A DNA stretch of 64,000 nt. Source: Alphaproteobacteria bacterium. GTDB taxonomy: Bacteria; Pseudomonadota; Alphaproteobacteria; Bin95. How positions within the stretch are numbered: the stretch's first letter is position 1; each line of letters opens with the position of its first letter. Position numbers and translations under genes: made by a program. The stretch covers positions 1,728,001-1,792,000 of the forward strand of contig OZ224045.1 in NCBI GenBank assembly GCA_963665325.3, read 5' to 3'. The notes under the pieces are model-generated. The model saw nothing but the letters and a program-made list of their open reading frames with translations. It had not been told where the DNA came from and made no database searches. This document shows positions 1 through 64,000 of this stretch, piece after piece.

Positions 1-718
1 CTTCCTGTTCGGCTGGTTTTGCGTTCGTCTGAGCGGTGTCTACTTCGCGATGTTGACCCTCGCCTTCGCGCAGATAGCGTGGGCGTTCGTGTTCCAGGAT
101 ATGCCGGGCAGCGTGCTCAAGATCTTCGGGATCGCGGACGAGTTCGGCACGCCGCTCAAGATAACCGGGGGTGACGACGGCCTGAACGACATCTGGCCGT
201 CCGGATGGGCGAGTGCGCGTGTTTCCTACTACTACATTACCGTGGGGCTCTGTATCGCCGCGCTCTGGATCATGCGGCGATTCCTGTATGCGCCGTTTGG
301 CTACACCTTGCGCGCCGGGCGTGACTCGCCGTTGCGGGCCGCCGCGATCGGGATCGATCTCACGCACCATCGTTGGCTGGCCTTTGCACTCTCCGGCGCG
401 TTTGCGGGCCTTGCCGGCGCCTTGTTCCTGTTTTCGAAGGGCAGCGTCTTCCCGACTACGCTGGAAATCGCGCGCTCCTTCGACGCCTTGTTGATGGTGC
501 TCCTCGGCGGCGTGCAGTCGCTGTTCGGCCCGATCTTCGGCGCTGCCGCCCTGACCTGGCTCAACGATCTCTTTAGCGTCCTTAGCTACTGGCGGTTCCT
601 GCTCGGAGTGACCATTATCGCCTTGGTGCTCCTGCTTCCCCAGGGGATCGTCGGTTTCGCCGGCACGCGGGTCGGGCGGCGGCTCGGGCTGGCGCAGCCG
701 GAGGAAGTCGCGTCATGA
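1..718 (+). CDS. livM: Branched-chain amino acid ABC transporter permease (5'-truncated by window)
   Basis: Open frame from base 2 (FLFGWFCVRLSGVYFAMLTLAFAQ); TGGDDG, PFGYTLRAGRD and LLGGVQSLFGPIFGA motifs; precedes livG/livF. Confidence 0.9.
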   Translation, partial: FLFGWFCVRLSGVYFAMLTLAFAQIAWAFVFQDMPGSVLKIFGIADEFGTPLKITGGDDGLNDIWPSGWASARVSYYYITVGLCIAALWIMRRFLYAPFGYTLRAGRDSPLRAAAIGIDLTHHRWLAFALSGAFAGLAGALFLFSKGSVFPTTLEIARSFDALLMVLLGGVQSLFGPIFGAAALTWLNDLFSVLSYWRFLLGVTIIALVLLLPQGIVGFAGTRVGRRLGLAQPEEVAS

Positions 719-1503
719 GCGCGGCACAGGACGGGCGCACTCCGGTGCTGGAGGTGGAGTCGCTGAGCAAGTCGTTCGGCGGGGTGCGGGCGGTGGAGCG
801 GGTCTCGTTCACGCTTTCGTCGAGCGAACTCCTGGCCCTGATCGGACCCAACGGTGCCGGCAAGACGACCTGCTTCAACATGGTGAACGGCCAGCTCCGG
901 CCCGATGCCGGCTCGGTGCGGCTCAACGGTCGAAACATTCTGGGTCTGCCGCCCCGGTCAATCTGGCGGCTCGGCGTCGGGCGGACTTTCCAGATCACCG
1001 CAACCTTCGCGTCGATGACCGTGCGCGAAAATGTGCAAATGGTGCTGGTCAGCCACCATCGCCGATCGCGGGCATTGTGGCGTCCGGCGAAGGACCGCTA
1101 CATCGAAGAGGCGATGGCGTTGCTGGAACGCGTCGGTATGCACCACCAATACGACAGGGCCTGCGGGGTGCTGGCCTATGGCGACCTCAAGCGGGTCGAG
1201 CTTGCGATTGCACTGGCCAACGAACCCAAACTGCTGCTCATGGACGAGCCGACCGCGGGTATGGCGCCCAGGGAGCGCATGGAGTTGATGCAGCTCACCG
1301 CGGAGATCGTCCACGAACGGGACATCGCCGTTCTCTTCACCGAACACGACATGGACGTGGTCTTCGCCCACGCCGACCGGATCATGGTGCTGGATCGGGG
1401 ACAGCTTATCTCCCAGGGCCCGCCGATGGCGGTGCGCTCGGACCGGAAAGTCCAGGAGATCTATCTGGGCGGCAGCGCCGTGCATGGCGCCGAAATCCCA
1501 TGA
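715..1503 (+). CDS. livG: Branched-chain amino acid ABC transporter ATP-binding protein
   Basis: Walker A GPNGAGKTT, RTFQ, LAYGDLKRVELAIAL, LLMDEP, EHDMD, C-terminal VQEIYLG. Confidence 0.93.
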   Translation: MSAAQDGRTPVLEVESLSKSFGGVRAVERVSFTLSSSELLALIGPNGAGKTTCFNMVNGQLRPDAGSVRLNGRNILGLPPRSIWRLGVGRTFQITATFASMTVRENVQMVLVSHHRRSRALWRPAKDRYIEEAMALLERVGMHHQYDRACGVLAYGDLKRVELAIALANEPKLLLMDEPTAGMAPRERMELMQLTAEIVHERDIAVLFTEHDMDVVFAHADRIMVLDRGQLISQGPPMAVRSDRKVQEIYLGGSAVHGAEIP

Positions 1504-2225
1504 TCGCGGCACCCGGCGCCCCGGTCCTCGCATTGACCGGTGTCGACACCTTCTACGGTCGCGCGCAAATCCTGTCCGGGGTTTCGCTCGAGGTTCGTCG
1601 TGGTGAGGTCGTGGCGCTGCTCGGCCGCAACGGCGCGGGTAAATCGACGACGATCAAGTCGATCATCGGCCTCGTTCGGCCCGCGAAGGGCGAGATCTCC
1701 TTCGAGGGCGAGTCGATACAGGGATTGGAACCGTTCCAGATCAGCCGCCTCGGGCTTGGATATGTACCCGAGGACCGACGGGTGTTTACCGGCCTGACCG
1801 TCGCCGAGAACCTTGAGGTCGGTCGCCAGCCCCGACGCGAGAATGCGCCGGAATGGACCCACGAGAAGCTCTTCGCCTTGTTTCCCAACCTCGCGGCGAT
1901 GAACGACCGGCTCGGCGGCCTGATGAGTGGAGGGGAACAGCAGATGCTGACCATCGCGCGCACGTTGATGGGCAACCCGTCGACCATGCTGCTCGACGAG
2001 CCCTCCGAGGGCCTCGCGCCCGTCATAGTTGAACAGGTGGCGAAGACCATCCTCGATCTGAAGGAGCAGGGCCTGTCGATTCTGCTCTCCGAACAGAACC
2101 TGCATTTGTCGACGCTCGTTTCGGACCGCGCCTACATCATCGAAAAGGGCCGCATCCGCTACGAGGGTTCGATGACGGAGCTCGCGGAGGACGAGGAGAT
2201 CCGCGGCGCCTACCTCATGGTCTGA
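1500..2225 (+). CDS. livF: Branched-chain amino acid ABC transporter ATP-binding protein
   Basis: ATGA overlap with livG stop; GRNGAGKST, YVPEDRRVF, MSGGEQQML, DEPSEGLAP, EQN. Confidence 0.93.
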   Translation: MIAAPGAPVLALTGVDTFYGRAQILSGVSLEVRRGEVVALLGRNGAGKSTTIKSIIGLVRPAKGEISFEGESIQGLEPFQISRLGLGYVPEDRRVFTGLTVAENLEVGRQPRRENAPEWTHEKLFALFPNLAAMNDRLGGLMSGGEQQMLTIARTLMGNPSTMLLDEPSEGLAPVIVEQVAKTILDLKEQGLSILLSEQNLHLSTLVSDRAYIIEKGRIRYEGSMTELAEDEEIRGAYLMV

Positions 2226-2399
2226 AAGACGCAAACCGACGCCTCGACGGCAGCAAATAAAGGAATATAATACTATCTCCGGTTTCAGGCTTAGAGCCTG
2301 ATCCAAAAAGAGTTGAGCGGTTTCCAGGGATTGTGATTCTGTCCGGTTGTGAAGGCAAGGCCCGCCGTCGAGCGGTTCGCGAACCTCCGGAAAACCGAG

Positions 2400-2821
2400 C
2401 CCCGTGTCCGGTGCGACCGCTGCGCATCTCGTCGCCGGCGAGCCAGAAGCGGGCATATTTGCGGAGCGCCTCCTTGCGGCTCATGTCGCCCAACTCGGCG
2501 GACTCGTGGTTGACGTCGAACGGGTCGAAGCGCGGGTCGTGATTGACGTCGAGTTCGAGGATGAAGCGCGAGGCGGCATCGACGCTGCAGCAAGAAGTCA
2601 TCTCGACCGTGCGCCGCTGGACCTTGCTCGGCCAGTTGATCATGAGCGACTGGGAGTCGATGGCGATGTCCATGTGTGCCGGCAGGCGCCGCTCGCCGGT
2701 CAGGAAGGCGCGCGTGACGGCGCCGTTCAACTCGTAGCAGCGCCGATGGATGAAGTCGACGATCCTGTAATAGTCCTTGTAGTTATTGAGCTTCGCCCCC
2801 TCCACCGTATGGCGCATGGGG
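2400..2821 (-). pseudogene. Internal fragment of an uncharacterised transposase-like protein, cut by the IS3 element
   Basis: Protein-like frame KDYYRIVDFIHRRC...DIAIDSQSLMINW...CCSVDAASRFILELDVNHDP...KYARFW; resembles 'insertion element protein' families from memory; no start, abuts IS end at 2822. Confidence 0.45.
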
Positions 2822-2874
2822 TGAGCCGCCCCGGGTTTCCCGGAGGCTCCGTCTTGTGAGAAGGAGGAGCCATT

Positions 2875-3200
2875 ATGGGAAGGCATTTGACACGTTATCC
2901 GGCGGAGGTTCGCGAGCGGGCTGTCCGGCTGGTTTTCAAGCATAGGGGCGAGTATGGCTCGCAGTGGGAGGCGATGTGTTCGATCGTGGCGAAGTTCGGC
3001 TGCACGGCCGAGACGCTACGGCGGTGGGTTCGCCAGGCTGAACGAGACAGCGGCGCCAGGCTGGCATGACCAGCGATGATCGTGAGCGGGTCAAGGCGCT
3101 GGAACGCGAGGTTCGCGAGCTGCGCCAGGCTAACGAGATTCTGCGCAAGGCCAGCGCCTATTTTGCCCAGGCGGAGCTCGACCGCCCACTCAAGCGATGA
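2875..3200 (+). pseudogene. IS3 OrfA, frameshifted
   Basis: RYPAEVRERAVRLV...[12 protein letters not shown] then premature TGA at 3067-3069; another frame continues [41 protein letters not shown] to TGA 3200 (1-nt loss near 3061). Confidence 0.85.
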
Positions 3201-3685
3201 TCGCCTTCATCGACGAGCATCGCGATACCTATGGGGTCGAGCCGATCTGCAAGGTTCTGCTGATCGCCCCGTCCACGTACCGGCTTCATGCCGGCAGACA
3301 GCGCGATCCGTCGCTGCTGCCGGATCGTGCCCGGCGTGATCTGGTACTGATGGCGGAGATCGAGCGCGTCTTCGAGACGAACTACTCGGTCTATGGCGCC
3401 CGCAAGACCTGGCGCCAGCTACGGCGCGAAGGCCTGGACGTTGCCCGCTGCACCGTCGAGCGGCTGATGCGCAATCTCGGCCTTGCCGGGGCGATCAGGG
3501 GCAAGCCGGTGAAGACCACGGTCGGCGACAAGGGAGCGGCGTGCCCGCTCGACAAGGTGAACCGGCAGTTCCGGGCACCCGGGCCCAATCGTCTGTGGGT
3601 GGCGGACTTCACCTATGTCGCGACCTGGGCCGGGTTCGTCTATGTGGCCTTCGTGATTGGAGTGGGCCCTTTGGGTCGGACAGTA

Positions 3686-4481
3686 TCATGCGGCATTTTT
3701 GACAGGGTAGCGGGACTGTTTCTCCTCGAAGCGTTTTGGGGCTGAGATATCCGAGCGCGGAGTGCAGGCGCCTGTTGTTGTAGCTGTCGATGAAGCGCGG
3801 CAGTTGCTGTGCGACGTCTTCGGCGGTCTCGAAGGCCATGGGATAGACGCCCTCGACCTTCAGGGTTTTCATGAAGCTTTCCATCATGGCGTTGTCGTAG
3901 GGGTTGGCGCGTCGTCCCATCGAGCCTTTCAGCCCGTGCTTGTAGAGCCGTGTCCGGTAGGCGTGAGCGGCGTATTGCGAGCCCCTGTCGGAGTGGTGGA
4001 TGCAGCCGCGCGGCGGGTTGCGGTTGCCGATCGCCTTGTCCAGCGCCGCGAGCGTGAGCCTGGCATCGATCCGTTCGCCGAGCGCATAGCCGACAATGCG
4101 GCGCGACCAGGCGTCCATGATCGCGGCCAGATAGACGAAGCCGCCGAGGATGGCGATGTAGGTCAGGTCGGCGACCCAGAGCCGGTTCGGGCCCTCGACC
4201 TCGCAGTCCCCGGACCGGTCCGGGAAGATCGGCTCGTCGTGGTCGCTGTCCGTCGTGGCGACAAAGCGGCGCCTGCGCGGCGGCTGCAAGGCGTGTTCGC
4301 GCATCAGCCGCTTGACCTTCTTGTGGTTGACGGTCCAGCCCCGGTGCCGAAGTTCCGCCTGCATGCGCCGCCAGCCATAGGCCTCGAACTCGTCCTTGAT
4401 CGCGTGCATTGCCTCGACCAGGGCGGTGTCGTCGACCGGGCTCTGCGGCTCGCGGTAGTAGCTGGAGCGCGCGATCCCCAT
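3686..4481 (-). CDS. Nested IS3 OrfB integrase-core transposase (1-nt indel near C-terminus)
   Basis: YGWRRM, LWVADLTYI, HHSDRGSQY, DNAMMESFMKTLKVE, YNNRRLHSALGYLSP; expected tail KRFEEKQSRYPVKNAA* is one frame off at the T4 run 3734-3737. Confidence 0.85.
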
Positions 4482-4831
4482 CAGCCGGCATCCTTCGGCG
4501 ATGGACAGGCCTCGGGGCCGGCGATCACGGACATGGGCGCGCGTCTCGCCTGCCGTCCTTGCCGCAGAGCCCCCTTTAGGAACTCCAGCTCCGCGGCCTG
4601 CTTGCCGACCAGCCGTTCAAGCGTCGCGATCCGGGCTTCATACTCCCGAAGCGTGTCCGCCGCCTCGGCCTCCTCGTCGAAGGCGCCCACCTCGTATTTC
4701 TCCAACCACATCCGGATCAGAGTGCGTGACAGGTCGTGACGGCGGGCCAGACCGTAAAATGTCTCACCTGCCAGATACTCCTCAACGACCTGGCGCTTGA
4801 AGGCCATGCTGTGTGTGCGGTGCTTCCTCAT
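4481..4831 (-). CDS. Nested IS3 OrfA (HTH + coiled coil)
   Basis: RTHSMAFKRQVVEEY...LARRHDLSRTLIRMW...RIATLERLVGKQAAELEFLK; TGATG overlap with OrfB. Confidence 0.9.
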   Translation of the reverse strand: MRKHRTHSMAFKRQVVEEYLAGETFYGLARRHDLSRTLIRMWLEKYEVGAFDEEAEAADTLREYEARIATLERLVGKQAAELEFLKGALRQGRQARRAPMSVIAGPEACPSPKDAG

Positions 4832-5396
4832 GGGCTGTGATCCTTCCAATGCCCGCGCACCTGTCAATTGCATGCAACCAAACTGTCCGAACCCAGGGGC
4901 CCACTCCATGATCGATGCCTTCGCACGCCGGATCGTCGGATGGCGGGTGAGCCGCACGGCCCATGCAATCTTCGTTCTGGATGCCCTGGAACAGGCGATA
5001 CATGCCCGGAAGCCCGCTAGGGGATCGGGCCTCGTGCATCACAGCGACCGCGGCGTCCAATACCTGTCGATCAAATACTCCGAGCGCCTGGCCGAAGCCG
5101 GGATCGATCCTTCGGTCGGCAGTGTCGGCGACAGTTACGACAACGCGTTGGCCGAAACGATCAACGGCCTCTACAAGGCCGAGGTGGTCCACCGGCACGG
5201 CCCGTGGAGATCGTTCGAGGCCGTCGAATACGCCACCCTCGAATGGGTGGACTGGTTCAATAATCGCTGCCTGCTCGGCCCCATCGGTAACATCCCGCCC
5301 GCTGAGGCCGAAGCAAATTACTATGCTGCCAGCGAGAACCTCGATATGGCTGCATGACTCAAACCAAACTGCCTCCGGGAAACCCGGGGCGGTTCA

Positions 5397-5444
5397 CAAT
5401 CCTTGGGAATCCCCTCCATGAGTCTCAACCCTCAGCCGCTGGTA
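5397..5444 (-). mobile_element. Probable terminal fragment of an IS630-family element
   Basis: Minus strand TA|CCAGCGGCTGAGGGTTGAGACTCATGG...GATTCCC begins at a TA exactly where the IS110 frame breaks; resembles alphaproteobacterial IS630 ends from memory. Confidence 0.4.
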
Positions 5445-5619
5445 TTACGGCGGAATGCCACCGAGCCGTCCGAATACGCCCCGTGAAACTGGTAGCTATT
5501 CTTCGACAGGTCGATCCCGATGATGCTAACCTCCTTCATTGGATGCCTCCTTCCCATTGGGGGTTTCAACAACACCATGGCACATCGCGATGCCGTCGGA
5601 TTGAGGCGCCCACCCTATC
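5445..5619 (-). pseudogene. IS110-family (IS1111-like) left end and first ~31 codons of transposase
   Basis: RBS GGAGG then ATG at 5539: MKEVSIIGIDLSKNSYQFHGAYSDGSVAFRR (IGIDLxK RuvC-like start); ~80-bp leader ending near 5619. Confidence 0.8.
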
Positions 5620-5665
5620 GGGGGCCAGTCCCGGGCGGCGAACGGGCCCGGCCTCACATAACCCG

Positions 5666-7252
5666 ATGATTCCAGAACCGCACAGGAGCCAGCTTGTGAT
5701 CCTCTATCGAAACCGTTGGACGGCCGGCATCGCCGCGCTCGCCCTGTTTGCAGCGGCCGCGTTGACGGCCTGCGGCGGAGGCGGGGGCGGCGGCAGCGCT
5801 CCGGTCCAGACGTCCTCCGGCGGCATGACGGAGATGCCGAACCCCACCACCGCCCTGTTCACCGCGGCGCAGGATGCGGAAACCGCTGCCACCACCGCCG
5901 CCGGGACGGCGACGGACGCCGTCTCGGACGCCATTGCCTATTCCGGCAGGCTCGGGATCGTCGAGGTCGAGGGCGACTCCGGGACGGCGATGGAGAATGC
6001 CCGGAAGGTCCTGCAGGCCCGGGACGATGCCGCGCAGGCGGTCACGGATATCGAGATGGTGCTGAAGGACGTTCGGGACGCCCTGATGGAAGCGAACGAT
6101 CTCGACGCGAACACCCCGGAGAGGCAGAACCTCATCGACGCGCTCGAAGACGCGATCGTGCTTGTGGAGATGCAGCTCACGACCGCGAAGGAGGCCCGCG
6201 ACGACATCGACCTCGAAAATGCCGTCGCGGCCGTCGCCGGCATGGACCCGAACAACCCCAGGACGCCGGAGGACGTAGCGGAGGAGGTCGCGAACGCCAT
6301 CGACGCGGCCATAGACGAGGTCGCAAGCATCCGTGACGGCAGTCACCCCATCCTTGCGGAAGCGGGAGTCGACCAGGTGCTGGCGGCGATTGAGCACCGG
6401 CGGGGCCATAGCTGGGCGGAGATTGTCGGCCGGGCCAATCTGGTGTCGGAGCGGGTCGGCGCGAGCAATGCGCGGGTGCAGCTGGCCCCGATCGCCGGGC
6501 TCGCCGCAAGCGATGTCCACGCCGTGGACCTGCGCGACCCCGGAACCTACACCGACGGGCAGGAAATCGCCGGCAGCAGCCATGACGGGATTCCGGGCTC
6601 GGCCTTCTGCCTGGGCGACGACTGCGCGGTGGAGAGCGGCCTGCTCGTCGGAAGCTGGTATTTCACCCCGGACCATGCCGGGGAGACCTATGTCAAGCCG
6701 GCGGGCGCGGCGGACTATGTCGAGGAAACCCTGTATGCCCGCTTCGGCTACTGGCTCGAGGTGGACACCGGGACCGGCGCCGTCATCGTCCACACCTTTG
6801 CCGCCAAGGGCGATCCATCGACCCTCAGCCAGGCCGGAAACGGCGTGACCGATGCGAGCCAGACCCTGGAGGGCATGGCGGACTATTCCGGCACGGCGAT
6901 TGGCATCTCCGTCTTCGAGACCCACATCGGCGGCAGGCTGGAGAGCACCTCGTCCGGCCCCTTCACCGCCACTGTCGAGCTGACGGCGACATTCGGCAAC
7001 AACCCGACGGTCGGGGGCGAGATCGACAAGTTCCGGGGAAGCGCGGTCGATCCGCTCTGGACCGTCACGCTCGTGGACAAGCCGCTGAACCAGGCCCAGG
7101 CCGGCAACACGGAAGGCGGCGCCGCCGCGGGCGCCTGGACCACCGGGACCTACGGCGAGACCGCCCAGCGCCCGGCAGGCATATTCGGGCGCTTCAACGC
7201 CCACATGTCGAACGGCCACGCCGCCGGCGCCTTCGCCACCCGGAAGAAGTAG
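5666..7252 (+). CDS. Surface lipoprotein with helical N-region and TbpB-like C-terminal beta-barrel
   Basis: Signal peptide with lipobox LTA-C, Gly linker, Ala/Asp/Glu-rich helical part, C-terminus FTATVELTATF...GAWTTGTYG...PAGIFGRFNAHMSNGHAAGAFATRKK. Confidence 0.75.
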   Translation: MIPEPHRSQLVILYRNRWTAGIAALALFAAAALTACGGGGGGGSAPVQTSSGGMTEMPNPTTALFTAAQDAETAATTAAGTATDAVSDAIAYSGRLGIVEVEGDSGTAMENARKVLQARDDAAQAVTDIEMVLKDVRDALMEANDLDANTPERQNLIDALEDAIVLVEMQLTTAKEARDDIDLENAVAAVAGMDPNNPRTPEDVAEEVANAIDAAIDEVASIRDGSHPILAEAGVDQVLAAIEHRRGHSWAEIVGRANLVSERVGASNARVQLAPIAGLAASDVHAVDLRDPGTYTDGQEIAGSSHDGIPGSAFCLGDDCAVESGLLVGSWYFTPDHAGETYVKPAGAADYVEETLYARFGYWLEVDTGTGAVIVHTFAAKGDPSTLSQAGNGVTDASQTLEGMADYSGTAIGISVFETHIGGRLESTSSGPFTATVELTATFGNNPTVGGEIDKFRGSAVDPLWTVTLVDKPLNQAQAGNTEGGAAAGAWTTGTYGETAQRPAGIFGRFNAHMSNGHAAGAFATRKK

Positions 7253-7413
7253 GGACTTAGGCGATCGGTTGACGCAAGCGGATGCCTACTTGTGTATCCG
7301 CTTCGTCCCGCGATGATGTGCCTATGGTCGAAAGCGTGCGTAATTCGGCGTGGCAGGCACCGCATGCCCGGCAATGCAGGGAGCTTGAGGCTCGAGACAT
7401 TTCCGGACAGAAA

Positions 7414-7750
7414 GAGCCGCGTAAGTTCGACGGCATCTTTGTGCTGCGCACCAACGCCGGCATGACGCCGCTCAATACCGTGCTCCGGGACAGGTAGCTG
7501 CTCACGGTCGAGGACCTGTTCCGCCGTGCGAAGGCCCAGATGCGCACCCGGCCGATCTATCACCCCTGCGATGCGGCGATCCGCGGCCACGTCTTCTGCT
7601 CCTTCCTCGCCCTCGTCCTCCAGAAGGAACTGGCCGACCGTTGCCGCGCTGCCGGCGTCATCGTCGAATGGGACGACCTGATCCGCGATCTCGACCGTCT
7701 GCAATAGGCCGCCATCGAGAAGGACGGCAAGCGCGTCACCACCCGCTCCC
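7414..7750 (+). pseudogene. IS1634-family transposase C-terminal fragment
   Basis: KFDGIFVLRTN...VEDLFRRAK...RTRPIYH...IRGHVFCSFLALVL; in-frame TAG at 7495 and 7705. Confidence 0.85.
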
Positions 7751-8341
7751 ACCCTGCTGTTGCCCCGCCCGCCGCTTCTCCAGTGCCAGAATCAGGGCCT
7801 GGGCGAACATCATGCGGGCGGCCCAAGGTTCGAACTTGCTTTCGGGAGAGGCGGGTATCGCCATGAAGAGGCTGGAAACGCCGGCAAGGGGGTGGTCGAT
7901 CCTGTGCGCGAAGGCGAGTACCGGGACCTTTCGCGCCTGTGCCGCCGCCGCGACCCGAACAGCCGAATCATCATCGTCCGAAAAACAGATGGTCAGCAGC
8001 AGGTCGTCAGCGCCCAGGGCCGAGACGGTCCGCAGTGCCGAATCTGCGGGCGAGACGATCCGGTGGCAGCGGCGACCGAGCTGGGTCAGGCCGTCGAACA
8101 GGCCGGCGGCGACCCAGGAAGCCGGGCGGTATCCGACGACATGGATGGATCTGGCGCCGTCCAGCATTTCGACCGCCCGGTGCAGGGAGGCCGCATCGAC
8201 ATTTCGCTTCAACTCTTCGATAGCGAGGATCGATGAGTCCGCGATCTCGTTCAACATCGCGCCGCACTCCTGTGCGGCTCCCGGCTCGGCCGTTCCGGAC
8301 ACATTAGCGCTGCTGGGATCGAGCCCGGCTCGGACTTGCAC
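7736..8341 (-). CDS. SIS-domain protein (RpiR/MurR-type regulator with degraded N-terminal HTH)
   Basis: LHRAVEMLDGARSIHVVG, DDLLLTICFS, RKVPVLAF, PLAGVS; HTH-like traces upstream scattered over frames; alternative ATG at 8257. Confidence 0.7.
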   Translation of the reverse strand: MQVRAGLDPSSANVSGTAEPGAAQECGAMLNEIADSSILAIEELKRNVDAASLHRAVEMLDGARSIHVVGYRPASWVAAGLFDGLTQLGRRCHRIVSPADSALRTVSALGADDLLLTICFSDDDDSAVRVAAAAQARKVPVLAFAHRIDHPLAGVSSLFMAIPASPESKFEPWAARMMFAQALILALEKRRAGQQQGGSGW

Positions 8342-8706
8342 TTAAGCTCAGAAGGGAGAGCAGTCGTTCCCGGACCAAAAAAGAACGATATGTCGGGGGA
8401 GGAGCGCCCCGAACTATGCCGAATCGACAGAAGGCCGCTGGCAGATGCGTCCGGCAACCGGGAAAGCAGGCACGAGCTCGCAACAAATCGAAATGCCGGG
8501 GATGAGGCGAACGGGATTGGTGTTTCGTTTCCAATCCGGCGACCGCAGCCCGATGAAGCGGATCGACACGGCGCAGCGCGATTCCGGTCCGCCACGGTCC
8601 GGCAAAGCCGGTAGGAGGTTGACATAACTGGAGTTTCCGTCGGGTCTTCCGTGTTCCGTACTGTGAGACACCGAGTCTTCCTTTCGACGTTATTGAACAC
8701 CATAAT

Positions 8707-8786
8707 CGAAAAAATATTCCAATATCAATCACAAATAAGAATATTGAATCTTTTCCTCTTGGCTCAGGCCGTAGAAAATTGTTTCA
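8707..8786. promoter_or_regulatory. Two IolR/RpiR-like operator candidates in an AT-rich divergent promoter
   Basis: CGAA-N6-TTCC (8707-8720) and AGAA-N6-TTCA (8773-8786), near the GGAA-N6-TTCC site known for Sinorhizobium IolR. Confidence 0.45.
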
Positions 8787-8841
8787 TCTTGTGCCATCAA
8801 GCCGCTGTAGGGCTCCGGGCAATGTTGCGTTGGAGAAGAGT

Positions 8842-9711
8842 ATGGCGAGTACAGAGCTGCCGTGGGACTATCCTCGGCTGCACAGAGCCTTCTTGGATCG
8901 GTTTGAGACGCTCAGCCCGCACCTGAAGCGGATTGCCCGCTATGCCCTGTCGGATCCCAGCCGGTTTGCGTTGCAAACCGTGGCGGAGATTTCGCGAGGC
9001 TGCAGCGTACAGCCTTCCACCGTCGTCCGGTTCGCCAAGACGTTCGGCTATTCGGGCTTCTCCGACATGCAGAATGTCTTCCGTTTGCGCCTGATCGAAG
9101 GTTCCGAGTCCTATCGGGAGCAGGTTCACGAGCATCGCGGCAGGCTCGAAACTGTCACCGGTGACGACCCGGCGGCAATCCTGGGCGAATTCGCGAGCGC
9201 TTCCGTCCTGGCGGTCGAGCGCTTGAAGGAAACCCTCGACGCGGACATGTTGCAGGAGGCGGCCGCAATGATGAACGCGGCGACTGCCATTTATGTCGTC
9301 GGGCAGCAGCGCGCGCTTCCGGTCACGTCTTGTCTGGCATATTGGCTGATCGAGTCCGAATGCCGATGCCATATGCTGGACCCGGCCGTCGGCCTCCTGA
9401 CCCGCCAGATCGGAACGATTGCCACCGACGAACTGTTGGTCGTAATCGGTCTCGACGAGTCGCCCGATGAGGTTCTGGACGCAGTCTCCGAGGCGCATGA
9501 CCGCGGAGTCCCCGTGCTCGCCATCACCGATTCCGAGGTGAATCGGCTTGCTCGCGACTCCACGCTCTGTTTTGTGCTGCGCGACGCCGACGTGCACCGA
9601 ATTGCCCCCCTGGCTCCCCATATCGTCCTTGTTCAGTCCCTGGTTATTGCGCTCGATGCCCTGCGATACGGGCAGCGGTCGGGTGTCGTGCAGCGAGAGG
9701 CGGTTGGATGA
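8842..9711 (+). CDS. MurR/RpiR-family transcriptional regulator (IolR-like)
   Basis: RBS GGAGAAG; HTH LSPHLKRIARY...VQPSTVVRFAKTFGYSGFSDMQ; SIS domain with VLAITDS. Confidence 0.9.
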   Translation: MASTELPWDYPRLHRAFLDRFETLSPHLKRIARYALSDPSRFALQTVAEISRGCSVQPSTVVRFAKTFGYSGFSDMQNVFRLRLIEGSESYREQVHEHRGRLETVTGDDPAAILGEFASASVLAVERLKETLDADMLQEAAAMMNAATAIYVVGQQRALPVTSCLAYWLIESECRCHMLDPAVGLLTRQIGTIATDELLVVIGLDESPDEVLDAVSEAHDRGVPVLAITDSEVNRLARDSTLCFVLRDADVHRIAPLAPHIVLVQSLVIALDALRYGQRSGVVQREAVG

Positions 9712-9937
9712 TCTCGTAGCTGCGGGCGTCTTTGCTTTCCCGGCCGATGCATTTGCCGATGCATCCTTCCTCGCAGTTGGGTCCGACGATACGAACGGCG
9801 CAGGGCGCGCGCATTCGACCAAGTTCGCGTACCGTCCTGTAACGGGAAGTCAAAATGCTTTTTTTGAGAAATTGGATGCAAGAAAAGCATAGCTGTTGCC
9901 AGGCCGGGTCATTATCCGCCCCATTTCCTATCTTCGT

Positions 9938-10897
9938 CTATAGGCCGGTGCCGTAGTAGTCCCGGTACCAGGCGGCGAAGCGGGGCAGCCCCTCGTCGAT
10001 CGCGATCCGGGGGGCGTAGCCGAAGTGCCGTTCCGCTTCCCCGATGTCGGCGCAGGTTTCGAGCACGTCTCCCGGCTGCATCGGCTGGAGGTCGAGGCGC
10101 GCCCGCGTGCCGAGGGCCGATTCGAGCGTGCGTATGAACCGCATCAGGGGCTCGGCGCGGCCGTTGCCGATATTGTAGATCCGGTGGCCGTCCCCGGTCC
10201 GGTCGAGCGCGCCGAGTGTGCCGGCGACCGCATCCTCGACGAAAGTGAAATCCCGGGAGAGCCGGCCTTCGTTGAAGACCCGGATCGGATCGCCGGCGAG
10301 CATTGCCCGCGCAAACAGGGTCGGCGCCATGTCGGGCCGGCCCCAGGGTCCGTAAACCGTGAAATAGCGGAGCCCCGTCGCACGAAAGCCGTAGAGATGC
10401 GCATAGCACTCCGTCATCAGCTCGTCGCTTCGCTTGGTGGCCGCGTATAGCGACCGCGGCCGGTCGGCCGTCGCATCGACGGCGAGCGGACCGGAGCCGG
10501 CGTCTCCATAGACCGAGGACGAGCTCGCATAGACGAAATGCGAGACTTCCCGCCGCCGCGCCAGTTCCAGCAGGTTCAGATGGCCTGAGATGTTGGCCCG
10601 GATATAGGCGCGCGGATTTTCCAGCGAATAGCGTACGCCGGCCTGGGCGGCGAGGTGCAGGATCCGGTCCACACCTTCGAGCGGCAGCCGGTCCATCGCC
10701 TCGTCGTCGGCGATGTCGGCGCGCGTGAAGGTGAAACCGGACAGGCCGTTCAGGCGGGCCAGCCGGGCGCGCTTCAGCACCGGATCGTAATAGCCGTCGA
10801 GATTGTCGACCCCGATCACGGCTTCGCCGCGGGCAAGCAGGGCGGCGGCGGTGTGCATGCCGATGAAGCCGGCGACGCCGGTGACGAGAATGCTCAT
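9938..10897 (-). CDS. NAD-dependent epimerase (UDP-glucuronate 4-epimerase type)
   Basis: TGVAGFIG, HLAAQAGVRYS, YASSSSVYG, YAATK, FTVYGPWGRPDMA. Confidence 0.9.
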   Translation of the reverse strand: MSILVTGVAGFIGMHTAAALLARGEAVIGVDNLDGYYDPVLKRARLARLNGLSGFTFTRADIADDEAMDRLPLEGVDRILHLAAQAGVRYSLENPRAYIRANISGHLNLLELARRREVSHFVYASSSSVYGDAGSGPLAVDATADRPRSLYAATKRSDELMTECYAHLYGFRATGLRYFTVYGPWGRPDMAPTLFARAMLAGDPIRVFNEGRLSRDFTFVEDAVAGTLGALDRTGDGHRIYNIGNGRAEPLMRFIRTLESALGTRARLDLQPMQPGDVLETCADIGEAERHFGYAPRIAIDEGLPRFAAWYRDYYGTGL

Positions 10898-11040
10898 GGA
10901 TGGGCGGTTCGCGTTGCGGAGGCCCTGTCACCATAGTCGAGGCGGTCGGGCGTTCAATCTCGGAGGCGCGCGCTAGCCTCGACCCGGCCCTGCGGGGGCG
11001 CTATACCCCGGCGCTTGCTCGTCCGGCCCGGAGGGCCACC

Positions 11041-12627
11041 ATGAACGACAACCGCCTCTACCTTTTCGACACGACGCTTCGCGACGGCGCCCAGACCCAG
11101 GGCGTCGACTTCAATATCGCGGACAAGGCCGCCATCGCGCGCGACCTCGACGCGCTCGGTATCGACTATGTCGAGGGCGGTTGGCCCGGCGCCAATCCGA
11201 CGGACGACGGCTTCTTCGCGGACCCGCCGGCGCTCTCCCGCGCCCGCCTGACGGCTTTCGGCATGACGCGCCGGGCCGGCCGGTCGGCGGCCAACGACCC
11301 CGGTCTCGCAGTTACGCTGCGCTCCTGCGTCGATACGATCTGCCTGGTCGGCAAGTCGGACGCGCGGCATGCGGAGCAGGCCCTCGGTGTTTCGCTCGAC
11401 GAAAACCTGGCGATGATCCGCGATTCCATCGCCGAAATCGTCCGGCGCAACAAGGAGGCCCTGTTCGACGCGGAGCATTTCTTCGACGGCTACAAGGCCA
11501 ATCCCGACTATGCGCTCAAGGTGCTGGAGACGGCGCTGGATGCGGGCGCGCGTTGGGTCGTCCTCTGCGATACCAATGGCGGCACGCTCCCCCACGAAGT
11601 CGAGGATGCGGTCGCCACCGCGGCGCAGGTCGTACCGGGCGCCCGGCTCGGCATCCATACGCACAACGACACCGGCAATGCCGTCGCCAACACGCTGGCG
11701 GCGGTGCGAGCCGGCGCGCGTCAGGTGCAAGGGACGCTGAACGGCCTTGGCGAGCGTTGCGGCAATGCCGACCTCGTGGCCCTGCTACCCACGCTCACCC
11801 TCAAGATGGGCTTCGAGACCGGGGTTCCGGCGGACGGGCTGGTTCGTCTCACACAGGTCTCAAGGGCGTTCGACGAACGGCTCAACCGTCCTTCGAACCG
11901 CCACGCTCCCTATGTCGGCGTTTCGGCATTCGCGCACAAGGCGGGCCTGCACGTCTCGGCGGTGGAGAAGGACCCGGGCTTCTACGAGCACATTGCGCCG
12001 GAGGCGGTTGGCAACAAACGCCAGATCCTAGTTTCGGACCAGTCGGGCCGCGCGAACATCCTCGCGCGGTTCCGGGAGATCGGGCTCGATGTGGATCGGG
12101 ACGACCCGCGCGTCGCTCGCCTTGTCGATCTGGTGAAGGAGCGAGAGTTCCAGGGCTATGCGTATGACGGCGCGGTGGCGAGTTTCGAGCTGCTGGCGCG
12201 CCGGATGCTCCAGACCGTGCCGGACTACTGGTCGCTCGACAGCTTTCGCGTCACCGACGAGCGGCGCTTCAACGCGAGGCGCGAGCTGGTGACCATGTCG
12301 GAGGCGGTGGTGAAGCTCTCCGTCGACGGACGCCGGTCCATGCAGGTGGCGGAAGGCAACGGGCCGGTGAACGCGCTCGACGCTGCGCTCCGCCTTGCGC
12401 TGTTGCCGGATTATGCCTGCCTCGAAGGCGTGCGGCTGACAGACTACCGGGTGCGTATCCTCACGCCGGGCGACGGCACGGCGGCCGTCACGCGGGTGCT
12501 CATCGAGAGCACCGACGAAACCGGCGCCCGCTGGACGACCGTCGGCGTTTCCGGGAACATCATCAATGCGTCCTACGAGGCGCTGAACGACAGCCTGACC
12601 TACAAGCTGCTCAACGCGGAACCGTGA
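11041..12627 (+). CDS. cimA: Citramalate synthase
   Basis: FDTTLRDGAQ, EGGWPGANP, DAEHFFDG, HTHND, GERCGNA, AHKAGLH, GNGPVNALD. Confidence 0.93.
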   Translation: MNDNRLYLFDTTLRDGAQTQGVDFNIADKAAIARDLDALGIDYVEGGWPGANPTDDGFFADPPALSRARLTAFGMTRRAGRSAANDPGLAVTLRSCVDTICLVGKSDARHAEQALGVSLDENLAMIRDSIAEIVRRNKEALFDAEHFFDGYKANPDYALKVLETALDAGARWVVLCDTNGGTLPHEVEDAVATAAQVVPGARLGIHTHNDTGNAVANTLAAVRAGARQVQGTLNGLGERCGNADLVALLPTLTLKMGFETGVPADGLVRLTQVSRAFDERLNRPSNRHAPYVGVSAFAHKAGLHVSAVEKDPGFYEHIAPEAVGNKRQILVSDQSGRANILARFREIGLDVDRDDPRVARLVDLVKEREFQGYAYDGAVASFELLARRMLQTVPDYWSLDSFRVTDERRFNARRELVTMSEAVVKLSVDGRRSMQVAEGNGPVNALDAALRLALLPDYACLEGVRLTDYRVRILTPGDGTAAVTRVLIESTDETGARWTTVGVSGNIINASYEALNDSLTYKLLNAEP

Positions 12628-13340
12628 GCCGCCCGCCCGCCATCGTGCTGGTGCGCCCGCAACTCGGCGAGAATATCGGCATGGCGGCGCGCGCCATGGC
12701 GAATTGCGGCCTGGACGAACTCCGGATCGTGGCCCCGCGCGACGGATGGCCGAACCCGGCGGCCCGCGCGGCGGCAGCCGGAGGCGATGCCGTGATCGAC
12801 AGCGCGCGCGTCTTCGACACCGCGGCGGAAGCGGCTGCCGACCTGCAACTCGTGCTGGCGACGACGGCGCGGCGGCGCGACGTCGAGAAGCCCGTCCACG
12901 GCCCCCGCGAGGCGGCCCGGCTTTTGCGGGATTCGGGCGCGCGGACGGGCGTGATGTTCGGGCCGGAGCGCAGCGGCCTCGACAATGACGAGGTGGGCCT
13001 CGCGGCTGCCGTCGTCGAGGCGCCGCTCAACCCGGACTTCCCCTCGCTCAATCTCGCCCAGGCGGTGCTCCTGATGGCCTGGGAGTGGCGCATGGCCGGC
13101 CCGCCATCTGAAGCGCCGGTCCCGAGCGAGCTTGCCGCGGCCGAAGCCTTCGAGGGCTTCTGGCGCCATCTGGACGGCGCGCTTGACGCCGCCGGCTACT
13201 ATCGCGAACCGAAGCTCAAGCCCACCGTCCAGCGCAACCTGCGCGCCATCTTCGCCCGCGCCGGCCTCACCGACCAGGAAGTCCGCACCCTCCGCGGCGT
13301 CGTCGCGCGGCTGGTTTCGGGAAGTCGAAACAAGGACTAG
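12624..13340 (+). CDS. trmJ: tRNA (cytidine/uridine-2'-O)-methyltransferase, TrmJ/LasT SPOUT family
   Basis: PQLGENIGMAARAMAN, ATTAR, FGPERSGL, SLNLAQAV, EVRTLRG. Confidence 0.85.
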   Translation: MSRPPAIVLVRPQLGENIGMAARAMANCGLDELRIVAPRDGWPNPAARAAAAGGDAVIDSARVFDTAAEAAADLQLVLATTARRRDVEKPVHGPREAARLLRDSGARTGVMFGPERSGLDNDEVGLAAAVVEAPLNPDFPSLNLAQAVLLMAWEWRMAGPPSEAPVPSELAAAEAFEGFWRHLDGALDAAGYYREPKLKPTVQRNLRAIFARAGLTDQEVRTLRGVVARLVSGSRNKD

Positions 13341-13353
13341 CGGCTTCCTCCCC

Positions 13354-14268
13354 TCATTCCAGCCCCATGAGGCTGCGGGCGAAATCGCGGGGGTCGAACG
13401 GATGGAGGTCGTCTTCGCCTTCGCCGACGCCGACCGCGTGGACCGGAAGGCCGATGTTCTCTGCCAGCGCCACCACCACGCCGCCTCTGGCCGAGCCGTC
13501 GAGCTTGGTCACCACCAGCCCGGTCACCTCCGCCATGTCGCGAAAGGCCCGGACCTGGCTCAGCGCGTTCTGGCCGGTGGTGGCGTCCAGCGTCAATACG
13601 GTGTCGTGCGGCGCGTCCGCGTCCTGCTTGGCGATTACGCGGGCGATCTTGGAGAGCTCGTCCATCAGGTTGGCCTTGTTGTGCAGCCGCCCGGCCGTGT
13701 CGATCAGCAGGATGTCGGTCCCGTCCCGGATCGCCTGTCCGTGGGCGTCGAAGACGAGACCGGCCGCATCGGCCCCGGTCGGCCGGGCCACGACCGGCGC
13801 GCCGACCCGCTCGCCCCATAGCTGCAATTGCTCCACTGCCGCCGCGCGGAAGGTGTCGCCCGCCGCCAGCAGCACGGACCGCCCCTCGGCGCGGAAGGCG
13901 TGAGCGAGCTTGCCGATCGTCGTCGTCTTGCCGGTGCCGTTGACGCCCACGACCAGGATGACATGCGGCTTGCGCGCCGGGTCGGCGAGCAGTGGGCGCG
14001 CCACCGGCTCCAGCATGCCCGCGATCTCGTCGGCCAGCACGCCGCGCACTTCCTCGCTCGACACTTCCTTGCCGAAGCGTGCGCTCGCGAGGCCGGACGC
14101 GAGCCGCGCGGCGGTGGCCGGCCCGAGGTCGGCCATGATGAGCAGGTCTTCCAGCTCTTCCAGGGCCTCATCGTCCAGCCGGCGCCGGTTGAAGATGCCC
14201 GCAATCCCGTCCGCGAGGCGGTCGGAGGATCGCGACAGCCCCTGTTTCAGGCGCTGAAGCCAGCTCAC
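13354..14268 (-). CDS. ftsY: Signal recognition particle receptor
   Basis: GTG start WLQRLKQGLSRS; GVNGTGKTTTIGK, DTFRAAA, DTAGRL, TKLDGSARGG. Confidence 0.96.
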   Translation of the reverse strand: MSWLQRLKQGLSRSSDRLADGIAGIFNRRRLDDEALEELEDLLIMADLGPATAARLASGLASARFGKEVSSEEVRGVLADEIAGMLEPVARPLLADPARKPHVILVVGVNGTGKTTTIGKLAHAFRAEGRSVLLAAGDTFRAAAVEQLQLWGERVGAPVVARPTGADAAGLVFDAHGQAIRDGTDILLIDTAGRLHNKANLMDELSKIARVIAKQDADAPHDTVLTLDATTGQNALSQVRAFRDMAEVTGLVVTKLDGSARGGVVVALAENIGLPVHAVGVGEGEDDLHPFDPRDFARSLMGLE

Positions 14269-15509
14269 GCCGCGAGCACCTCCGCGACCAGCCTTCCCGC
14301 CTCGACCCCGCGGACACGCACCTTCCGGACCGAACCCGGGTGCGCCGCCCCCTGAAGCGCGGCGGGTGCGAACTGCTCCGTTCGCCCGACGCCTTCGCGC
14401 TCGACGGCAACGCGCTCCGTGCGGCCGACCCGGCTCTCGAGGAAGCGCCCGGCCGCCGCCTCGCCGGCGGCCCTGAGCCTGCGGGCGCGTTCCTTGCGCA
14501 GGGGAGGCGCTACCTGCGGCATCCGCGCGGCCGGCGTGCCCCGGCGCGGCGAATAGGGGAAGACGTGCAGCCAGGTGAGCGAGCAGGCTTCCACCAGTTC
14601 GAGGCTGCCGGCGAACATCGTCTCGGTCTCGGTCGGGAAGCCGGCGATCAGGTCCGCCCCGAACGCTATCTCCGGCCGCAGCGCCCGAAGTTCCCGGCAC
14701 AGCGAGACGACATCGGCCGCCAGGTGGCGCCGCTTCATCCGCTTCAGCACCATGTCGTCGCCCGCCTGCACGGAAAGATGCAGATGCGGCATCAGCCGGG
14801 GCTCCTCGGCCAGCAGCCGGAAAAGTTCCTCGTCAATGGCGGCGGGATCGACGGAGGAGAGGCGCAACCGGCCCAGCTCCGGCACCTGCGCCAGCAGGCG
14901 GCGGACCATCTGTCCGAGCCGGGGCGCGCCCGGTAGATCCGCACCCCAGGACGCGATGTCGACGCCGGTCAGCACGATCTCCACGGCGCCCGCTTCGAGA
15001 AGCCGGCGGACCTGCGCCACGATTTCGCCGAGCGGCACGCTGCGGCTGGGTCCGCGCCCGTAGGGGATGATGCAGAAGGTGCAGCGGTGGTCGCAGCCCT
15101 GCTGGACCTGCACGAAGGCGCGGGCCCGGCCCTGGAACCCGTCGAGCAGGTGCGTGGCCGTCTCGCGCACGCTCATGATGTCGTTCACCAGCGCCGGCGG
15201 CGTGTCCGGCTTCCAGACGTCGGCGGTCAGCTTCTCGGCATTGCCGACGACCCGGTCCACCTCCTCCATGGCGAGCCAGCGCTCCGGCGCGACCTGCGCG
15301 GCGCAGCCGGTGACTACGATCTGTGCGCCGGGGCGTTCCCGCCGGGCCTTGCGGATTGCCTGCCGCGCCTGCCGCTCGGCCTCCGCCGTGACCGCGCAGG
15401 TGTTGAAGACCACGGCGTCCGAAAGTCCGGCTTCGGCCGTCAGCCGGCGCATGACCTCGGACTCCCAGGCGTTGAGACGGCAGCCGAAGGTGACGATCTC
15501 GGCGGTCAT
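14265..15509 (-). CDS. mtaB: tRNA t6A37 methylthiotransferase (radical SAM)
   Basis: TFGCRLN, NTCAVT, TGCAAQ, GCDHRCTFC, FPYSPRRGTPAA; dapF-mtaB-ftsY synteny. Confidence 0.93.
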   Translation of the reverse strand: MTAEIVTFGCRLNAWESEVMRRLTAEAGLSDAVVFNTCAVTAEAERQARQAIRKARRERPGAQIVVTGCAAQVAPERWLAMEEVDRVVGNAEKLTADVWKPDTPPALVNDIMSVRETATHLLDGFQGRARAFVQVQQGCDHRCTFCIIPYGRGPSRSVPLGEIVAQVRRLLEAGAVEIVLTGVDIASWGADLPGAPRLGQMVRRLLAQVPELGRLRLSSVDPAAIDEELFRLLAEEPRLMPHLHLSVQAGDDMVLKRMKRRHLAADVVSLCRELRALRPEIAFGADLIAGFPTETETMFAGSLELVEACSLTWLHVFPYSPRRGTPAARMPQVAPPLRKERARRLRAAGEAAAGRFLESRVGRTERVAVEREGVGRTEQFAPAALQGAAHPGSVRKVRVRGVEAGRLVAEVLAA

Positions 15510-16345
15510 GGCGCCGCCTCCGGCACATGCGCCTCCAGTTCGCCCCGGAAGCTCACTTCGGCCGGCCCGGTCATCAGCAGATGGTCGTCGCTCTCGCACC
15601 ATTCGATGTCCAGCCGGCCGCCGTCGAGGCGCACCTCCATCCGCCGCTCACCGAGGCCCCGCCGGAAAGCCGCAGCGGCAGCGGCACAGGCCCCGGTGCC
15701 GCAGGCGCGGGTGATGCCGACGCCGCGCTCCCAGACGCGCAGCCGCATTGCGCCCCGTCCTTCCATCGAAGCCACGCCGACGTTGGCGCGCTCCGGGAAG
15801 GTAGGATCGTGCTCGACCCGCGGCCCCCAGCTTTCGAGGTCCACCGCCTCGGCGTCCTCCACGAAAAATGTGGCGTGCGGATTGCCGACATTCGTCGCCA
15901 CTGGCGCGGACAGCGGGCCAAAGGCCAGATCCAGGCAGAGCGTGTCCACCGGGGCGGCGAGCGGAATCTCGTCCCAGGCAAGCCGCGCCAGTCCCATATC
16001 GACCCGCACGAGCCCCGCCTCCACGCGTTCCGCCAGAAGCGTTCCCGCGACGGTCTCAACCGCAGCCTCGGCGCGCCCGCGCTCGTCGAACAGGAGCGCC
16101 GCCACGCAGCGCGTGCCGTTTCCGCAGGCCTCGACCTCGCCGCCGTCGGCATTACGAATCTCCATGAAGACATCGCCGTCGTGCACCGGCGGGCGCAGCA
16201 CCATGAATTGGTCGCAGCCGACGCCCGTGCGCCGGTCCGCCACGCGGCGGTAGCCTTCCTCCGGCCAGTCGAGCGGCCGGGCGCGCGCGTCCAGCACGAC
16301 GAAATCGTTGCCGAGTCCGTGCATCTTGACGAACGGAATGCCCAT
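15506..16345 (-). CDS. dapF: Diaminopimelate epimerase
   Basis: KMHGLGNDF, ACGNGTRC, VGNPH, VWERGVGITRACGTGACA. Confidence 0.96.
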   Translation of the reverse strand: MGIPFVKMHGLGNDFVVLDARARPLDWPEEGYRRVADRRTGVGCDQFMVLRPPVHDGDVFMEIRNADGGEVEACGNGTRCVAALLFDERGRAEAAVETVAGTLLAERVEAGLVRVDMGLARLAWDEIPLAAPVDTLCLDLAFGPLSAPVATNVGNPHATFFVEDAEAVDLESWGPRVEHDPTFPERANVGVASMEGRGAMRLRVWERGVGITRACGTGACAAAAAAFRRGLGERRMEVRLDGGRLDIEWCESDDHLLMTGPAEVSFRGELEAHVPEAAP

Positions 16346-16468
16346 GACCTGCTCGAGACCTCCCAATGCCGCTCCCGGCAGCGGCGGGGCCTTATCTAGG
16401 GCCGAAGCCCGCCCTCCGCAATGGCGGCGCCCGCCCGGATTGTCCGGCCCGAGCCAGGCGGTTAGGAT

Positions 16469-16490
16469 TGCTGTCATTGAAGACGCAGCA
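16469..16490. promoter_or_regulatory. Candidate antitoxin operator
   Basis: TGCTGTCA...CAGCA imperfect inverted repeat before the FitA-like gene; similar to the FitA half-site TGCTATCA. Confidence 0.4.
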
Positions 16491-16505
16491 TAGAAGGCAG
16501 GTAAG

Positions 16506-16742
16506 ATGGCCCAACTCACCGTAAGGAAGCTGAGCGAGGAAGTCGTCAGCGCCCTGAAGCGGCGTGCAGCGGCTAACGGGCGATCTGCCGAGGCTGAGCA
16601 CCGGGCGATTCTGCGTGAAACGCTGGTTAGAACCGAGGAAGAATTTGCCGCGCGCGCAGCCGCACTGCGGCGGCGGCTTCGCTCGTCGGTTGATAGCAGC
16701 GTCTCGATACGGGCGGACCGGGACCGGGAAAGCATGGCGTGA
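16506..16742 (+). CDS. FitA-like ribbon-helix-helix antitoxin
   Basis: MAQLTVRKLSEEVVSALKRRAAANGRSAEAEHRAIL; overlaps PIN toxin. Confidence 0.9.
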   Translation: MAQLTVRKLSEEVVSALKRRAAANGRSAEAEHRAILRETLVRTEEEFAARAAALRRRLRSSVDSSVSIRADRDRESMA

Positions 16743-17179
16743 CCGGTTATGTCGTCGATGCCAGCGTCGCGGTGAAATGGCTGGTCGAGGAAGTGCTTTC
16801 CGACGAGGCAGCCCGCCTTCTGGACGATGACTCGACGCTTGTCGTGCCGCCGCTTCTGTTCGCGGAGGCCGCCAATGCGCTCTGGGCCATGCGCCGGCGC
16901 GGCGACATCGCGGCGGCCGACCTTGCGGAGGCAGTCGAGACCTTGCGGGCAGCTCCGGTTTCGATGCCCCTGTCGATGCCGGACCTCACAGCGGCGGCAA
17001 CGCGGTTGGCGAGCGACCTGGACCACCCGGTTTACGACTGCTTCTACCTCGCGCTCGCGGTTCATACGCAATATCCGGTCGTGACCGCCGACACGCGCTT
17101 TCACGACAAGGTGCGCAAGCATCCCTACCTTTCGGACCGAATCCTGCACCTCGCAGACATGGCGGCGAGCGAAGCGTAG
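16739..17179 (+). CDS. vapC: VapC-family PIN-domain toxin
   Basis: VVDASVAVKW, EAANAL, VYDCFYLALA, VVTAD. Confidence 0.9.
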   Translation: MTGYVVDASVAVKWLVEEVLSDEAARLLDDDSTLVVPPLLFAEAANALWAMRRRGDIAAADLAEAVETLRAAPVSMPLSMPDLTAAATRLASDLDHPVYDCFYLALAVHTQYPVVTADTRFHDKVRKHPYLSDRILHLADMAASEA

Positions 17180-17293
17180 CGGTGGTCCCGGCGAACGAGG
17201 CGCGCCTTGACGGGTCCGCGGCCGGCCCATAGGACTCGTCGCAACGAATGCGGCGCCGTCCGGACAATCCGCGAGGCGCAGGGAGTTGGACCG

Positions 17294-17623
17294 ATGACAG
17301 ATCCCGACGCGAGACCCTATGTCATCGAGCGCCGCGAGACGGTGGCCCGGACCGACACGCTGCGCGTCGGCATCCTGACGCTTGCCGAGGGACAGGAAGT
17401 GCCCTGGCACTATCACAGCGAGGTCACCGACACCTTCTACTGCCTGGAAGGCGTGCTCTCGGTGGAAACCCGCGCGCCCAGGGCGCAGTACCTGCTGAAG
17501 GCCGGCGAGAGCTGTGCCGTGCCGGAGATGACCGCACACCGGGTCACGGGACAGGACGGCGGCCGCGCCCGCTTCCTGATCGTGCAGGGTATCGGCACCT
17601 ACGACTTCTGCCCCGTCGGCTGA
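17294..17623 (+). CDS. Cupin domain protein
   Basis: VPWHYHSEVTDTFYCLEG...PEMTAHRV metal-binding cupin motifs. Confidence 0.85.
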   Translation: MTDPDARPYVIERRETVARTDTLRVGILTLAEGQEVPWHYHSEVTDTFYCLEGVLSVETRAPRAQYLLKAGESCAVPEMTAHRVTGQDGGRARFLIVQGIGTYDFCPVG

Positions 17624-17689
17624 GCGGCGTTTTTTTTCCGGCGAACTTCCCGGAAAGGCGTCGCCGGGCGACGATGACCCCCTCGGAAT

Positions 17690-17716
17690 TGTCATGAAAT
17701 GTCATGAGATGTCATG
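17690..17716. repeat. 10-bp tandem repeat TGTCATGARA (~2.7 copies)
   Basis: tgtcatgaaa tgtcatgaga tgtcatg. Confidence 0.9.
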
Positions 17717-17870
17717 GTCGGGCGCGGGTTGCCCGTCGTCAGGCCGGCCCGCCTTGGGGCGTCCGCGGCATTGCCGGAAGCTGCCGAAGCGGTGGCAGAC
17801 GGCCTTCTGCCGGGCGGAGAGAGAGGGTTCGTGTGCGGCGGTCGCTTCAGGCATGGGCGGCGGCTCTTTC

Positions 17871-17885
17871 GTTCATTTTATGTTC
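17871..17885 (-). promoter_or_regulatory. Alphaproteobacterial LexA (SOS) box
   Basis: GTTC-ATTTTAT-GTTC = GTTC-N7-GTTC consensus; overlaps TAAAAT -10-like hexamer on minus strand. Confidence 0.7.
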
Positions 17886-18191
17886 TCTCGGCGATCCGAT
17901 GCGGTGCCGGACTGCGCCTGGCCAGGGGACGGGGTTGGCGGACAGCACGACCCCGCGGGAAGCGACCCTGTTTCGCGCGTATCGCGTGCGGGTGCGGGCG
18001 CGCGTTAGCGCCGGCGCGGTTCGCGCGCCTGATTGCGCGCGCGAGGCAGAGGGCGCACTTCGCCTGTGCGTTGAATCAGGGTCGTTTCGCGCCGGGTCGG
18101 CACGGGCGGGAAGCGGCCCGCGGATGCCCCTTCCCTCGGACCCATCATACCACACCTATTCTCAGGTCAAGCCCGATTCGAGAATTATTGC

Positions 18192-18269
18192 CTAATTTCT
18201 TGGAAGCCCCGGCCGCCCCACCGCCGCCGGTTCTATGTCAGCCAGCGGGCAGCGCGCGTCACGCTCGAT
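18192..18269 (-). pseudogene. HepT/DUF86 HEPN toxin 5' remnant
   Basis: Overlaps MntA stop; ATC GAG CGT GAC... = (I)ERDARCPLADIEPAA, like the MxRDxRxxLxDI start of DUF86 toxins; stop after 25 codons. Confidence 0.6.
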
Positions 18270-18567
18270 AGACGAGTTCGCGCGACCTGTTTATCGACGC
18301 GCGCAGATAGGGGTTTCGAACCGCTCGGAGTTCGACCGAAACGACGCGACGGTCGAGCGCATTGCTCAAGGCATCCCCGAGATCGAAATATCGGTCCAGC
18401 GTCCGGCGGGCGGCCGGGCCAACTTCAACGAGGAAATCGGCGTCGCACGCCTCGGGATCGAAATCCCCGCCGCGTGCCGCCGAGCCGAACACCTCCAGCC
18501 GCGCCACATCGCAGCGCCGGCACAGCGCGGCCAGTTCCTCCCGCTTGTCGGCGATTGCGGCGTGCAT
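18259..18567 (-). CDS. MntA-type minimal nucleotidyltransferase antitoxin
   Basis: LAALCRRCDVARLEVFGSAARGGDFDPEACDADFLV, RNPYLRASI. Confidence 0.88.
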   Translation of the reverse strand: MHAAIADKREELAALCRRCDVARLEVFGSAARGGDFDPEACDADFLVEVGPAARRTLDRYFDLGDALSNALDRRVVSVELRAVRNPYLRASINRSRELVYRA

Positions 18568-18594
18568 GTCAGCACGCGCCCGCGTTTGCGCGCC

Positions 18595-19461
18595 CTAGCT
18601 CGGCCGGTCGCCCTCGATCTGGATGCGGCGCATGTCGCGGCGGTGGCCGGCATAGTCGTTGATGGCGGCGTGCTTGAGGCAGCGATTGTCCCACAGCGTC
18701 AGCGAGCCCGGCTCCCAGGAGACGCGGCAGGTCAGTTCCACGCGCTCGCCGACGGCGTAGAGATAGTCGAGCAGCGGCGTACTCTCCGCCTCCGTCATGC
18801 CCTCGAAGCGGATGGTGTAGGCGCGGTTGACGAAGAGACCCTTGCGGCCGGTCTCGGGATGGGTGCGCACCACCGGATGCAGGCACTCGGTCGGCCTCCA
18901 GGCGTCGTCCTCGCGGTTCCTGGTCGAGCGGAGCGCATTGAAGTTCGTCGCCGGCCCGGCGACGCGGGTGTCGTTGTGCACCGCGCGCATGCCGGACAGC
19001 GTGGACTTCATGCCGTCCGACAGCATGTCCCATGCGCCCTGTTGGTCCGCGAACAGCGTGTCGCCGCCCGCCGGCGGCACTTCGAGGGCATAGAGCGCGG
19101 AGCCGAGCGGCGGTTTCTCCAGGCAGGTGGTGTCGGTGTGCCAGTTCTCGCCGACCGCCGCCTTGTCGTCCGGCTCCTTGCGGATCGCGATGACCTCCGG
19201 ATACTTGCCCTCCGCGATCAGGTTCGGATGCACGATCAGCGGGCCGAAGCGAAGGCCGAACGTCATCAGCGATTCCTCGTCCAGCTCCTGGTCCCGGAAG
19301 CACAGCACCTTGTGGCGGAGGAAGGTCTCGCGCACCGCCGCAAAGCCTTCGTCGTCGAGCGCCGCGAGATCGACGCCGCGAACCTCGGCCCCGCAGGACC
19401 CGGAAAGCGGCCTCACCTGCATGTTCGCCAATCCCTGAACTCCATCCGGCATGTCACGCAT
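18595..19461 (-). CDS. TauD/TfdA Fe(II)/2-oxoglutarate dioxygenase
   Basis: WHTDT, GGDTLF, HPVVRTHPETGRKGLFVN, WDNRCLKH; true start may be 19452 or 19422. Confidence 0.92.
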   Translation of the reverse strand: MRDMPDGVQGLANMQVRPLSGSCGAEVRGVDLAALDDEGFAAVRETFLRHKVLCFRDQELDEESLMTFGLRFGPLIVHPNLIAEGKYPEVIAIRKEPDDKAAVGENWHTDTTCLEKPPLGSALYALEVPPAGGDTLFADQQGAWDMLSDGMKSTLSGMRAVHNDTRVAGPATNFNALRSTRNREDDAWRPTECLHPVVRTHPETGRKGLFVNRAYTIRFEGMTEAESTPLLDYLYAVGERVELTCRVSWEPGSLTLWDNRCLKHAAINDYAGHRRDMRRIQIEGDRPS

Positions 19462-20842
19462 CCTCCGTCTCGCAGCGAAGATACCACGGCGTCTTCCCCG
19501 GCTCGCGCCGGCTGCGGCGGGCGGGTTTCGGGGCCGGCGCCGCCTTCGGCTTGGGCGGGGTCTTGGCCTCCGTCTTCGCTTCGGCCTTTGCCTCCGTCTT
19601 CGCTTCGGCCTTTGCCTCCGTCTTCGCTTCCGGTGCGGCGCTTGCCTTGGGTTTCGCTTTCGCCCCGGTCTTCGGCGCAGGCGCCTCGTCTTTCTTCGCC
19701 GCCGCCCGGCGGGCCGGCCGCTTGGGCGCGGGTTCCGCCGCGATGTCCGCGGCGGCGGGCGCGGTCCGGAAGCTGTCCAGCGCGTCGAGGTCGAAAGAGA
19801 AACCGAGGCCCGGCCGGTCGGGAATCCGGGCCCGGCCGTCGTCGAATTCGATCCGTTCGCTGAACAGCCGGGCCGACCAGGGCATGTATTCCAGCAGGTC
19901 GCAGTTCCCGAGCGCGCCGCAAAGCTGCAGCGACGGCTCGGAATAGAGGTGCGGCGAGACCGGCAGGTCCCAGGCCTGCGCCATGTGGCCGACGCGCATG
20001 AACTCGGTGATGCCGCCGACGCGCCCGAGGTCCGGCATCAGCACGTCCGCCGCCCTCGCTTCGATCAGCGGGCGGAAGCCATATCGGGTGTATTCCGTCT
20101 CGCCGGTGGCGATGGGCGTGTCGAGCGCGGCGGCGAGCGCGGCATGGCCGGCGACATCGTATGCCGGCACCGGCTCCTCGAACCAGTCGAGGTTCACCGC
20201 CTCCAGCGCGCGGCCGAGCCTGAGCGCGTGCCGGACATCGAGGCTCTGGTTTGCGTCCGCCATCAGCCGGATGTCGGGGCCGATGGCGTCGCGAATCGCC
20301 TCGGCGCGCTCCACATCCTCCTGCCAGCGCGGCTTGCCGAGCCGCATCTTCATGGCGCGGAAGCCCTGCTTGAGAAAGCTTTTCGCCTCGGCGACCAGCT
20401 CGTCCTCGGAGCGCGAGAGCCAGAGCCCGCCGCTGTGATAGGCCGGCACGGCGTCGCGGCAGGAGCCGAGCAGACGGTGGACCGGCTGACCGAGCGCCTT
20501 GCCGCGTGCATCCCAGAGCGCCATGTCGAGCGCCGAGAGCGCGAACAGCGGCACGCCCTTGTGGCCGACGAAGTTCACCTCGGTCCACAGCTTGTGCCAG
20601 ATGCCCTCGACCCGGTGCGCGTCCTCGCCGATGAGCGACGAGCCGAGGACGGCAACCATCGCCTCCAGCGGCGCCAGATGCCTTGCCGGGAGCGAGAACA
20701 GGTGGCCCTCGCCGGTGACCTCCGCGTCGGTATCGACGAAGACCAGCACATAGCCGATCGAACGGATATCGTGGATCGCGGTGATGACGGGCTCCTCCAG
20801 CGGCACGTCCACCGTCATCGTACGAATACCGGTTATCTTCAT
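19454..20842 (-). CDS. Mandelate racemase/muconate lactonizing enzyme family protein with Lys/Ala/Pro-rich C-terminal extension
   Basis: ALDMALWDARGK, MKMRLG, MADAN, WFEEP, ATGE, GGITEF, SPH, PGLG, then ~100-aa low-complexity tail. Confidence 0.9.
   Translation of the reverse strand: MKITGIRTMTVDVPLEEPVITAIHDIRSIGYVLVFVDTDAEVTGEGHLFSLPARHLAPLEAMVAVLGSSLIGEDAHRVEGIWHKLWTEVNFVGHKGVPLFALSALDMALWDARGKALGQPVHRLLGSCRDAVPAYHSGGLWLSRSEDELVAEAKSFLKQGFRAMKMRLGKPRWQEDVERAEAIRDAIGPDIRLMADANQSLDVRHALRLGRALEAVNLDWFEEPVPAYDVAGHAALAAALDTPIATGETEYTRYGFRPLIEARAADVLMPDLGRVGGITEFMRVGHMAQAWDLPVSPHLYSEPSLQLCGALGNCDLLEYMPWSARLFSERIEFDDGRARIPDRPGLGFSFDLDALDSFRTAPAAADIAAEPAPKRPARRAAAKKDEAPAPKTGAKAKPKASAAPEAKTEAKAEAKTEAKAEAKTEAKTPPKPKAAPAPKPARRSRREPGKTPWYLRCETEDA
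19561..19631. repeat. 24-bp in-frame tandem repeat (AEAKTEAK), ~3 copies
   Basis: gcctccgtcttcgcttcggccttt repeated. Confidence 0.85.
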
Positions 20843-20954
20843 CCCTGCCTTTCACCTCCAGAATGTCGGCCCCCCAAGGCCGTTTCCCCAAGGCAGCCTA
20901 ACTTGACAGGGCGGGGGAGGGGAAGCGGCAGCGGCCCGCACTTGTTTTCCTTGC

Positions 20955-20978
20955 ATATCGCTTATCGATATACGATAT
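20955..20978. promoter_or_regulatory. Palindromic operator before higB
   Basis: ATATCG...CGATAT inverted repeat in AT-rich promoter region. Confidence 0.5.
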
Positions 20979-20987
20979 AGAGCGGCC

Positions 20988-21266
20988 ATGATCCGGAGCT
21001 TTCGTTGCAAGGATACCGAGCGGCTTGCCAATGGCTACAGGGTACGGCGTTTCATCGCTTTCGAGCGGTTTGCCCAGCGCAAGCTCGCTCAACTGGACGC
21101 CGCTGCAACACTCGACTTCCTGCGTGTGCCGCCGGGAAACCGGCTTGAGGCGTTGTGGGGCGACCGTGCGGGCTTCTACAGCATACGGATCAACAATCAG
21201 TGGCGGCTTTGTTTCCGCTTTGCGGACAGCAATGCCTTCGATGCGGAAATCGTCGATTACCACTGA
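20988..21266 (+). CDS. higB: HigB (RelE-family) toxin
   Basis: MIRSFRCKDTERL, LRVPPGNRLEAL, YSIRINNQWRLCFRF, EIVDYH. Confidence 0.93.
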   Translation: MIRSFRCKDTERLANGYRVRRFIAFERFAQRKLAQLDAAATLDFLRVPPGNRLEALWGDRAGFYSIRINNQWRLCFRFADSNAFDAEIVDYH

Positions 21267-21291
21267 GAGCGCTTGAAGGAGGGCCTGCCTT

Positions 21292-21585
21292 ATGACCGCA
21301 CTGGACCCCATCCACCCCGGCGAGGTCTTGAAGCATGACTTCATGGAGCCTTTCGCGCTGTCCTCGGCGGCTCTGGCCAGGGCAATCGGCGTCACGCCGG
21401 CGCGGATAAACGAGATCCTGCGCGGACGCCGGGGCCTGACGGCGGATACGGCGCTGCGCCTCGCCCGCTATTTCGGCACCGACGCCCAGAGCTGGATGAA
21501 CCTCCAGGACCGCTATGAACTCGCGGTCGCAGCGCAGAAGGGGGCGGCGGCGCTGCGGGCCATCCGGCCGCGGGAGATGGTGTAA
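21292..21585 (+). CDS. higA: HigA antitoxin (Xre HTH)
   Basis: PIHPGEVL, RINEILRGRRGLTADTALRLARYFGT, WMNLQ. Confidence 0.93.
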   Translation: MTALDPIHPGEVLKHDFMEPFALSSAALARAIGVTPARINEILRGRRGLTADTALRLARYFGTDAQSWMNLQDRYELAVAAQKGAAALRAIRPREMV

Positions 21586-21600
21586 GGCCCGGTTTCGCGA

Positions 21601-21668
21601 TTACGGGGCATCCAGATCGAAAACGGGAATTTCCATCGCGCGTGCGGTGGCGGTTCGAGGTAGATCAC
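21601..21668 (-). pseudogene. vapC: VapC toxin with near-total internal deletion
   Basis: GTGA overlap with antitoxin stop gives (M)IYLE; immediately followed in another frame by a VapC-like C-terminus TATARAMEIPVFDLDAP*. Confidence 0.65.
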
Positions 21669-21961
21669 CGCGCGCTTCTGTCGGCGTCCAGATCGTCGAG
21701 GAGTTCAGCCAGAGACATGACGGGAGGCGGCCGCGGCGGCGGCTTCCCCCTGTTGACGCCAAGGGGCGGCGTCAGCCAGCCCTTGCGCACGGCGTCGGCC
21801 AGAAATGCATCGGCGAGAACTGGGCTCCGGTTCTCCCTCGGCGGGCCGAGTTCCGCAACCACCCGGTCGCGGTCGGTCACCAGAACCGTCTCGCCGGATG
21901 CCGCCAGGCGCACATATTCGCTCAACCGACTGTTCAGCGCCTTGATGCCTACCGATCTCAT
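21665..21961 (-). CDS. Phd/YefM-family antitoxin
   Basis: MRSVGIKALNSRLSEYVRLAASGETVLVTDRDRVVAEL. Confidence 0.88.
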   Translation of the reverse strand: MRSVGIKALNSRLSEYVRLAASGETVLVTDRDRVVAELGPPRENRSPVLADAFLADAVRKGWLTPPLGVNRGKPPPRPPPVMSLAELLDDLDADRSAR

Positions 21962-22011
21962 GATCGCCGTGGTGGCAACCGGTAGCGACCTTGTCAATCG
22001 CCCTGACGATT

Positions 22012-22875
22012 TCAGCGGTCCGAAGAGTCCCGGGCAGCGGGTTCGACGGGAATGTTGTCGATCAGCCTTGCGCGGCCGAGATGGGCGGCGGCGAGCAGGC
22101 GGGCGGGGCGGTCAAGTCGCTGCATGGGCGCCAGGTCTTCGGCATCGCGAAGCTCGACATAATCGACAGCATCGAAACTGGCTGCGGCGATCTCCGCGGC
22201 GGCGTCGGCGAGGCAACCCGTGTCCTCGCCGTTCCGCAAGCGCCCGGCGGCGGCGGCGAGCGCGCGGTGCAGCGCCGGGGCGCGCGCGCGTTCGTCGGGA
22301 CTGAGCATGGCGTTGCGGGAGGAGAGCGCGAGGCCGTCCGGGTCGCGCACCGTCGGGCAGCCGACGATTTCGACCGGCAGGTCGAGGTCGCGGACCATGC
22401 GGCGGATCGTGGCGAGCTGCTGGTAGTCCTTCTCGCCGAAGAAGGCGAAGTCCGCCCCGGTCTGGATCAGCAGCTTGGAGACGACGGTCGCCACGCCGTC
22501 GAAATGCCCCGGCCGGTCCGCGCCGCAAAGCCCGTCGGTGATGCCGGAGACGGACACATTCGTGGCGAATCCGGCCGGATACATGACCTCCGGCGGCGGC
22601 GCGAACAGGAGGTCGATGCCGTAGGGGGCGAGCTTCTCGCGGTCGTTGTTCTCGGTGCGGGGATAGCGCGCAAGGTCCGCCGCGTCGTTGAACTGCTTCG
22701 GGTTGACGAACAGCGTGACGATGCTGCGGTCGGCGCGCTCCCGGCTTGCGGCGGCTAGGCTCAGATGGCCCGCATGGAGCGCGCCCATGGTGGGCACGAC
22801 GCCGATGCTGCAGCCGGCCCGGCGCCAGGCGCGCACGAAGCGGCGAAGATCCTGCACGGTGCGGGCGGTCAGCAT
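22012..22875 (-). CDS. panC: Pantoate--beta-alanine ligase
   Basis: [47 protein letters not shown]. Confidence 0.97.
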
Positions 22876-22940
22876 CGTGCGGGAACATTCCCCAAAGCGT
22901 CTGGTCCGGCAAGCGGGGATATGGGAGTCTCGCCGCCATC

Positions 22941-24122
22941 ATGGAACCGCGACCCGTCGTCCGGCTCCTGCCGGGCCGGCAGAAGCGCCTCCGCGCAGGG
23001 CATCCCTGGGCCTATGCCAATGAAATCGCGATGTCGGCCGAGGCGCGCGCCCTGCCGCCGGGAACGCTGGTGCGGCTGGAGAGCGCCGACGGGCAGGCGC
23101 TCGGCACGGCAATGTTCAACCCCCGTGCGCTTGCGGCCGTGCGCCGCCTCGATGCCGATCCCGGGCGGGAGATTGACGCGGGCTGGCTGGCGGGGCGGCT
23201 GAAGGCGGCGCTGGCGCTAAGGAAGCGGCTCGGTGTCGCGCCCTGGTGCCGGGTCGCGCATGCGGAGGCGGACGGGCTGCCGGGGCTGATCGTCGATCTC
23301 GTCGGCGGCGTGGCGGTGGCGCAACTCAACAGCGCGGGCATGGCGCGGCTGGAAGCGCCGCTGGTCGAAGCCATACGCGAGGCGTTGCAACCGGAGGCGC
23401 TGATCTTCCGCAATGACAGCGCCCAGCGCGGCCTGGAGGGGCTGGAGACGGAGAACCGGCTGGTTTTCGGCGAGGTTTCCGGACCGATCGATCTGGTCGA
23501 GGGCGACTGCCGTTTCCTCTGCGACCCGCTCGGCGGGCAGAAGACCGGCTGGTTCTACGACCAGCGCGACAACCGCGCCTTCGCGGCGAGCCTCGCGGAC
23601 GGCGCGCGGGTGCTGGACCTCTACGCCTATCTCGGCGGATTCGGCATCAGGGCGGCGCTGGCCGGCGCGCGCGAGGCCGTGCTGGTGGACCGCTCCCGGC
23701 CCGCGCTGGAGCTTGCCGCCAGCGCCGCCGGGCTGAACGGCGTCGGCGAGCGGGTCCGCACCGAGCGGGCCGATGTCTTCGCCTTCCTGGAAGCGGCGGG
23801 TTCCGAACGCTTCGGCCTCGTGATCGCCGACCCGCCGGCCTTCGTGCGCTCGCGCAAGGATCTGGGCGCGGGCCTGCGCGGCTACCGCAAGCTCGCCCGG
23901 CTCGCCGCGGGGCTGGTGGCGCCGGGCGGGTTCCTGCTGGCGGCCTCCTGCTCACACAATGTCACCGCGGAGGCCTTTGCGCTGGAGGTCGCGCGTGGCC
24001 TCGGGCAGGCGGGACGCACGGGCCGCGTGCTGCGGATGGCCGGGGCCGCGCCCGACCATCCGGTGCATCCCATGCTGCCGGAGTCGGCTTATCTCAAGGC
24101 GATGGTATTGCAGCTCGACTGA
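22941..24122 (+). CDS. rlmI: SAM-dependent 23S rRNA methyltransferase, RlmI-like
   Basis: PUA-like GHPWAYANEI, EADGLPGLIVD, GQKTGWFYDQR, DPPAF, SCS, YLK. Confidence 0.8.
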   Translation: MEPRPVVRLLPGRQKRLRAGHPWAYANEIAMSAEARALPPGTLVRLESADGQALGTAMFNPRALAAVRRLDADPGREIDAGWLAGRLKAALALRKRLGVAPWCRVAHAEADGLPGLIVDLVGGVAVAQLNSAGMARLEAPLVEAIREALQPEALIFRNDSAQRGLEGLETENRLVFGEVSGPIDLVEGDCRFLCDPLGGQKTGWFYDQRDNRAFAASLADGARVLDLYAYLGGFGIRAALAGAREAVLVDRSRPALELAASAAGLNGVGERVRTERADVFAFLEAAGSERFGLVIADPPAFVRSRKDLGAGLRGYRKLARLAAGLVAPGGFLLAASCSHNVTAEAFALEVARGLGQAGRTGRVLRMAGAAPDHPVHPMLPESAYLKAMVLQLD

Positions 24123-24128
24123 GGCCGA

Positions 24129-24728
24129 TCAGTCCAGAATCTCGAAATGCGCCTCGGTCGGCTCGCGCCCCACGCCGTTGATCGGCAGGATGTCCTGCGG
24201 GCAGGCGGAGAAGGCGACGACGACATCGAGATTGGCCTCGAACAGCACAAAATCGTTCGGTTTCGTGACAGGCGCGGCGAAGGCGAGGGCGCCGCCTTCG
24301 TCCCACGGAATGTTCATGAAGAGGTTGAGCGGGGAGGGCGTCTCCGGCGGTGTCAGGCCGAGCTCGTAAAGGCCGGCCGCCAGATTATCCGTGCAATTGT
24401 CGTGATATTCGGTGCAGCCGAGCAGGCCGTAGCGGTAGTCGTCGCAGGCCGCCATCAGCGTGTCGTGGACGCCGGGCGACGTGTCCTCGACGAGTGTGAG
24501 GATCGGCCGGCGGCGGTTGCTGTAGAACGCGTCGCCGACTTCGGGGCGCATTTTCGTCAAGGTCGCGCGGGTGTGCTCCATCGACATGAACTCGCGCAGG
24601 TCGTGCCGCGCGAAGGCCCAGGTGTCCACGACCTGCTCGCCGTGTGTGTTGACGACCCTCACCTTCTGCCCTTTGCGCGCGAACGCCGCCTTGCCGCTCC
24701 GCGCGGGAATCGTCCGAAGCCCCGACAT
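24129..24728 (-). CDS. Urea carboxylase-associated family protein (DUF1989)
   Basis: GEQVVDTW, HDTLMAAC, CTDNL, PLNLFMN, SACPQD. Confidence 0.85.
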   Translation of the reverse strand: MSGLRTIPARSGKAAFARKGQKVRVVNTHGEQVVDTWAFARHDLREFMSMEHTRATLTKMRPEVGDAFYSNRRRPILTLVEDTSPGVHDTLMAACDDYRYGLLGCTEYHDNCTDNLAAGLYELGLTPPETPSPLNLFMNIPWDEGGALAFAAPVTKPNDFVLFEANLDVVVAFSACPQDILPINGVGREPTEAHFEILD

Positions 24729-24880
24729 GACGCGCCTCCCAAACTGGCCGGAACGGCCAAGATGAAACGCGCGGCCGGGCGCGGTCAAGACGCCTCTCTG
24801 GCAAGGTGCGGGCTTTCGCAGCGTTGACCGGAAGCGGCGGTCGTGGCGTATTGCGCCCGATGCCGCACGGGGAGGCGCCC

Positions 24881-25930
24881 ATGCCCAGGGACCGTGAAAC
24901 CGATCTGCCGCGCTATGCCGCGCCGGCGCGGCCGCTCGGGGCCTATCCGCGGCTGCGCGCACGGCGCAACCGCCGAGCGGGTTGGACGCGCGCCTTGGTC
25001 GCCGAGAGCCGGCTGGGCCCGCAGGACTTCATCTGGCCGCTGTTCGTCGTGGACGGCGAAGGCGTGTCGCAGCCCGTGCCCTCCATGCCGGGCGTCTGCC
25101 GCTGGTCGGTCGAACTGCTGGTCGAGCGCGTCCGGGAAGCGCGGGACGCCGGCATTCCGGCCGTTGCGCTCTTCCCCTATGTCGATCCCGCGCTCAAGAC
25201 GCATGACGGTGAGCATGCGCTCGATCCGGAGAACATAGTCTGCCGGGCGATCCGGGCGGTGAAGGCGGCCGTGCCGGAGATGGGCGTGGTCTGCGATGTG
25301 GCGCTCGACCCGTTCACCACTCACGGCCAGGACGGCATCGTGCGCGACGGGCAGATCCTGAACGACGAGACCGTGCATGTGCTCTGCGAGCAGGCGCGGG
25401 TGCAGGTCGAGGCCGGCTGCGACGTGATCGCGCCTTCGGACATGATGGACGGGCGGGTCGGCGCCATCCGCGACACGCTGGATGCGGCGGGCCATGAGGA
25501 CGCCTCGATCCTCGCCTATTCGGCGAAATACGCCTCGGCCTTCTACGGGCCCTTCCGCGATGCGGTCGGCTCCGCCGGCGCGCTCGGGGCGGCCGACAAG
25601 AAGACCTACCAGATGGACCCGGCGAACACGGAGGAGGCTTTGCGTGAAATCGCGGCCGACCTCGCCGAGGGCGCCGACATGGTGATGGTCAAGCCGGGCC
25701 TGCCCTATCTGGATGTCATCCGCCGGGTAAAGGAGCGCTTCGGCGTGCCGACGGTCGCCTACAATGTCTCCGGCGAATATTCGATGCTCAAGGCCGCGGG
25801 CGAACGGGGCTGGCTCGACTACGACCTCGTGCTGCTGGAAAGCCTGATGGCCTTCAAGCGCGCCGGCGCCGACGCCATCCTCACCTACGCCGCCATGGAG
25901 GCCTGCGAGCTTCTGGCGGACAAAAAGTAA
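24881..25930 (+). CDS. hemB: Porphobilinogen synthase (non-Zn, Mg-type)
   Basis: RBS GGAGG; SMPGV, DVALDPFTTHGQDG (Asp-rich, no Cys triad), SDMMDGR, YGPFRDA, MVKPG, VSGEY. Confidence 0.97.
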   Translation: MPRDRETDLPRYAAPARPLGAYPRLRARRNRRAGWTRALVAESRLGPQDFIWPLFVVDGEGVSQPVPSMPGVCRWSVELLVERVREARDAGIPAVALFPYVDPALKTHDGEHALDPENIVCRAIRAVKAAVPEMGVVCDVALDPFTTHGQDGIVRDGQILNDETVHVLCEQARVQVEAGCDVIAPSDMMDGRVGAIRDTLDAAGHEDASILAYSAKYASAFYGPFRDAVGSAGALGAADKKTYQMDPANTEEALREIAADLAEGADMVMVKPGLPYLDVIRRVKERFGVPTVAYNVSGEYSMLKAAGERGWLDYDLVLLESLMAFKRAGADAILTYAAMEACELLADKK

Positions 25931-26140
25931 GCGGAAGTGATGTCAATTCTTCCAGAGAGATCATCGCTCAGGCGCGAGCGGACTCCGGGTTGAGTGTGGA
26001 CAAAGCGATGAAGCTGGCTGTGGAGAAAACAAGATATTTCCATGAGGAAAGGTAGGCACCATTGCCGAACTTAGAGAAAGTATTAACAAGTCGAATCGCA
26101 TGAAATTTTGTGAAACAAGCAAGGAGATACTGATAAGCTT

Positions 26141-26560
26141 ATGGGGCTTATAACCGCAGTCCGCCAAGACGATATCGTCCGCATCTCAGCACTCATCGAA
26201 TCCGGTGCCGATGTTAACCATGCTGCCCCTAGATCGGGCTACACACCGCTCATGTGGTCAAAGTCTGCTGTGGTCACGAGAACACTGATCGATGCTGGGG
26301 CGGATGTTCACGCCCGAGACATGCAAGGCCATACGCCATTGATGTGGGTAATCTCGAAACATAACGTACCGGATCAGGCGGCTCAGATCGCCAAGGAGTT
26401 GATTGACGCCGGAGCGGATGTCAATGCAAAGGATAACAAAGGAATGTGTCCTTTGGATTGGGCACGGAACCACCGAAACCGACTGCGTAACTTGCCTGTT
26501 GTACGTATCGCTGAGAAGCTTGTCGTTACCGTAGAAGCCGCAAAACGCGCTATCGAGTAG
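26141..26560 (+). CDS. Ankyrin-repeat protein in a lower-GC patch
   Basis: LIESGADVN, GYTPLMW, LIDAGADVHARD..GHTPLMW, LIDAGADVNAKD..GMCPLDW. Confidence 0.88.
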   Translation: MGLITAVRQDDIVRISALIESGADVNHAAPRSGYTPLMWSKSAVVTRTLIDAGADVHARDMQGHTPLMWVISKHNVPDQAAQIAKELIDAGADVNAKDNKGMCPLDWARNHRNRLRNLPVVRIAEKLVVTVEAAKRAIE

Positions 26561-26679
26561 CATAGGCTTCCCGGTACACAGGGAACGACCTGCGATCTCA
26601 CCGAATACCAGATTTGTTCAGACCTTCCGTCAACAGTCACAGATCAGAACCGATATGCACAGATAGGGTAAGTCCCTCC

Positions 26680-26716
26680 CGTCATCCCGGACGACGTGTC
26701 GGCGCGATCCGGGACC
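26680..26716. repeat. REP-like palindromic element
   Basis: CGTCATCCCGGA...TCCGGGACC hairpin, a style common in alphaproteobacterial intergenic repeats. Confidence 0.45.
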
Positions 26717-26946
26717 TTTCTCAGCGACGTTGTCTCTTGCTCCACGGAGCCCATGATCATAGCTTGGGGCGACGAGTTTGTCAGGGAAAGAATTTGAGCG
26801 CTACCATCAATCCGGCGAGGGCCGCCGCAACCGCATAAAGCTTGTTCGACAACCGGGCTTCCAGACCGGCAAGCGTAGCCGTCATATCAAGCCGACTTGC
26901 CGGTTCCCCGTTCGCTGCGACAGCGTCTCCCGTCACATCGCAGCCC

Positions 26947-27264
26947 TCAGGGGTGCGGGCCCCAGGGGGCGGCGAGGAGGAGCTGGTTCTGCTGCGTCAT
27001 GATGAGCGGCCGGATCTTGCTCCCGAAGGTCTTGAACGCCTCGTCGGCATAGAGTGTGGCCCAGTGCCGGCGGCGGTCGGCGTCGTCGTCGAATTTCCAG
27101 AGATGAATGAGCTGGTTCAGCGCGCCGGCATCCGACTGGAAATAGCCGACAAGCTTGTCCTTGTGCGGCTCCAGCGCTGGCCAGCCATAGTTGGCATAGG
27201 CCTCGACCGCCTCGGCCATCTTGCCGACATAGAGCGTGTAGGTGCGCAGTTCATACAGGGCCAT
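26947..27264 (-). CDS. NIPSNAP family protein
   Basis: LYELRTYTL...GALNQLIHLWKFDDDADRR...QQNQLL. Confidence 0.88.
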   Translation of the reverse strand: MALYELRTYTLYVGKMAEAVEAYANYGWPALEPHKDKLVGYFQSDAGALNQLIHLWKFDDDADRRRHWATLYADEAFKTFGSKIRPLIMTQQNQLLLAAPWGPHP

Positions 27265-27295
27265 TCTCGTTTTCCTCTCCTTGTCCCGTCCAGTG

Positions 27296-28189
27296 TCAGT
27301 TGCCGACGACCTTCACGTCGGCATTGCGCTCCACTGTGTGGATCAGCGCGTTCACGTCCTCGGCGCCGCCATGCTCGTTCACGGCCTGCTGGAACAGGTT
27401 GCGCGCCACATTAGCCATGAACATCGGCGCGCCGCTGTCCACGCCGAGCTGCGTCGCGAGGCGCACGTCCTTCAGCATGAGCTCCAGCGCGAAGTTCGAC
27501 TTTCCGGAGCCATCCCCCAGCCGCGGAAGGGTGAACTCCGTCGTGTAGCTGCGCGCGGAGCCCTTGTGCAGCACCTCCGCGCAGGCGGCGAGGCTGAGGC
27601 CGTTCTTCACCCCCATCGCCACCGCTTCGAAGGTGGCTGCGCGCACGCTGGCGGCGATGACATTGTTCACGAGCTTCATCGCATGGCCCGCGCCCACACC
27701 GCCGCAATGGAAGACATTGGGGCTGACCGCCTCGAAGGTGGCGCGCATGCGGGCGAACTGCGCCTCCGTGCCGCCGGCCATGATTGCGATGGTGCCGGCA
27801 TGCGCACCGTGGGGGCCGCCGGAGACCGGCGCGTCGATCAGCTCCAGCCCGCGTTCCGCCAGCTCCGCCGCCATGGCGCGCGTCGCGTTCGGGTCGCCGG
27901 TCGTCTGGTCCACGATGATACCGCCCGGCGCCATGCCGGCCGCTAGTCCGCCCTCGCCGAAAATGGCTTCGCGAACTTCGTTCGAGGTCGGCAGGCAGAG
28001 CAGCACCGCATCGCAGGCCTGCCCGAGCGCTTCAAGGCTCTGCGCCGGCTGTGCACCTGCCTCCGCCATGTCCTGCACGACTTCCGGCCTGAGGTCGAAA
28101 GCCCTGAGCTTGCGGCTCAGAAGCAGCCGCCGCGCCAGCGCGCCGCCCATATTGCCGAGGCCGACATATCCGAGTTCCATCGAACGCAT
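27296..28189 (-). CDS. Beta-hydroxyacid dehydrogenase (3-hydroxyisobutyrate dehydrogenase family)
   Basis: GLGNMG, DAPVSGG, MKLVNN, LMLKD. Confidence 0.9.
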   Translation of the reverse strand: MRSMELGYVGLGNMGGALARRLLLSRKLRAFDLRPEVVQDMAEAGAQPAQSLEALGQACDAVLLCLPTSNEVREAIFGEGGLAAGMAPGGIIVDQTTGDPNATRAMAAELAERGLELIDAPVSGGPHGAHAGTIAIMAGGTEAQFARMRATFEAVSPNVFHCGGVGAGHAMKLVNNVIAASVRAATFEAVAMGVKNGLSLAACAEVLHKGSARSYTTEFTLPRLGDGSGKSNFALELMLKDVRLATQLGVDSGAPMFMANVARNLFQQAVNEHGGAEDVNALIHTVERNADVKVVGN

Positions 28190-28266
28190 TCCCTCTCTTC
28201 CGCGATGCCCCTGTGCGAAGAGGATAATGCACGAATCGCTACAGCGGAATCGACTGCCGGCCGGGA

Positions 28267-30900
28267 TTACCAGCGCAGGCCGGCTCGGAAGGCGAACCCA
28301 AAGCCTTGTGCACGTCGGCCGTGCCTCGTTCCCTCAATGGCGAAGGAGGCTCCCGGCCTGCCAATGATCCGCCAGCCGATGCGGAACCCGGCAGCGGCCC
28401 GCCGTCGAAGCGAGACCCCCGCATAAGGAGAATGGACGACGCGGTCGCCTGGCGCTGTCCAGCCATAACCGAGCTCGGCATCCAACCTCGCCGCCGGGCG
28501 CGTGGCCGTCCTCCCGGCGGCGCCTGGCGCATCCAGGAGTCGCAGGCTCGGCCCCTCCGGGCTTGGACCGGCACCCCAGGCAGGCGCGACGGCCAGCTTG
28601 AAGCCGCGCCCCTTCGTCTCCGGGTCCAGGCGCAGAGACCCGGAAGCGGCCCATTCTTCGAACCCGGTGTCGCGATGCAGCGCGAGGCTCCGTACCTGTC
28701 CGCGCGCCGTCAGGCCCAGCCTGCGGTCGCTGTAGCGGGCCCCTGCGGACCACTCGACGCCGGCGCCGTTGTCCGCATCGCCCGTGTCATGGCGCAGCCC
28801 TGCGGACATGGACAGGGCGAAGGCGCGCCCCTCGTCAAGCGGGAAATGATTGACGGCGGCGAGAGCCAGACGCAGACGATTCACATCGGCATCCGTTCCT
28901 GCGAGGTCTGCCGTCCCGGAGGAGGCAATACCCATGAAGAGCGCATCCGAGCGCAGTGCGAGTTCGAGACCCTCTCCTTCGCCTGCCGCAGTCAGCGTCC
29001 TGCGTGCACCGAAAGCGCCCATCCGCATGGCGATCGGGGCGCGGCGACGAACGCCCGTCTCGCGTTCGGTCACTACGGTATGGCCGCGTCCGTAGCCAAG
29101 CATTCCCCAAGCCGACAGGCTGTCATCCCGGCCCAGGAGGACATAAGGGTGGACGGCGGTGAGACGGCTCTTCAGGCTGCCCTTGCAACCGGCGCCGAAG
29201 CAGTCCTTGCCCGCGTCATAGGAACCCTCGCCCATGCTGTGGGCCAGTGCAAAGCCGATCTGCGCGCTCCGCCAGTCGCCGTCCATGCCGACGGCGAAGC
29301 TGCGCATACGCCCGTCCAGCGACACAGGGCCCTCCCGGCCCTCGAAGCGGGCGACCGTGCCGCGGCCCCACGCGGTCCCCATGGTTCCGGCCTCCGCGCA
29401 GACCTTGCCACACGCCGCCAGGGGCAGGGAAAGAGCGCTCCGTTCCAGCAGGGCGAAGGGCGATTCACCGGTCTGGACAGACATGGAAGCAGGGAGGCCG
29501 CCAAGCCTTGCATTCGGACTGGGCGGCTGGCGGCGGAGCCGGTCGTCCACGGCTTCCATTGCATGGCCTGCCGCAGCCCGTCCGAACCGCGCGAGCCAGG
29601 GCCGCAGGACATGGGCCTCGAGGCCGCCGGCCGCCACCAGCGAGGACTCGTCATCGACGATGACGAGGGCAACATCGTTCGGCGGCAACACATCGTCTGA
29701 TGGACCGGCGATGGTCCCGGAGACCGTCACTTCGATCCGGGCCGGGCCTTTCTCCTCATTGTCCACCGCGCGAATCGAAACATTGCCCGTGCTCCGGGTA
29801 GCGCCCGCTTCGAAACGCAGCGTTCGGCTCGTGCTGACGACGAAATCGCCCGTTTGTCCGGGGGAAACGGGCCTCGCCGATACATTGACCTCAAAGGCGG
29901 AGTTCGGGGCCCTGGCAAGCCTTGCCGTCACTTGGCTCACACCGCCGTTTTCGTCGACAGGATTGGGCGTCAACGCGAGTTCAATACGGGGCGGCGTCCG
30001 GTTCTCCAGCGTGATGCCGATCAGGCGGCAGGCGACATTGCCGCCAAGGTCCCGGAGCGCCCCGTGGCCCGGATCGATATCGCCGTTGCTGTCCGTCGGC
30101 GGCTGGTACCAGGCCCTAAACGCCTGACCGTGCTCCACAGGTTCTGCCAGAAGGATCTGTACCTTCTTCGGATTCCGGGTCGTTTCGTCCTGCTCGAAAC
30201 CGATGAGGACGCGCTTCGACCGGGGATAAGAAGCGCGCGCGCCCACCGCCCTCAGCCGGAAATGCACGGCAGCCGGCGCATTGCCGGTCTGCAGTTCGCG
30301 ATCGAAGACCAGTTCGACCCGGTCGCTGTTCACCCAGCTGCCGCCATCGAGGTCCGCCACGGGCCGCATGCCGTCATGGCAGTGGCCCGCACTTGCCTCG
30401 TCATCCTCGATGAAGAGCTTGACGGGGTCCGGCGGCACCACGCCGGATCCGTCGACGACCCGCCCGCGAATCGACAGCTCCGCCCTGCCGCCGACGAGAT
30501 ATCTGTCCTGGCTCTCGTTCGCGAACCAGACGACGCCGCTGTTTTCAACGGCGTTGATCGTGACCTTTTTCGAGGCATCGCCGGGATCGAACTCGAGCGT
30601 CAGCCGTGAGCCGGAAGCGCCATCGGCAAATTCGGCGCGGTGCGACGGCCCGCCACCCAGATGATCCGGTTCCGTCAGTTCAATCTCCAACTGAAATCTC
30701 GATGCCGAAGGCGGCGAAACCGCAACCGTCAGGACTGTCGAACCGCTTTCTCCGACCGCATCCGGCGACAACGAAAATGTCACCGTCGGCTGCGTCTGCG
30801 CCCTAGTGTCCGAGACGAACCCCGACGTGACTGAAAGGAAAAGGACAGCAACATTGATACATCGAAACAGGAGCCAGGGCCAAGTAACCGAACAAAGCAT
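28267..30900 (-). CDS. Autotransporter-like adhesin: Calx-beta-like and SwmB-like passenger, C-terminal beta-barrel
   Basis: Signal-like N-terminus; two beta-sandwich units ending IEDDE/IVDDE; ELVFDREL...LRDLGGN; WLARFGR linker; barrel strands LRHDTGDADNGAGVEW, LDAELGYG; terminal W. Confidence 0.75.
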   Translation of the reverse strand: MLCSVTWPWLLFRCINVAVLFLSVTSGFVSDTRAQTQPTVTFSLSPDAVGESGSTVLTVAVSPPSASRFQLEIELTEPDHLGGGPSHRAEFADGASGSRLTLEFDPGDASKKVTINAVENSGVVWFANESQDRYLVGGRAELSIRGRVVDGSGVVPPDPVKLFIEDDEASAGHCHDGMRPVADLDGGSWVNSDRVELVFDRELQTGNAPAAVHFRLRAVGARASYPRSKRVLIGFEQDETTRNPKKVQILLAEPVEHGQAFRAWYQPPTDSNGDIDPGHGALRDLGGNVACRLIGITLENRTPPRIELALTPNPVDENGGVSQVTARLARAPNSAFEVNVSARPVSPGQTGDFVVSTSRTLRFEAGATRSTGNVSIRAVDNEEKGPARIEVTVSGTIAGPSDDVLPPNDVALVIVDDESSLVAAGGLEAHVLRPWLARFGRAAAGHAMEAVDDRLRRQPPSPNARLGGLPASMSVQTGESPFALLERSALSLPLAACGKVCAEAGTMGTAWGRGTVARFEGREGPVSLDGRMRSFAVGMDGDWRSAQIGFALAHSMGEGSYDAGKDCFGAGCKGSLKSRLTAVHPYVLLGRDDSLSAWGMLGYGRGHTVVTERETGVRRRAPIAMRMGAFGARRTLTAAGEGEGLELALRSDALFMGIASSGTADLAGTDADVNRLRLALAAVNHFPLDEGRAFALSMSAGLRHDTGDADNGAGVEWSAGARYSDRRLGLTARGQVRSLALHRDTGFEEWAASGSLRLDPETKGRGFKLAVAPAWGAGPSPEGPSLRLLDAPGAAGRTATRPAARLDAELGYGWTAPGDRVVHSPYAGVSLRRRAAAGFRIGWRIIGRPGASFAIEGTRHGRRAQGFGFAFRAGLRW

Positions 30901-31257
30901 AATTTCCGTATCTCCGGACTACCTGTCCGGATTTTCGAAATCAATTGCCGGCGAACCGGAAGTGACCAAACGCCTCCCGCGATTCGGCGACTACTGAGGG
31001 ATTAATTCACTCATGAACGAGCAATAACAATTGCCAAGAAAAAGATTATATATGACAAAAATGTATAGGAGGTCGGGTGAACTCTTGTAGAGTTTGTCTC
31101 AGATGAATTTCATTGTTTTCACGGATTGACAGACTCAATGCATTTCCAGAATCGATGCGCATCGATAAGTTTGCATATAGCGAAAATACGGCATCCGTCA
31201 TGGATGCAAGCACCTTCATCCAGGGCGAAGGACGAACGGGAAAGGCCTCCCCGGTCT

Positions 31258-33039
31258 TCAGCGCTTCTTCGGCAGGTCGAGGCGGACAGCGAGTTCCTTC
31301 AGCCGGGCGGCCTCGATCGGGGCGGGCGCGCCCATCATCAGGTCCTGGCCCTGCTGGTTCATCGGGAACGCGATCACCTCGCGGATATTGGGCTCGTCGG
31401 CGAGCAGCATGACGATGCGGTCGATCCCGGGGGCCGAGCCGCCATGCGGGGGCGCGCCGAATTTCAGCGCCGAGAGCATGCCGCCGAAGCGCGCCTCGAC
31501 CACTTCGGGCCCGTATCCGGCGATCTCGAACGCCTTGTACATGATGGCCGGGTCGTGGTTGCGGATGGCGCCGGAGGAGAGCTCTACACCGTTGCACACG
31601 ATGTCGTACTGGAACGCCTTGATCTCCAGCGGGTCCATGCTTTCCAGCGCCTCCAGCCCGCCCTGCGGCATGGAGAAGGGGTTGTGGCTGAAACCGACCC
31701 GCCCCGTGGCCACGTCCTGCTCATACATCGGGAAATCGACAATCCAGCAGAAGCGGAAGGCGCCTTTCTCCAGCAGGTCGAGGTCCTCGCCGAGCTTGGT
31801 GCGCGCCGCGCCGGCAAGCTCGGCCGCCTTCTCCGGCTTGTCCGCGGCGAAGAACACTGCGTCGCCGGGTCCCGCGCCTGTGGTCTCGCGCAGAGCCGCA
31901 ACGCGCCCCTCGTCCAGAAACCGGGAGATGGGCCCGCGCGCGCCGTTCTCGTCGAGCGTGACATAGGCAAGGCCGCCCGCGCCCTGCGCCTTTGCCCAGT
32001 CCTGCATCCGGTCGAAATAGCTGCGCGGCTGCGCCGCCCCGCCGGGTGCGGGAATAGCGCGCACCACGCCGCCCTTCTCGATGCCGCGCTCGAAGATCGA
32101 GAAGCCCGAGCCCCGAAATATCTCCGTCGCCTCGGCGATCTCGATGGGGTTGCGCAGGTCGGGCTTGTCGGAGCCGTATTTCAGCATGGCGTCGTCGAAG
32201 CCGATGCGCGGGAAGGGCGGCGGCGTGACCTTGCGGCCCTCCGCAAATTCCTCGAACACACCGGCGAGCACCGGCTCGATGGCGGCGAACACGTCCTCCT
32301 GCGTCACGAACGCCATCTCGAAGTCGAGCTGGTAGAACTCACCCGGCGAGCGGTCGGCGCGCGCGTCCTCGTCGCGGAAGCAGGGCGCGATCTGGAAGTA
32401 GCGGTCGAAGCCCGCGATCATCAGCAGCTGCTTGAACTGCTGCGGCGCCTGCGGCAAGGCGTAGAAATTGCCCGGATGCAGCCGCGACGGCACCAGGAAG
32501 TCGCGTGCACCCTCGGGGCTTTCCGCGGTCAGGATGGGCGTCTGGAACTCGCGGAAGTCCTGCTCGATCATGCGTCGGCGGATCGAGGAGATGATGTCCG
32601 AGCGCAGCGCGATATTGCGCTGCATCTTGTCGCGGCGAAGGTCGAGGAAGCGGTAACGGAGCCGCACTTCCTCGCCATAGTCCTCGTCGCTGTTCACCTG
32701 CAGCGGCAGCGGCTCGGCCGTGCCGAGCACGGCGATCTCGCGGATCGAAACCTCGACCTCGCCGGTCGGCAGCGACGGGTTCACCGTCTCGGCGTCGCGC
32801 TCCACGCATTCACCGGTGATCGTCAGCACCGTTTCGTTGCGCGCCGCATCAAGTACCGAGAAGGTCTCCGCCCGGCTCGAGTCGATCACGCATTGCGTCA
32901 GCCCGTAGCGGTCGCGCAGGTCCACGAACAGCAGGCTGCCATGGTCGCGCTTGCGGTGGACCCAGCCGGAGAGGCGGACGGTGCTTCCGACATCGGCGCT
33001 GCGCAGCGCGCCGCAATCGTGTGTGCGGTAGGGGTGCAT
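31258..33039 (-). CDS. aspS: Aspartate--tRNA(Asp/Asn) ligase (non-discriminating type)
   Basis: RTHDCG, KRDHG (His of ND type), [32 protein letters not shown]. Confidence 0.97.
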
Positions 33040-33132
33040 GGGTTCTCGGGCTCGTATCGCAAAGGTGGCGGGGGAATGGAGTGAGCGGGGCTGGCTTGTC
33101 AAGCCGCGGGACCGGGCTTATGAGCCGGGACC

Positions 33133-34308
33133 ATGCCCTCCTCGACATTGCCGACCCCCGACCCGCGCCTCATCGAGGCCCAGGCGGACCTCGACGCATT
33201 CTGCGCCCGGTTGCAGGAAGCGGACTATGTGACGGTCGATACCGAGTTCATGCGGGATGCGACCTATTGGTCGAAACTCTGCCTGCTCCAGCTTGCGGAC
33301 GCGGAGCAGGCGCGGGCGGTGGACACACTGGCGCCCGGCCTGGACCTCGCGCCCGTCTGGCAGTTGCTGACCTCTCCGGTGCCGAAGGTCATGCACGCCG
33401 CGCGCCAGGACATCGAAATCTTCTTCCATATGGGCGGCGTCATCCCGGAGCCGCTGCTCGACACCCAGGTCGGCGCCATGGTCTGCGGCTTTGGCGACCA
33501 GGCGGCCTATGACACGCTGGTGAAACATTTTGCCGGCCGGCGGATCGACAAGCGCGCCCGCTTCGCGGATTGGGGGCGCCGCCCCCTTCCCGACCGGCAG
33601 ATCGACTATGCGCTTGCCGATGTGATCTGGCTGCGCGCGGTCTATGAGGGCCTCATGGCGGAACTCCGCCGCAACGACCGCGCCGACTGGGTGGTGGAGG
33701 AAGAGGCCGTGCTGCTGGACCCGGAGACCTACCGCCTCGACCCCGACCGGGCGTGGACGCGGCTGAAAACCCGAAGTACGGACCCGGCATACCTTGCGGT
33801 GGTGCGGGCAGTTGCGGCATGGCGCGAGCGCGAGGCGCAGCGGCTCGACCTGCCGCGCAATCGTGTCCTGCGCGACGACGCCCTGCTCGATGTCGCGGCC
33901 CAGGCCCCGGCGGATGCGGACGCGCTGGCCCATTGCCGGGGGGTCACGCAAGGCATGGCGGCCGGGCGGCTCGGCCCCGGCCTGCTGGCTGCCGTGGCGG
34001 AGGGCAGAGCCGTCTCGCCCGAAGACCGCCCGCAGCCGGCGCCGCAGAGGGAGCGGCCCAGGGGTGTCGGCCCTGCAATGGAACTGCTGCGCGTGCTGCT
34101 GAAGGCTCGGGTGGAGCATGAGGGCGTCGCGCAGAAGCTCGTCGCCAGCAGCGAGGACCTCGAAGACCTGGCGGCCGGAGCGGAAGATGGGCCCCTGCTG
34201 CAGGGCTGGCGCAGGGAGCTGTTCGGCGCGGATGCCCAGCGCCTGCTGCGCGGCGAACTGGCGCTGACGGTGAAGCGCGGCCGGGTAATCGTGTCAGAGC
34301 TCCCGTAA
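33133..34308 (+). CDS. rnd: Ribonuclease D
   Basis: VDTEFMR, HAARQD, DTQV, DWGRRPL, YALADV, HRDC region WREREAQ. Confidence 0.95.
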   Translation: MPSSTLPTPDPRLIEAQADLDAFCARLQEADYVTVDTEFMRDATYWSKLCLLQLADAEQARAVDTLAPGLDLAPVWQLLTSPVPKVMHAARQDIEIFFHMGGVIPEPLLDTQVGAMVCGFGDQAAYDTLVKHFAGRRIDKRARFADWGRRPLPDRQIDYALADVIWLRAVYEGLMAELRRNDRADWVVEEEAVLLDPETYRLDPDRAWTRLKTRSTDPAYLAVVRAVAAWREREAQRLDLPRNRVLRDDALLDVAAQAPADADALAHCRGVTQGMAAGRLGPGLLAAVAEGRAVSPEDRPQPAPQRERPRGVGPAMELLRVLLKARVEHEGVAQKLVASSEDLEDLAAGAEDGPLLQGWRRELFGADAQRLLRGELALTVKRGRVIVSELP

Positions 34309-35754
34309 GTCCGGAGAAAGGTCGAGGGCCGCAGCGAGCGCGGCGAGCCGGCGTTCGACTTCCGGGCTCATGAAATCGGGATGGACGAAGAGCGCCAGGG
34401 ATTCCGCCTCGCGCCGCAGCCGGGCTTCCGCGATCCCCGGCGCCAGCGTCATGGCCAGGCGTAGCGCGAGACCGATCGACAAGGCCCGGTTGCGGGCGTC
34501 CTCTTCGGTCAGCGTCCACGCCGGTTTCGTCCAGCCCTGGTCGATGCGCCCGTCGTAGCGCGCCGCCAGCACGAGCCCGAGAAAGGCGCGCTCCGCATGT
34601 TCGATGGCCACGGCCTGGAGCCGGAACGCCCGCATGAAGGCGTGCTCGGCCCGGTAGGAGGGATGCTCCATGCCGGCGATGTCGACGAGCCGGCAGGCCG
34701 CCTTCGCGATACGTTCATCCGCCGGTGAAAGGCCGAGGCCGAGCGCCGAGACCCAGGCCATGAGGGAACCAGGTGTCATGCGCTGGCGGGCGCCGCTGCG
34801 GCCGATGCGGGTGCAGGCGGTGAGCAGGGGGTCCCGCTTGCCGGGCTTCGTGCGCCGGCTGTGCAGCATCAGCCCTTCGCGCAGTCCGGCGCTGGAAAAG
34901 ACGACCCGCTCCGGGACGATGCGGTCGACAAGCTGCAGCATGATCTCGGCGGCGGCCGGCAGGTGCGGCCGGCGCCGGCTGGACACCTGCGTAAGCTCGG
35001 CGAGGCTGCTGTCGCTCATCCGGGTCAGCATGGCGCAGAAGTCGCGCGCCTCGCGGGCCGGCACCGCAAATTGGTGGACGATATCCAGCGGATGGCGGCT
35101 GTGGCTGAGGTAGAGCCGCGCCCAGGCCCGCCAGGAGCCGCCGATGCAATAGAGGCTGCCCGGCGGGTCCGACGGTTGCAGCCAGTCCGTGCGGTCGAGG
35201 CTGGCGGCGACATGCCGGGCGAGGTCCTTGCGGCTTCCTATATCGGCGAGGCGCAGCACGCCCAGCGGAAAGCTGTCGCTGTCGGCGGCGCGCATGTTCG
35301 CGACGCGCACGAGTTCGAGGCTGCCGCCGCCGAGGTCGCCGACGACGCCGGTCGCATCAGGAATGGCCCCCAGAACGCCGCGCGCGCCCGCCATGGCCTC
35401 GTCGGCGCCGCTCAATATCTCGATTTTCCGCTCGCTGATCCGCTCGAGATGGCGCGCGAATTCGGCGCCGTCGCTGGCATCCCGGATCGCCGCCGTCGCA
35501 TAGGCCTCCAGCCTGTCGACATCGAGCAGGGTTGCGACATTGATGAACCGCTGGAACGCCTGCTCCGCGAGCCTGCGCCCTTCCGGGTTGAGCTTGCCGG
35601 TCCGGTTGAGATCGGCTGCGAGCCGGCAGGTCGCTTTATCGTTGAAGAGCGGGCGAAAGCTGTCCGGCCGGCTGCCATAGACCACCAGCCGTACCGAGTT
35701 GGAGCCGATATCGACAATGCCGACCCGTCTGGCGGCCCGCGTCTGCTGCAACAT
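34294..35754 (-). CDS. ppx: Exopolyphosphatase Ppx/GppA
   Basis: DIGSNSVRL, ATAAIRDA, DLGGGSLEL, GLREG; adjacent to ppk1. Confidence 0.92.
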   Translation of the reverse strand: MLQQTRAARRVGIVDIGSNSVRLVVYGSRPDSFRPLFNDKATCRLAADLNRTGKLNPEGRRLAEQAFQRFINVATLLDVDRLEAYATAAIRDASDGAEFARHLERISERKIEILSGADEAMAGARGVLGAIPDATGVVGDLGGGSLELVRVANMRAADSDSFPLGVLRLADIGSRKDLARHVAASLDRTDWLQPSDPPGSLYCIGGSWRAWARLYLSHSRHPLDIVHQFAVPAREARDFCAMLTRMSDSSLAELTQVSSRRRPHLPAAAEIMLQLVDRIVPERVVFSSAGLREGLMLHSRRTKPGKRDPLLTACTRIGRSGARQRMTPGSLMAWVSALGLGLSPADERIAKAACRLVDIAGMEHPSYRAEHAFMRAFRLQAVAIEHAERAFLGLVLAARYDGRIDQGWTKPAWTLTEEDARNRALSIGLALRLAMTLAPGIAEARLRREAESLALFVHPDFMSPEVERRLAALAAALDLSPDLREL

Positions 35755-35771
35755 GCGGTGCGCTTGCCGGC

Positions 35772-37913
35772 CTAGATGGGAGCGGGCAGGGGTTCGGGCT
35801 TCTTGGCCGAACGCTCAATGGCGCTACCGCGACCGGAGAGGCTCGGGTTCGTCATGAAATACTGGTGCGCGGAGAAGGGAGCTGGGCCCGCCTCCACGCG
35901 GGTATAACTGCCGTCCGGGCCGAGCAGCCAGCTCTGCGCCGTATCGTTGAGATTGGCGACCATGATCTGGTCCAGTATCTGGCGGTGGACGGTGGGGTTC
36001 TCGACCGGCACGAATGCCTCGACGCGGCGGTAGAGGTTGCGCGGCATCCAGTCGGCGGACCCGATGAACACCCTGGCTCGCGGTGACGGCAGGCCGTGGC
36101 CGGCTCCGAAGCAGGCGATGCGCGCATGTTCGAGAAAGCGTCCGACGATGCTCTTGACCCGGATGTTCTCCGAGAGGTTGGGAACGCCCGGCCGGAGGCA
36201 GCAGATGCCGCGCACGACCAGGTCGATCTCGACGCCGGCGGCCGATGCGCGGTAGAGCGCGTCGACGACCTCGGGATCGACGAGCGAGTTCATCTTGGCC
36301 CAGATCTGCGCCGGACGGCCTGCCTTGGCGTGGCCGATTTCCTCTTCGATAAGCGCAAGCAGCCTGGGTGCGAGCGTCAGGGGCGAGACGGCGATCTTGT
36401 CGAAACGCTCCGGCTCCGCGTAGCCAGTGGTGTAGTTGAACAGCCGCGTGGCGTCGCTGCACAGGTCCCCGTCGGTGGTGAAGAAGGACAGGTCCGTGTA
36501 GATGCGCGCATTGACCGGGTGGTAGTTGCCGGTGCCGTAATGGGCGTAGCTGCGAAGCCCGTCGGCCTCGCGGCGGACCACCAGCGAGAGCTTGCAGTGC
36601 GTCTTGAGGTCGATGAAGCCGTAAACCACGAGCGCGCCGGCGCGCTCCAGGTTCCGCGCCCAGCGGATATTGGCCTCTTCGTCGAAGCGCGCCTTGAGCT
36701 CCACCAGCGCGGTGACCGACTTGCCCGCCTCCGCCGCCTCGATGAGCGCATCCACGATGGGCGACTCCTCCGAGGTCCGGTAGAGCGTCTGCTTGATCGC
36801 CACCACGTCCGGGTCGCGCGCCGCCTGGCGCAGGAAGCGCACCACGACATCGAAGCTCTCATAGGGATGGTGGACGACGATGTCCTTGGCGCGGATGGCG
36901 GCGAAACAATCGCCGCCGAAATCGCGGATACGCTCCGGGAAGCGCGCTTCGAAGGGCTGGAACAGGAGGTCGGGCCGCCGCCCGTCTATGAGTTGGTCCA
37001 GGTCGCCGAGGCCGACCGGGCCTTCGAGGGTGAACACATCGGCGATCTCGGCGTCGAGCCGCCGGGTCAGCGCCAGCGCCAGGGCCTGCGGCATGCTCGC
37101 GGCGATCGACAGCTGGACGACATTGCCGCGCCGCCGCCGCCGTAACGCCGATTCGAACAGCCGGACCAGGTCCTCGGCTTCCTCCTCGATCTCCATCTCG
37201 CTGTCGCGGATCACGCGGTAGCTTCCGGCTCCCCGCAGTTCGAACCCGGGGAAGAGGTGCCCCAGGAACAGCGCCACCATGTCCTCGATGGCCAGATAGC
37301 GCCGGGCCGGGCCGGGCAGGGCGACGAACCGGTCGAGCATGCCGGGAATCGGCACCAGGGCCTCGAATTCGCGCCCGTCCTCCCGGTAGTACAGGTCCAC
37401 GGCCAAGCCGAAGCCGGAATTGGGAATGAAGGGGAAGGGGTGCGCCGGATCGACCGTAAGCGGCGTCAGCACCGGGAACACGTCGCTCAAGAAATAGGCT
37501 TCGAGCCAGCTGCGGTCTTCATCGGAGAGGGTGCGGTCGTCCACCAGGTCGATGCCGGCCCTGCGCAGTTCGAGCATGAGGCGCCGCCAGCAGGCCTGTT
37601 GGCCGGCCACAAGCTCCCGTGCGCGGCTGTCGACCGCCTCGAGCTGCTGCGCCGGCGTCAGCCCGTCGGCGCTCGGCGTGCGCACGCCCGCGGTTTCCTG
37701 GCCCTTCAGGCCGGCCACGCGCACCATGTAGAATTCGTCGAGATTCTGGGCGGAGATCGACAGAAAGCGCAGGCGCTCCAGAAGCGGGTGGGCCGGGTTC
37801 GACGCCTCTTCCAGCACCCGCTCGTTGAAGGCCAGCCAGGAAACCTCGCGGTTGATGAACCGCGCCGGCGAGTCCAAGCCGGACCAGTCGAATGCGCCTC
37901 CGTCTATCGGCAT
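35772..37913 (-). CDS. ppk1: Polyphosphate kinase 1
   Basis: [53 protein letters not shown]. Confidence 0.97.
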
Positions 37914-38119
37914 GGCGGCATGCGGCTCCTTTGCGACCCCGCGCGGCGGACAATCCGCGCTTCGCACGTCTCCGGCAGCGCGGAAACTTGCGGCGTTTAT
38001 ACACCAACTCGCGAGCGGAAGCGCCCGGCGACATGCGTGCCGCCCTGCGCCTCGGCATCGGTAGCGTTCGCGCGCGCCGTGGGCTAGCTTGTGCGCGTCG
38101 ATCCGATTGGAATAATGGT

Positions 38120-39136
38120 ATGGCGGGTGTCTCTAGGGCCAACGGCCACCGCTTCAAGGGTTTGCAGACGACCGAGAGCGGCGTGCCGGAGAAGCTGCGG
38201 CCGGACCCGGACAAATGGCCCTTCGACCTCGACGAGGCACTGGGAGCGGTGTTCGCTTATCACGCCGATATCCCGGAGGAAGCCTTTACCGCCTCGACGC
38301 TCGGGCAGGAGCGCGAGGGCAATGCCGTCCTGATCGACGACAAGGGCTATTTGCTGACTATCGGCTACCTGGCGACGGAAGCCGACGAGGTGACCCTGAC
38401 CGATGTCGAGGGAACGCAATTCCCCGCCCGTGTGGTCGGCTACGACCAGGTGACGGGCCTCGGCCTGCTCCGCGCCGACGGGCCGCTGGACCGCCGGCCG
38501 GTGACGCTCGGCAGCGTGGACGAATTGCGCGTGGGCGACGAGGCCATTGCGGCCGCGGGTGGCGGCCTCGACGTCGCCATGGTGGTGTCTGTGGTCTCGA
38601 AGCGGGAGTTCGCGGGCTACTGGGAATACCTGCTTGACGAGGCGGTGTTCACCTCTCCGCCGCATCCCCGCTGGAGCGGCGCGGCGCTGATGTCCCGGCA
38701 GGGCGTGCTGGTGGCGATCGGCTCGCTCTATGTGCAGGACAGCCTGCCGGGAGAGCAGACGCGGCCCGGCAACATGTTCGTGCCCGTCGAGCTGCTGCAC
38801 CCGATCTTCGAGGAGCTGGCCGCCTCGGGCCATGCTGCGCGCCCGCCGCGTCCCTGGCTCGGCATGTTCGGCGCCGAGGTCGAGGACCGGGTGGTCATAG
38901 CCGGCCTCACCGATGACGGGCCGGCCGACGATGCCGGGCTCAAGGTCGGCGACCTGGTGCTGGGTGTTGCCGGCGAGCCTGTCGGGGGGCTGTCGGACTT
39001 CTACCGCGCCGTATGGGCGCTCGGGCCGGCCGGAGTGGAAGTGCCGCTGGATGTCTATCGCGACGGGGAACTGGTCCATGTCGCAGTGCATTCGGCCGAC
39101 CGCCGCTCCTTCCTGAAAACTCCCAACCGACACTGA
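38120..39136 (+). CDS. S1C/HtrA-like trypsin-fold + PDZ protein
   Basis: [49 protein letters not shown]...GPADDAGL. Confidence 0.85.
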
Positions 39137-39149
39137 CCGGGTTTCGGGG

Positions 39150-39557
39150 ATGAATGAATCGGAACGCATATACCTGCTGGAACGCCTTGAGCGCCTGGGC
39201 GCGGAGGACGATGCAGACGCGCTGCAGGCGGCGCGGGAACTCGCCGCGCGGGTTTCGGACGGCGGTCTCGACTGGGACGACCTGATCGCCCCGGAGGACC
39301 CGCCGGAAGACGATTTCGCCTCGGACGACTTCGACCTCGAAGAAGGCGGCGAAGACGAGGTGGAAGACGGTCCGCCGCTCGAGGGCGACGGCTCGGCCGA
39401 GATGCAGCTCCTGCAGAAGCTGCTGGAGCGCAAGGGCAATTCGCGCGCGTTGAAGGAGGAACTTCAGGAGATCCGCCGGGACGCGGCCAGCGAAGGGTTG
39501 TCGGATTTGGACCGCCGGTACCTCCAGGCGCTTGCGAAGCGGCTATCCGTCAGGTGA
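39150..39557 (+). CDS. Hypothetical acidic protein
   Basis: Clean ORF co-oriented after the protease; helical ends with Asp/Glu-rich linker. Confidence 0.7.
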   Translation: MNESERIYLLERLERLGAEDDADALQAARELAARVSDGGLDWDDLIAPEDPPEDDFASDDFDLEEGGEDEVEDGPPLEGDGSAEMQLLQKLLERKGNSRALKEELQEIRRDAASEGLSDLDRRYLQALAKRLSVR

Positions 39558-40265
39558 CGCCCCTGCGGGGGTAGCGGGCGCGACATCGGCGGCGGCGGGG
39601 CCGAGCTGCTTTACGAGCCCGTCGATACGGTTCCGCACCGACCCGAGCCAGGCGGCGTCGGCCCCGGAGGCGGCCTCCAGGCCGCGCCAGAGCGCCAGCG
39701 CACCCGTCTCGTCGCCCGATTGCAGGCGTTCGAGCGCCAGATAGTGCCAGGCCTTCGGGTGCCCGGCCTCCCTCCCGAGCGCCGCGCGGAAGGCGGCCTG
39801 CGCCTCCGGCGTGACGATGCCGGCCGACGCTGCGGCCCGCGCTTCGCCGTAATCCGCCAGAAGACCCGCCGGGGCGCCGTCGAGGCCGCCCTCCGCCTGC
39901 ACGGCCCGGGCGAGCGCGTTTGCGGTTTCCTCCGTCCGCCCGAGGCCGCGCCAGGCCGCAGCCAGCACCCGCCAGCCGCGCGCGTCGTCAGGCGCCGTTT
40001 CGAGACGCGCTTCGAGATCGCTGGTTAGACGGAGCAGCTCGGCATGCTGCCTGGTTTCCACATCCCGCGCGCTGAGGGGCATGCCCGGCAGGCCAGGCTG
40101 GCCGATCCAGACATAGAGCGCGAATGCAAGGACGGCCGGCGCAGCGGCAAGCGCCGCGGCCGGCAGGGCGCCCATGCCCGCCCGCGCCAGCGGCCGCAGC
40201 ACCAGCAGGGCCGCCCCTGCCGCCAGCGCGCCGACCGCTGCCCAAAGCCAGATTTCGCCGCTCAC
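39543..40265 (-). CDS. ccmI: Cytochrome c biogenesis TPR protein CcmI/CycH
   Basis: TM helices, LYVWIGQPGLP, TPR PDDARGWRVLA...A. Confidence 0.85.
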   Translation of the reverse strand: MSGEIWLWAAVGALAAGAALLVLRPLARAGMGALPAAALAAAPAVLAFALYVWIGQPGLPGMPLSARDVETRQHAELLRLTSDLEARLETAPDDARGWRVLAAAWRGLGRTEETANALARAVQAEGGLDGAPAGLLADYGEARAAASAGIVTPEAQAAFRAALGREAGHPKAWHYLALERLQSGDETGALALWRGLEAASGADAAWLGSVRNRIDGLVKQLGPAAADVAPATPAGASPDG

Positions 40266-40657
40266 TCCCGCCGCCTGAAATAGCGCAGCGCCAGCAGCGC
40301 CGCGATGGCGGCAAAGCCGGCCGGCGCGAACCAGAGCACCCAGGTTGCCGGCTTCAGCGGCGGCTCCAGCAGCACATAGTCGCCGTATCGGTGCGTCAGA
40401 TAGGCGAGCGCCTCCTCGTCGCTGTCGCCGGCCAGCAGCCTTGCGCGCAGCGACCGGCGCAGGTCCCTGGCGAGGTCGGCGCCCGAATCGTCTATCGACT
40501 GGTTCTGGCAGACCACGCAGCGTAGTGTCTTGGCGAGCGTGCGGGCGCGCGCCTCCAGGGCCGGGTCCGCGAGCATTTCGCTGGCGTCGAGGGCCGCCAT
40601 GGCCGGTGCGGATGCCAGCGTCAGCAGGAACGCCAGCATTGCCGCTGCCCGCGTCAC
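40262..40657 (-). CDS. ccmH: Cytochrome c biogenesis protein CcmH/CycL
   Basis: LRCVVCQNQSIDDS, RYGDYVLLEPP. Confidence 0.93.
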   Translation of the reverse strand: MTRAAAMLAFLLTLASAPAMAALDASEMLADPALEARARTLAKTLRCVVCQNQSIDDSGADLARDLRRSLRARLLAGDSDEEALAYLTHRYGDYVLLEPPLKPATWVLWFAPAGFAAIAALLALRYFRRRE

Positions 40658-41151
40658 CGCCCGAGCGCCGGGAGCAGGTCGAGGCGCACGGCGTCGGGTG
40701 TCAGCGGACCGGTATGCTTGAAGACGACCGCGCCCTCGGCGTCGAGCACGAAGGTCTCCGGCACGCCCGTCACGCCCCACTCGACGCCGGCCCGGCCGTC
40801 CTCGTCGAAACCGATCCGGCGGTAGGGATTGCCGAGTTCGGCGAGGAAGGCGTTCGCGGCCTCGGGCTTGTCCTTGTAGGCGACGCCATAGATGACGACG
40901 CCTTCCTCCTCCGCCAGCTGGGTCAGCAGCGGATGCTCCGCGCGGCAGGGCACGCACCAGGACGCGAAGATGTTGAGCAGCGCCGGGCCCTCGAGATCGG
41001 CGGTCGCGAGGCCATCGACGGCGAAAACCGGCGCCGGGCGCCCGACCAGAGGGGAGGGAACGCGGGAAGGGTCGCCGCCGAGGCCTACATACAGATAGGC
41101 GCCGAGCGCGGCGAACACCGCCAGTGGCAACAGGAACAGCAGGCGTCGCAT
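40654..41151 (-). CDS. ccmG: Thiol:disulfide interchange protein CcmG/DsbE
   Basis: PSPLVGRPAP, FASWCVPCRAEHP, GVTGVPETF. Confidence 0.93.
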   Translation of the reverse strand: MRRLLFLLPLAVFAALGAYLYVGLGGDPSRVPSPLVGRPAPVFAVDGLATADLEGPALLNIFASWCVPCRAEHPLLTQLAEEEGVVIYGVAYKDKPEAANAFLAELGNPYRRIGFDEDGRAGVEWGVTGVPETFVLDAEGAVVFKHTGPLTPDAVRLDLLPALGR

Positions 41152-43118
41152 CAGGCCGCTGCCGGTTGTCGCCGCCGGCGCGCCGCCGGCGCGGCCAGCC
41201 GCAGGCGGCGGTCGCTCAGCGAAATCAGGGCGCCGAAGGCCATGACGATCGCGCCGATCCAGATCCACGGCACCAGCGGGTTGTGGTAGAGGCGCACCGT
41301 GCGGCCCGCCTGCGCATCTTCCTCGCCGATCACCGCATAGAGGTCGGCAAAGAGGGTGGTGCGGATCGCGGCTTCGGTCGTGTGCTGGCGCTCGACGGGA
41401 TAGAAGCGCCGCTCGGGGGTGAGCACGGCCGCCGGTGCGCCGTCCCGCAGCACCGAGAGCATCGCCCGTTCGGCCCGATAGTTCGGCCCTTGGACCTCGG
41501 AGACGCCGTCGAAGCGGATTGCGTAGCCGGCGATCCGGGCCTTGTCGCCGGGCTTCATGGCGAGGATGAGTTCGGACTGGAAGCACTGCGACGCGGTAAT
41601 GCCGGCGACGACGATGGCGACGCCCAGATGCGCAAGGCCGCCGCCCCAGGCGGCGCGCGGCATGGAACGCGCGCGCCGCCAAGCCTCCCCTGCGGGCGCA
41701 CGGCCGAGGCGCAGGCGTTCCGACCACTCGACGAGCGCGCCCAGGCCGATCCAGGCAGCGGCGCCCAGCCCGAGCGCGGCGAGCGTCTCTCCGTAGGCGA
41801 GCGTTGCGCCTGCGGCGAGGGCGGCCCCCAGGGCCGCCAGCCAGAGCCGCCCCAGCGCGCCGGCAAGGTCGCCGCGCTTCCAGGCGAGCATCGGTCCGAT
41901 CGCCATTGCGACCAGCGCCGGGGCGATCAGCGGCACGAAGGTTGCGGCGAAATAGGGAGGCCCGACCGAGACCTTGCCCGCATCGAAGGCGTCTAGAAAC
42001 AGGGGGTAGAGCGTTCCGAGCAGCACCGTTGCGCAGGCGGTGACCAGCACGAGATTGTTCAGCAGCAGCGCGCCTTCCCGCGAGATAGGACGGAACGGAA
42101 CGCCCGTGCCGAGCGCCGGCGCCCGCCAGGCGTAGAGGGCGAGCGCACCACCCGTGGCGATGCCCAGCAGCAGGAGGATGAAGACGCCGCGCTCGGGATC
42201 GGTCGCGAAAGCATGCACCGATGTCAGCACGCCCGAGCGGACCAGGAAGGTGCCGAGCAGGCTCAGCGAAAAGGCGACGATGGCAAGCAGCACGGTCCAG
42301 GATCTGAGCGCCTGGCGCCGCTCGGCCGCGATTGCCGAATGCAGAAGCGCCGTCGCTGCCAGCCAGGGCATGAAGGAGGCGTTTTCCACCGGGTCCCAGA
42401 ACCAGAACCCGCCCCAGCCGAGCTCGTAATAGGCCCACCAGCTTCCAAGCGCGATGCCTGCGGTCAGGCCCGCCCAGGCCGCCAGCGTCCAGGGGCGCAC
42501 CCAGCGCGCCCAGGCCCGGTCCACCCGGCCTTCCAGCAGGGCCGCGACGGCGAAGGAGAACGCCACCGACAGCCCGACATAGCCGAAATAGAGAAGCGGC
42601 GGATGGAAAGCGAGGCCGGGGTCCTGCAGGAGCGGGTTCAGGCCCGCGCCGTCCAGCGGCGGCGGCCAGACGCGCGCGAATGGGTTGGAGGTGAGCAGCG
42701 TGAAAGCCAGGAAGCCCGAACCGATCATCGCCTGGACGGCCAGCACGCGGGCCTGGAGGGTCTTGCGCAGGCCGCTGCCGAACACGGCGACCATTGCGCC
42801 GAACAGCGTCAGGATCAGAATCCAGAGCAGCAGAGATCCTTCGTGGTTTCCCCACACCCCGGTCAGGCGATAGAGCAGCGGCTTGAGCGAATGGGAGTTC
42901 TGCGCCACCGCCGAGACCGAGAAGTCCGAGAAGACATACGCCCTGGTGAGCGCGCCGAACGCGATAGCGGCGAGGAGGAATTGCCCGAGCGCCGTATGCC
43001 TGGCGAGCTCCATCAGCGCCGGCCTGCCCCTGGCGGCCCCGTAAAGCGGCAGTACCGCCTGCAACAGGGCCAGGCCCAGCGCAAGCGCGAGCGCGAAATT
43101 GCCAAGTTCCGCGGTCAC
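41151..43118 (-). CDS. ccmF: Heme lyase CcmF
   Basis: WGNHEGS, FHPP, WAYYELGWGGFWFWDPVENAS, SVHAFA. Confidence 0.97.
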   Translation of the reverse strand: MTAELGNFALALALGLALLQAVLPLYGAARGRPALMELARHTALGQFLLAAIAFGALTRAYVFSDFSVSAVAQNSHSLKPLLYRLTGVWGNHEGSLLLWILILTLFGAMVAVFGSGLRKTLQARVLAVQAMIGSGFLAFTLLTSNPFARVWPPPLDGAGLNPLLQDPGLAFHPPLLYFGYVGLSVAFSFAVAALLEGRVDRAWARWVRPWTLAAWAGLTAGIALGSWWAYYELGWGGFWFWDPVENASFMPWLAATALLHSAIAAERRQALRSWTVLLAIVAFSLSLLGTFLVRSGVLTSVHAFATDPERGVFILLLLGIATGGALALYAWRAPALGTGVPFRPISREGALLLNNLVLVTACATVLLGTLYPLFLDAFDAGKVSVGPPYFAATFVPLIAPALVAMAIGPMLAWKRGDLAGALGRLWLAALGAALAAGATLAYGETLAALGLGAAAWIGLGALVEWSERLRLGRAPAGEAWRRARSMPRAAWGGGLAHLGVAIVVAGITASQCFQSELILAMKPGDKARIAGYAIRFDGVSEVQGPNYRAERAMLSVLRDGAPAAVLTPERRFYPVERQHTTEAAIRTTLFADLYAVIGEEDAQAGRTVRLYHNPLVPWIWIGAIVMAFGALISLSDRRLRLAAPAARRRRQPAAA

Positions 43119-43546
43119 GACCCGTCCGCCTTCCCTGCGCGGCGCAGCGCCTCCGCAGCTTCTGGCGGCATGTAGTTCTCGTCGTGCTTGGCGAGGATTT
43201 GCGTTGCCCGGAAGGCTCGGCCACCGTCCAGGGCACCCATCGCCACGATGCCCTGTCCCTCCCGAAACAGGTCCGGCAGCAGCCCGGTATAGTGGACGGT
43301 GACACCGTGCGCGCCGTCCACGACCCGGAAGCTGACGGATGTGCCGGACCGTTTTAGCGACCCCTCTTCCACCAGCCCTCCGAGGCGGAACTCGCGGCCG
43401 GACGCGACCGCCCCGGCCGCAATCTCACTCGGTGAGTGGAAGAAACGCATCGTGTCGTCGAGCGCTGTCAGGGCCAGCGCCGCGGCCCCTCCCAGAAGTG
43501 CGAGTGCTGCGGCCAGCAGGGCAAGGCGCCGACGCTTAGGACGCAT
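43115..43546 (-). CDS. ccmE: Heme chaperone CcmE
   Basis: RLGGLV, LPDLFREGQG, LAKHDENYMP. Confidence 0.95.
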   Translation of the reverse strand: MRPKRRRLALLAAALALLGGAAALALTALDDTMRFFHSPSEIAAGAVASGREFRLGGLVEEGSLKRSGTSVSFRVVDGAHGVTVHYTGLLPDLFREGQGIVAMGALDGGRAFRATQILAKHDENYMPPEAAEALRRAGKADGS

Positions 43547-43718
43547 CGCCCGGGCCTTCATCGGAAGCTTCCAGCGCCGCCAGCCGCCGCTCGACCCGGC
43601 GCAGCCTGGAAAGACTCTCGGCGAGCAGGCCCCCAAGCACGGCGGCGGCCGCGCCGTAGGCCGGCCAGACATAGGCGGCATAGCCACCCATGTTGAGAAA
43701 ATCGCTGAGCCCGCCCAT
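43536..43718 (-). CDS. ccmD: Heme exporter protein CcmD
   Basis: FLNMGGYAAYVWPAY, single TM, basic tail. Confidence 0.9.
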   Translation of the reverse strand: MGGLSDFLNMGGYAAYVWPAYGAAAAVLGGLLAESLSRLRRVERRLAALEASDEGPGDAS

Positions 43719-43795
43719 CGCCGCCGCTGGATAGCACGGCCGGGCGGGCCGTCAAGGCGGGAGGGCGGAAAGCCGGGCGTCCCGACGCGGAATCG

Positions 43796-45472
43796 TCACG
43801 AGGCCAGCAGCCGCGCGGCCAGGCTCCGGGCTTCGTCGAGCTCGCCCACGATCCGGTCTTCCGCAACGTGCCGCAACACATCGAAGGCGTTAAGGATGGA
43901 CTTCAGGTCGTCCGACATGCCGAGCACGATGATTTCCGTCTTCTCCTTGATGGCCCGGTCGAGCAGCAGTGCAATCACATGCGCGGCAGTGTCGTCGATA
44001 TAAGTCATGTGCGAGAAGTCGAAGATCACGATTTCATGCTCGCGAATATCGGCGCCGACCATCCGGACCAGCTTGCGGGAAGAGGCCACCGTGAATGCAC
44101 CCCGGAAGGCCAGCAGCCCGACGCGGGCGTCGTAGCGGCCGGCATCGCCTTCATCGGTGTCCGCGGCGAGGAAGGTCCGGTCGAGGAGCGGTACCGAAAT
44201 CACGCTGTCCAACTCCAGCTTCTCGAGCCGCACGGCGTGGGCGATGCCTGCGGCCACGAGCCCGAACGCTACCGCCGTCAGGGGAGCGACGAACGCTGTC
44301 AGCGCGAGCGTCAGCAGCATCACGGCCGCATATCCTCGCTGCATCTGCCTCAGGTGTCGGAGAAACCGCCAGTCGATCAGGCTCAAGCCCACTTTGATGA
44401 GTATGGCGGCCAGCGCGGCGAGCGGAATCGGTTCGGCGTAGCTGCCGAGACCCATGAGCAGCGCAAACAGGCATACGGCGCGGACAATACCGGCGACGAC
44501 CGTGCGGCCGCCGAACTGCAGGTTGATGAGTGTGCCCGGATTGGCGGCGCCGGGCATGGCGCCGAATATGCCTGCCGCCATGGTGCCGATGCCCTGGCCG
44601 ACCAGCTCCCGGTTGGGATTGTGCTGCCCGCCTGTGATGGAATCGGCCATCAGCGACATCATCAAGCTGTAGATCGAACCGATCAGGGCGATCAGGAGGG
44701 CCGGTTCGACCGCGGTGAGCAGGAAATCGAGCGAGGGCAGCACCAGGTTCGGGACCGGCAATCCGGTCGGCAACGGGCCGATCACCGCGACCCCGTCCAG
44801 CCAGAAGGCGCCAAGGGCCGTCCCGGCAATCAGCGCCGCGATCGGCGCCGGCAGCCATTTCTCCAGGGATCGCGGCCAGAAGATCAGGATCGCCATGGCG
44901 ACTGTTGCAACGACGGCGCTGTCGGTATCCGCCTGGAGAATGGCGGCGGGCAGCGCCCCGATCGTTGCGACCGCGCCGCGCGCGGCTATGTCCGTGCCGA
45001 GCACCGTCTGGACCTGGGACAGGATCAGGATGACGCCGATTCCCGAAATGAAGCCGGACAGCACCACATAAGGAATATACGCAACGAAGCGCCCGACCCT
45101 GAACAGGCCGAATAAAATCTGAAACGCCCCGGCCATCGCGGCGATGATGCCGATTTCGGGCAGGGTTGCGCCGCCTGAGGCGAGAATAACCGAAACGATG
45201 ACGGCAATTGCAGCACTCGGGCCGCTTGACTGGGCCCTCGTGCCGCCGAACAAGGCCGCGAAGAAGCCGACAATGACGACGCAGTAGAGTCCCGCGAGCG
45301 GCCCCATGCCTGACGCGATTCCGAGCGCCATGCCGCCGGTCAGCCCGGTGGCAAGCATCATCACGCCGCTCCGGGCGTCGGCCCCGAATATTTTCCAGCT
45401 GTAAGGTTCGCTGCTCGGGTCCGTCCAATGCCAGGCTCGCAGCAGCGGACCCGCCAGCGATCTCCCTATCAT
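43796..45472 (-). CDS. SulP/SLC26-family anion transporter with STAS domain
   Basis: GMGPLAGLY, FGGT...SGP, GFISGIG, NRELVGQG, STAS IVIFDFSHMTYIDDTA; start approximate. Confidence 0.9.
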   Translation of the reverse strand: MIGRSLAGPLLRAWHWTDPSSEPYSWKIFGADARSGVMMLATGLTGGMALGIASGMGPLAGLYCVVIVGFFAALFGGTRAQSSGPSAAIAVIVSVILASGGATLPEIGIIAAMAGAFQILFGLFRVGRFVAYIPYVVLSGFISGIGVILILSQVQTVLGTDIAARGAVATIGALPAAILQADTDSAVVATVAMAILIFWPRSLEKWLPAPIAALIAGTALGAFWLDGVAVIGPLPTGLPVPNLVLPSLDFLLTAVEPALLIALIGSIYSLMMSLMADSITGGQHNPNRELVGQGIGTMAAGIFGAMPGAANPGTLINLQFGGRTVVAGIVRAVCLFALLMGLGSYAEPIPLAALAAILIKVGLSLIDWRFLRHLRQMQRGYAAVMLLTLALTAFVAPLTAVAFGLVAAGIAHAVRLEKLELDSVISVPLLDRTFLAADTDEGDAGRYDARVGLLAFRGAFTVASSRKLVRMVGADIREHEIVIFDFSHMTYIDDTAAHVIALLLDRAIKEKTEIIVLGMSDDLKSILNAFDVLRHVAEDRIVGELDEARSLAARLLAS

Positions 45473-45667
45473 CGCGACTTCCGATACCGGGTTCCGGAAA
45501 TCATTATCGCCGGAGCCGGCCGGATCGCAAAATAACCGGGGGCCGGGAGGGTTGCATTCGGATTGCCGTGGGCTGCTTCCCTCCAGCGACTGCCCCCGGT
45601 CGCAGCGCAGCCGCACGAATCCCGCCGACAGCGCCGCCCTTCGGGTCGCGCTCAGGCGTCCGCCCTC

Positions 45668-45810
45668 GGCGGCGCTAACGCCGCCATCTGTATGATTTGC
45701 CGCGTTGCGCGCGGCGGCGTAAACGCCGCCATCTGTATGATTTGCCGCGTTGCGCGCGGCGGCGTAAACGCCGCCATCCAAACAAACTGCCGCGTTGCGC
45801 GCGGCGTCGC
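45668..45810. repeat. 45-bp tandem array (3 units + partial), each with an 18-bp hairpin
   Basis: GGCGGCGT-AA-ACGCCGCC stems start at 45668, 45713, 45758 (partial 45803); period exactly 45. Confidence 0.9.
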
Positions 45811-45910
45811 GGGCCTCAACCGTAGGCTGTGCTACGCTTTTCGGCCTAACTCCTTGCGGAGCGAGCGCCTGGACAGCGATGCAGGCCGTGACCCTGGTGA
45901 GAAATGCGGG

Positions 45911-46183
45911 TTAGTTCACGGCGTCCTTGAGACGGTTGCCGGCCTTGAAGAGAGGTGTCTTCGAGAGGCCCACGGGAACGGGCTCGCCCGTACTCGGATT
46001 GCGTCCTATATGCGCCGGCCGCGTCCTTACGGAAAACCGACCGAAGCCCGATATGCGCACGACTTCACCGCGGGACAGCGCGTCTCCGATGGTCGCCAGC
46101 ATAGCATTGACCGCATTTTCTGCCGCGGCCTTGTTCAGTCCCGTCCTGTCGGCGACCCGGTTGACCAGATCTGATTTCTTCAT
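45911..46183 (-). CDS. HU-family DNA-binding protein
   Basis: MKKSDLVNRVA, GFGRFSV, GRNPSTGE, FKAGNRLKDAVN. Confidence 0.93.
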   Translation of the reverse strand: MKKSDLVNRVADRTGLNKAAAENAVNAMLATIGDALSRGEVVRISGFGRFSVRTRPAHIGRNPSTGEPVPVGLSKTPLFKAGNRLKDAVN

Positions 46184-46455
46184 GCGTTAAAACCCCGCCG
46201 TAATCGTGACGACCAACGAACCGGTACCGACGGTGTCGATACTCCGGCATCGCCGGGCCTGCGGTTGCCCGTCTCACCGCAAGCAATTTTCCCTAACGGC
46301 GTCAGGCCAAAAAATGAAATGCCGATTCCGACAACTTAGATGCAGATCGTGCATACCGCGGGCAATCCTTGCGAGCGACGATGCCCTCGGTCATGTCGAT
46401 GAACCTGTCGCGCACGACGTAATTCTGCGAAGGGCAAGGGGGACGCCCTCGATCC

Positions 46456-48867
46456 TCAGATGCCGCGCATCCTGCGGCTTCCCGGATCGTAGAGGGGCCT
46501 GAGCGACGCCTCGGCGGGGACGATGGCGCCGGCGACGTTTATGGCGAATGCGCCGGCCTCGAAGGCGTCCGCCGGGACATAGCCGAGGCCCACCGCCCCG
46601 CCCAGCGCGTGCCCGTAATTGGCGGAGGTCAGCGTTTCGACCGTGCGGCCGTCGGCCAGGATAGGCTCGTGGCCGTAGAGCAGCGGCTCGGGGTCCAGCA
46701 GGCGGAACTGCATCAGCCCGCGCGAGGGGCCGGCGTCCCGGGCGCGGAGAAAGGCGTCGCGCCCGAGGAAATCCTTGGCGTCGGGCTTCACGGCGAAGGC
46801 GAGGCCGGCATCGACCGGGTTGTCCGAGGGGGCGATGTCGTGGCCCCAGTGCCGGTAGGCCTTCTCGATGCGCAGGCTGTCGAGCGCGTGCATCCCGATG
46901 GGTGCGGCGCCCGCCTCTCGCAGTGCCGCGAACATACGCGCCGCCTCGGCCCAGGGCACATAGAGCTCCCAGCCGAGCTCGCCGACATAGCTGATGCGCG
47001 ACGCCCGGACCGGGGCGCCTGCGACCTCGATCTCCTGCGAGGTCCCGAACGGGAAGGCGTTGTCCGAAAGGTCGGCCGATGTCAGCGGCGCGAGCAGGCG
47101 GCGTGAGGCGGGGCCCATGACCGCGAACACGGCAAGGTCGTCGGTGATGTCGGCGAGCTCCACGCGCCTGTCGCGGGCCTCCATGCGGAGCCGGGCCAGG
47201 TCGCGCGCCGCCGCAGCCGCGGCCGTCACCACCATGTAGCGCGACTCGTCCAGCCGAGTGACGGTCAGGTCGGCTTCAATGCCTGCCGCCGCATTCAGCC
47301 ATTGTGTGTAGATGACGCTTCCCGGCGGGCGGCCCATGTCGTTGGCCGAGACCCATTGCAGCAGCGCCTCGGCGTCCGGCCCTTCGACCAGGATCTTGCC
47401 GAAGGAGGTGAGGTCGAAGACGCCGACAGCCTCCCGGACACGCATGTGCTCGGCGGCGCTCGCCCCGAACCAGTTCTGCCGCCCGTAGCTGTATTCGTAG
47501 GCAGGCGTCTCGCCGGGCGGAGCGAACCAGTTGGCGCGTTCCCAGCCGGCCACCTCGCCGAAGCACGCGCCGGCCTCCGCCAGCGCATCGTGCGCGGGGG
47601 AGCGCCGCTCGCCGCGCGCGGTCTCGAATTGGCGGTAGGGCCAGTGCATCGCGTAGAGCAGGCCGAGCGCCTCGCTGACACGGGCTTCCAGATAGGTCTT
47701 GCCGTTCTGGAAGGGCTGCATCCGGCGCGGATCGAAGGCCGAGAGGTCGCAGGGCGGCACGCCCGCCTCGATCCAGGCCGCCAGCCGCTGGCCGATGCCG
47801 CCGGCCGCCTGGATGCCGATGGAGTTGAAACCGGCCGCGATCCAGAAGCCCTCGACATTGCCGGCGGGACCCAGATGGAACGCCTGGTCCGGGGTGAAGC
47901 TCTCGGGCCCGTTGAAGAACAGCCGGATGCCGGTCTCGCGCAATGCCGGCACCCGGTGCAGCGCACCCTCCAGTATCGGCTCGAAATGCTCCCAGTCGTC
48001 GGGAAGCTGGTCGAAGCAGAAATCCTCCGGGATGCCGTCCATGCCCCAGGGCTTCGCCTCCGGTTCGAAGGCGCCGATCAGCAGCTTGCCGGCATCCTCC
48101 TTGTAATAGGCCGAGCTGTCCTGGTCGCGCATGACCGGAAGACCGGCTTCCACGCCCTCCATCGGCTCCGTCACGATGTAGAAATGCTCCGCCGCGTGCA
48201 ACGGCACGGGGGTCCCGGCCATCAGGCCGACCTCGCGCGCCCACATGCCGGCGCAATTCGCAACGCAGTCGGTCGCGACCGGTCCGGCTTCGGTCTCGAC
48301 GCCGGTGACGCGGCCGCCTACCGCGCGGATGCCCGTGACCTTCACATTCTCCAGCAATACGGCTCCGGCCTGCCGGGCGCCCCTGGCGAGCGCGGCGGCG
48401 GTGTCCGCCGGATTGGTCTGGCCGTCGCCGGCATAGAAGCTGCCGCCGATCAGGTCATCGACATGCATCAGCGGCCAGAGGCGCTTCAGGTCCTCGGGCG
48501 TGCAGAACTCGATCTCGGCGCCATAGGCGCGCGCGCTGGCGGCCGAGCGCTTCAGTTCCTCCCACCGCTCGGCATTGCCGGCGGTGTAGATCGAGCCCGT
48601 TTGCCGGTATCCGGTGGTCTGTCCCGTCTCGGCCTCCAGCTCTGCATAGAGCCGCGACGAATCGGTGAGGATGGCGGCGAGCGTCGGATGAGGAGCGGCA
48701 GAGCGCACCAGGCCGGCGGCATGCCAGGTGGTGCCGCAGGTGAACTGCTTGCGTTCCAGCAGCAGCACGCCGTCGCGGCCGGCCTTCGCGAGATGGTAGG
48801 CGAGGCTCAGGCCGACAATGCCGCCGCCGACGATGACGATGGATGCGTGGGAGGGGAGGGTAGCCAT
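46456..48867 (-). CDS. GcvT-family FAD-dependent oxidoreductase (sarcosine/dimethylglycine dehydrogenase-like)
   Basis: GGGIVG, GTTWHAAG, NGPESFTPD, GWERANWF, SYVGELGWE, LRIEKAY. Confidence 0.92.
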   Translation of the reverse strand: MATLPSHASIVIVGGGIVGLSLAYHLAKAGRDGVLLLERKQFTCGTTWHAAGLVRSAAPHPTLAAILTDSSRLYAELEAETGQTTGYRQTGSIYTAGNAERWEELKRSAASARAYGAEIEFCTPEDLKRLWPLMHVDDLIGGSFYAGDGQTNPADTAAALARGARQAGAVLLENVKVTGIRAVGGRVTGVETEAGPVATDCVANCAGMWAREVGLMAGTPVPLHAAEHFYIVTEPMEGVEAGLPVMRDQDSSAYYKEDAGKLLIGAFEPEAKPWGMDGIPEDFCFDQLPDDWEHFEPILEGALHRVPALRETGIRLFFNGPESFTPDQAFHLGPAGNVEGFWIAAGFNSIGIQAAGGIGQRLAAWIEAGVPPCDLSAFDPRRMQPFQNGKTYLEARVSEALGLLYAMHWPYRQFETARGERRSPAHDALAEAGACFGEVAGWERANWFAPPGETPAYEYSYGRQNWFGASAAEHMRVREAVGVFDLTSFGKILVEGPDAEALLQWVSANDMGRPPGSVIYTQWLNAAAGIEADLTVTRLDESRYMVVTAAAAAARDLARLRMEARDRRVELADITDDLAVFAVMGPASRRLLAPLTSADLSDNAFPFGTSQEIEVAGAPVRASRISYVGELGWELYVPWAEAARMFAALREAGAAPIGMHALDSLRIEKAYRHWGHDIAPSDNPVDAGLAFAVKPDAKDFLGRDAFLRARDAGPSRGLMQFRLLDPEPLLYGHEPILADGRTVETLTSANYGHALGGAVGLGYVPADAFEAGAFAINVAGAIVPAEASLRPLYDPGSRRMRGI

Positions 48868-48954
48868 GACGGGGCGAGTCTAGGCGGGAACGCTTCCCGC
48901 CGGAAGCGGAACCGTGCCAATCTGGCGCCTTTCGTATTGGAAGGGTCCCGCCCC

Positions 48955-49854
48955 ATGGACTTGCCTGCCCTCAGCCTCACCGCCGTCCCCGGCCGCCGCC
49001 TCGCAACGCTCGAACTCGCCCGCGAGATCGAGCGGCGCGGTTTTGCCGGTATGTGGGTGCCGAGTCCGTTCAGCGGCCTCGGGCTTTGCCACGCGCTCGC
49101 CCATACGACCGAGCGGGTGACCTTCGCTACCTCCATTGCGCCGATCTATTTCCAGCAGGCGGAGGAGTTCGCGCAGGCGGCGGCCTTCATCCACGAGGTC
49201 TCGGGCGGGCGGTTCCGCTTCGGCATCGGCGTGTCGCACCAGCCGACGCATGAGCGCATGGGGATCAGGCCCGGCAAGCCGCTTGGCGATATCCGCGCCT
49301 TTGTGGAGGAAATCCGGGGCGTGCCGCGCACGGGCGGGCTGCCGCCGGTGGTGCTGGCGGCGATGCGGCCGCGGATGATCGCGCTCGCCGGCGAGATCGC
49401 CGAGGGCATCGTGTTCGCCAATGCCGCGCGCAGCCACATACCGGCCTCGCTGGAGGCGCTGCCGGCCGGGAAGCGCGGCGATGCGGGCTTCGAGGTTGCC
49501 TGCATGACGCCGACCTGCGTTTCCGACGACCTGGAAGCGGGCAAAGCGGTCAACCGCCGCACGCTCACCCGCTATGCCCAGCTGCCCTACTACCGGAACT
49601 ACTGGAAGGACGCGGGCTACCGGGAGGAGATGGAAGCGGTCGAGCGCGCCATGCCCGAAGGCGATGCGGCGGTCTCCGCCTGCCTGTCGGATCGCTGGCT
49701 CGCCGATGTCACGCTGTTCGGCCCGCCGGCCAGGATTCGCGAGGGCGTCGAGGAGTTGCGCGCCGCCGGTGTCACCACTCCGATTCTGGTCCCGTCGTCG
49801 GCCGCCGGCAACCAGATGAAGGCGTTCGAGGAGGTGATGGCGGCGTTCGGGTGA
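48955..49854 (+). CDS. LLM-class flavin-dependent oxidoreductase
   Basis: ATSIAPIY, SGGRFRFGIGVSH, LAAMRPRMIALAGEIAEG, FGPPARI. Confidence 0.85.
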   Translation: MDLPALSLTAVPGRRLATLELAREIERRGFAGMWVPSPFSGLGLCHALAHTTERVTFATSIAPIYFQQAEEFAQAAAFIHEVSGGRFRFGIGVSHQPTHERMGIRPGKPLGDIRAFVEEIRGVPRTGGLPPVVLAAMRPRMIALAGEIAEGIVFANAARSHIPASLEALPAGKRGDAGFEVACMTPTCVSDDLEAGKAVNRRTLTRYAQLPYYRNYWKDAGYREEMEAVERAMPEGDAAVSACLSDRWLADVTLFGPPARIREGVEELRAAGVTTPILVPSSAAGNQMKAFEEVMAAFG

Positions 49855-49867
49855 AGCTTCGCTTTCG

Positions 49868-50953
49868 TCAAAGCGCGTCGTAGTCGAGCACCACTTCGCG
49901 CGTCAGCGGGCGAGACTGGCAGGTGAGGACGAAGCCGGCTTCCAGCTCCCAGGGTTCCAGCGAGTAGTTTTGCACCATATCGACGCGGCCGGAGACGAGC
50001 CGCGCCCGGCAGGTGCAGCACATGCCGCCCTTGCAGGAGAAGGGCAGGTCGAGGCCGTGGCGGCGCCCGGCGTCGATGATGCGTTCGCCGTCGAAGCCCA
50101 TGGCGAAGCGCCGGCGCGCACCGTCCAGCACCACAGTGACCTCGGCGGCCCCTGCGTCTCGTTCCTCGGCAGCGACCGCCTGGGGAACGACGATCTGTCC
50201 GGGATTGCCGGTGAACCGCTCGGTGCGGAGGCGGGACGCCGCCATGCCCGCCGCCATGAGCGCGCCCGGCACGACCTCTGCCATATCGCCCGGCCCGCAG
50301 ACCAGCGCTTCGTCGAATGCCTCGGCCGGGCCGAATGCTTCCATCAGCGCATGTGTCTTCGCGGTGTCGATGCGGCCCTGGCAGAGCGGTACGTCCTGGT
50401 CCTCGCCGGAGAGGACATGGAGGACCGAGAAGCGGCCGAGATGCCGGCTCTTCAGGTCGTCCAGTTCGTCCCGGAAGATCACGTCGCCTGCGACCCGGTT
50501 GCCGTAGAACAGCAGCACCTCGCTCTCCCGCTCCGAGGCGAGGACCGTGCGCGCGACGGAGATCACCGGCGTGATGCCGCTGCCGGCGGCGAACAGTGCG
50601 TAGCGCCCCCGGCTGCCTGGCGTGAGCGGGCGGTGGAAACGGCCGTCCGGCGTCATGACGGAGAGCGCGTCGCCGGGCTTGAGTTCATGATTGACCCAGC
50701 CGGAAAAGCGTCCGCCGGGCACTTCCTTCACGGCGATGCGCAACTCATCCTCGTCGCGGCCCGAGCAGATCGAGTAGGACCGCCTGACCTCCTCGCCGTC
50801 GAAGTCGCGGCGGAGCGTCAGAAACTGTCCCTGCACGAACCGGTAGGCGTCTGCCAGCGCCTCCGGAACCTCGAACGCTACCGACACACAGTCAGCGGTT
50901 TCCCGGCGGACTTGCGCAACGGTGAGATCGTGGAAACGCGGCCTTACAGGCAC
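49868..50953 (-). CDS. paaE: Phenylacetyl-CoA epoxidase reductase subunit
   Basis: RRSYSICS, AAGSGITP, CGP, CKGGMCCTC [2Fe-2S]. Confidence 0.93.
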   Translation of the reverse strand: MPVRPRFHDLTVAQVRRETADCVSVAFEVPEALADAYRFVQGQFLTLRRDFDGEEVRRSYSICSGRDEDELRIAVKEVPGGRFSGWVNHELKPGDALSVMTPDGRFHRPLTPGSRGRYALFAAGSGITPVISVARTVLASERESEVLLFYGNRVAGDVIFRDELDDLKSRHLGRFSVLHVLSGEDQDVPLCQGRIDTAKTHALMEAFGPAEAFDEALVCGPGDMAEVVPGALMAAGMAASRLRTERFTGNPGQIVVPQAVAAEERDAGAAEVTVVLDGARRRFAMGFDGERIIDAGRRHGLDLPFSCKGGMCCTCRARLVSGRVDMVQNYSLEPWELEAGFVLTCQSRPLTREVVLDYDAL

Positions 50954-51396
50954 TTGAAGCGCTCGAACGGTTCGCGGCAGCCAAGGCAGCGCCAGAGCGC
51001 CTTGCAGGGCGTGGAGCCGAACCGGCTGAGTTCCTCCACCTCCGCGCCGCCGCAATGCGGGCAGGCGACGGGTCCGCGGGTGGGCGGCGCGATGCCGTAG
51101 GCGGCGAGTTTGGCCTTGCCGGCCTCGGACATCCAGTCCGTGGTCCAGGCGGGCGCAAGGCAGGTCTCGACGATGGCATCCGCAAAGCCGCCACCGGCGA
51201 GCGCCGCCTCGACATCGCGGCGGATCGCATCGCTTGCAGGGCAGCCGCTATAGGTCGGCGTCAGCTGCACGACCAGCCTGCCGCCTTCGTCCGCCACGTC
51301 GCGGACAAGGCCCAGATCGCCGGCAGTCAGCACCGGGATTTCCGGGTCCGGCACCGCCTCCGCCAGCCGGCGCGCTTCCTCCGCACGGCTCACCAT
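50944..51396 (-). CDS. paaD: Phenylacetyl-CoA epoxidase subunit D
   Basis: VPDPEIP, TPTYSGCPA, WTTDW, CPHC...FGSTPCK...C. Confidence 0.95.
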   Translation of the reverse strand: MVSRAEEARRLAEAVPDPEIPVLTAGDLGLVRDVADEGGRLVVQLTPTYSGCPASDAIRRDVEAALAGGGFADAIVETCLAPAWTTDWMSEAGKAKLAAYGIAPPTRGPVACPHCGGAEVEELSRFGSTPCKALWRCLGCREPFERFKCL

Positions 51397-52145
51397 TCCG
51401 CTCCCGGATAGGCGCGCTGCATGAACTGGAACTCCGCCAGCAGATGGCCCAGATGCTCGCTGTGCCGGCCCTGCCGTCCGCCGAGGCGGATGCCTGCGCC
51501 TTCCGGCGGCGTCAGCCCGGCCTCCTCCAGCACTGGCCCGACCCGCGCCTGCCAGGGCGCTCGGAGTTCAGACGGCGCAACGGCAATGCCCTTCTCCACC
51601 AGCGCCGCCGCCACCTCGTCGGCCTCGAAGATTTCGCCGGCATAGGGCCAGAGCGTATCGAGGCCTGCCTGGGCCCGCTGGTGGCTTTCCTCCGTGCCGT
51701 CGCCCATGCGGACCACCCAGGCGGCACTCTGCTCCACATGGTAGGCGGCTTCCTTGGCGGCCTTGCCGGCGATGCCTGCCAGCACGTCGTCACGGGAAGC
51801 CGACAGGCGCGGCCAGAGCTCGACCGTATAGGCATCGAACAGGAACTGGCGCACCATCGTTTGCGCGAAATCGCCGTTCGGCTGCTCGACCAGCAGCAGG
51901 TTGGAGAAATCGAGCACATCGCGCCCGTAGGCGAGCGCATCCTCGTCCCGGCCCGCGCTTTCCCGGTCGCCGGCATGGGAAAGCAGCAGGCGCGCCTGTC
52001 CGAGCAGGTCGAGGGCGGTATTGGCGAGCGCGATATCCTCCTCAAGTTCCGGCCCGTGCCCGACCCATTGCGAGAGGCGGTGGCTGAGGATGAGCGCATC
52101 GTCGCCGAGGCGCAGCGCATACGCGGCGGTCAGCGCGTCCGCCAT
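51390..52145 (-). CDS. paaC: Phenylacetyl-CoA epoxidase subunit C
   Basis: LGDDALILSHRL, LEEDIA, PNGDFA, KEAAYH, YPGAEW. Confidence 0.95.
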   Translation of the reverse strand: MADALTAAYALRLGDDALILSHRLSQWVGHGPELEEDIALANTALDLLGQARLLLSHAGDRESAGRDEDALAYGRDVLDFSNLLLVEQPNGDFAQTMVRQFLFDAYTVELWPRLSASRDDVLAGIAGKAAKEAAYHVEQSAAWVVRMGDGTEESHQRAQAGLDTLWPYAGEIFEADEVAAALVEKGIAVAPSELRAPWQARVGPVLEEAGLTPPEGAGIRLGGRQGRHSEHLGHLLAEFQFMQRAYPGAEW

Positions 52146-52457
52146 CTACATGTTCTCGACGTCTTCGGGGAGGTCGTAAAAGCTCGGATGGCGGTAGATC
52201 TTCGACATCGCCGGCTCGAACAGCATGTCCTTGTCTGCCGGGTCGGAGGCGAAGATGTGTTCGGAGGCGACGACCCAGATGCTCGTGCCCTCGCCGCGCC
52301 TTGTATAGACATCGCGGGCGCGGGCCAGCGCCATTTCCGGGTCGGCGGCGTGCAGCGAGCCGCAATGGCGGTGGTGCAGTCCTGTGCGGGCCCGGATAAA
52401 CACCTCGAACAGCGGCCAGTCCCGCTCGTTCCCTGCTCTCTCGTCGCTATCGGACAT
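52146..52457 (-). CDS. paaB: Phenylacetyl-CoA epoxidase subunit B
   Basis: WPLFEVF, GSLHAAD, ARDVYTRR, IYRHP. Confidence 0.95.
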   Translation of the reverse strand: MSDSDERAGNERDWPLFEVFIRARTGLHHRHCGSLHAADPEMALARARDVYTRRGEGTSIWVVASEHIFASDPADKDMLFEPAMSKIYRHPSFYDLPEDVENM

Positions 52458-52476
52458 GCCTTTCGCCCGCCGGACG

Positions 52477-53472
52477 CTATTCGGCCGCTGCCGCCACAAT
52501 CGTGCGCCCGCGCTTCTTGCGTGCATGGGCAGTCGCGGCCTCCCGCACCCAGGCGCCGTCCGCATGGGCCTTGCGGCGCGCGGCGAGGCGCTCGCGGTTG
52601 CAAGGCCCGTTGCCGGCCAGCACCTCGTTGAACTCGCTCCAGTCTATCTCGCCGAAGCGCCAGTGGCCGGTCTCTTCGTCGTAGCGGAGTTCCGGGTCGG
52701 GCGGTTCCAGGCCGATCAGGCGGGCCTGCGGCACGGCGGCGTCCACGAATTTCTGCCGGAGCTCGTCATTGGTGAAGCGCTTGATCTTCCAGCGCATCGA
52801 ACGCGAGGTGTGCGCGGATTCGGCATCGGAGGGGCCGAACATCATCAGCGACGGCCACCACCAGCGGTCGAGCGCATCCTGCGCCATCCGCTTCTGCGCC
52901 GCCGTCCCCTGGGCGAGGCGGGAGATGGCTTCGTAACCCTGGCGCTGGTGGAAGCTCTCTTCCTTGCAGATGCGGATCATGGCCCGCGCATAGGGACCGT
53001 AGGAACATCGGCAGAGCGGGATCTGGTTCATGATCGCCGCCCCGTCCACCAGCCAGCCAACCGCGCCGATATCCGCCCAGGTTATCGTCGGGTAGTTGAA
53101 GATCGAGGAGTAGCGCGCCCGGCCTTCCAGCAGGCGGTCCACCATCTCCGCGCGCGAGACACCCAGCGTCTCCGCTGCAGCGTACAAGTAGAGCCCGTGC
53201 CCGCCCTCGTCCTGGATCTTGGCGAGCAGGATCGCCTTGCGGCGAAGGCTCGGCGCGCGGGTGAGCCAATTGCCCTCCGGTAACATTCCGACGATCTCGG
53301 AATGGGCGTGCTGGCTGATCTGGCGGATCAGCGTCTGCCGGTAGGCCTCCGGCATCCAGTCGTTGGGCTCGATCTTCTCCTCGCGGTCGATTTTCGCCTG
53401 GAAGCGGGCCAGCAACTCCGCATTCTCGGGTCCACCGTCCTCGACGGCCTGATTGAGGCCCTGCGTGTACAT
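52477..53472 (-). CDS. paaA: Phenylacetyl-CoA epoxidase subunit A
   Basis: [35 protein letters not shown]. Confidence 0.96.
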
Positions 53473-53539
53473 GCCCTGCAATGTGGGACCCGGCGCGGCC
53501 CATGTCGAGAGGAAAACGCGGCGTGCCCCGACCGCAGAT

Positions 53540-53947
53540 TCAGCCTGAAGCTGTCTCCAGCGCAATCACACCCTGAAGCGCCGCCAGCCGGCGGTCGAAC
53601 GTATAAAGCGCATCGGCGCCCGACCGCCGCGCGGCGGCCGCGATCATCCGGTCCGCGAAACCGGCGCCGCCCCCGCGATATCCATAGGCCGCGCGGATAA
53701 CGTCATCTCCTGCCTCAAAATGAAGCGCGTCGCCCGAAACCAGCTGTTCCAGCGCGGTCGCAATCCTGTCGCGGGAAAAGCCGTAACTCCGCTCGAGCAC
53801 CCAAACCACCTCCAAGGTGACTTCCCTGCAAACAAAGCCCGGCCGCTCCGGCGTAAGTTGCTCGAGCAGAGAGCGGGCGGCCTCCACCTGCTCCCGGTCG
53901 TCATCGATCAGAAAGCGCAGCAGAATGTTCGTATCGAGCGCAATCAA
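53540..53947 (-). CDS. vapC: VapC-family PIN-domain toxin
   Basis: [27 protein letters not shown]. Confidence 0.9.
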
Positions 53948-54180
53948 CCTTCGCTTGCCCCTTCGGCGATGGCGCGGTCCATATCCTCAAGCGTCACCGG
54001 CGGACCGTCATATGCGAGCATGCCGAAAAGTTCCGAAAGCCGTCTGACAGGCAACAGGCGCACTTCGCCACTATCCATGATGACATAACGCACACGGTCC
54101 CCGGACGAGACCCCGAGCGCCTTCCGGACGGCCTTCGGCAAGGTTGTTTGCCCCTTGGAAGTTATAGCGGAGTCGATCAT
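53944..54180 (-). CDS. AbrB/MazE-type antitoxin
   Basis: ITSKGQTTLPKAVRKALGVSSGDRV; VTLEDMDRAI. Confidence 0.9.
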   Translation of the reverse strand: MIDSAITSKGQTTLPKAVRKALGVSSGDRVRYVIMDSGEVRLLPVRRLSELFGMLAYDGPPVTLEDMDRAIAEGASEG

Positions 54181-54320
54181 TGCAGTTTCCTATTCCCTTG
54201 TTTGTTGATATAAGTCCTTACTTATCGCAAATTTGCAAGGAGATTATCAATAGCCCCGCTGTCGAGCTGTTCCCGAGTCTCGACGGACGGGGAAGTCCGC
54301 GGACGGCCCTGGGTGTTCCA

Positions 54321-55097
54321 TCACGCGCCGCCGGCGAAGGAGGAGCGGAAGGCCCAGCGGGTGGTGCGCATCTCGATGAAGGCGAACAGCGCATACATGG
54401 CGATGCCTTCGATGGCGAGCGCGATCAGCCCGGCGAAGACGAGCGGCATCTGGAAGTTCGTGCCCGCGACACTCATCAGGTAGCCGATGCCGGAATTGGC
54501 TGCGATCGTCTCGGAGACGACCGAGCCCACGAAGGCAAGCGTGATCGCGACCTTCAGCGAACCGTAGAAGTAGGGCTGTGCGCGGGGGATGCCGACCTTG
54601 AGGATGATGTCCAGCTTGCGCGCTCCCAGCGCCCTCAGCACGTCTTCCAGTTCGGGCTCCGTGGTGGCGAGGCCGGTCGCGACGTTCACAACGATGGGGA
54701 AGAAGGAGATCAGGAAGGCGGTCAGGATCGCCGGGATCTCGCCGATGCCGAACCAGATGACAAGGATCGGCACGACTGCGACCTTGGGAATGGAGTTGAA
54801 GCCGACCATGACCGGGTAAAGCCCCCGGTAGATCGCCCGCGACCAGCCGACGACCATGCCGAGCACGACGCCGAAAGCGACCGCGATCGCGAAACCGGCG
54901 AGCGTCGTCCACATGGTCGCCGCCGAATGCCGGAGCAGCGGTTTCCAATGCGTTACCGTGGCCTCGATTATGGCGGAAGGCGTGGGCAGGATGATCGGAT
55001 TGACGCTGAAGATCTGGCAGACCGCCTCCCAGAAGACGAACAGGCCGAGCGTGAACGCGAACGGGGCCGTCCGTTCGAGGAACGACACCGGCGTCAC
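54321..55097 (-). CDS. NitT/TauT-family ABC permease
   Basis: LPTPSAI, IPKVAVVP, FFPIV, ALGA, LVFAGL; GTG overlapping ATPase stop. Confidence 0.9.
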   Translation of the reverse strand: MTPVSFLERTAPFAFTLGLFVFWEAVCQIFSVNPIILPTPSAIIEATVTHWKPLLRHSAATMWTTLAGFAIAVAFGVVLGMVVGWSRAIYRGLYPVMVGFNSIPKVAVVPILVIWFGIGEIPAILTAFLISFFPIVVNVATGLATTEPELEDVLRALGARKLDIILKVGIPRAQPYFYGSLKVAITLAFVGSVVSETIAANSGIGYLMSVAGTNFQMPLVFAGLIALAIEGIAMYALFAFIEMRTTRWAFRSSFAGGA

Positions 55098-55876
55098 TGC
55101 CGGACTTCCGAGATACGGCTGCGCAGCTCGTGGACGATATCCACGAATTGCGGCTCGAAGCAGACGTCGAGTTCGCGCGGGCGCGGCAGGTCGATGACGC
55201 GCGAAGCTACGATCCGGCCCGGCCGCGCGCTCATCACATGGACCGTGTCGGCGAGGAAGGCGGCTTCGCGCAAGTCGTGCGTGACGAGAACGACGGTGAA
55301 GCCGATACGCGCCCAGAGGTCCCGCAACACGCACCACAACTCCTCGCGCGTGAAGGCGTCGAGGGCCGCGAACGGTTCGTCCAGCATCAACAGGGCGGGT
55401 TCGTGGATGAGCGCGCGGCAGAGCGAGGTCCGCTGCTGCATGCCGCCGGAAAGCTCCCAGGGAAAGCGCTCGGCGAAACCCTCGAGGCCGACCAGGGCCA
55501 GAAGCTTGTCCGCCCGTTCGGCATATTCCGCCTTGTTCCTGCGGAAACGCCGGCGGTGCGGCTCGACGATTTCCAGCGGCAGCAGGACATTGTCCCGGAT
55601 GGTCCGCCAGGGCAGCAGGTTTGCGTTCTGGAAGGCCATGCCGGCGATCTTGACCGGACCCTCGACGGGAGCGCTGTCCACGGCAATGCGGCCCGCGGTC
55701 GGCCGCACGAGGCCGGTGGCGAGCTTCATCAGCGTGGATTTCCCGCAGCCCGACGGGCCGACCACGGCGGCGAATGCGCCCCGCTCGACATTCAGGTCCA
55801 AGGCCTGAACAGCGGTGACCCCGCCCCCGGCGGAGGCGCCCGCATAGGTGAGGGTCACGTCCTCGATAACGACGAT
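55094..55876 (-). CDS. NitT/TauT-family ABC ATP-binding protein
   Basis: GPSGCGKST, LLPWRT, LSGGMQQR, DEPFAALD, VTHD; start probably ATC at 55876 (or GTG 55858). Confidence 0.9.
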   Translation of the reverse strand: MVVIEDVTLTYAGASAGGGVTAVQALDLNVERGAFAAVVGPSGCGKSTLMKLATGLVRPTAGRIAVDSAPVEGPVKIAGMAFQNANLLPWRTIRDNVLLPLEIVEPHRRRFRRNKAEYAERADKLLALVGLEGFAERFPWELSGGMQQRTSLCRALIHEPALLMLDEPFAALDAFTREELWCVLRDLWARIGFTVVLVTHDLREAAFLADTVHVMSARPGRIVASRVIDLPRPRELDVCFEPQFVDIVHELRSRISEVRQ

Positions 55877-55916
55877 GGCGTGTCCTCCCCCTTAGCGGGT
55901 GCCGCGCGCGGGCGCT

Positions 55917-56957
55917 CTAGAGCTGGCGGTCCGCCGCCGGCGGCAGATAGGACGAATCGAAGACCGCGGAGGGATCCGGGCGGTTGGTGAACTCGTAGGT
56001 GACGCCGATCTGGTCGAGCGAACTCGCCAACCTGTCCGCGTCCACACCACCGAAGCCGTTCTTCTTCACCTCGTCCGTCACGATATTGTCGCGGAGCGCC
56101 ATCTTGAGCCGCGCAAGCTCCAGCGCTTCGTCCCCGATCTCGTTGCGCTTCATCACCGACTTGATCGCCGTATCCGGATCGGCGGCAGCCGCCTGGACGC
56201 CCTTGATCGTGGCCGCGACGAAGCCCTTGACGACCTCCGGATTGGCCTTTGCATAGTCGGTGTTGACCATGATGGCGTTGCCGTACAGGTCGAGCCCGTA
56301 GTCGGCCATCATCATGACCTTCACGTCTTCCGGCGCGATGCCGTTGCGGATCAGGTTGAAGTAGGACGAGAAGGAATAGCCCGTGATCGCATCGACCTCG
56401 CCGCGGGCCAGCATCGGCTCGCGCACTGGGAAGCCGACATTCTCGATCTGCACCTTCGAGGCGTCGATGCCATTTTCCTTCACGAAGGCTTTCCACTGGG
56501 CGTAGGCCCCGTCGGGAGCCGGTGCGCCGAGGATGCGGCCTTCGAGGTCCTTCGGCTTGAGAACGCCGCGTTCGGCCGTCGAGACGATGGCGAAGGGCGG
56601 GCGGTTATAGACCACCAGTATCGCGGTCACCGGCGCGCCCGGGTTCTGGTCGAGGAACTTCGCGAGCGAGTTGATGTCCATGAAGCCAAGCGGGTAGGTG
56701 CCCGCGGCGATGCGGGTGATACCCTTCACCGAGCCCGGGCCGGAGTCGATGGTGACGTCCAGGCCTTCGTCGGCGTAGTAGCCATTGTCTATCGCGACGA
56801 AATAGGGCGCCGACGGCCCTTCGAACTTCCAGTCGAGCGCGAACTTGACCGCGGTTTCCGCGGTTGCGGCATGGGCCGAAAGCGCGAGCGCGGCCGCCGA
56901 GAAGAGCATGGCGGCCTGCCGGCGCAGTCGAGGAAGGCGAATGCAGCGTGACATCAT
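55917..56957 (-). CDS. NMT1/THI5-like ABC substrate-binding protein
   Basis: Signal peptide AHA; FALDWKFEGP, GYYADEGLDV, PKDLEG, LYGN. Confidence 0.88.
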   Translation of the reverse strand: MMSRCIRLPRLRRQAAMLFSAAALALSAHAATAETAVKFALDWKFEGPSAPYFVAIDNGYYADEGLDVTIDSGPGSVKGITRIAAGTYPLGFMDINSLAKFLDQNPGAPVTAILVVYNRPPFAIVSTAERGVLKPKDLEGRILGAPAPDGAYAQWKAFVKENGIDASKVQIENVGFPVREPMLARGEVDAITGYSFSSYFNLIRNGIAPEDVKVMMMADYGLDLYGNAIMVNTDYAKANPEVVKGFVAATIKGVQAAAADPDTAIKSVMKRNEIGDEALELARLKMALRDNIVTDEVKKNGFGGVDADRLASSLDQIGVTYEFTNRPDPSAVFDSSYLPPAADRQL

Positions 56958-57167
56958 CGGTTTCGTTCTCCCGTTCTGTGGACCTGCGCGCAATGCCTCG
57001 GCGTTGCGCATCGCAAGCGAACCGAACAACACCCGCGCCAGGGTCCGCCGATCCGCTGCGACTCTCTGTCCTGCCGGACGCATCATCCCCCGTTCCGGGC
57101 CGCGGCGGAAGACGAAATTCGCGTCCGGGCGAAAAATCCGGCCTCGCGGCTATGGCCGGTCCTGCCT

Positions 57168-58703
57168 TCAATCCAGGCGGACGATCCGCCCTTCGACCGC
57201 CGGGGAGACCGGGCCTGCGGTTTCGACGAACTCCATCACCTGGGCAGCCATGAAGGAGCCGTCCTCGGCGCGAATGCGCCTTTCTGCCTTCTCGAACATG
57301 GCGTACCGGTCGCCGCCCCTGGCAAGGAAGTCGTTGGTGGCAAGCGTATAGGTCTTCGCGTCCTCCAGCGGCGCGCCGCCGACGGCGATTTCGACGATAC
57401 GTTTGCCCTTCGGCCTGCTCGCATCGAAGGAGAAGGACAGGCCCGACACATGGGGAAACGCGCCGCTCCCGTTTTCGACCTCGCCAATTCCGTGCTCCAG
57501 GGCTTCCCTGATCCGGGCGCCGGAAAGCGCGAGCTTCACGGTCTTGTTCCCGAACGGCAGTTCGGTCAGCACGAGCTTGCCGGTTACTTCAGAGCCCGCC
57601 GGATAGATTGTATCTCCGCGTATCCCGCCGCCATTGGTGAGACCGATGTCGGCGCCGACGGCGGCCCGCATGGCGTCGGCCACCAGATTGCCGAAAGCGT
57701 TTTCGCCCGCGCGCACCGAAGCGCGGCGCGTGTCCAGTTCGGTCGTCGTCGTGCCGACGGCGATGTCCAGGCTGCGGTCGAGGTCCTTGCGGCGCTTCTC
57801 GACCCTTGCAGCGATCGCGCGGGCGCCCTCGATGTCCGCAGTGGAACGGACTTCGTAGTCCGGCGTCCAGACGACTCGGGTGCCGCCTTTTCCGTCCTCG
57901 ACGCGGTCGAGCACCAGCCGCAGCACGCCGACATAAGCTCCCTGCGAACCCGCTTTCAGGACCGTCTGCCGCCCGTCATACCAGGCGAGGGCAAGATGGT
58001 CGTGTCCGCCCAGCACGGCGTCGATCTTCGCCGATGAGCGCAGAAGCTCCAGGTCATGGGCAAGATCGTTGTGGGTGAGCGCAATCACGAGGTCGGCGCC
58101 GGCATCCCTCAATCCGGCGGCAAGGGCAGCGCCCGTCTCGACGAAGGGGAGGAAAGCGACGTCCTTGCCAGGTGAGGAAATCCTGGCCGTCTGGGGTGTG
58201 ACCAGGCCGAGAATGCCGATCCGGTATCCGCCATGCTCGACAATCGTGGTTGCCGCGGTTCCGGGAAAGTCGGCTCCGTTCCGGTAGCGGACATTGCCCG
58301 CAAGCCACACCGCGTTCGACTGCGCGAGCCGCTCCTTTAGGACATCGGGGCCGAAGTCGAATTCGTGATTGCCCGGCACAGCGACATCGAACCCGATGGC
58401 GTTGGCGAGTTCGATCATGTGCTCGCCCTTGTCGAGCCCGGATAGCAGCGATGGCGAAATCATGTCGCCGCCGAAGGTGGCTATGGCGAGCGCGCCTTCC
58501 GCCTCGGCGCGTTCGCGCTCTGCGGAAACGACTGCTGCGATCTTTGCGGCCCCGCCCCGGCCGTCCACACCCTCCATGCGGTCCCAGTCGTTCACATGGA
58601 TGAGCGTGACGGCGACCGGTTCCGCGGCTGCGGGCGCGCCCAACACCGGGAGTGCGGCCAGCACGGCGGCGGCAAGAGCGAGCGGGCGATAGCGTCCGGA
58701 CAT
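57168..58703 (-). CDS. Periplasmic 5'-nucleotidase / metallophosphatase
   Basis: Signal peptide; HVND, GGD, GNHEFD, GGHDH, NGGGIRG, LPFGN, VSGL, FLARGGD. Confidence 0.92.
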   Translation of the reverse strand: MSGRYRPLALAAAVLAALPVLGAPAAAEPVAVTLIHVNDWDRMEGVDGRGGAAKIAAVVSAERERAEAEGALAIATFGGDMISPSLLSGLDKGEHMIELANAIGFDVAVPGNHEFDFGPDVLKERLAQSNAVWLAGNVRYRNGADFPGTAATTIVEHGGYRIGILGLVTPQTARISSPGKDVAFLPFVETGAALAAGLRDAGADLVIALTHNDLAHDLELLRSSAKIDAVLGGHDHLALAWYDGRQTVLKAGSQGAYVGVLRLVLDRVEDGKGGTRVVWTPDYEVRSTADIEGARAIAARVEKRRKDLDRSLDIAVGTTTTELDTRRASVRAGENAFGNLVADAMRAAVGADIGLTNGGGIRGDTIYPAGSEVTGKLVLTELPFGNKTVKLALSGARIREALEHGIGEVENGSGAFPHVSGLSFSFDASRPKGKRIVEIAVGGAPLEDAKTYTLATNDFLARGGDRYAMFEKAERRIRAEDGSFMAAQVMEFVETAGPVSPAVEGRIVRLD

Positions 58704-58824
58704 GACGTGCTGTCCCTTTCCAGTCCACCCGATATATAGGCCCGATCGTCCGGCGGGGCAGGTGTCCTTCGGAACCGGACATGGCGGTCGGGCGCGACCG
58801 GGCTCTCAGGCTGCGTCCAAATGT

Positions 58825-58836
58825 TCCAACGTTGGA
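58825..58836. promoter_or_regulatory. Perfect 12-bp palindrome upstream of 5'-nucleotidase
   Basis: TCCAACGTTGGA. Confidence 0.35.
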
Positions 58837-59090
58837 CAGGAAAACATTGCCGTCAGCGGATAAATTGCCGATTCGCCGGATCTCGCGGCGAATGGAGTGT
58901 TTTCATTGAGAAAATTGCGAAGCGCGCCGGCCTTCGAATCATGGATTCCCGATACATGAGACACCGGGCAGCGCACCTGCGGTGCTAAGGCCTTGATGTA
59001 GCGTTTGTTTTTCCTCGTGCAATCGCAGGTTCGGGGCGGAGATGCAAGTGCATTTTCCCCCGCCTGCAACAGAGTGCAGGAGGAATATCC

Positions 59091-60212
59091 ATGGCGAATG
59101 TCCGCCTCAACGAGAGCCGGATCGAGGCTCTCAGGCCCCGCAGGTCGCCCTACGATGTCCGCGATGCAGAGCTGAGAGGCTTCGGCGTCCGCGTCCTGCC
59201 CACGGGCGCCAGGCGGTTCTTCATCCACAGCCAGCATGAGGGCCGGCGTATCTGGAAGACCGTCGGCGACGCTGCCGGCATGGACCTGGAGGAGGCCCGC
59301 CGGCGCGCCACCGAACTGCTGGCCGCCATCCGCCGCGACGAGACGCCGGCGCTTGCCGAAGACAGGCTCTTCGAGACTGTGGCCGACGAGGTCTTCGCCC
59401 GCTACGGGCGGCACTGGAAGCCCGGCACCATGAAGGTCAACCGCAACTATCTCCGCAACACGATCCTTCCCCGGTTCCGGGGACGGAACATCGCCGATAT
59501 CCATCGGCAGGACGTGCAGCGCTGGTTCGCCTCCCTGCACGCCACGCCCGTGGCGGCCGACCGGTCCGCGCCTATCCTTTCCGTCATCATGCGACAGGCC
59601 GAGCTCTACGGTTACCGACCGGAAGGCAGCAATCCCTGCACCGGCATCCGCCGCTACCGGCGCAAGGGACGCGAACGCTTCCTGTCGGAGCCTGAGCTTC
59701 ACCGTCTCGCGCGGGTTCTCGACAGCCATGAGGAGCGCCGTCCATGCAAGGCGGCGTTCATCCGTCTGCTGCTGCTCACCGGCTGCCGCAAGAGCGAGAT
59801 AGCGACCCTCCAGTGGTCCGACTACCGGGAGGGCCGCCTGTTCCTGCGCGACGGCAAGGCGGGGCCCCGGACCGTGTGGCTGTCCTCGCCCGCACGCCAT
59901 GTCCTGGAAGGATTGCCGAGGCAGGGCAAATGGGTCTTCCCCTCGCCGCAGCGCCGGGGGCCGCTCTCCACGGCGATCTTCGAGGCCTTCTGGCACCGGG
60001 TCCGGGAGGAAGCGGAGATTGCCGATGTTCGCCTCCACGATTGCCGTCATACATACGCCAGCATCGCGATCATGCAGGGCGAGAGCGTCACGACGACCGG
60101 GCGGCTGCTCGGCCACAACGATGCGCGAACCACGCTGAAATACACGCACCTGTCCGACCGTTCGGTGCGCGAGGCAACCGATGCCCTCGCCGCCATTCTC
60201 GGGGAGGGCTGA
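59091..60212 (+). CDS. Tyrosine integrase with N-terminal arm-DNA-binding domain (copy 1)
   Basis: RBS AGGAGG; GFGVRVLPTG arm domain; TGCRKSE, DGK, LHDCRH, LLGH, TLKY. Confidence 0.93.
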   Translation: MANVRLNESRIEALRPRRSPYDVRDAELRGFGVRVLPTGARRFFIHSQHEGRRIWKTVGDAAGMDLEEARRRATELLAAIRRDETPALAEDRLFETVADEVFARYGRHWKPGTMKVNRNYLRNTILPRFRGRNIADIHRQDVQRWFASLHATPVAADRSAPILSVIMRQAELYGYRPEGSNPCTGIRRYRRKGRERFLSEPELHRLARVLDSHEERRPCKAAFIRLLLLTGCRKSEIATLQWSDYREGRLFLRDGKAGPRTVWLSSPARHVLEGLPRQGKWVFPSPQRRGPLSTAIFEAFWHRVREEAEIADVRLHDCRHTYASIAIMQGESVTTTGRLLGHNDARTTLKYTHLSDRSVREATDALAAILGEG

Positions 60213-60215
60213 GCG

Positions 60216-61412
60216 GTGCCGAGACGCAGGAGGCTGACCGACGCCGGTATTGCAAGGCTCCGCCCGGAGGCGCGCGAATACACGGTCCGGGATACGGTCG
60301 TCGCCGGTCTCGGCGTGAGGGTTCGCCCCTCCGGCAGCCGGATCTTCATCTACCATCGCAAGACGGATTGCGGCGTGAAGAAGATGTCCTTCGGTCCGGC
60401 GCGGCTGCGCAAGGTGGAGGAGGTGCGCCGCGCCTGTCTTGCGGTGGCGACGGTCGAGGCGGATGAGGGTGAGCGCAAGGCCGCACCGCTGTTCCGGGAT
60501 TTCATCGCCGGGCCCTGGAAAACGGCCCGTCTGGACCGCTGCAAGCCCTCCACGCAACAGAACTACCGCAATCTTCTGAAATACCACCTGCTGCCGGCGT
60601 TCGGCTCCCGGCGCCTCGACCGGATTACCCGCAGCATGGCGCTCGGCTGGTTCGAGAGATGCAGCAGCACCACGCCCGCATACGCCAACCGGGCCTTGGC
60701 CCTGCTCGGACAGATCCTCAACCATGCCATCGCTTGCAGCCATATCGGGACCAATCCGGTGCGCGGCACAAGACGCAATCCCGAGGCCCGGCACACCCGC
60801 TTCCTCGCCCGCGAGGAGATCGCCCGCCTTCACCGCGTCCTCGACCGGTATGCCGAAGGCTTCCGGTCGCAAGCCCGGCAGGCCGATATCGTCCGCCTGC
60901 TGCTGCTCACCGGCTGCCGGAAGAACGAGATCGTTCGTCTCCACAAGGACGAGGCGAAGGGCGACCGGCTGGAACTCAGGGACAGCAAGACGGGGCCGAG
61001 AACCGTCCTGCTGAATGCCCGGGCGCGGGAGGTTGTCGAGCGCCGCATGGCGGAAAGCAACAGCCCCTGGGTATTTCCCTCTGTCCGGGATCCGTCCCGT
61101 CCCCAGGACGACACGTTGCCGCTCTGGTATCGCATCCGGTGCGAGGCCGGCATCGAGGATGTCCGCCTGCACGACCTTCGCCATACGGTAGCCAGCCAGG
61201 CCGTGCTGAACGGCGTTCCCCTGCCGGTTGTCGCCCGACTGCTCGGTCACAGCGACGTGCAGATGACCATGCGCTACGCGCATGTCGGAGACCGCGAGGT
61301 CGAGGCCGCCGCCGAGCGGGTCGGGCAAGTCATCGACACAATCATGAACCGGGGACGCAACTGCTGCCTCAATGGCGGCGATCCCGAGAACCTGTCCGAC
61401 TGCTCTCAGTGA
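60216..61412 (+). CDS. Tyrosine integrase with N-terminal arm-DNA-binding domain (copy 2)
   Basis: GTG 3 nt after int1 stop; GLGVRVRPSG; TGCRKNE, DSK, LHDLRH, LLGH, TMRY. Confidence 0.93.
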   Translation: MPRRRRLTDAGIARLRPEAREYTVRDTVVAGLGVRVRPSGSRIFIYHRKTDCGVKKMSFGPARLRKVEEVRRACLAVATVEADEGERKAAPLFRDFIAGPWKTARLDRCKPSTQQNYRNLLKYHLLPAFGSRRLDRITRSMALGWFERCSSTTPAYANRALALLGQILNHAIACSHIGTNPVRGTRRNPEARHTRFLAREEIARLHRVLDRYAEGFRSQARQADIVRLLLLTGCRKNEIVRLHKDEAKGDRLELRDSKTGPRTVLLNARAREVVERRMAESNSPWVFPSVRDPSRPQDDTLPLWYRIRCEAGIEDVRLHDLRHTVASQAVLNGVPLPVVARLLGHSDVQMTMRYAHVGDREVEAAAERVGQVIDTIMNRGRNCCLNGGDPENLSDCSQ

Positions 61413-61475
61413 TCGGAACACCATCGGTGCGTCAGGTGTGAGAACCACGCGCCGAATGGCAGGCTAGGCACTCCG

Positions 61476-62005
61476 TCAAAAGGTCTTCGAAATTCCAAGT
61501 ATGGCACCATGGTTGCGCCAGGCATTGACGGGGATACCGGACCGGTTCCATTCGTAGAAATATCCGATATACGGGGCGAATCCTTGGAGTTGCAGCGCGG
61601 GGGGAGCAGGTTCACCGAGACGCGCGTCTGCCGGTCCGAGCGCGTCTTTCCGAAGAGGGGGTCGCTGCCGTCGTAGCGCCGCCAATGCATGGCCATTCGA
61701 GGCGAGATGGAGAGGCCGTCTGCGAAGGCATGGGAGACCCCGAAAGCGGAGCCGCCAAGCCGGCTGCCGTGACGGTCCTCGCGGGCATCGACATGTTCGA
61801 GGTCGAGTTCGACTGGGAACGTCATCCGGGAGTCGAGTGCGTAGTCAAGGCCGGGCCGCAGGGTAACGGTCCAGCCGTTCAGCCCGGGATGGTCCGGATC
61901 GCGGCGCTCCGCGCTGAGCGCGGCGTCGAGCCGCAAGGCCGGCAACAGGCGCACGCGGCCGCGCACCCAGGGGCCGATCCCGTCGCTGTAGCACTTGCCG
62001 CCTAG
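61476..62005 (-). pseudogene. Slam (DUF560) outer-membrane translocon C-terminal fragment, frameshifted
   Basis: RRYDGSDPLFGKTRSD then frame change at G6 run 61599-61604 to LQLQGFAPYIGYFYEWNRSGIPVNAWRNH...ISKTF*; no N-terminal part. Confidence 0.75.
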
Positions 62006-62450
62006 CCATCGTCGGCAACGGCTGGCGCAACCCCGTGAAGAAATATTGGTTCGACCACAAGATCGTGGACGGTGTGACGGTCGCTGCGAAGAGCGCCAAC
62101 GAGCGCGAGATCGACCCGGGCAAGCAGGTCGATGCCGCCCGCCAGAAGATCGCCTATTGCCACGCCGACGCCATGCCGCCGCGCCGGCCCGTTACGCCCC
62201 GACACCACCCGCAGGCGGCGAAGACGGGGACGGGGAAGGTGGCGGGCCCGCCGCCAGCCCCTACGGGAAGGGCGGGTGACGTAACCGATCATCGACCGGA
62301 CTCTCGCCGGCCTTGCAACCGGAAAGACCCCGTCAGGCTGGCCCCGGGGTTCAGGTTCGCTGCGCGGAGGTCACGAGATTCGAGGTAACTCGTTCATCGA
62401 TTGCAGGATAGCCTATAGATAGGGCAGGATTGCCTCGGGGGGAAGCGCAA

Positions 62451-63206
62451 ATGGTGGAACATTTTGCCGGCGTGGTCGGCGGGCTCGGGCTGTTTGTCAT
62501 CGGAATGTGGTTCCTCACGGAGAATCTGAAGAAACTGGCGAGCCGGCGGCTGCGTCGAACCGCGCAGCGCCTGACAGGGCATCCCCTGAGCGCCTTCTTC
62601 TGGGGCGGGCTCGCCGGCGGCGCCACCCAGAGCATGACCGGACTGGCCTTTATCGTGGTCAGCATCCTGCGCTCGGGGATGATTACAACGAAGAGCGCAT
62701 TCGCACTCATTCTCGGCGGCGGCGGCGGCGTGACGCTTCTCGTGCTGGTCGTCACCTTCGACGTCAGGATTGTTGCACTGTTCGTGCTCGGCCTTTCCGG
62801 CTTTTGCCTGACCAGCAAGTCCCTGTCGAAATACCGCCGGGCCGCGGCGGCGTTCCTCGGCGGCGCCATGATTGTTTTCGGGCTGACCCTGCTGAAGGAG
62901 TCAGCGGCGCCGCTGGCCGACCAGCCCTGGTTCCGGGATATGATGGCGGGGGCCGGGACTTCGCCGCTGCTTGCGTTCCTGGTCGCGACCGGGCTGACAG
63001 CCGCCGTGCAGTCTTCAAGCACGGTATCCATATTCGGCATCAGCCTTTCCGCTGCCGGGGTCCTCACCATAGACCAGACCATAATGGTCATTTACGGCAC
63101 CTTCATCGGGTCGAGCGCCGTCATGTACATCCTCTCGGCGAACCTGACCGGCCGGTCCCGCCAGGTCTCCATGTATCTGGTGTGCCTGACCTATCAATTT
63201 TCATGA
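62451..63206 (+). pseudogene. Na+/Pi cotransporter family protein, 3'-truncated
   Basis: GGLGLFVIGMWFLTENLK, TQS and VQSSS repeats, GTFIGS; ends abruptly in low-GC DNA without remaining TMs or PhoU domains. Confidence 0.8.
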
Positions 63207-63370
63207 CTATAGGAACACCTTTTGGTTGAAGCGCTGCTTTCCTCGAAGGGTAAGGAACAGTAGGGGATTGCGGGGGTCAATGCAAGTCTCTTGTGTCAAG
63301 ATAATGCTGTAGGTTAATTGGATGTCTTGGGCATTGCACTTGCAAATTGGGGATTTTGTAGGTCTGGACA
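63183..63370. mobile_element. Possible MITE-like low-GC insert
   Basis: Imperfect terminal IR GCCTGACCTATCAATT / TCCAGACCTACAAAAT (rc), 11/16; begins where the Na/Pi gene breaks. Confidence 0.35.
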
Positions 63371-63662
63371 GGAGCACCGCACACGGTGCCGAAAGCACCG
63401 GGTGCGGTGTCTTCGAGTGCTGACCATGGGACCATGGCGCCCGGCATGGTGTCCATCGTGGCGCCCATGGGCGCTGACCGTGGGACCATGATGCAAACAC
63501 GCGGTTTCATGGTAGCGCCCGGGCTTCATGTCGAGGAAGCGCATCGGGTTCCCCTCCGGGTGTCGTGTTGTGGGTGCTGGCCTTGTGGGGTCGCGGATGA
63601 TAATAGACGACACCATGGGGCGCCATGGTGACATGGATACTTCATTGATGCGGTGCTCCTGT
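63368..63662. repeat. IR-bounded CATG-rich repeat region (oriT/iteron-like)
   Basis: 14-bp perfect IR ACAGGAGCACCGCA at 63368-63381/63649-63662; 18-bp direct repeat 63419/63473; palindromes 63461-63474 and 63611-63630. Confidence 0.75.
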
Positions 63663-63716
63663 GTTTCACCAGGAAACAGCCATGTCGATCCTGTGTTTCA
63701 TGGTAGGAGAAAGCTC

Positions 63717-64000
63717 GTGACGGCGAGTGATGGCAGGAAGAGGCCGCGCTCGGTGATGGCGACCGACAGCGACTGGCGCCTGATCCGCAGACGCGCGGAC
63801 AAGGCCGGAATTTCGACATCCGAGTTCCTTGTTGGCCGCGGGCTCGCGCCTGCGGCGGCGGCGGCGGAGAGTGCGGACGACCTGCCCCTTGCCGTGAAGC
63901 GCCGGGCGGCGGTGGACCTGCGCCTCCTGGTGCTGGCCGAGCGACTGCGGTTCGAAGCCGGGGGGCGAGGTGGCGTCTGGCAGCGGCTTGTGGAGGAAGC
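63717..64000 (+). CDS. Ribbon-helix-helix MobC/MobA-like protein (runs off window)
   Basis: RBS AGGAGA, GTG start; RKRPRSVMATDSDWRLIRRRADKAGISTSEFLVGRGL fits the RHH pattern; open to 64000. Confidence 0.6.
   Translation, partial: MTASDGRKRPRSVMATDSDWRLIRRRADKAGISTSEFLVGRGLAPAAAAAESADDLPLAVKRRAAVDLRLLVLAERLRFEAGGRGGVWQRLVEE

Follow-up and report, generated by a model that had tools for sequence, protein, structure and literature searches.

A tandem pair of arm-binding tyrosine integrases heads an apparently undescribed family of integrative elements

Arm-binding tyrosine integrases are commonly treated as solo enzymes. What, then, do two of them do when they are encoded back to back at the head of one island? 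The locus that raises this question lies in a 64,000-nucleotide stretch of an alphaproteobacterial genome (the window; contig C1 of genome G000). The gene that always comes first, intA (59091..60212, + strand), starts with ATG and encodes a 373-aa arm-binding (PF13356) tyrosine integrase; the gene that always comes second, intB (60216..61412, + strand), starts with GTG and encodes a paralogous integrase of 398 aa with a diverged arm domain. The initial annotation, made from the window alone, described two clearly diverged paralogues 3 nt apart, each with a full R-K-H-R-H-Y set, and it holds on all of these points: the two open reading frames are on the same strand at the expected spacing, the proteins are 38% identical over 376 aligned columns, and all six catalytic residues can be placed in IntA (R233, K256, H316, R319, H342 and Y351) and in IntB (R235, K258, H319, R322, H345 and Y354). 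Nor does a tRNA lie beside the pair, as had been stated; the only one in the window is at 41646-41743. Two other points stand in part. The ribosome binding site of intB was said to lie on the intA stop codon; the Shine-Dalgarno-like GGAGG (60203-60207) does overlap the 3' end of intA, falling within the last sense codons just before the stop. An arm domain was assigned to both proteins, and IntA matches Pfam Arm-DNA-bind_3 above the family cut-off, while the N terminus of IntB gives no match to this family at E<=0.001; since it can be aligned to the IntA arm domain from residue 5/6, we read it as a diverged arm domain, and for IntB the assignment holds by this alignment only.

The pairing is not peculiar to this locus. 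The best 80 of 466 loci retrieved from species genomes are largely of one genus and largely kin, with metagenome-assembled genome (MAG) titles that name Alphaproteobacteria, Defluviicoccus, Rhodospirillales, Rhodobacterales, Chloroflexi/Dehalococcoidia and Acidobacteria. Among these best 80, a full intA with room beyond it is followed by intB in 70 of 73 cases, and intB is preceded by intA in 71 of 72; the exceptions to the A-then-B order are L114, L127 and L130, the last of which is split by a 3.4-kb insertion. The distance from the intA stop to the intB start is 3 nt in 58 of the 70 pairs and nowhere falls outside the range -4 to +3, a narrow spacing that is not due to chance. In the tree the IntA sequences form one clade (support 100/99) and the IntB sequences another (100/100), with mirrored branching, and the six catalytic residues are invariant in 63/63 IntA and 63/63 IntB sequences at a mean divergence of 34-39%. 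The co-occurrence in fixed order and the reciprocal clades anticipated for the pair are thus both found. The pairwise distances of IntA and IntB are also correlated (r=0.93; permutation maximum 0.11), which shows co-inheritance only, because kin share history.

Single integrases related to the pair do exist: in a class-wide search 23 of 29 loci are singletons, distant relatives at 31-42% identity. They form a separate clade (support 100), and the view that the pair does not belong to a group of mostly single homologues is thereby upheld. Related pairs also occur on plasmids of cultured bacteria. Matches were found in 40 plasmid records, and of 14 examined, 13 carry the tandem pair and one a singleton; the hosts of the pairs are Shewanella (three), Vibrio (two), Photobacterium, Aliivibrio, Aurantiacibacter, Novosphingobium, Polymorphobacter, Sphingobium, Paracoccus (pTAV1) and Leisingera, and both order and spacing are constant from Alphaproteobacteria to Shewanella and Vibrio. 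When a phylum-wide sample was queried with a Shewanella IntA, one of 401 genomes matched at E<=1e-60, namely the present one, so the family is patchy. A quick tree of 67 rows, thinned from 82 by leaving out ten singletons and five rows that were partial or atypical, unites the second genes in a clade of 21 rows (support 96) and the first genes in a weakly supported one (71), and in this tree another type of pair, Q1-Q2, is nested among singletons (95 within a clade of 100). Judged from the tree, Q1-Q2 is a separate duplication, in which pairing would have arisen a second time, independently, from a singleton. At G000:C1:615368-620207, C3:1061876-1065348 and L061:10001-13359, a Q1-Q2 pair comes after an integrase gene, either A or Q1, that is broken off around codon 258-260, and this second paired family seems, by the sequence of these loci, to insert into integrase genes. 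Separately, L110 and L116, whose MAGs bear the labels Alphaproteobacteria and Dehalococcoidia, resemble each other in their flanks and have left ends that are 99.4% alike, which reflects either cross-phylum transfer or mis-binning.

The initial annotation had proposed that the att site could be defined by aligning flanks to an empty site, and this proved to be the case. In a relative, G011, the sequence that corresponds to C1:1786972 is joined directly to that of C1:1798165 (G000 coordinates), which maps both island ends; because the flank match stops and resumes at these points, the pair starts 119 bp inside an 11,204-bp island, of which the window covers the left 5 kb. The left attachment site, attL (58961..58972, + strand), is a 12-bp direct repeat made up of an ACAC core, a 7-nt spacer and a C, and its copy, attR, is at G000:C1:1798165-1798176, about 6.2 kb beyond the window end. 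The first element-derived bases (58972..58985, + strand) comprise CGCACC plus an inverted repeat, GCACC-N3-GGTGC, which is a candidate core half-site. The arms of this repeat are the same as those of the R388 oriT hairpin, as judged against the nic sequence in the available part of PMC4176350. In 90 left ends, which were selected with a pattern containing the GCACC inverted-repeat motif itself, the arms are GCACC/GGTGC in 63 and GCATC/GATGC, with symmetry kept, in nine; symmetry is broken in the others (16 GCACC/GGTTC and two GCACC/GATGC). Next to the repeat is a putative IHF site (58986..58998, + strand), called by a motif match to the IHF consensus. Such a site occurs in 53 of the 90 left ends, always at an offset of 14-16, as compared with a mean of 4.1 and a maximum of 9 in shuffled sequences, an excess that is inflated because the pattern used to select the ends overlaps the first bases of the site. 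Alignments further delineate a conserved leader (59000..59090, + strand) with a T-tract, TGCAA repeats and the intA ribosome binding site. The leader motifs are also present at the right end, and the TGCAA repeats are candidate arm-type sites.

The rest of the island consists of cargo and of traces of other elements. A SlipAM-like outer-membrane protein fragment (61406..61966, - strand; weak Pfam match) is a cargo remnant, 88% identical to a 436-aa protein in island p694, and the gene is longer in sister islands. A Na+/Pi cotransporter gene (62451..63183, + strand; Pfam) is cut off at an ACAC-core junction; in a homologue at C1:1197813 the match is exact as far as the ACAC core and coding sequence runs on beyond it, so a sister element once inserted into the cargo. 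What follows is a second, inverted right end of such a sister element (63179..64000, - strand; ACAC at 63180-63183, with a different spacer), which contains ribbon-helix-helix (RHH)/NikA-like genes; the inverted copy, counted from 63183, extends over 1587 bp and shares 93.7% identity with the true right end of the island, and the 11.2-kb island has two sets of RHH/NikA-like genes. A 264-aa protein inside the island (L001:9437-10231; G000:C1:1793437-1794231) combines Arm-DNA-bind_3 with a low-complexity linker and a hydrophobic carboxy-terminal segment and has no recombinase domain. A third, Xer-like tyrosine recombinase (L001:11253-12254; 333 aa, no arm domain) is encoded 5.8 kb from intA-intB on the opposite strand and is followed by three small related ORFs. 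No relaxase or type IV secretion system (T4SS) is found between the att sites of the 11,204-bp island, which is a decayed, relaxase-less member of its family.

A repeat search of 58600-63600 returned nothing beyond paralogue and chance repeats, sigma-70 scans of both island ends gave no site at the tool's threshold, and contigs of four public runs compared with the island gave no circle or empty-site joint among the 15 listed of 46 joints; no RNA data set was listed among the public runs. By eye, an outward-facing promoter-like arrangement (a -35-like hexamer, 17 nt and a -10-like hexamer) is seen about 70-105 bp inside the right ends of this island (G000:C1:1798060-1798095) and of p694, p260, s81 and p777; in a circle, transcription from it would enter intA, and the one end scanned has no site at the tool's threshold. 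Elsewhere in the window, a small AbrB-like/PIN-like gene pair on the - strand (53540-54180) is, by eye, a likely toxin-antitoxin system, and three near-tandem repeats (45563-45790) lie just upstream of a SulP-like transporter ORF and adjoin an HU/IHF-like gene (45911-46183).

The same genome holds ten intact A-B pairs, one pair with a frameshifted intA, four truncated intA genes without intB, and one intB separated from its intA. The left-end motif occurs 15 times, in 14 cases 118-130 bp before the intA start and in the fifteenth before the frameshifted intA. A perfect-repeat search gave right ends for three of the 15 left ends, the other known right ends were found by right-end homology, and eight of the 15 are unpaired. 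Both ends are known for six islands, which are 11-58 kb long, and one 40-kb island has a 99.5% identical copy at a second site. Unlike the window island, four of its sisters have a relaxase or T4SS inside the att sites, the criterion for an ICE or mobilisable island: p260, p1508 and p777 carry a TrwC-like relaxase and s81 carries F-type tra genes (all recognised from sequence, not by a family scan), and two islands have neither. Islands that lack any relaxase have the same ends as those that bear one. No gene next to the pair is common to the six islands compared, and thus no shared excisionase candidate emerges. Taken as a whole, the family consists of integrative elements of about 8-60 kb that include ICEs, relaxase-bearing mobilisable islands and decayed islands. 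The distinct element class proposed at the outset is therefore recovered in the form of a dedicated two-integrase module with mappable att sites.

The targets of these elements are diverse. The 90 left ends fall into 80 flank clusters with 72 different spacers, and the part of the target common to them is ACAC(C); the bases to the left of ACAC are unconserved. The spacer after ACAC is 7 nt long in 61 ends, 8 in 21, 6 in seven and 5 in one, a count that excludes ends without ACAC (3/62 in one set). For insertions whose empty site is also present in this genome, agreement of the left junction with the target extends to roughly base 5-6 of the spacer. Spacer bases 1-6 are the same at both ends in 15 of 19 independent two-ended elements and differ by one or two mismatches in four, as tallied by hand after one orthologue was dropped, with two right ends in the set having been found via the repeat itself and two elements having their ends on different contigs. 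Single-base spacer differences could be later mutations. Three of the mismatched elements have a known empty site, and in each of them the target spacer is kept at a single end, the right end in two elements and the left in the third; the deviant end of one of the three, L175/L149, has the spacer of its sister copy, L174/L148. Copies that are 98-99% alike occupy unrelated sites, with spacers that differ at 3-4 places. Spacer similarity at unrelated sites averages 1.6 of 5 for elements of >=95% identity (n=5), 2.4 for 90-95% (n=18) and 1.3-1.4 below that, and since it barely rises with element identity, the case for a homology preference rests on the counts of equal left and right spacers. The overall pattern fits the overlap region of a tyrosine recombinase, in which homology would be favoured, some mismatch tolerated and the spacer free to drift. 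Such a mismatch and drift pattern has been measured for GInts, as the accessible portion of PMC5385486 describes, and a more extreme tolerance in the overlap is described for IntDOT in that of PMC2817482. Some targets are themselves repetitive. A REP-like repeat with TGTCATG units is the site of insertion in the right flanks of L148, L149 and L143 and the left flanks of L174 and L175, and in G005 four insertions on as many contigs (L170-L173) have one left flank and one spacer in common, which indicates that their target is itself a multi-copy element.

The plasmid members from Shewanella differ in that they share one target. The megaplasmid of the laboratory strain S. oneidensis MR-1 and two plasmids of S. 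baltica carry islands of 11.0, 9.3 and 8.2 kb that are headed by the pair, with bacteriocin, type I restriction and retron cargo and the ACAC-type repeat; the MR-1 island (NC_004349.1, about 32329-43341; SO_RS22330/22335) is an intact 11-kb family member with both ends mapped. Their empty site is present on plasmids of OS185 and OS195, and on its opposite strand a hairpin is followed by the F nic sequence (13/13; nic as given in the available text of PMC3074121). The plasmids concerned are typed MOBF/MPF_F, and all three islands occupy this common site at the F-type oriT nick. Among the plasmid pairs, empty-site support is confined to the Shewanella sites; ACAC is also visible upstream of several other plasmid pairs, and it was not counted because a 4-mer is expected by chance in 330 nt. 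The right ends of the Shewanella islands (L195:21320-21951, L196:25998-26492 and L137:22330-22846) contain three tandem 210-240-bp units that each close with an att-like core, the spacer varying slightly from unit to unit. The motif TGCCACCTT is present in about six copies in these right ends and again ahead of the intA ribosome binding site; it is a candidate arm site, and the tandem units may represent an accretion of right ends.

We regard it as nearly certain that intA-intB is the element's own recombination module for integration and excision. In the best reading of how it works, which we consider reasonably probable, IntA and IntB act together in a XerCD-like heteromeric synapse, much as the initial annotation had suggested. 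That annotation had not recognised the surrounding island, the looseness of the ACAC(C) targets, an overlap that tolerates mismatches or a left end built like an oriT. Recombination between the ends would excise a circle whose attP would read right end-ACAC-spacer-CGCACC-left end, and an IHF-bent complex would form on the subterminal arm sites suggested by the motifs. Within one synapse, one subunit would occupy the ACAC half-site and the other the element-specific half-site, and each would exchange one strand pair. A target would need to offer ACAC(C) and a 6-7-nt spacer that resembles the circle's own, and one or two mismatches would leave unlike junctions, so that element spacer and target range would drift from hop to hop. 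Translational coupling, as seen in the gene layout, would hold IntA:IntB near 1:1. A predicted IntA-IntB complex lends this weak support: it scores 0.57 (best control 0.00), with contacts that agree by at least 78% between runs and a partner pLDDT of at least 80. The mark set for this score was reached by 116 of 157 solved complexes and two of 215 mismatched pairs, 18 of the former and both of the latter doing so at <=0.60. The score may reflect likeness to solved recombinase multimers; among matches to solved structures only generic recombinases were found.

A possible, though appreciably weaker, alternative is a division of labour in which a homotetramer of one paralogue integrates and one of the other excises, replacing Xis, with different arm sites for each. 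It explains the obligate linkage, the mirrored trees and the two intact active sites equally well as a heteromer does, and it is further favoured by the diverged arm domain of IntB, by two kinds of subterminal motif seen by eye and by the lack of a neighbour gene shared by the six islands, as an excisionase would be. However, tight translational coupling would make both enzymes together, which suits a heteromer better, and the two attP arms are unlike each other. That a MOBF relaxase makes the junctions at nic-like sites, leaving some other task to the integrases, appears improbable, despite left ends with the anatomy of an oriT (core, hairpin and IHF-like site), the 13/13 match of the Shewanella empty site to the F nic region and a TrwC-like gene in up to four of six annotated islands (by sequence). 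Such an enzyme would be expected to leave a fixed donor spacer at the left end, and the 90 ends instead carry 72 spacers, usually that of the target; moreover, the distance from junction to intA is constant, even where an island lacks a relaxase. According to the available part of PMC4176350, recognition by a relaxase involves the bases from hairpin to nick; here these bases vary with the target, which makes a relaxase an unlikely inserting enzyme. Finally, the frequency of singletons among the distant relatives could be taken to mean that two independent islands are stacked at one site or that the second gene is a redundant duplicate. We give this next to no credence: the singletons keep to their own clade, the pair has one left end, the 3 nt between the genes contain no att site, and neither gene order nor spacing changes between Alphaproteobacteria and Shewanella or Vibrio.

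Comparison with known systems places the family near several of them and within none. GInts are ginABCD genomic islands (PMC5385486), and SEs carry intA-tfp-intB-srap and move by strand-biased copy-out without an empty site (PMC10214605), as far as the available text of these papers goes. On the same partial basis, the family resembles both in its left-end multi-recombinase operon, variable cargo and AT-rich right end, in imperfect direct repeats of 10-13 bp and in a heteroduplex spacer that alters the attachment site. In contrast, GInt and SE operons have four genes, three integrase-like and a small fourth, versus two here; no GinC/Tfp or GinD/Srap partner follows intB, and the next gene varies among the six islands and the plasmid members. 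Furthermore, in the text available, GInt proteins are modelled on Cre/Xer, unlike the P4/SXT-type arm domain here; target choice in GInts and SEs is limited to one or a few sites, as opposed to at least 80 sites in this family (with one site in 3/3 plasmids for the Shewanella branch); and GInts and SEs are called non-mobilisable, whereas this family has relaxase- and T4SS-bearing members. By domain content (Arm-DNA-bind_3, SAM and a catalytic domain with RKHRHY, ~380 aa) the proteins are like the IntSXT/P4-type integrases in the part of PMC8138268 available, and the IntA-IntB family branches beside singletons of that type. Those enzymes are, in the same text, solo and typically found at tRNA or other conserved genes, unlike the fixed pairs and loose sites seen here. 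IntDOT of CTnDOT is likewise arm-binding, uses many targets and tolerates overlap mismatches with identity required beside the first cut, and differs in being a single integrase (PMC2817482, available text). Adjacent, co-oriented tyrosine recombinase genes that are all needed or kept together are known from Tn554 and RIT elements, in the available part of PMC3414803; Tn554, however, has an arm-less 611-828-aa recombinase, an ordinary one and TnpC, versus proteins of 373 and 398 aa and no conserved third gene here, and RIT elements have a trio of arm-less simple recombinases, versus an arm-domain pair. IntA and IntB, like XerC and XerD, are paralogues about 38% identical with both active sites present, and XerCD is the template for the proposed synapse; however, they score 47-60 against NCBIfam XerC/XerD cut-offs of 330-335 and have the arm domain that XerC and XerD lack. 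XerC and XerD are encoded by unlinked genes and serve a housekeeping role at dif. The coupling sequences of Tn916 also allow many targets and overlap mismatches, with a single integrase. Mismatch tolerance here looks narrower than that of IntDOT and Tn916, because most junctions are fully matched. In sum, the family is akin to GInt/SE by its layout and the drift of its att sites, to CTnDOT/Tn916 by its loose targeting and, as proposed, to XerCD by its chemistry. Searches of the open literature, supplements and subscription papers aside, gave no account of the family or of integrase insertion at oriT, and the available portions of PMC9229058 and PMC5587801 do not describe it. As a family of integrative elements with two integrases it is real and, it seems, undescribed.

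The Shewanella site invites a further proposal, which we put forward tentatively as a rather unlikely one: that the att site is a conjugation origin which the element has borrowed. The pair would have evolved to insert at F-type (MOBF) nick sites, its left end would have kept the core, hairpin and IHF site of an oriT, the target rule would have relaxed to ACAC(C) in the window's lineage, and attP would possibly double as oriT. On the Shewanella plasmids, insertion would then leave the plasmid oriT intact at attR, and the recipient would receive the island ahead of all other DNA. At attL the relaxase would meet a second nick site, where it could stop and free the island alone as a circle, which the integrases would then insert. 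No separate oriT is evident by eye upstream of four relaxase genes. On a Vibrio crassostreae plasmid a lytic transglycosylase gene (L205:11205-11648) lies just left of the pair's left end; the F oriT is adjoined by such a gene, and the neighbour fits insertion at oriT. If the proposal is true, the heteromeric integrase of the window's lineage would be one that now roams the chromosome.

A duplicated pair kept across two classes of Proteobacteria, together with a second origin in Q1-Q2, offers a natural test of what drives recombinases to become heteromeric. The family carries defence, restriction, bacteriocin and surface-protein genes, and it constitutes a major, unannotated cause of gene disruption in some genomes, which have 9-23 of its left ends. 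In addition, a recombinase that needs a core of 4-5 bases and a near-matching spacer might be steerable through a change of spacer.
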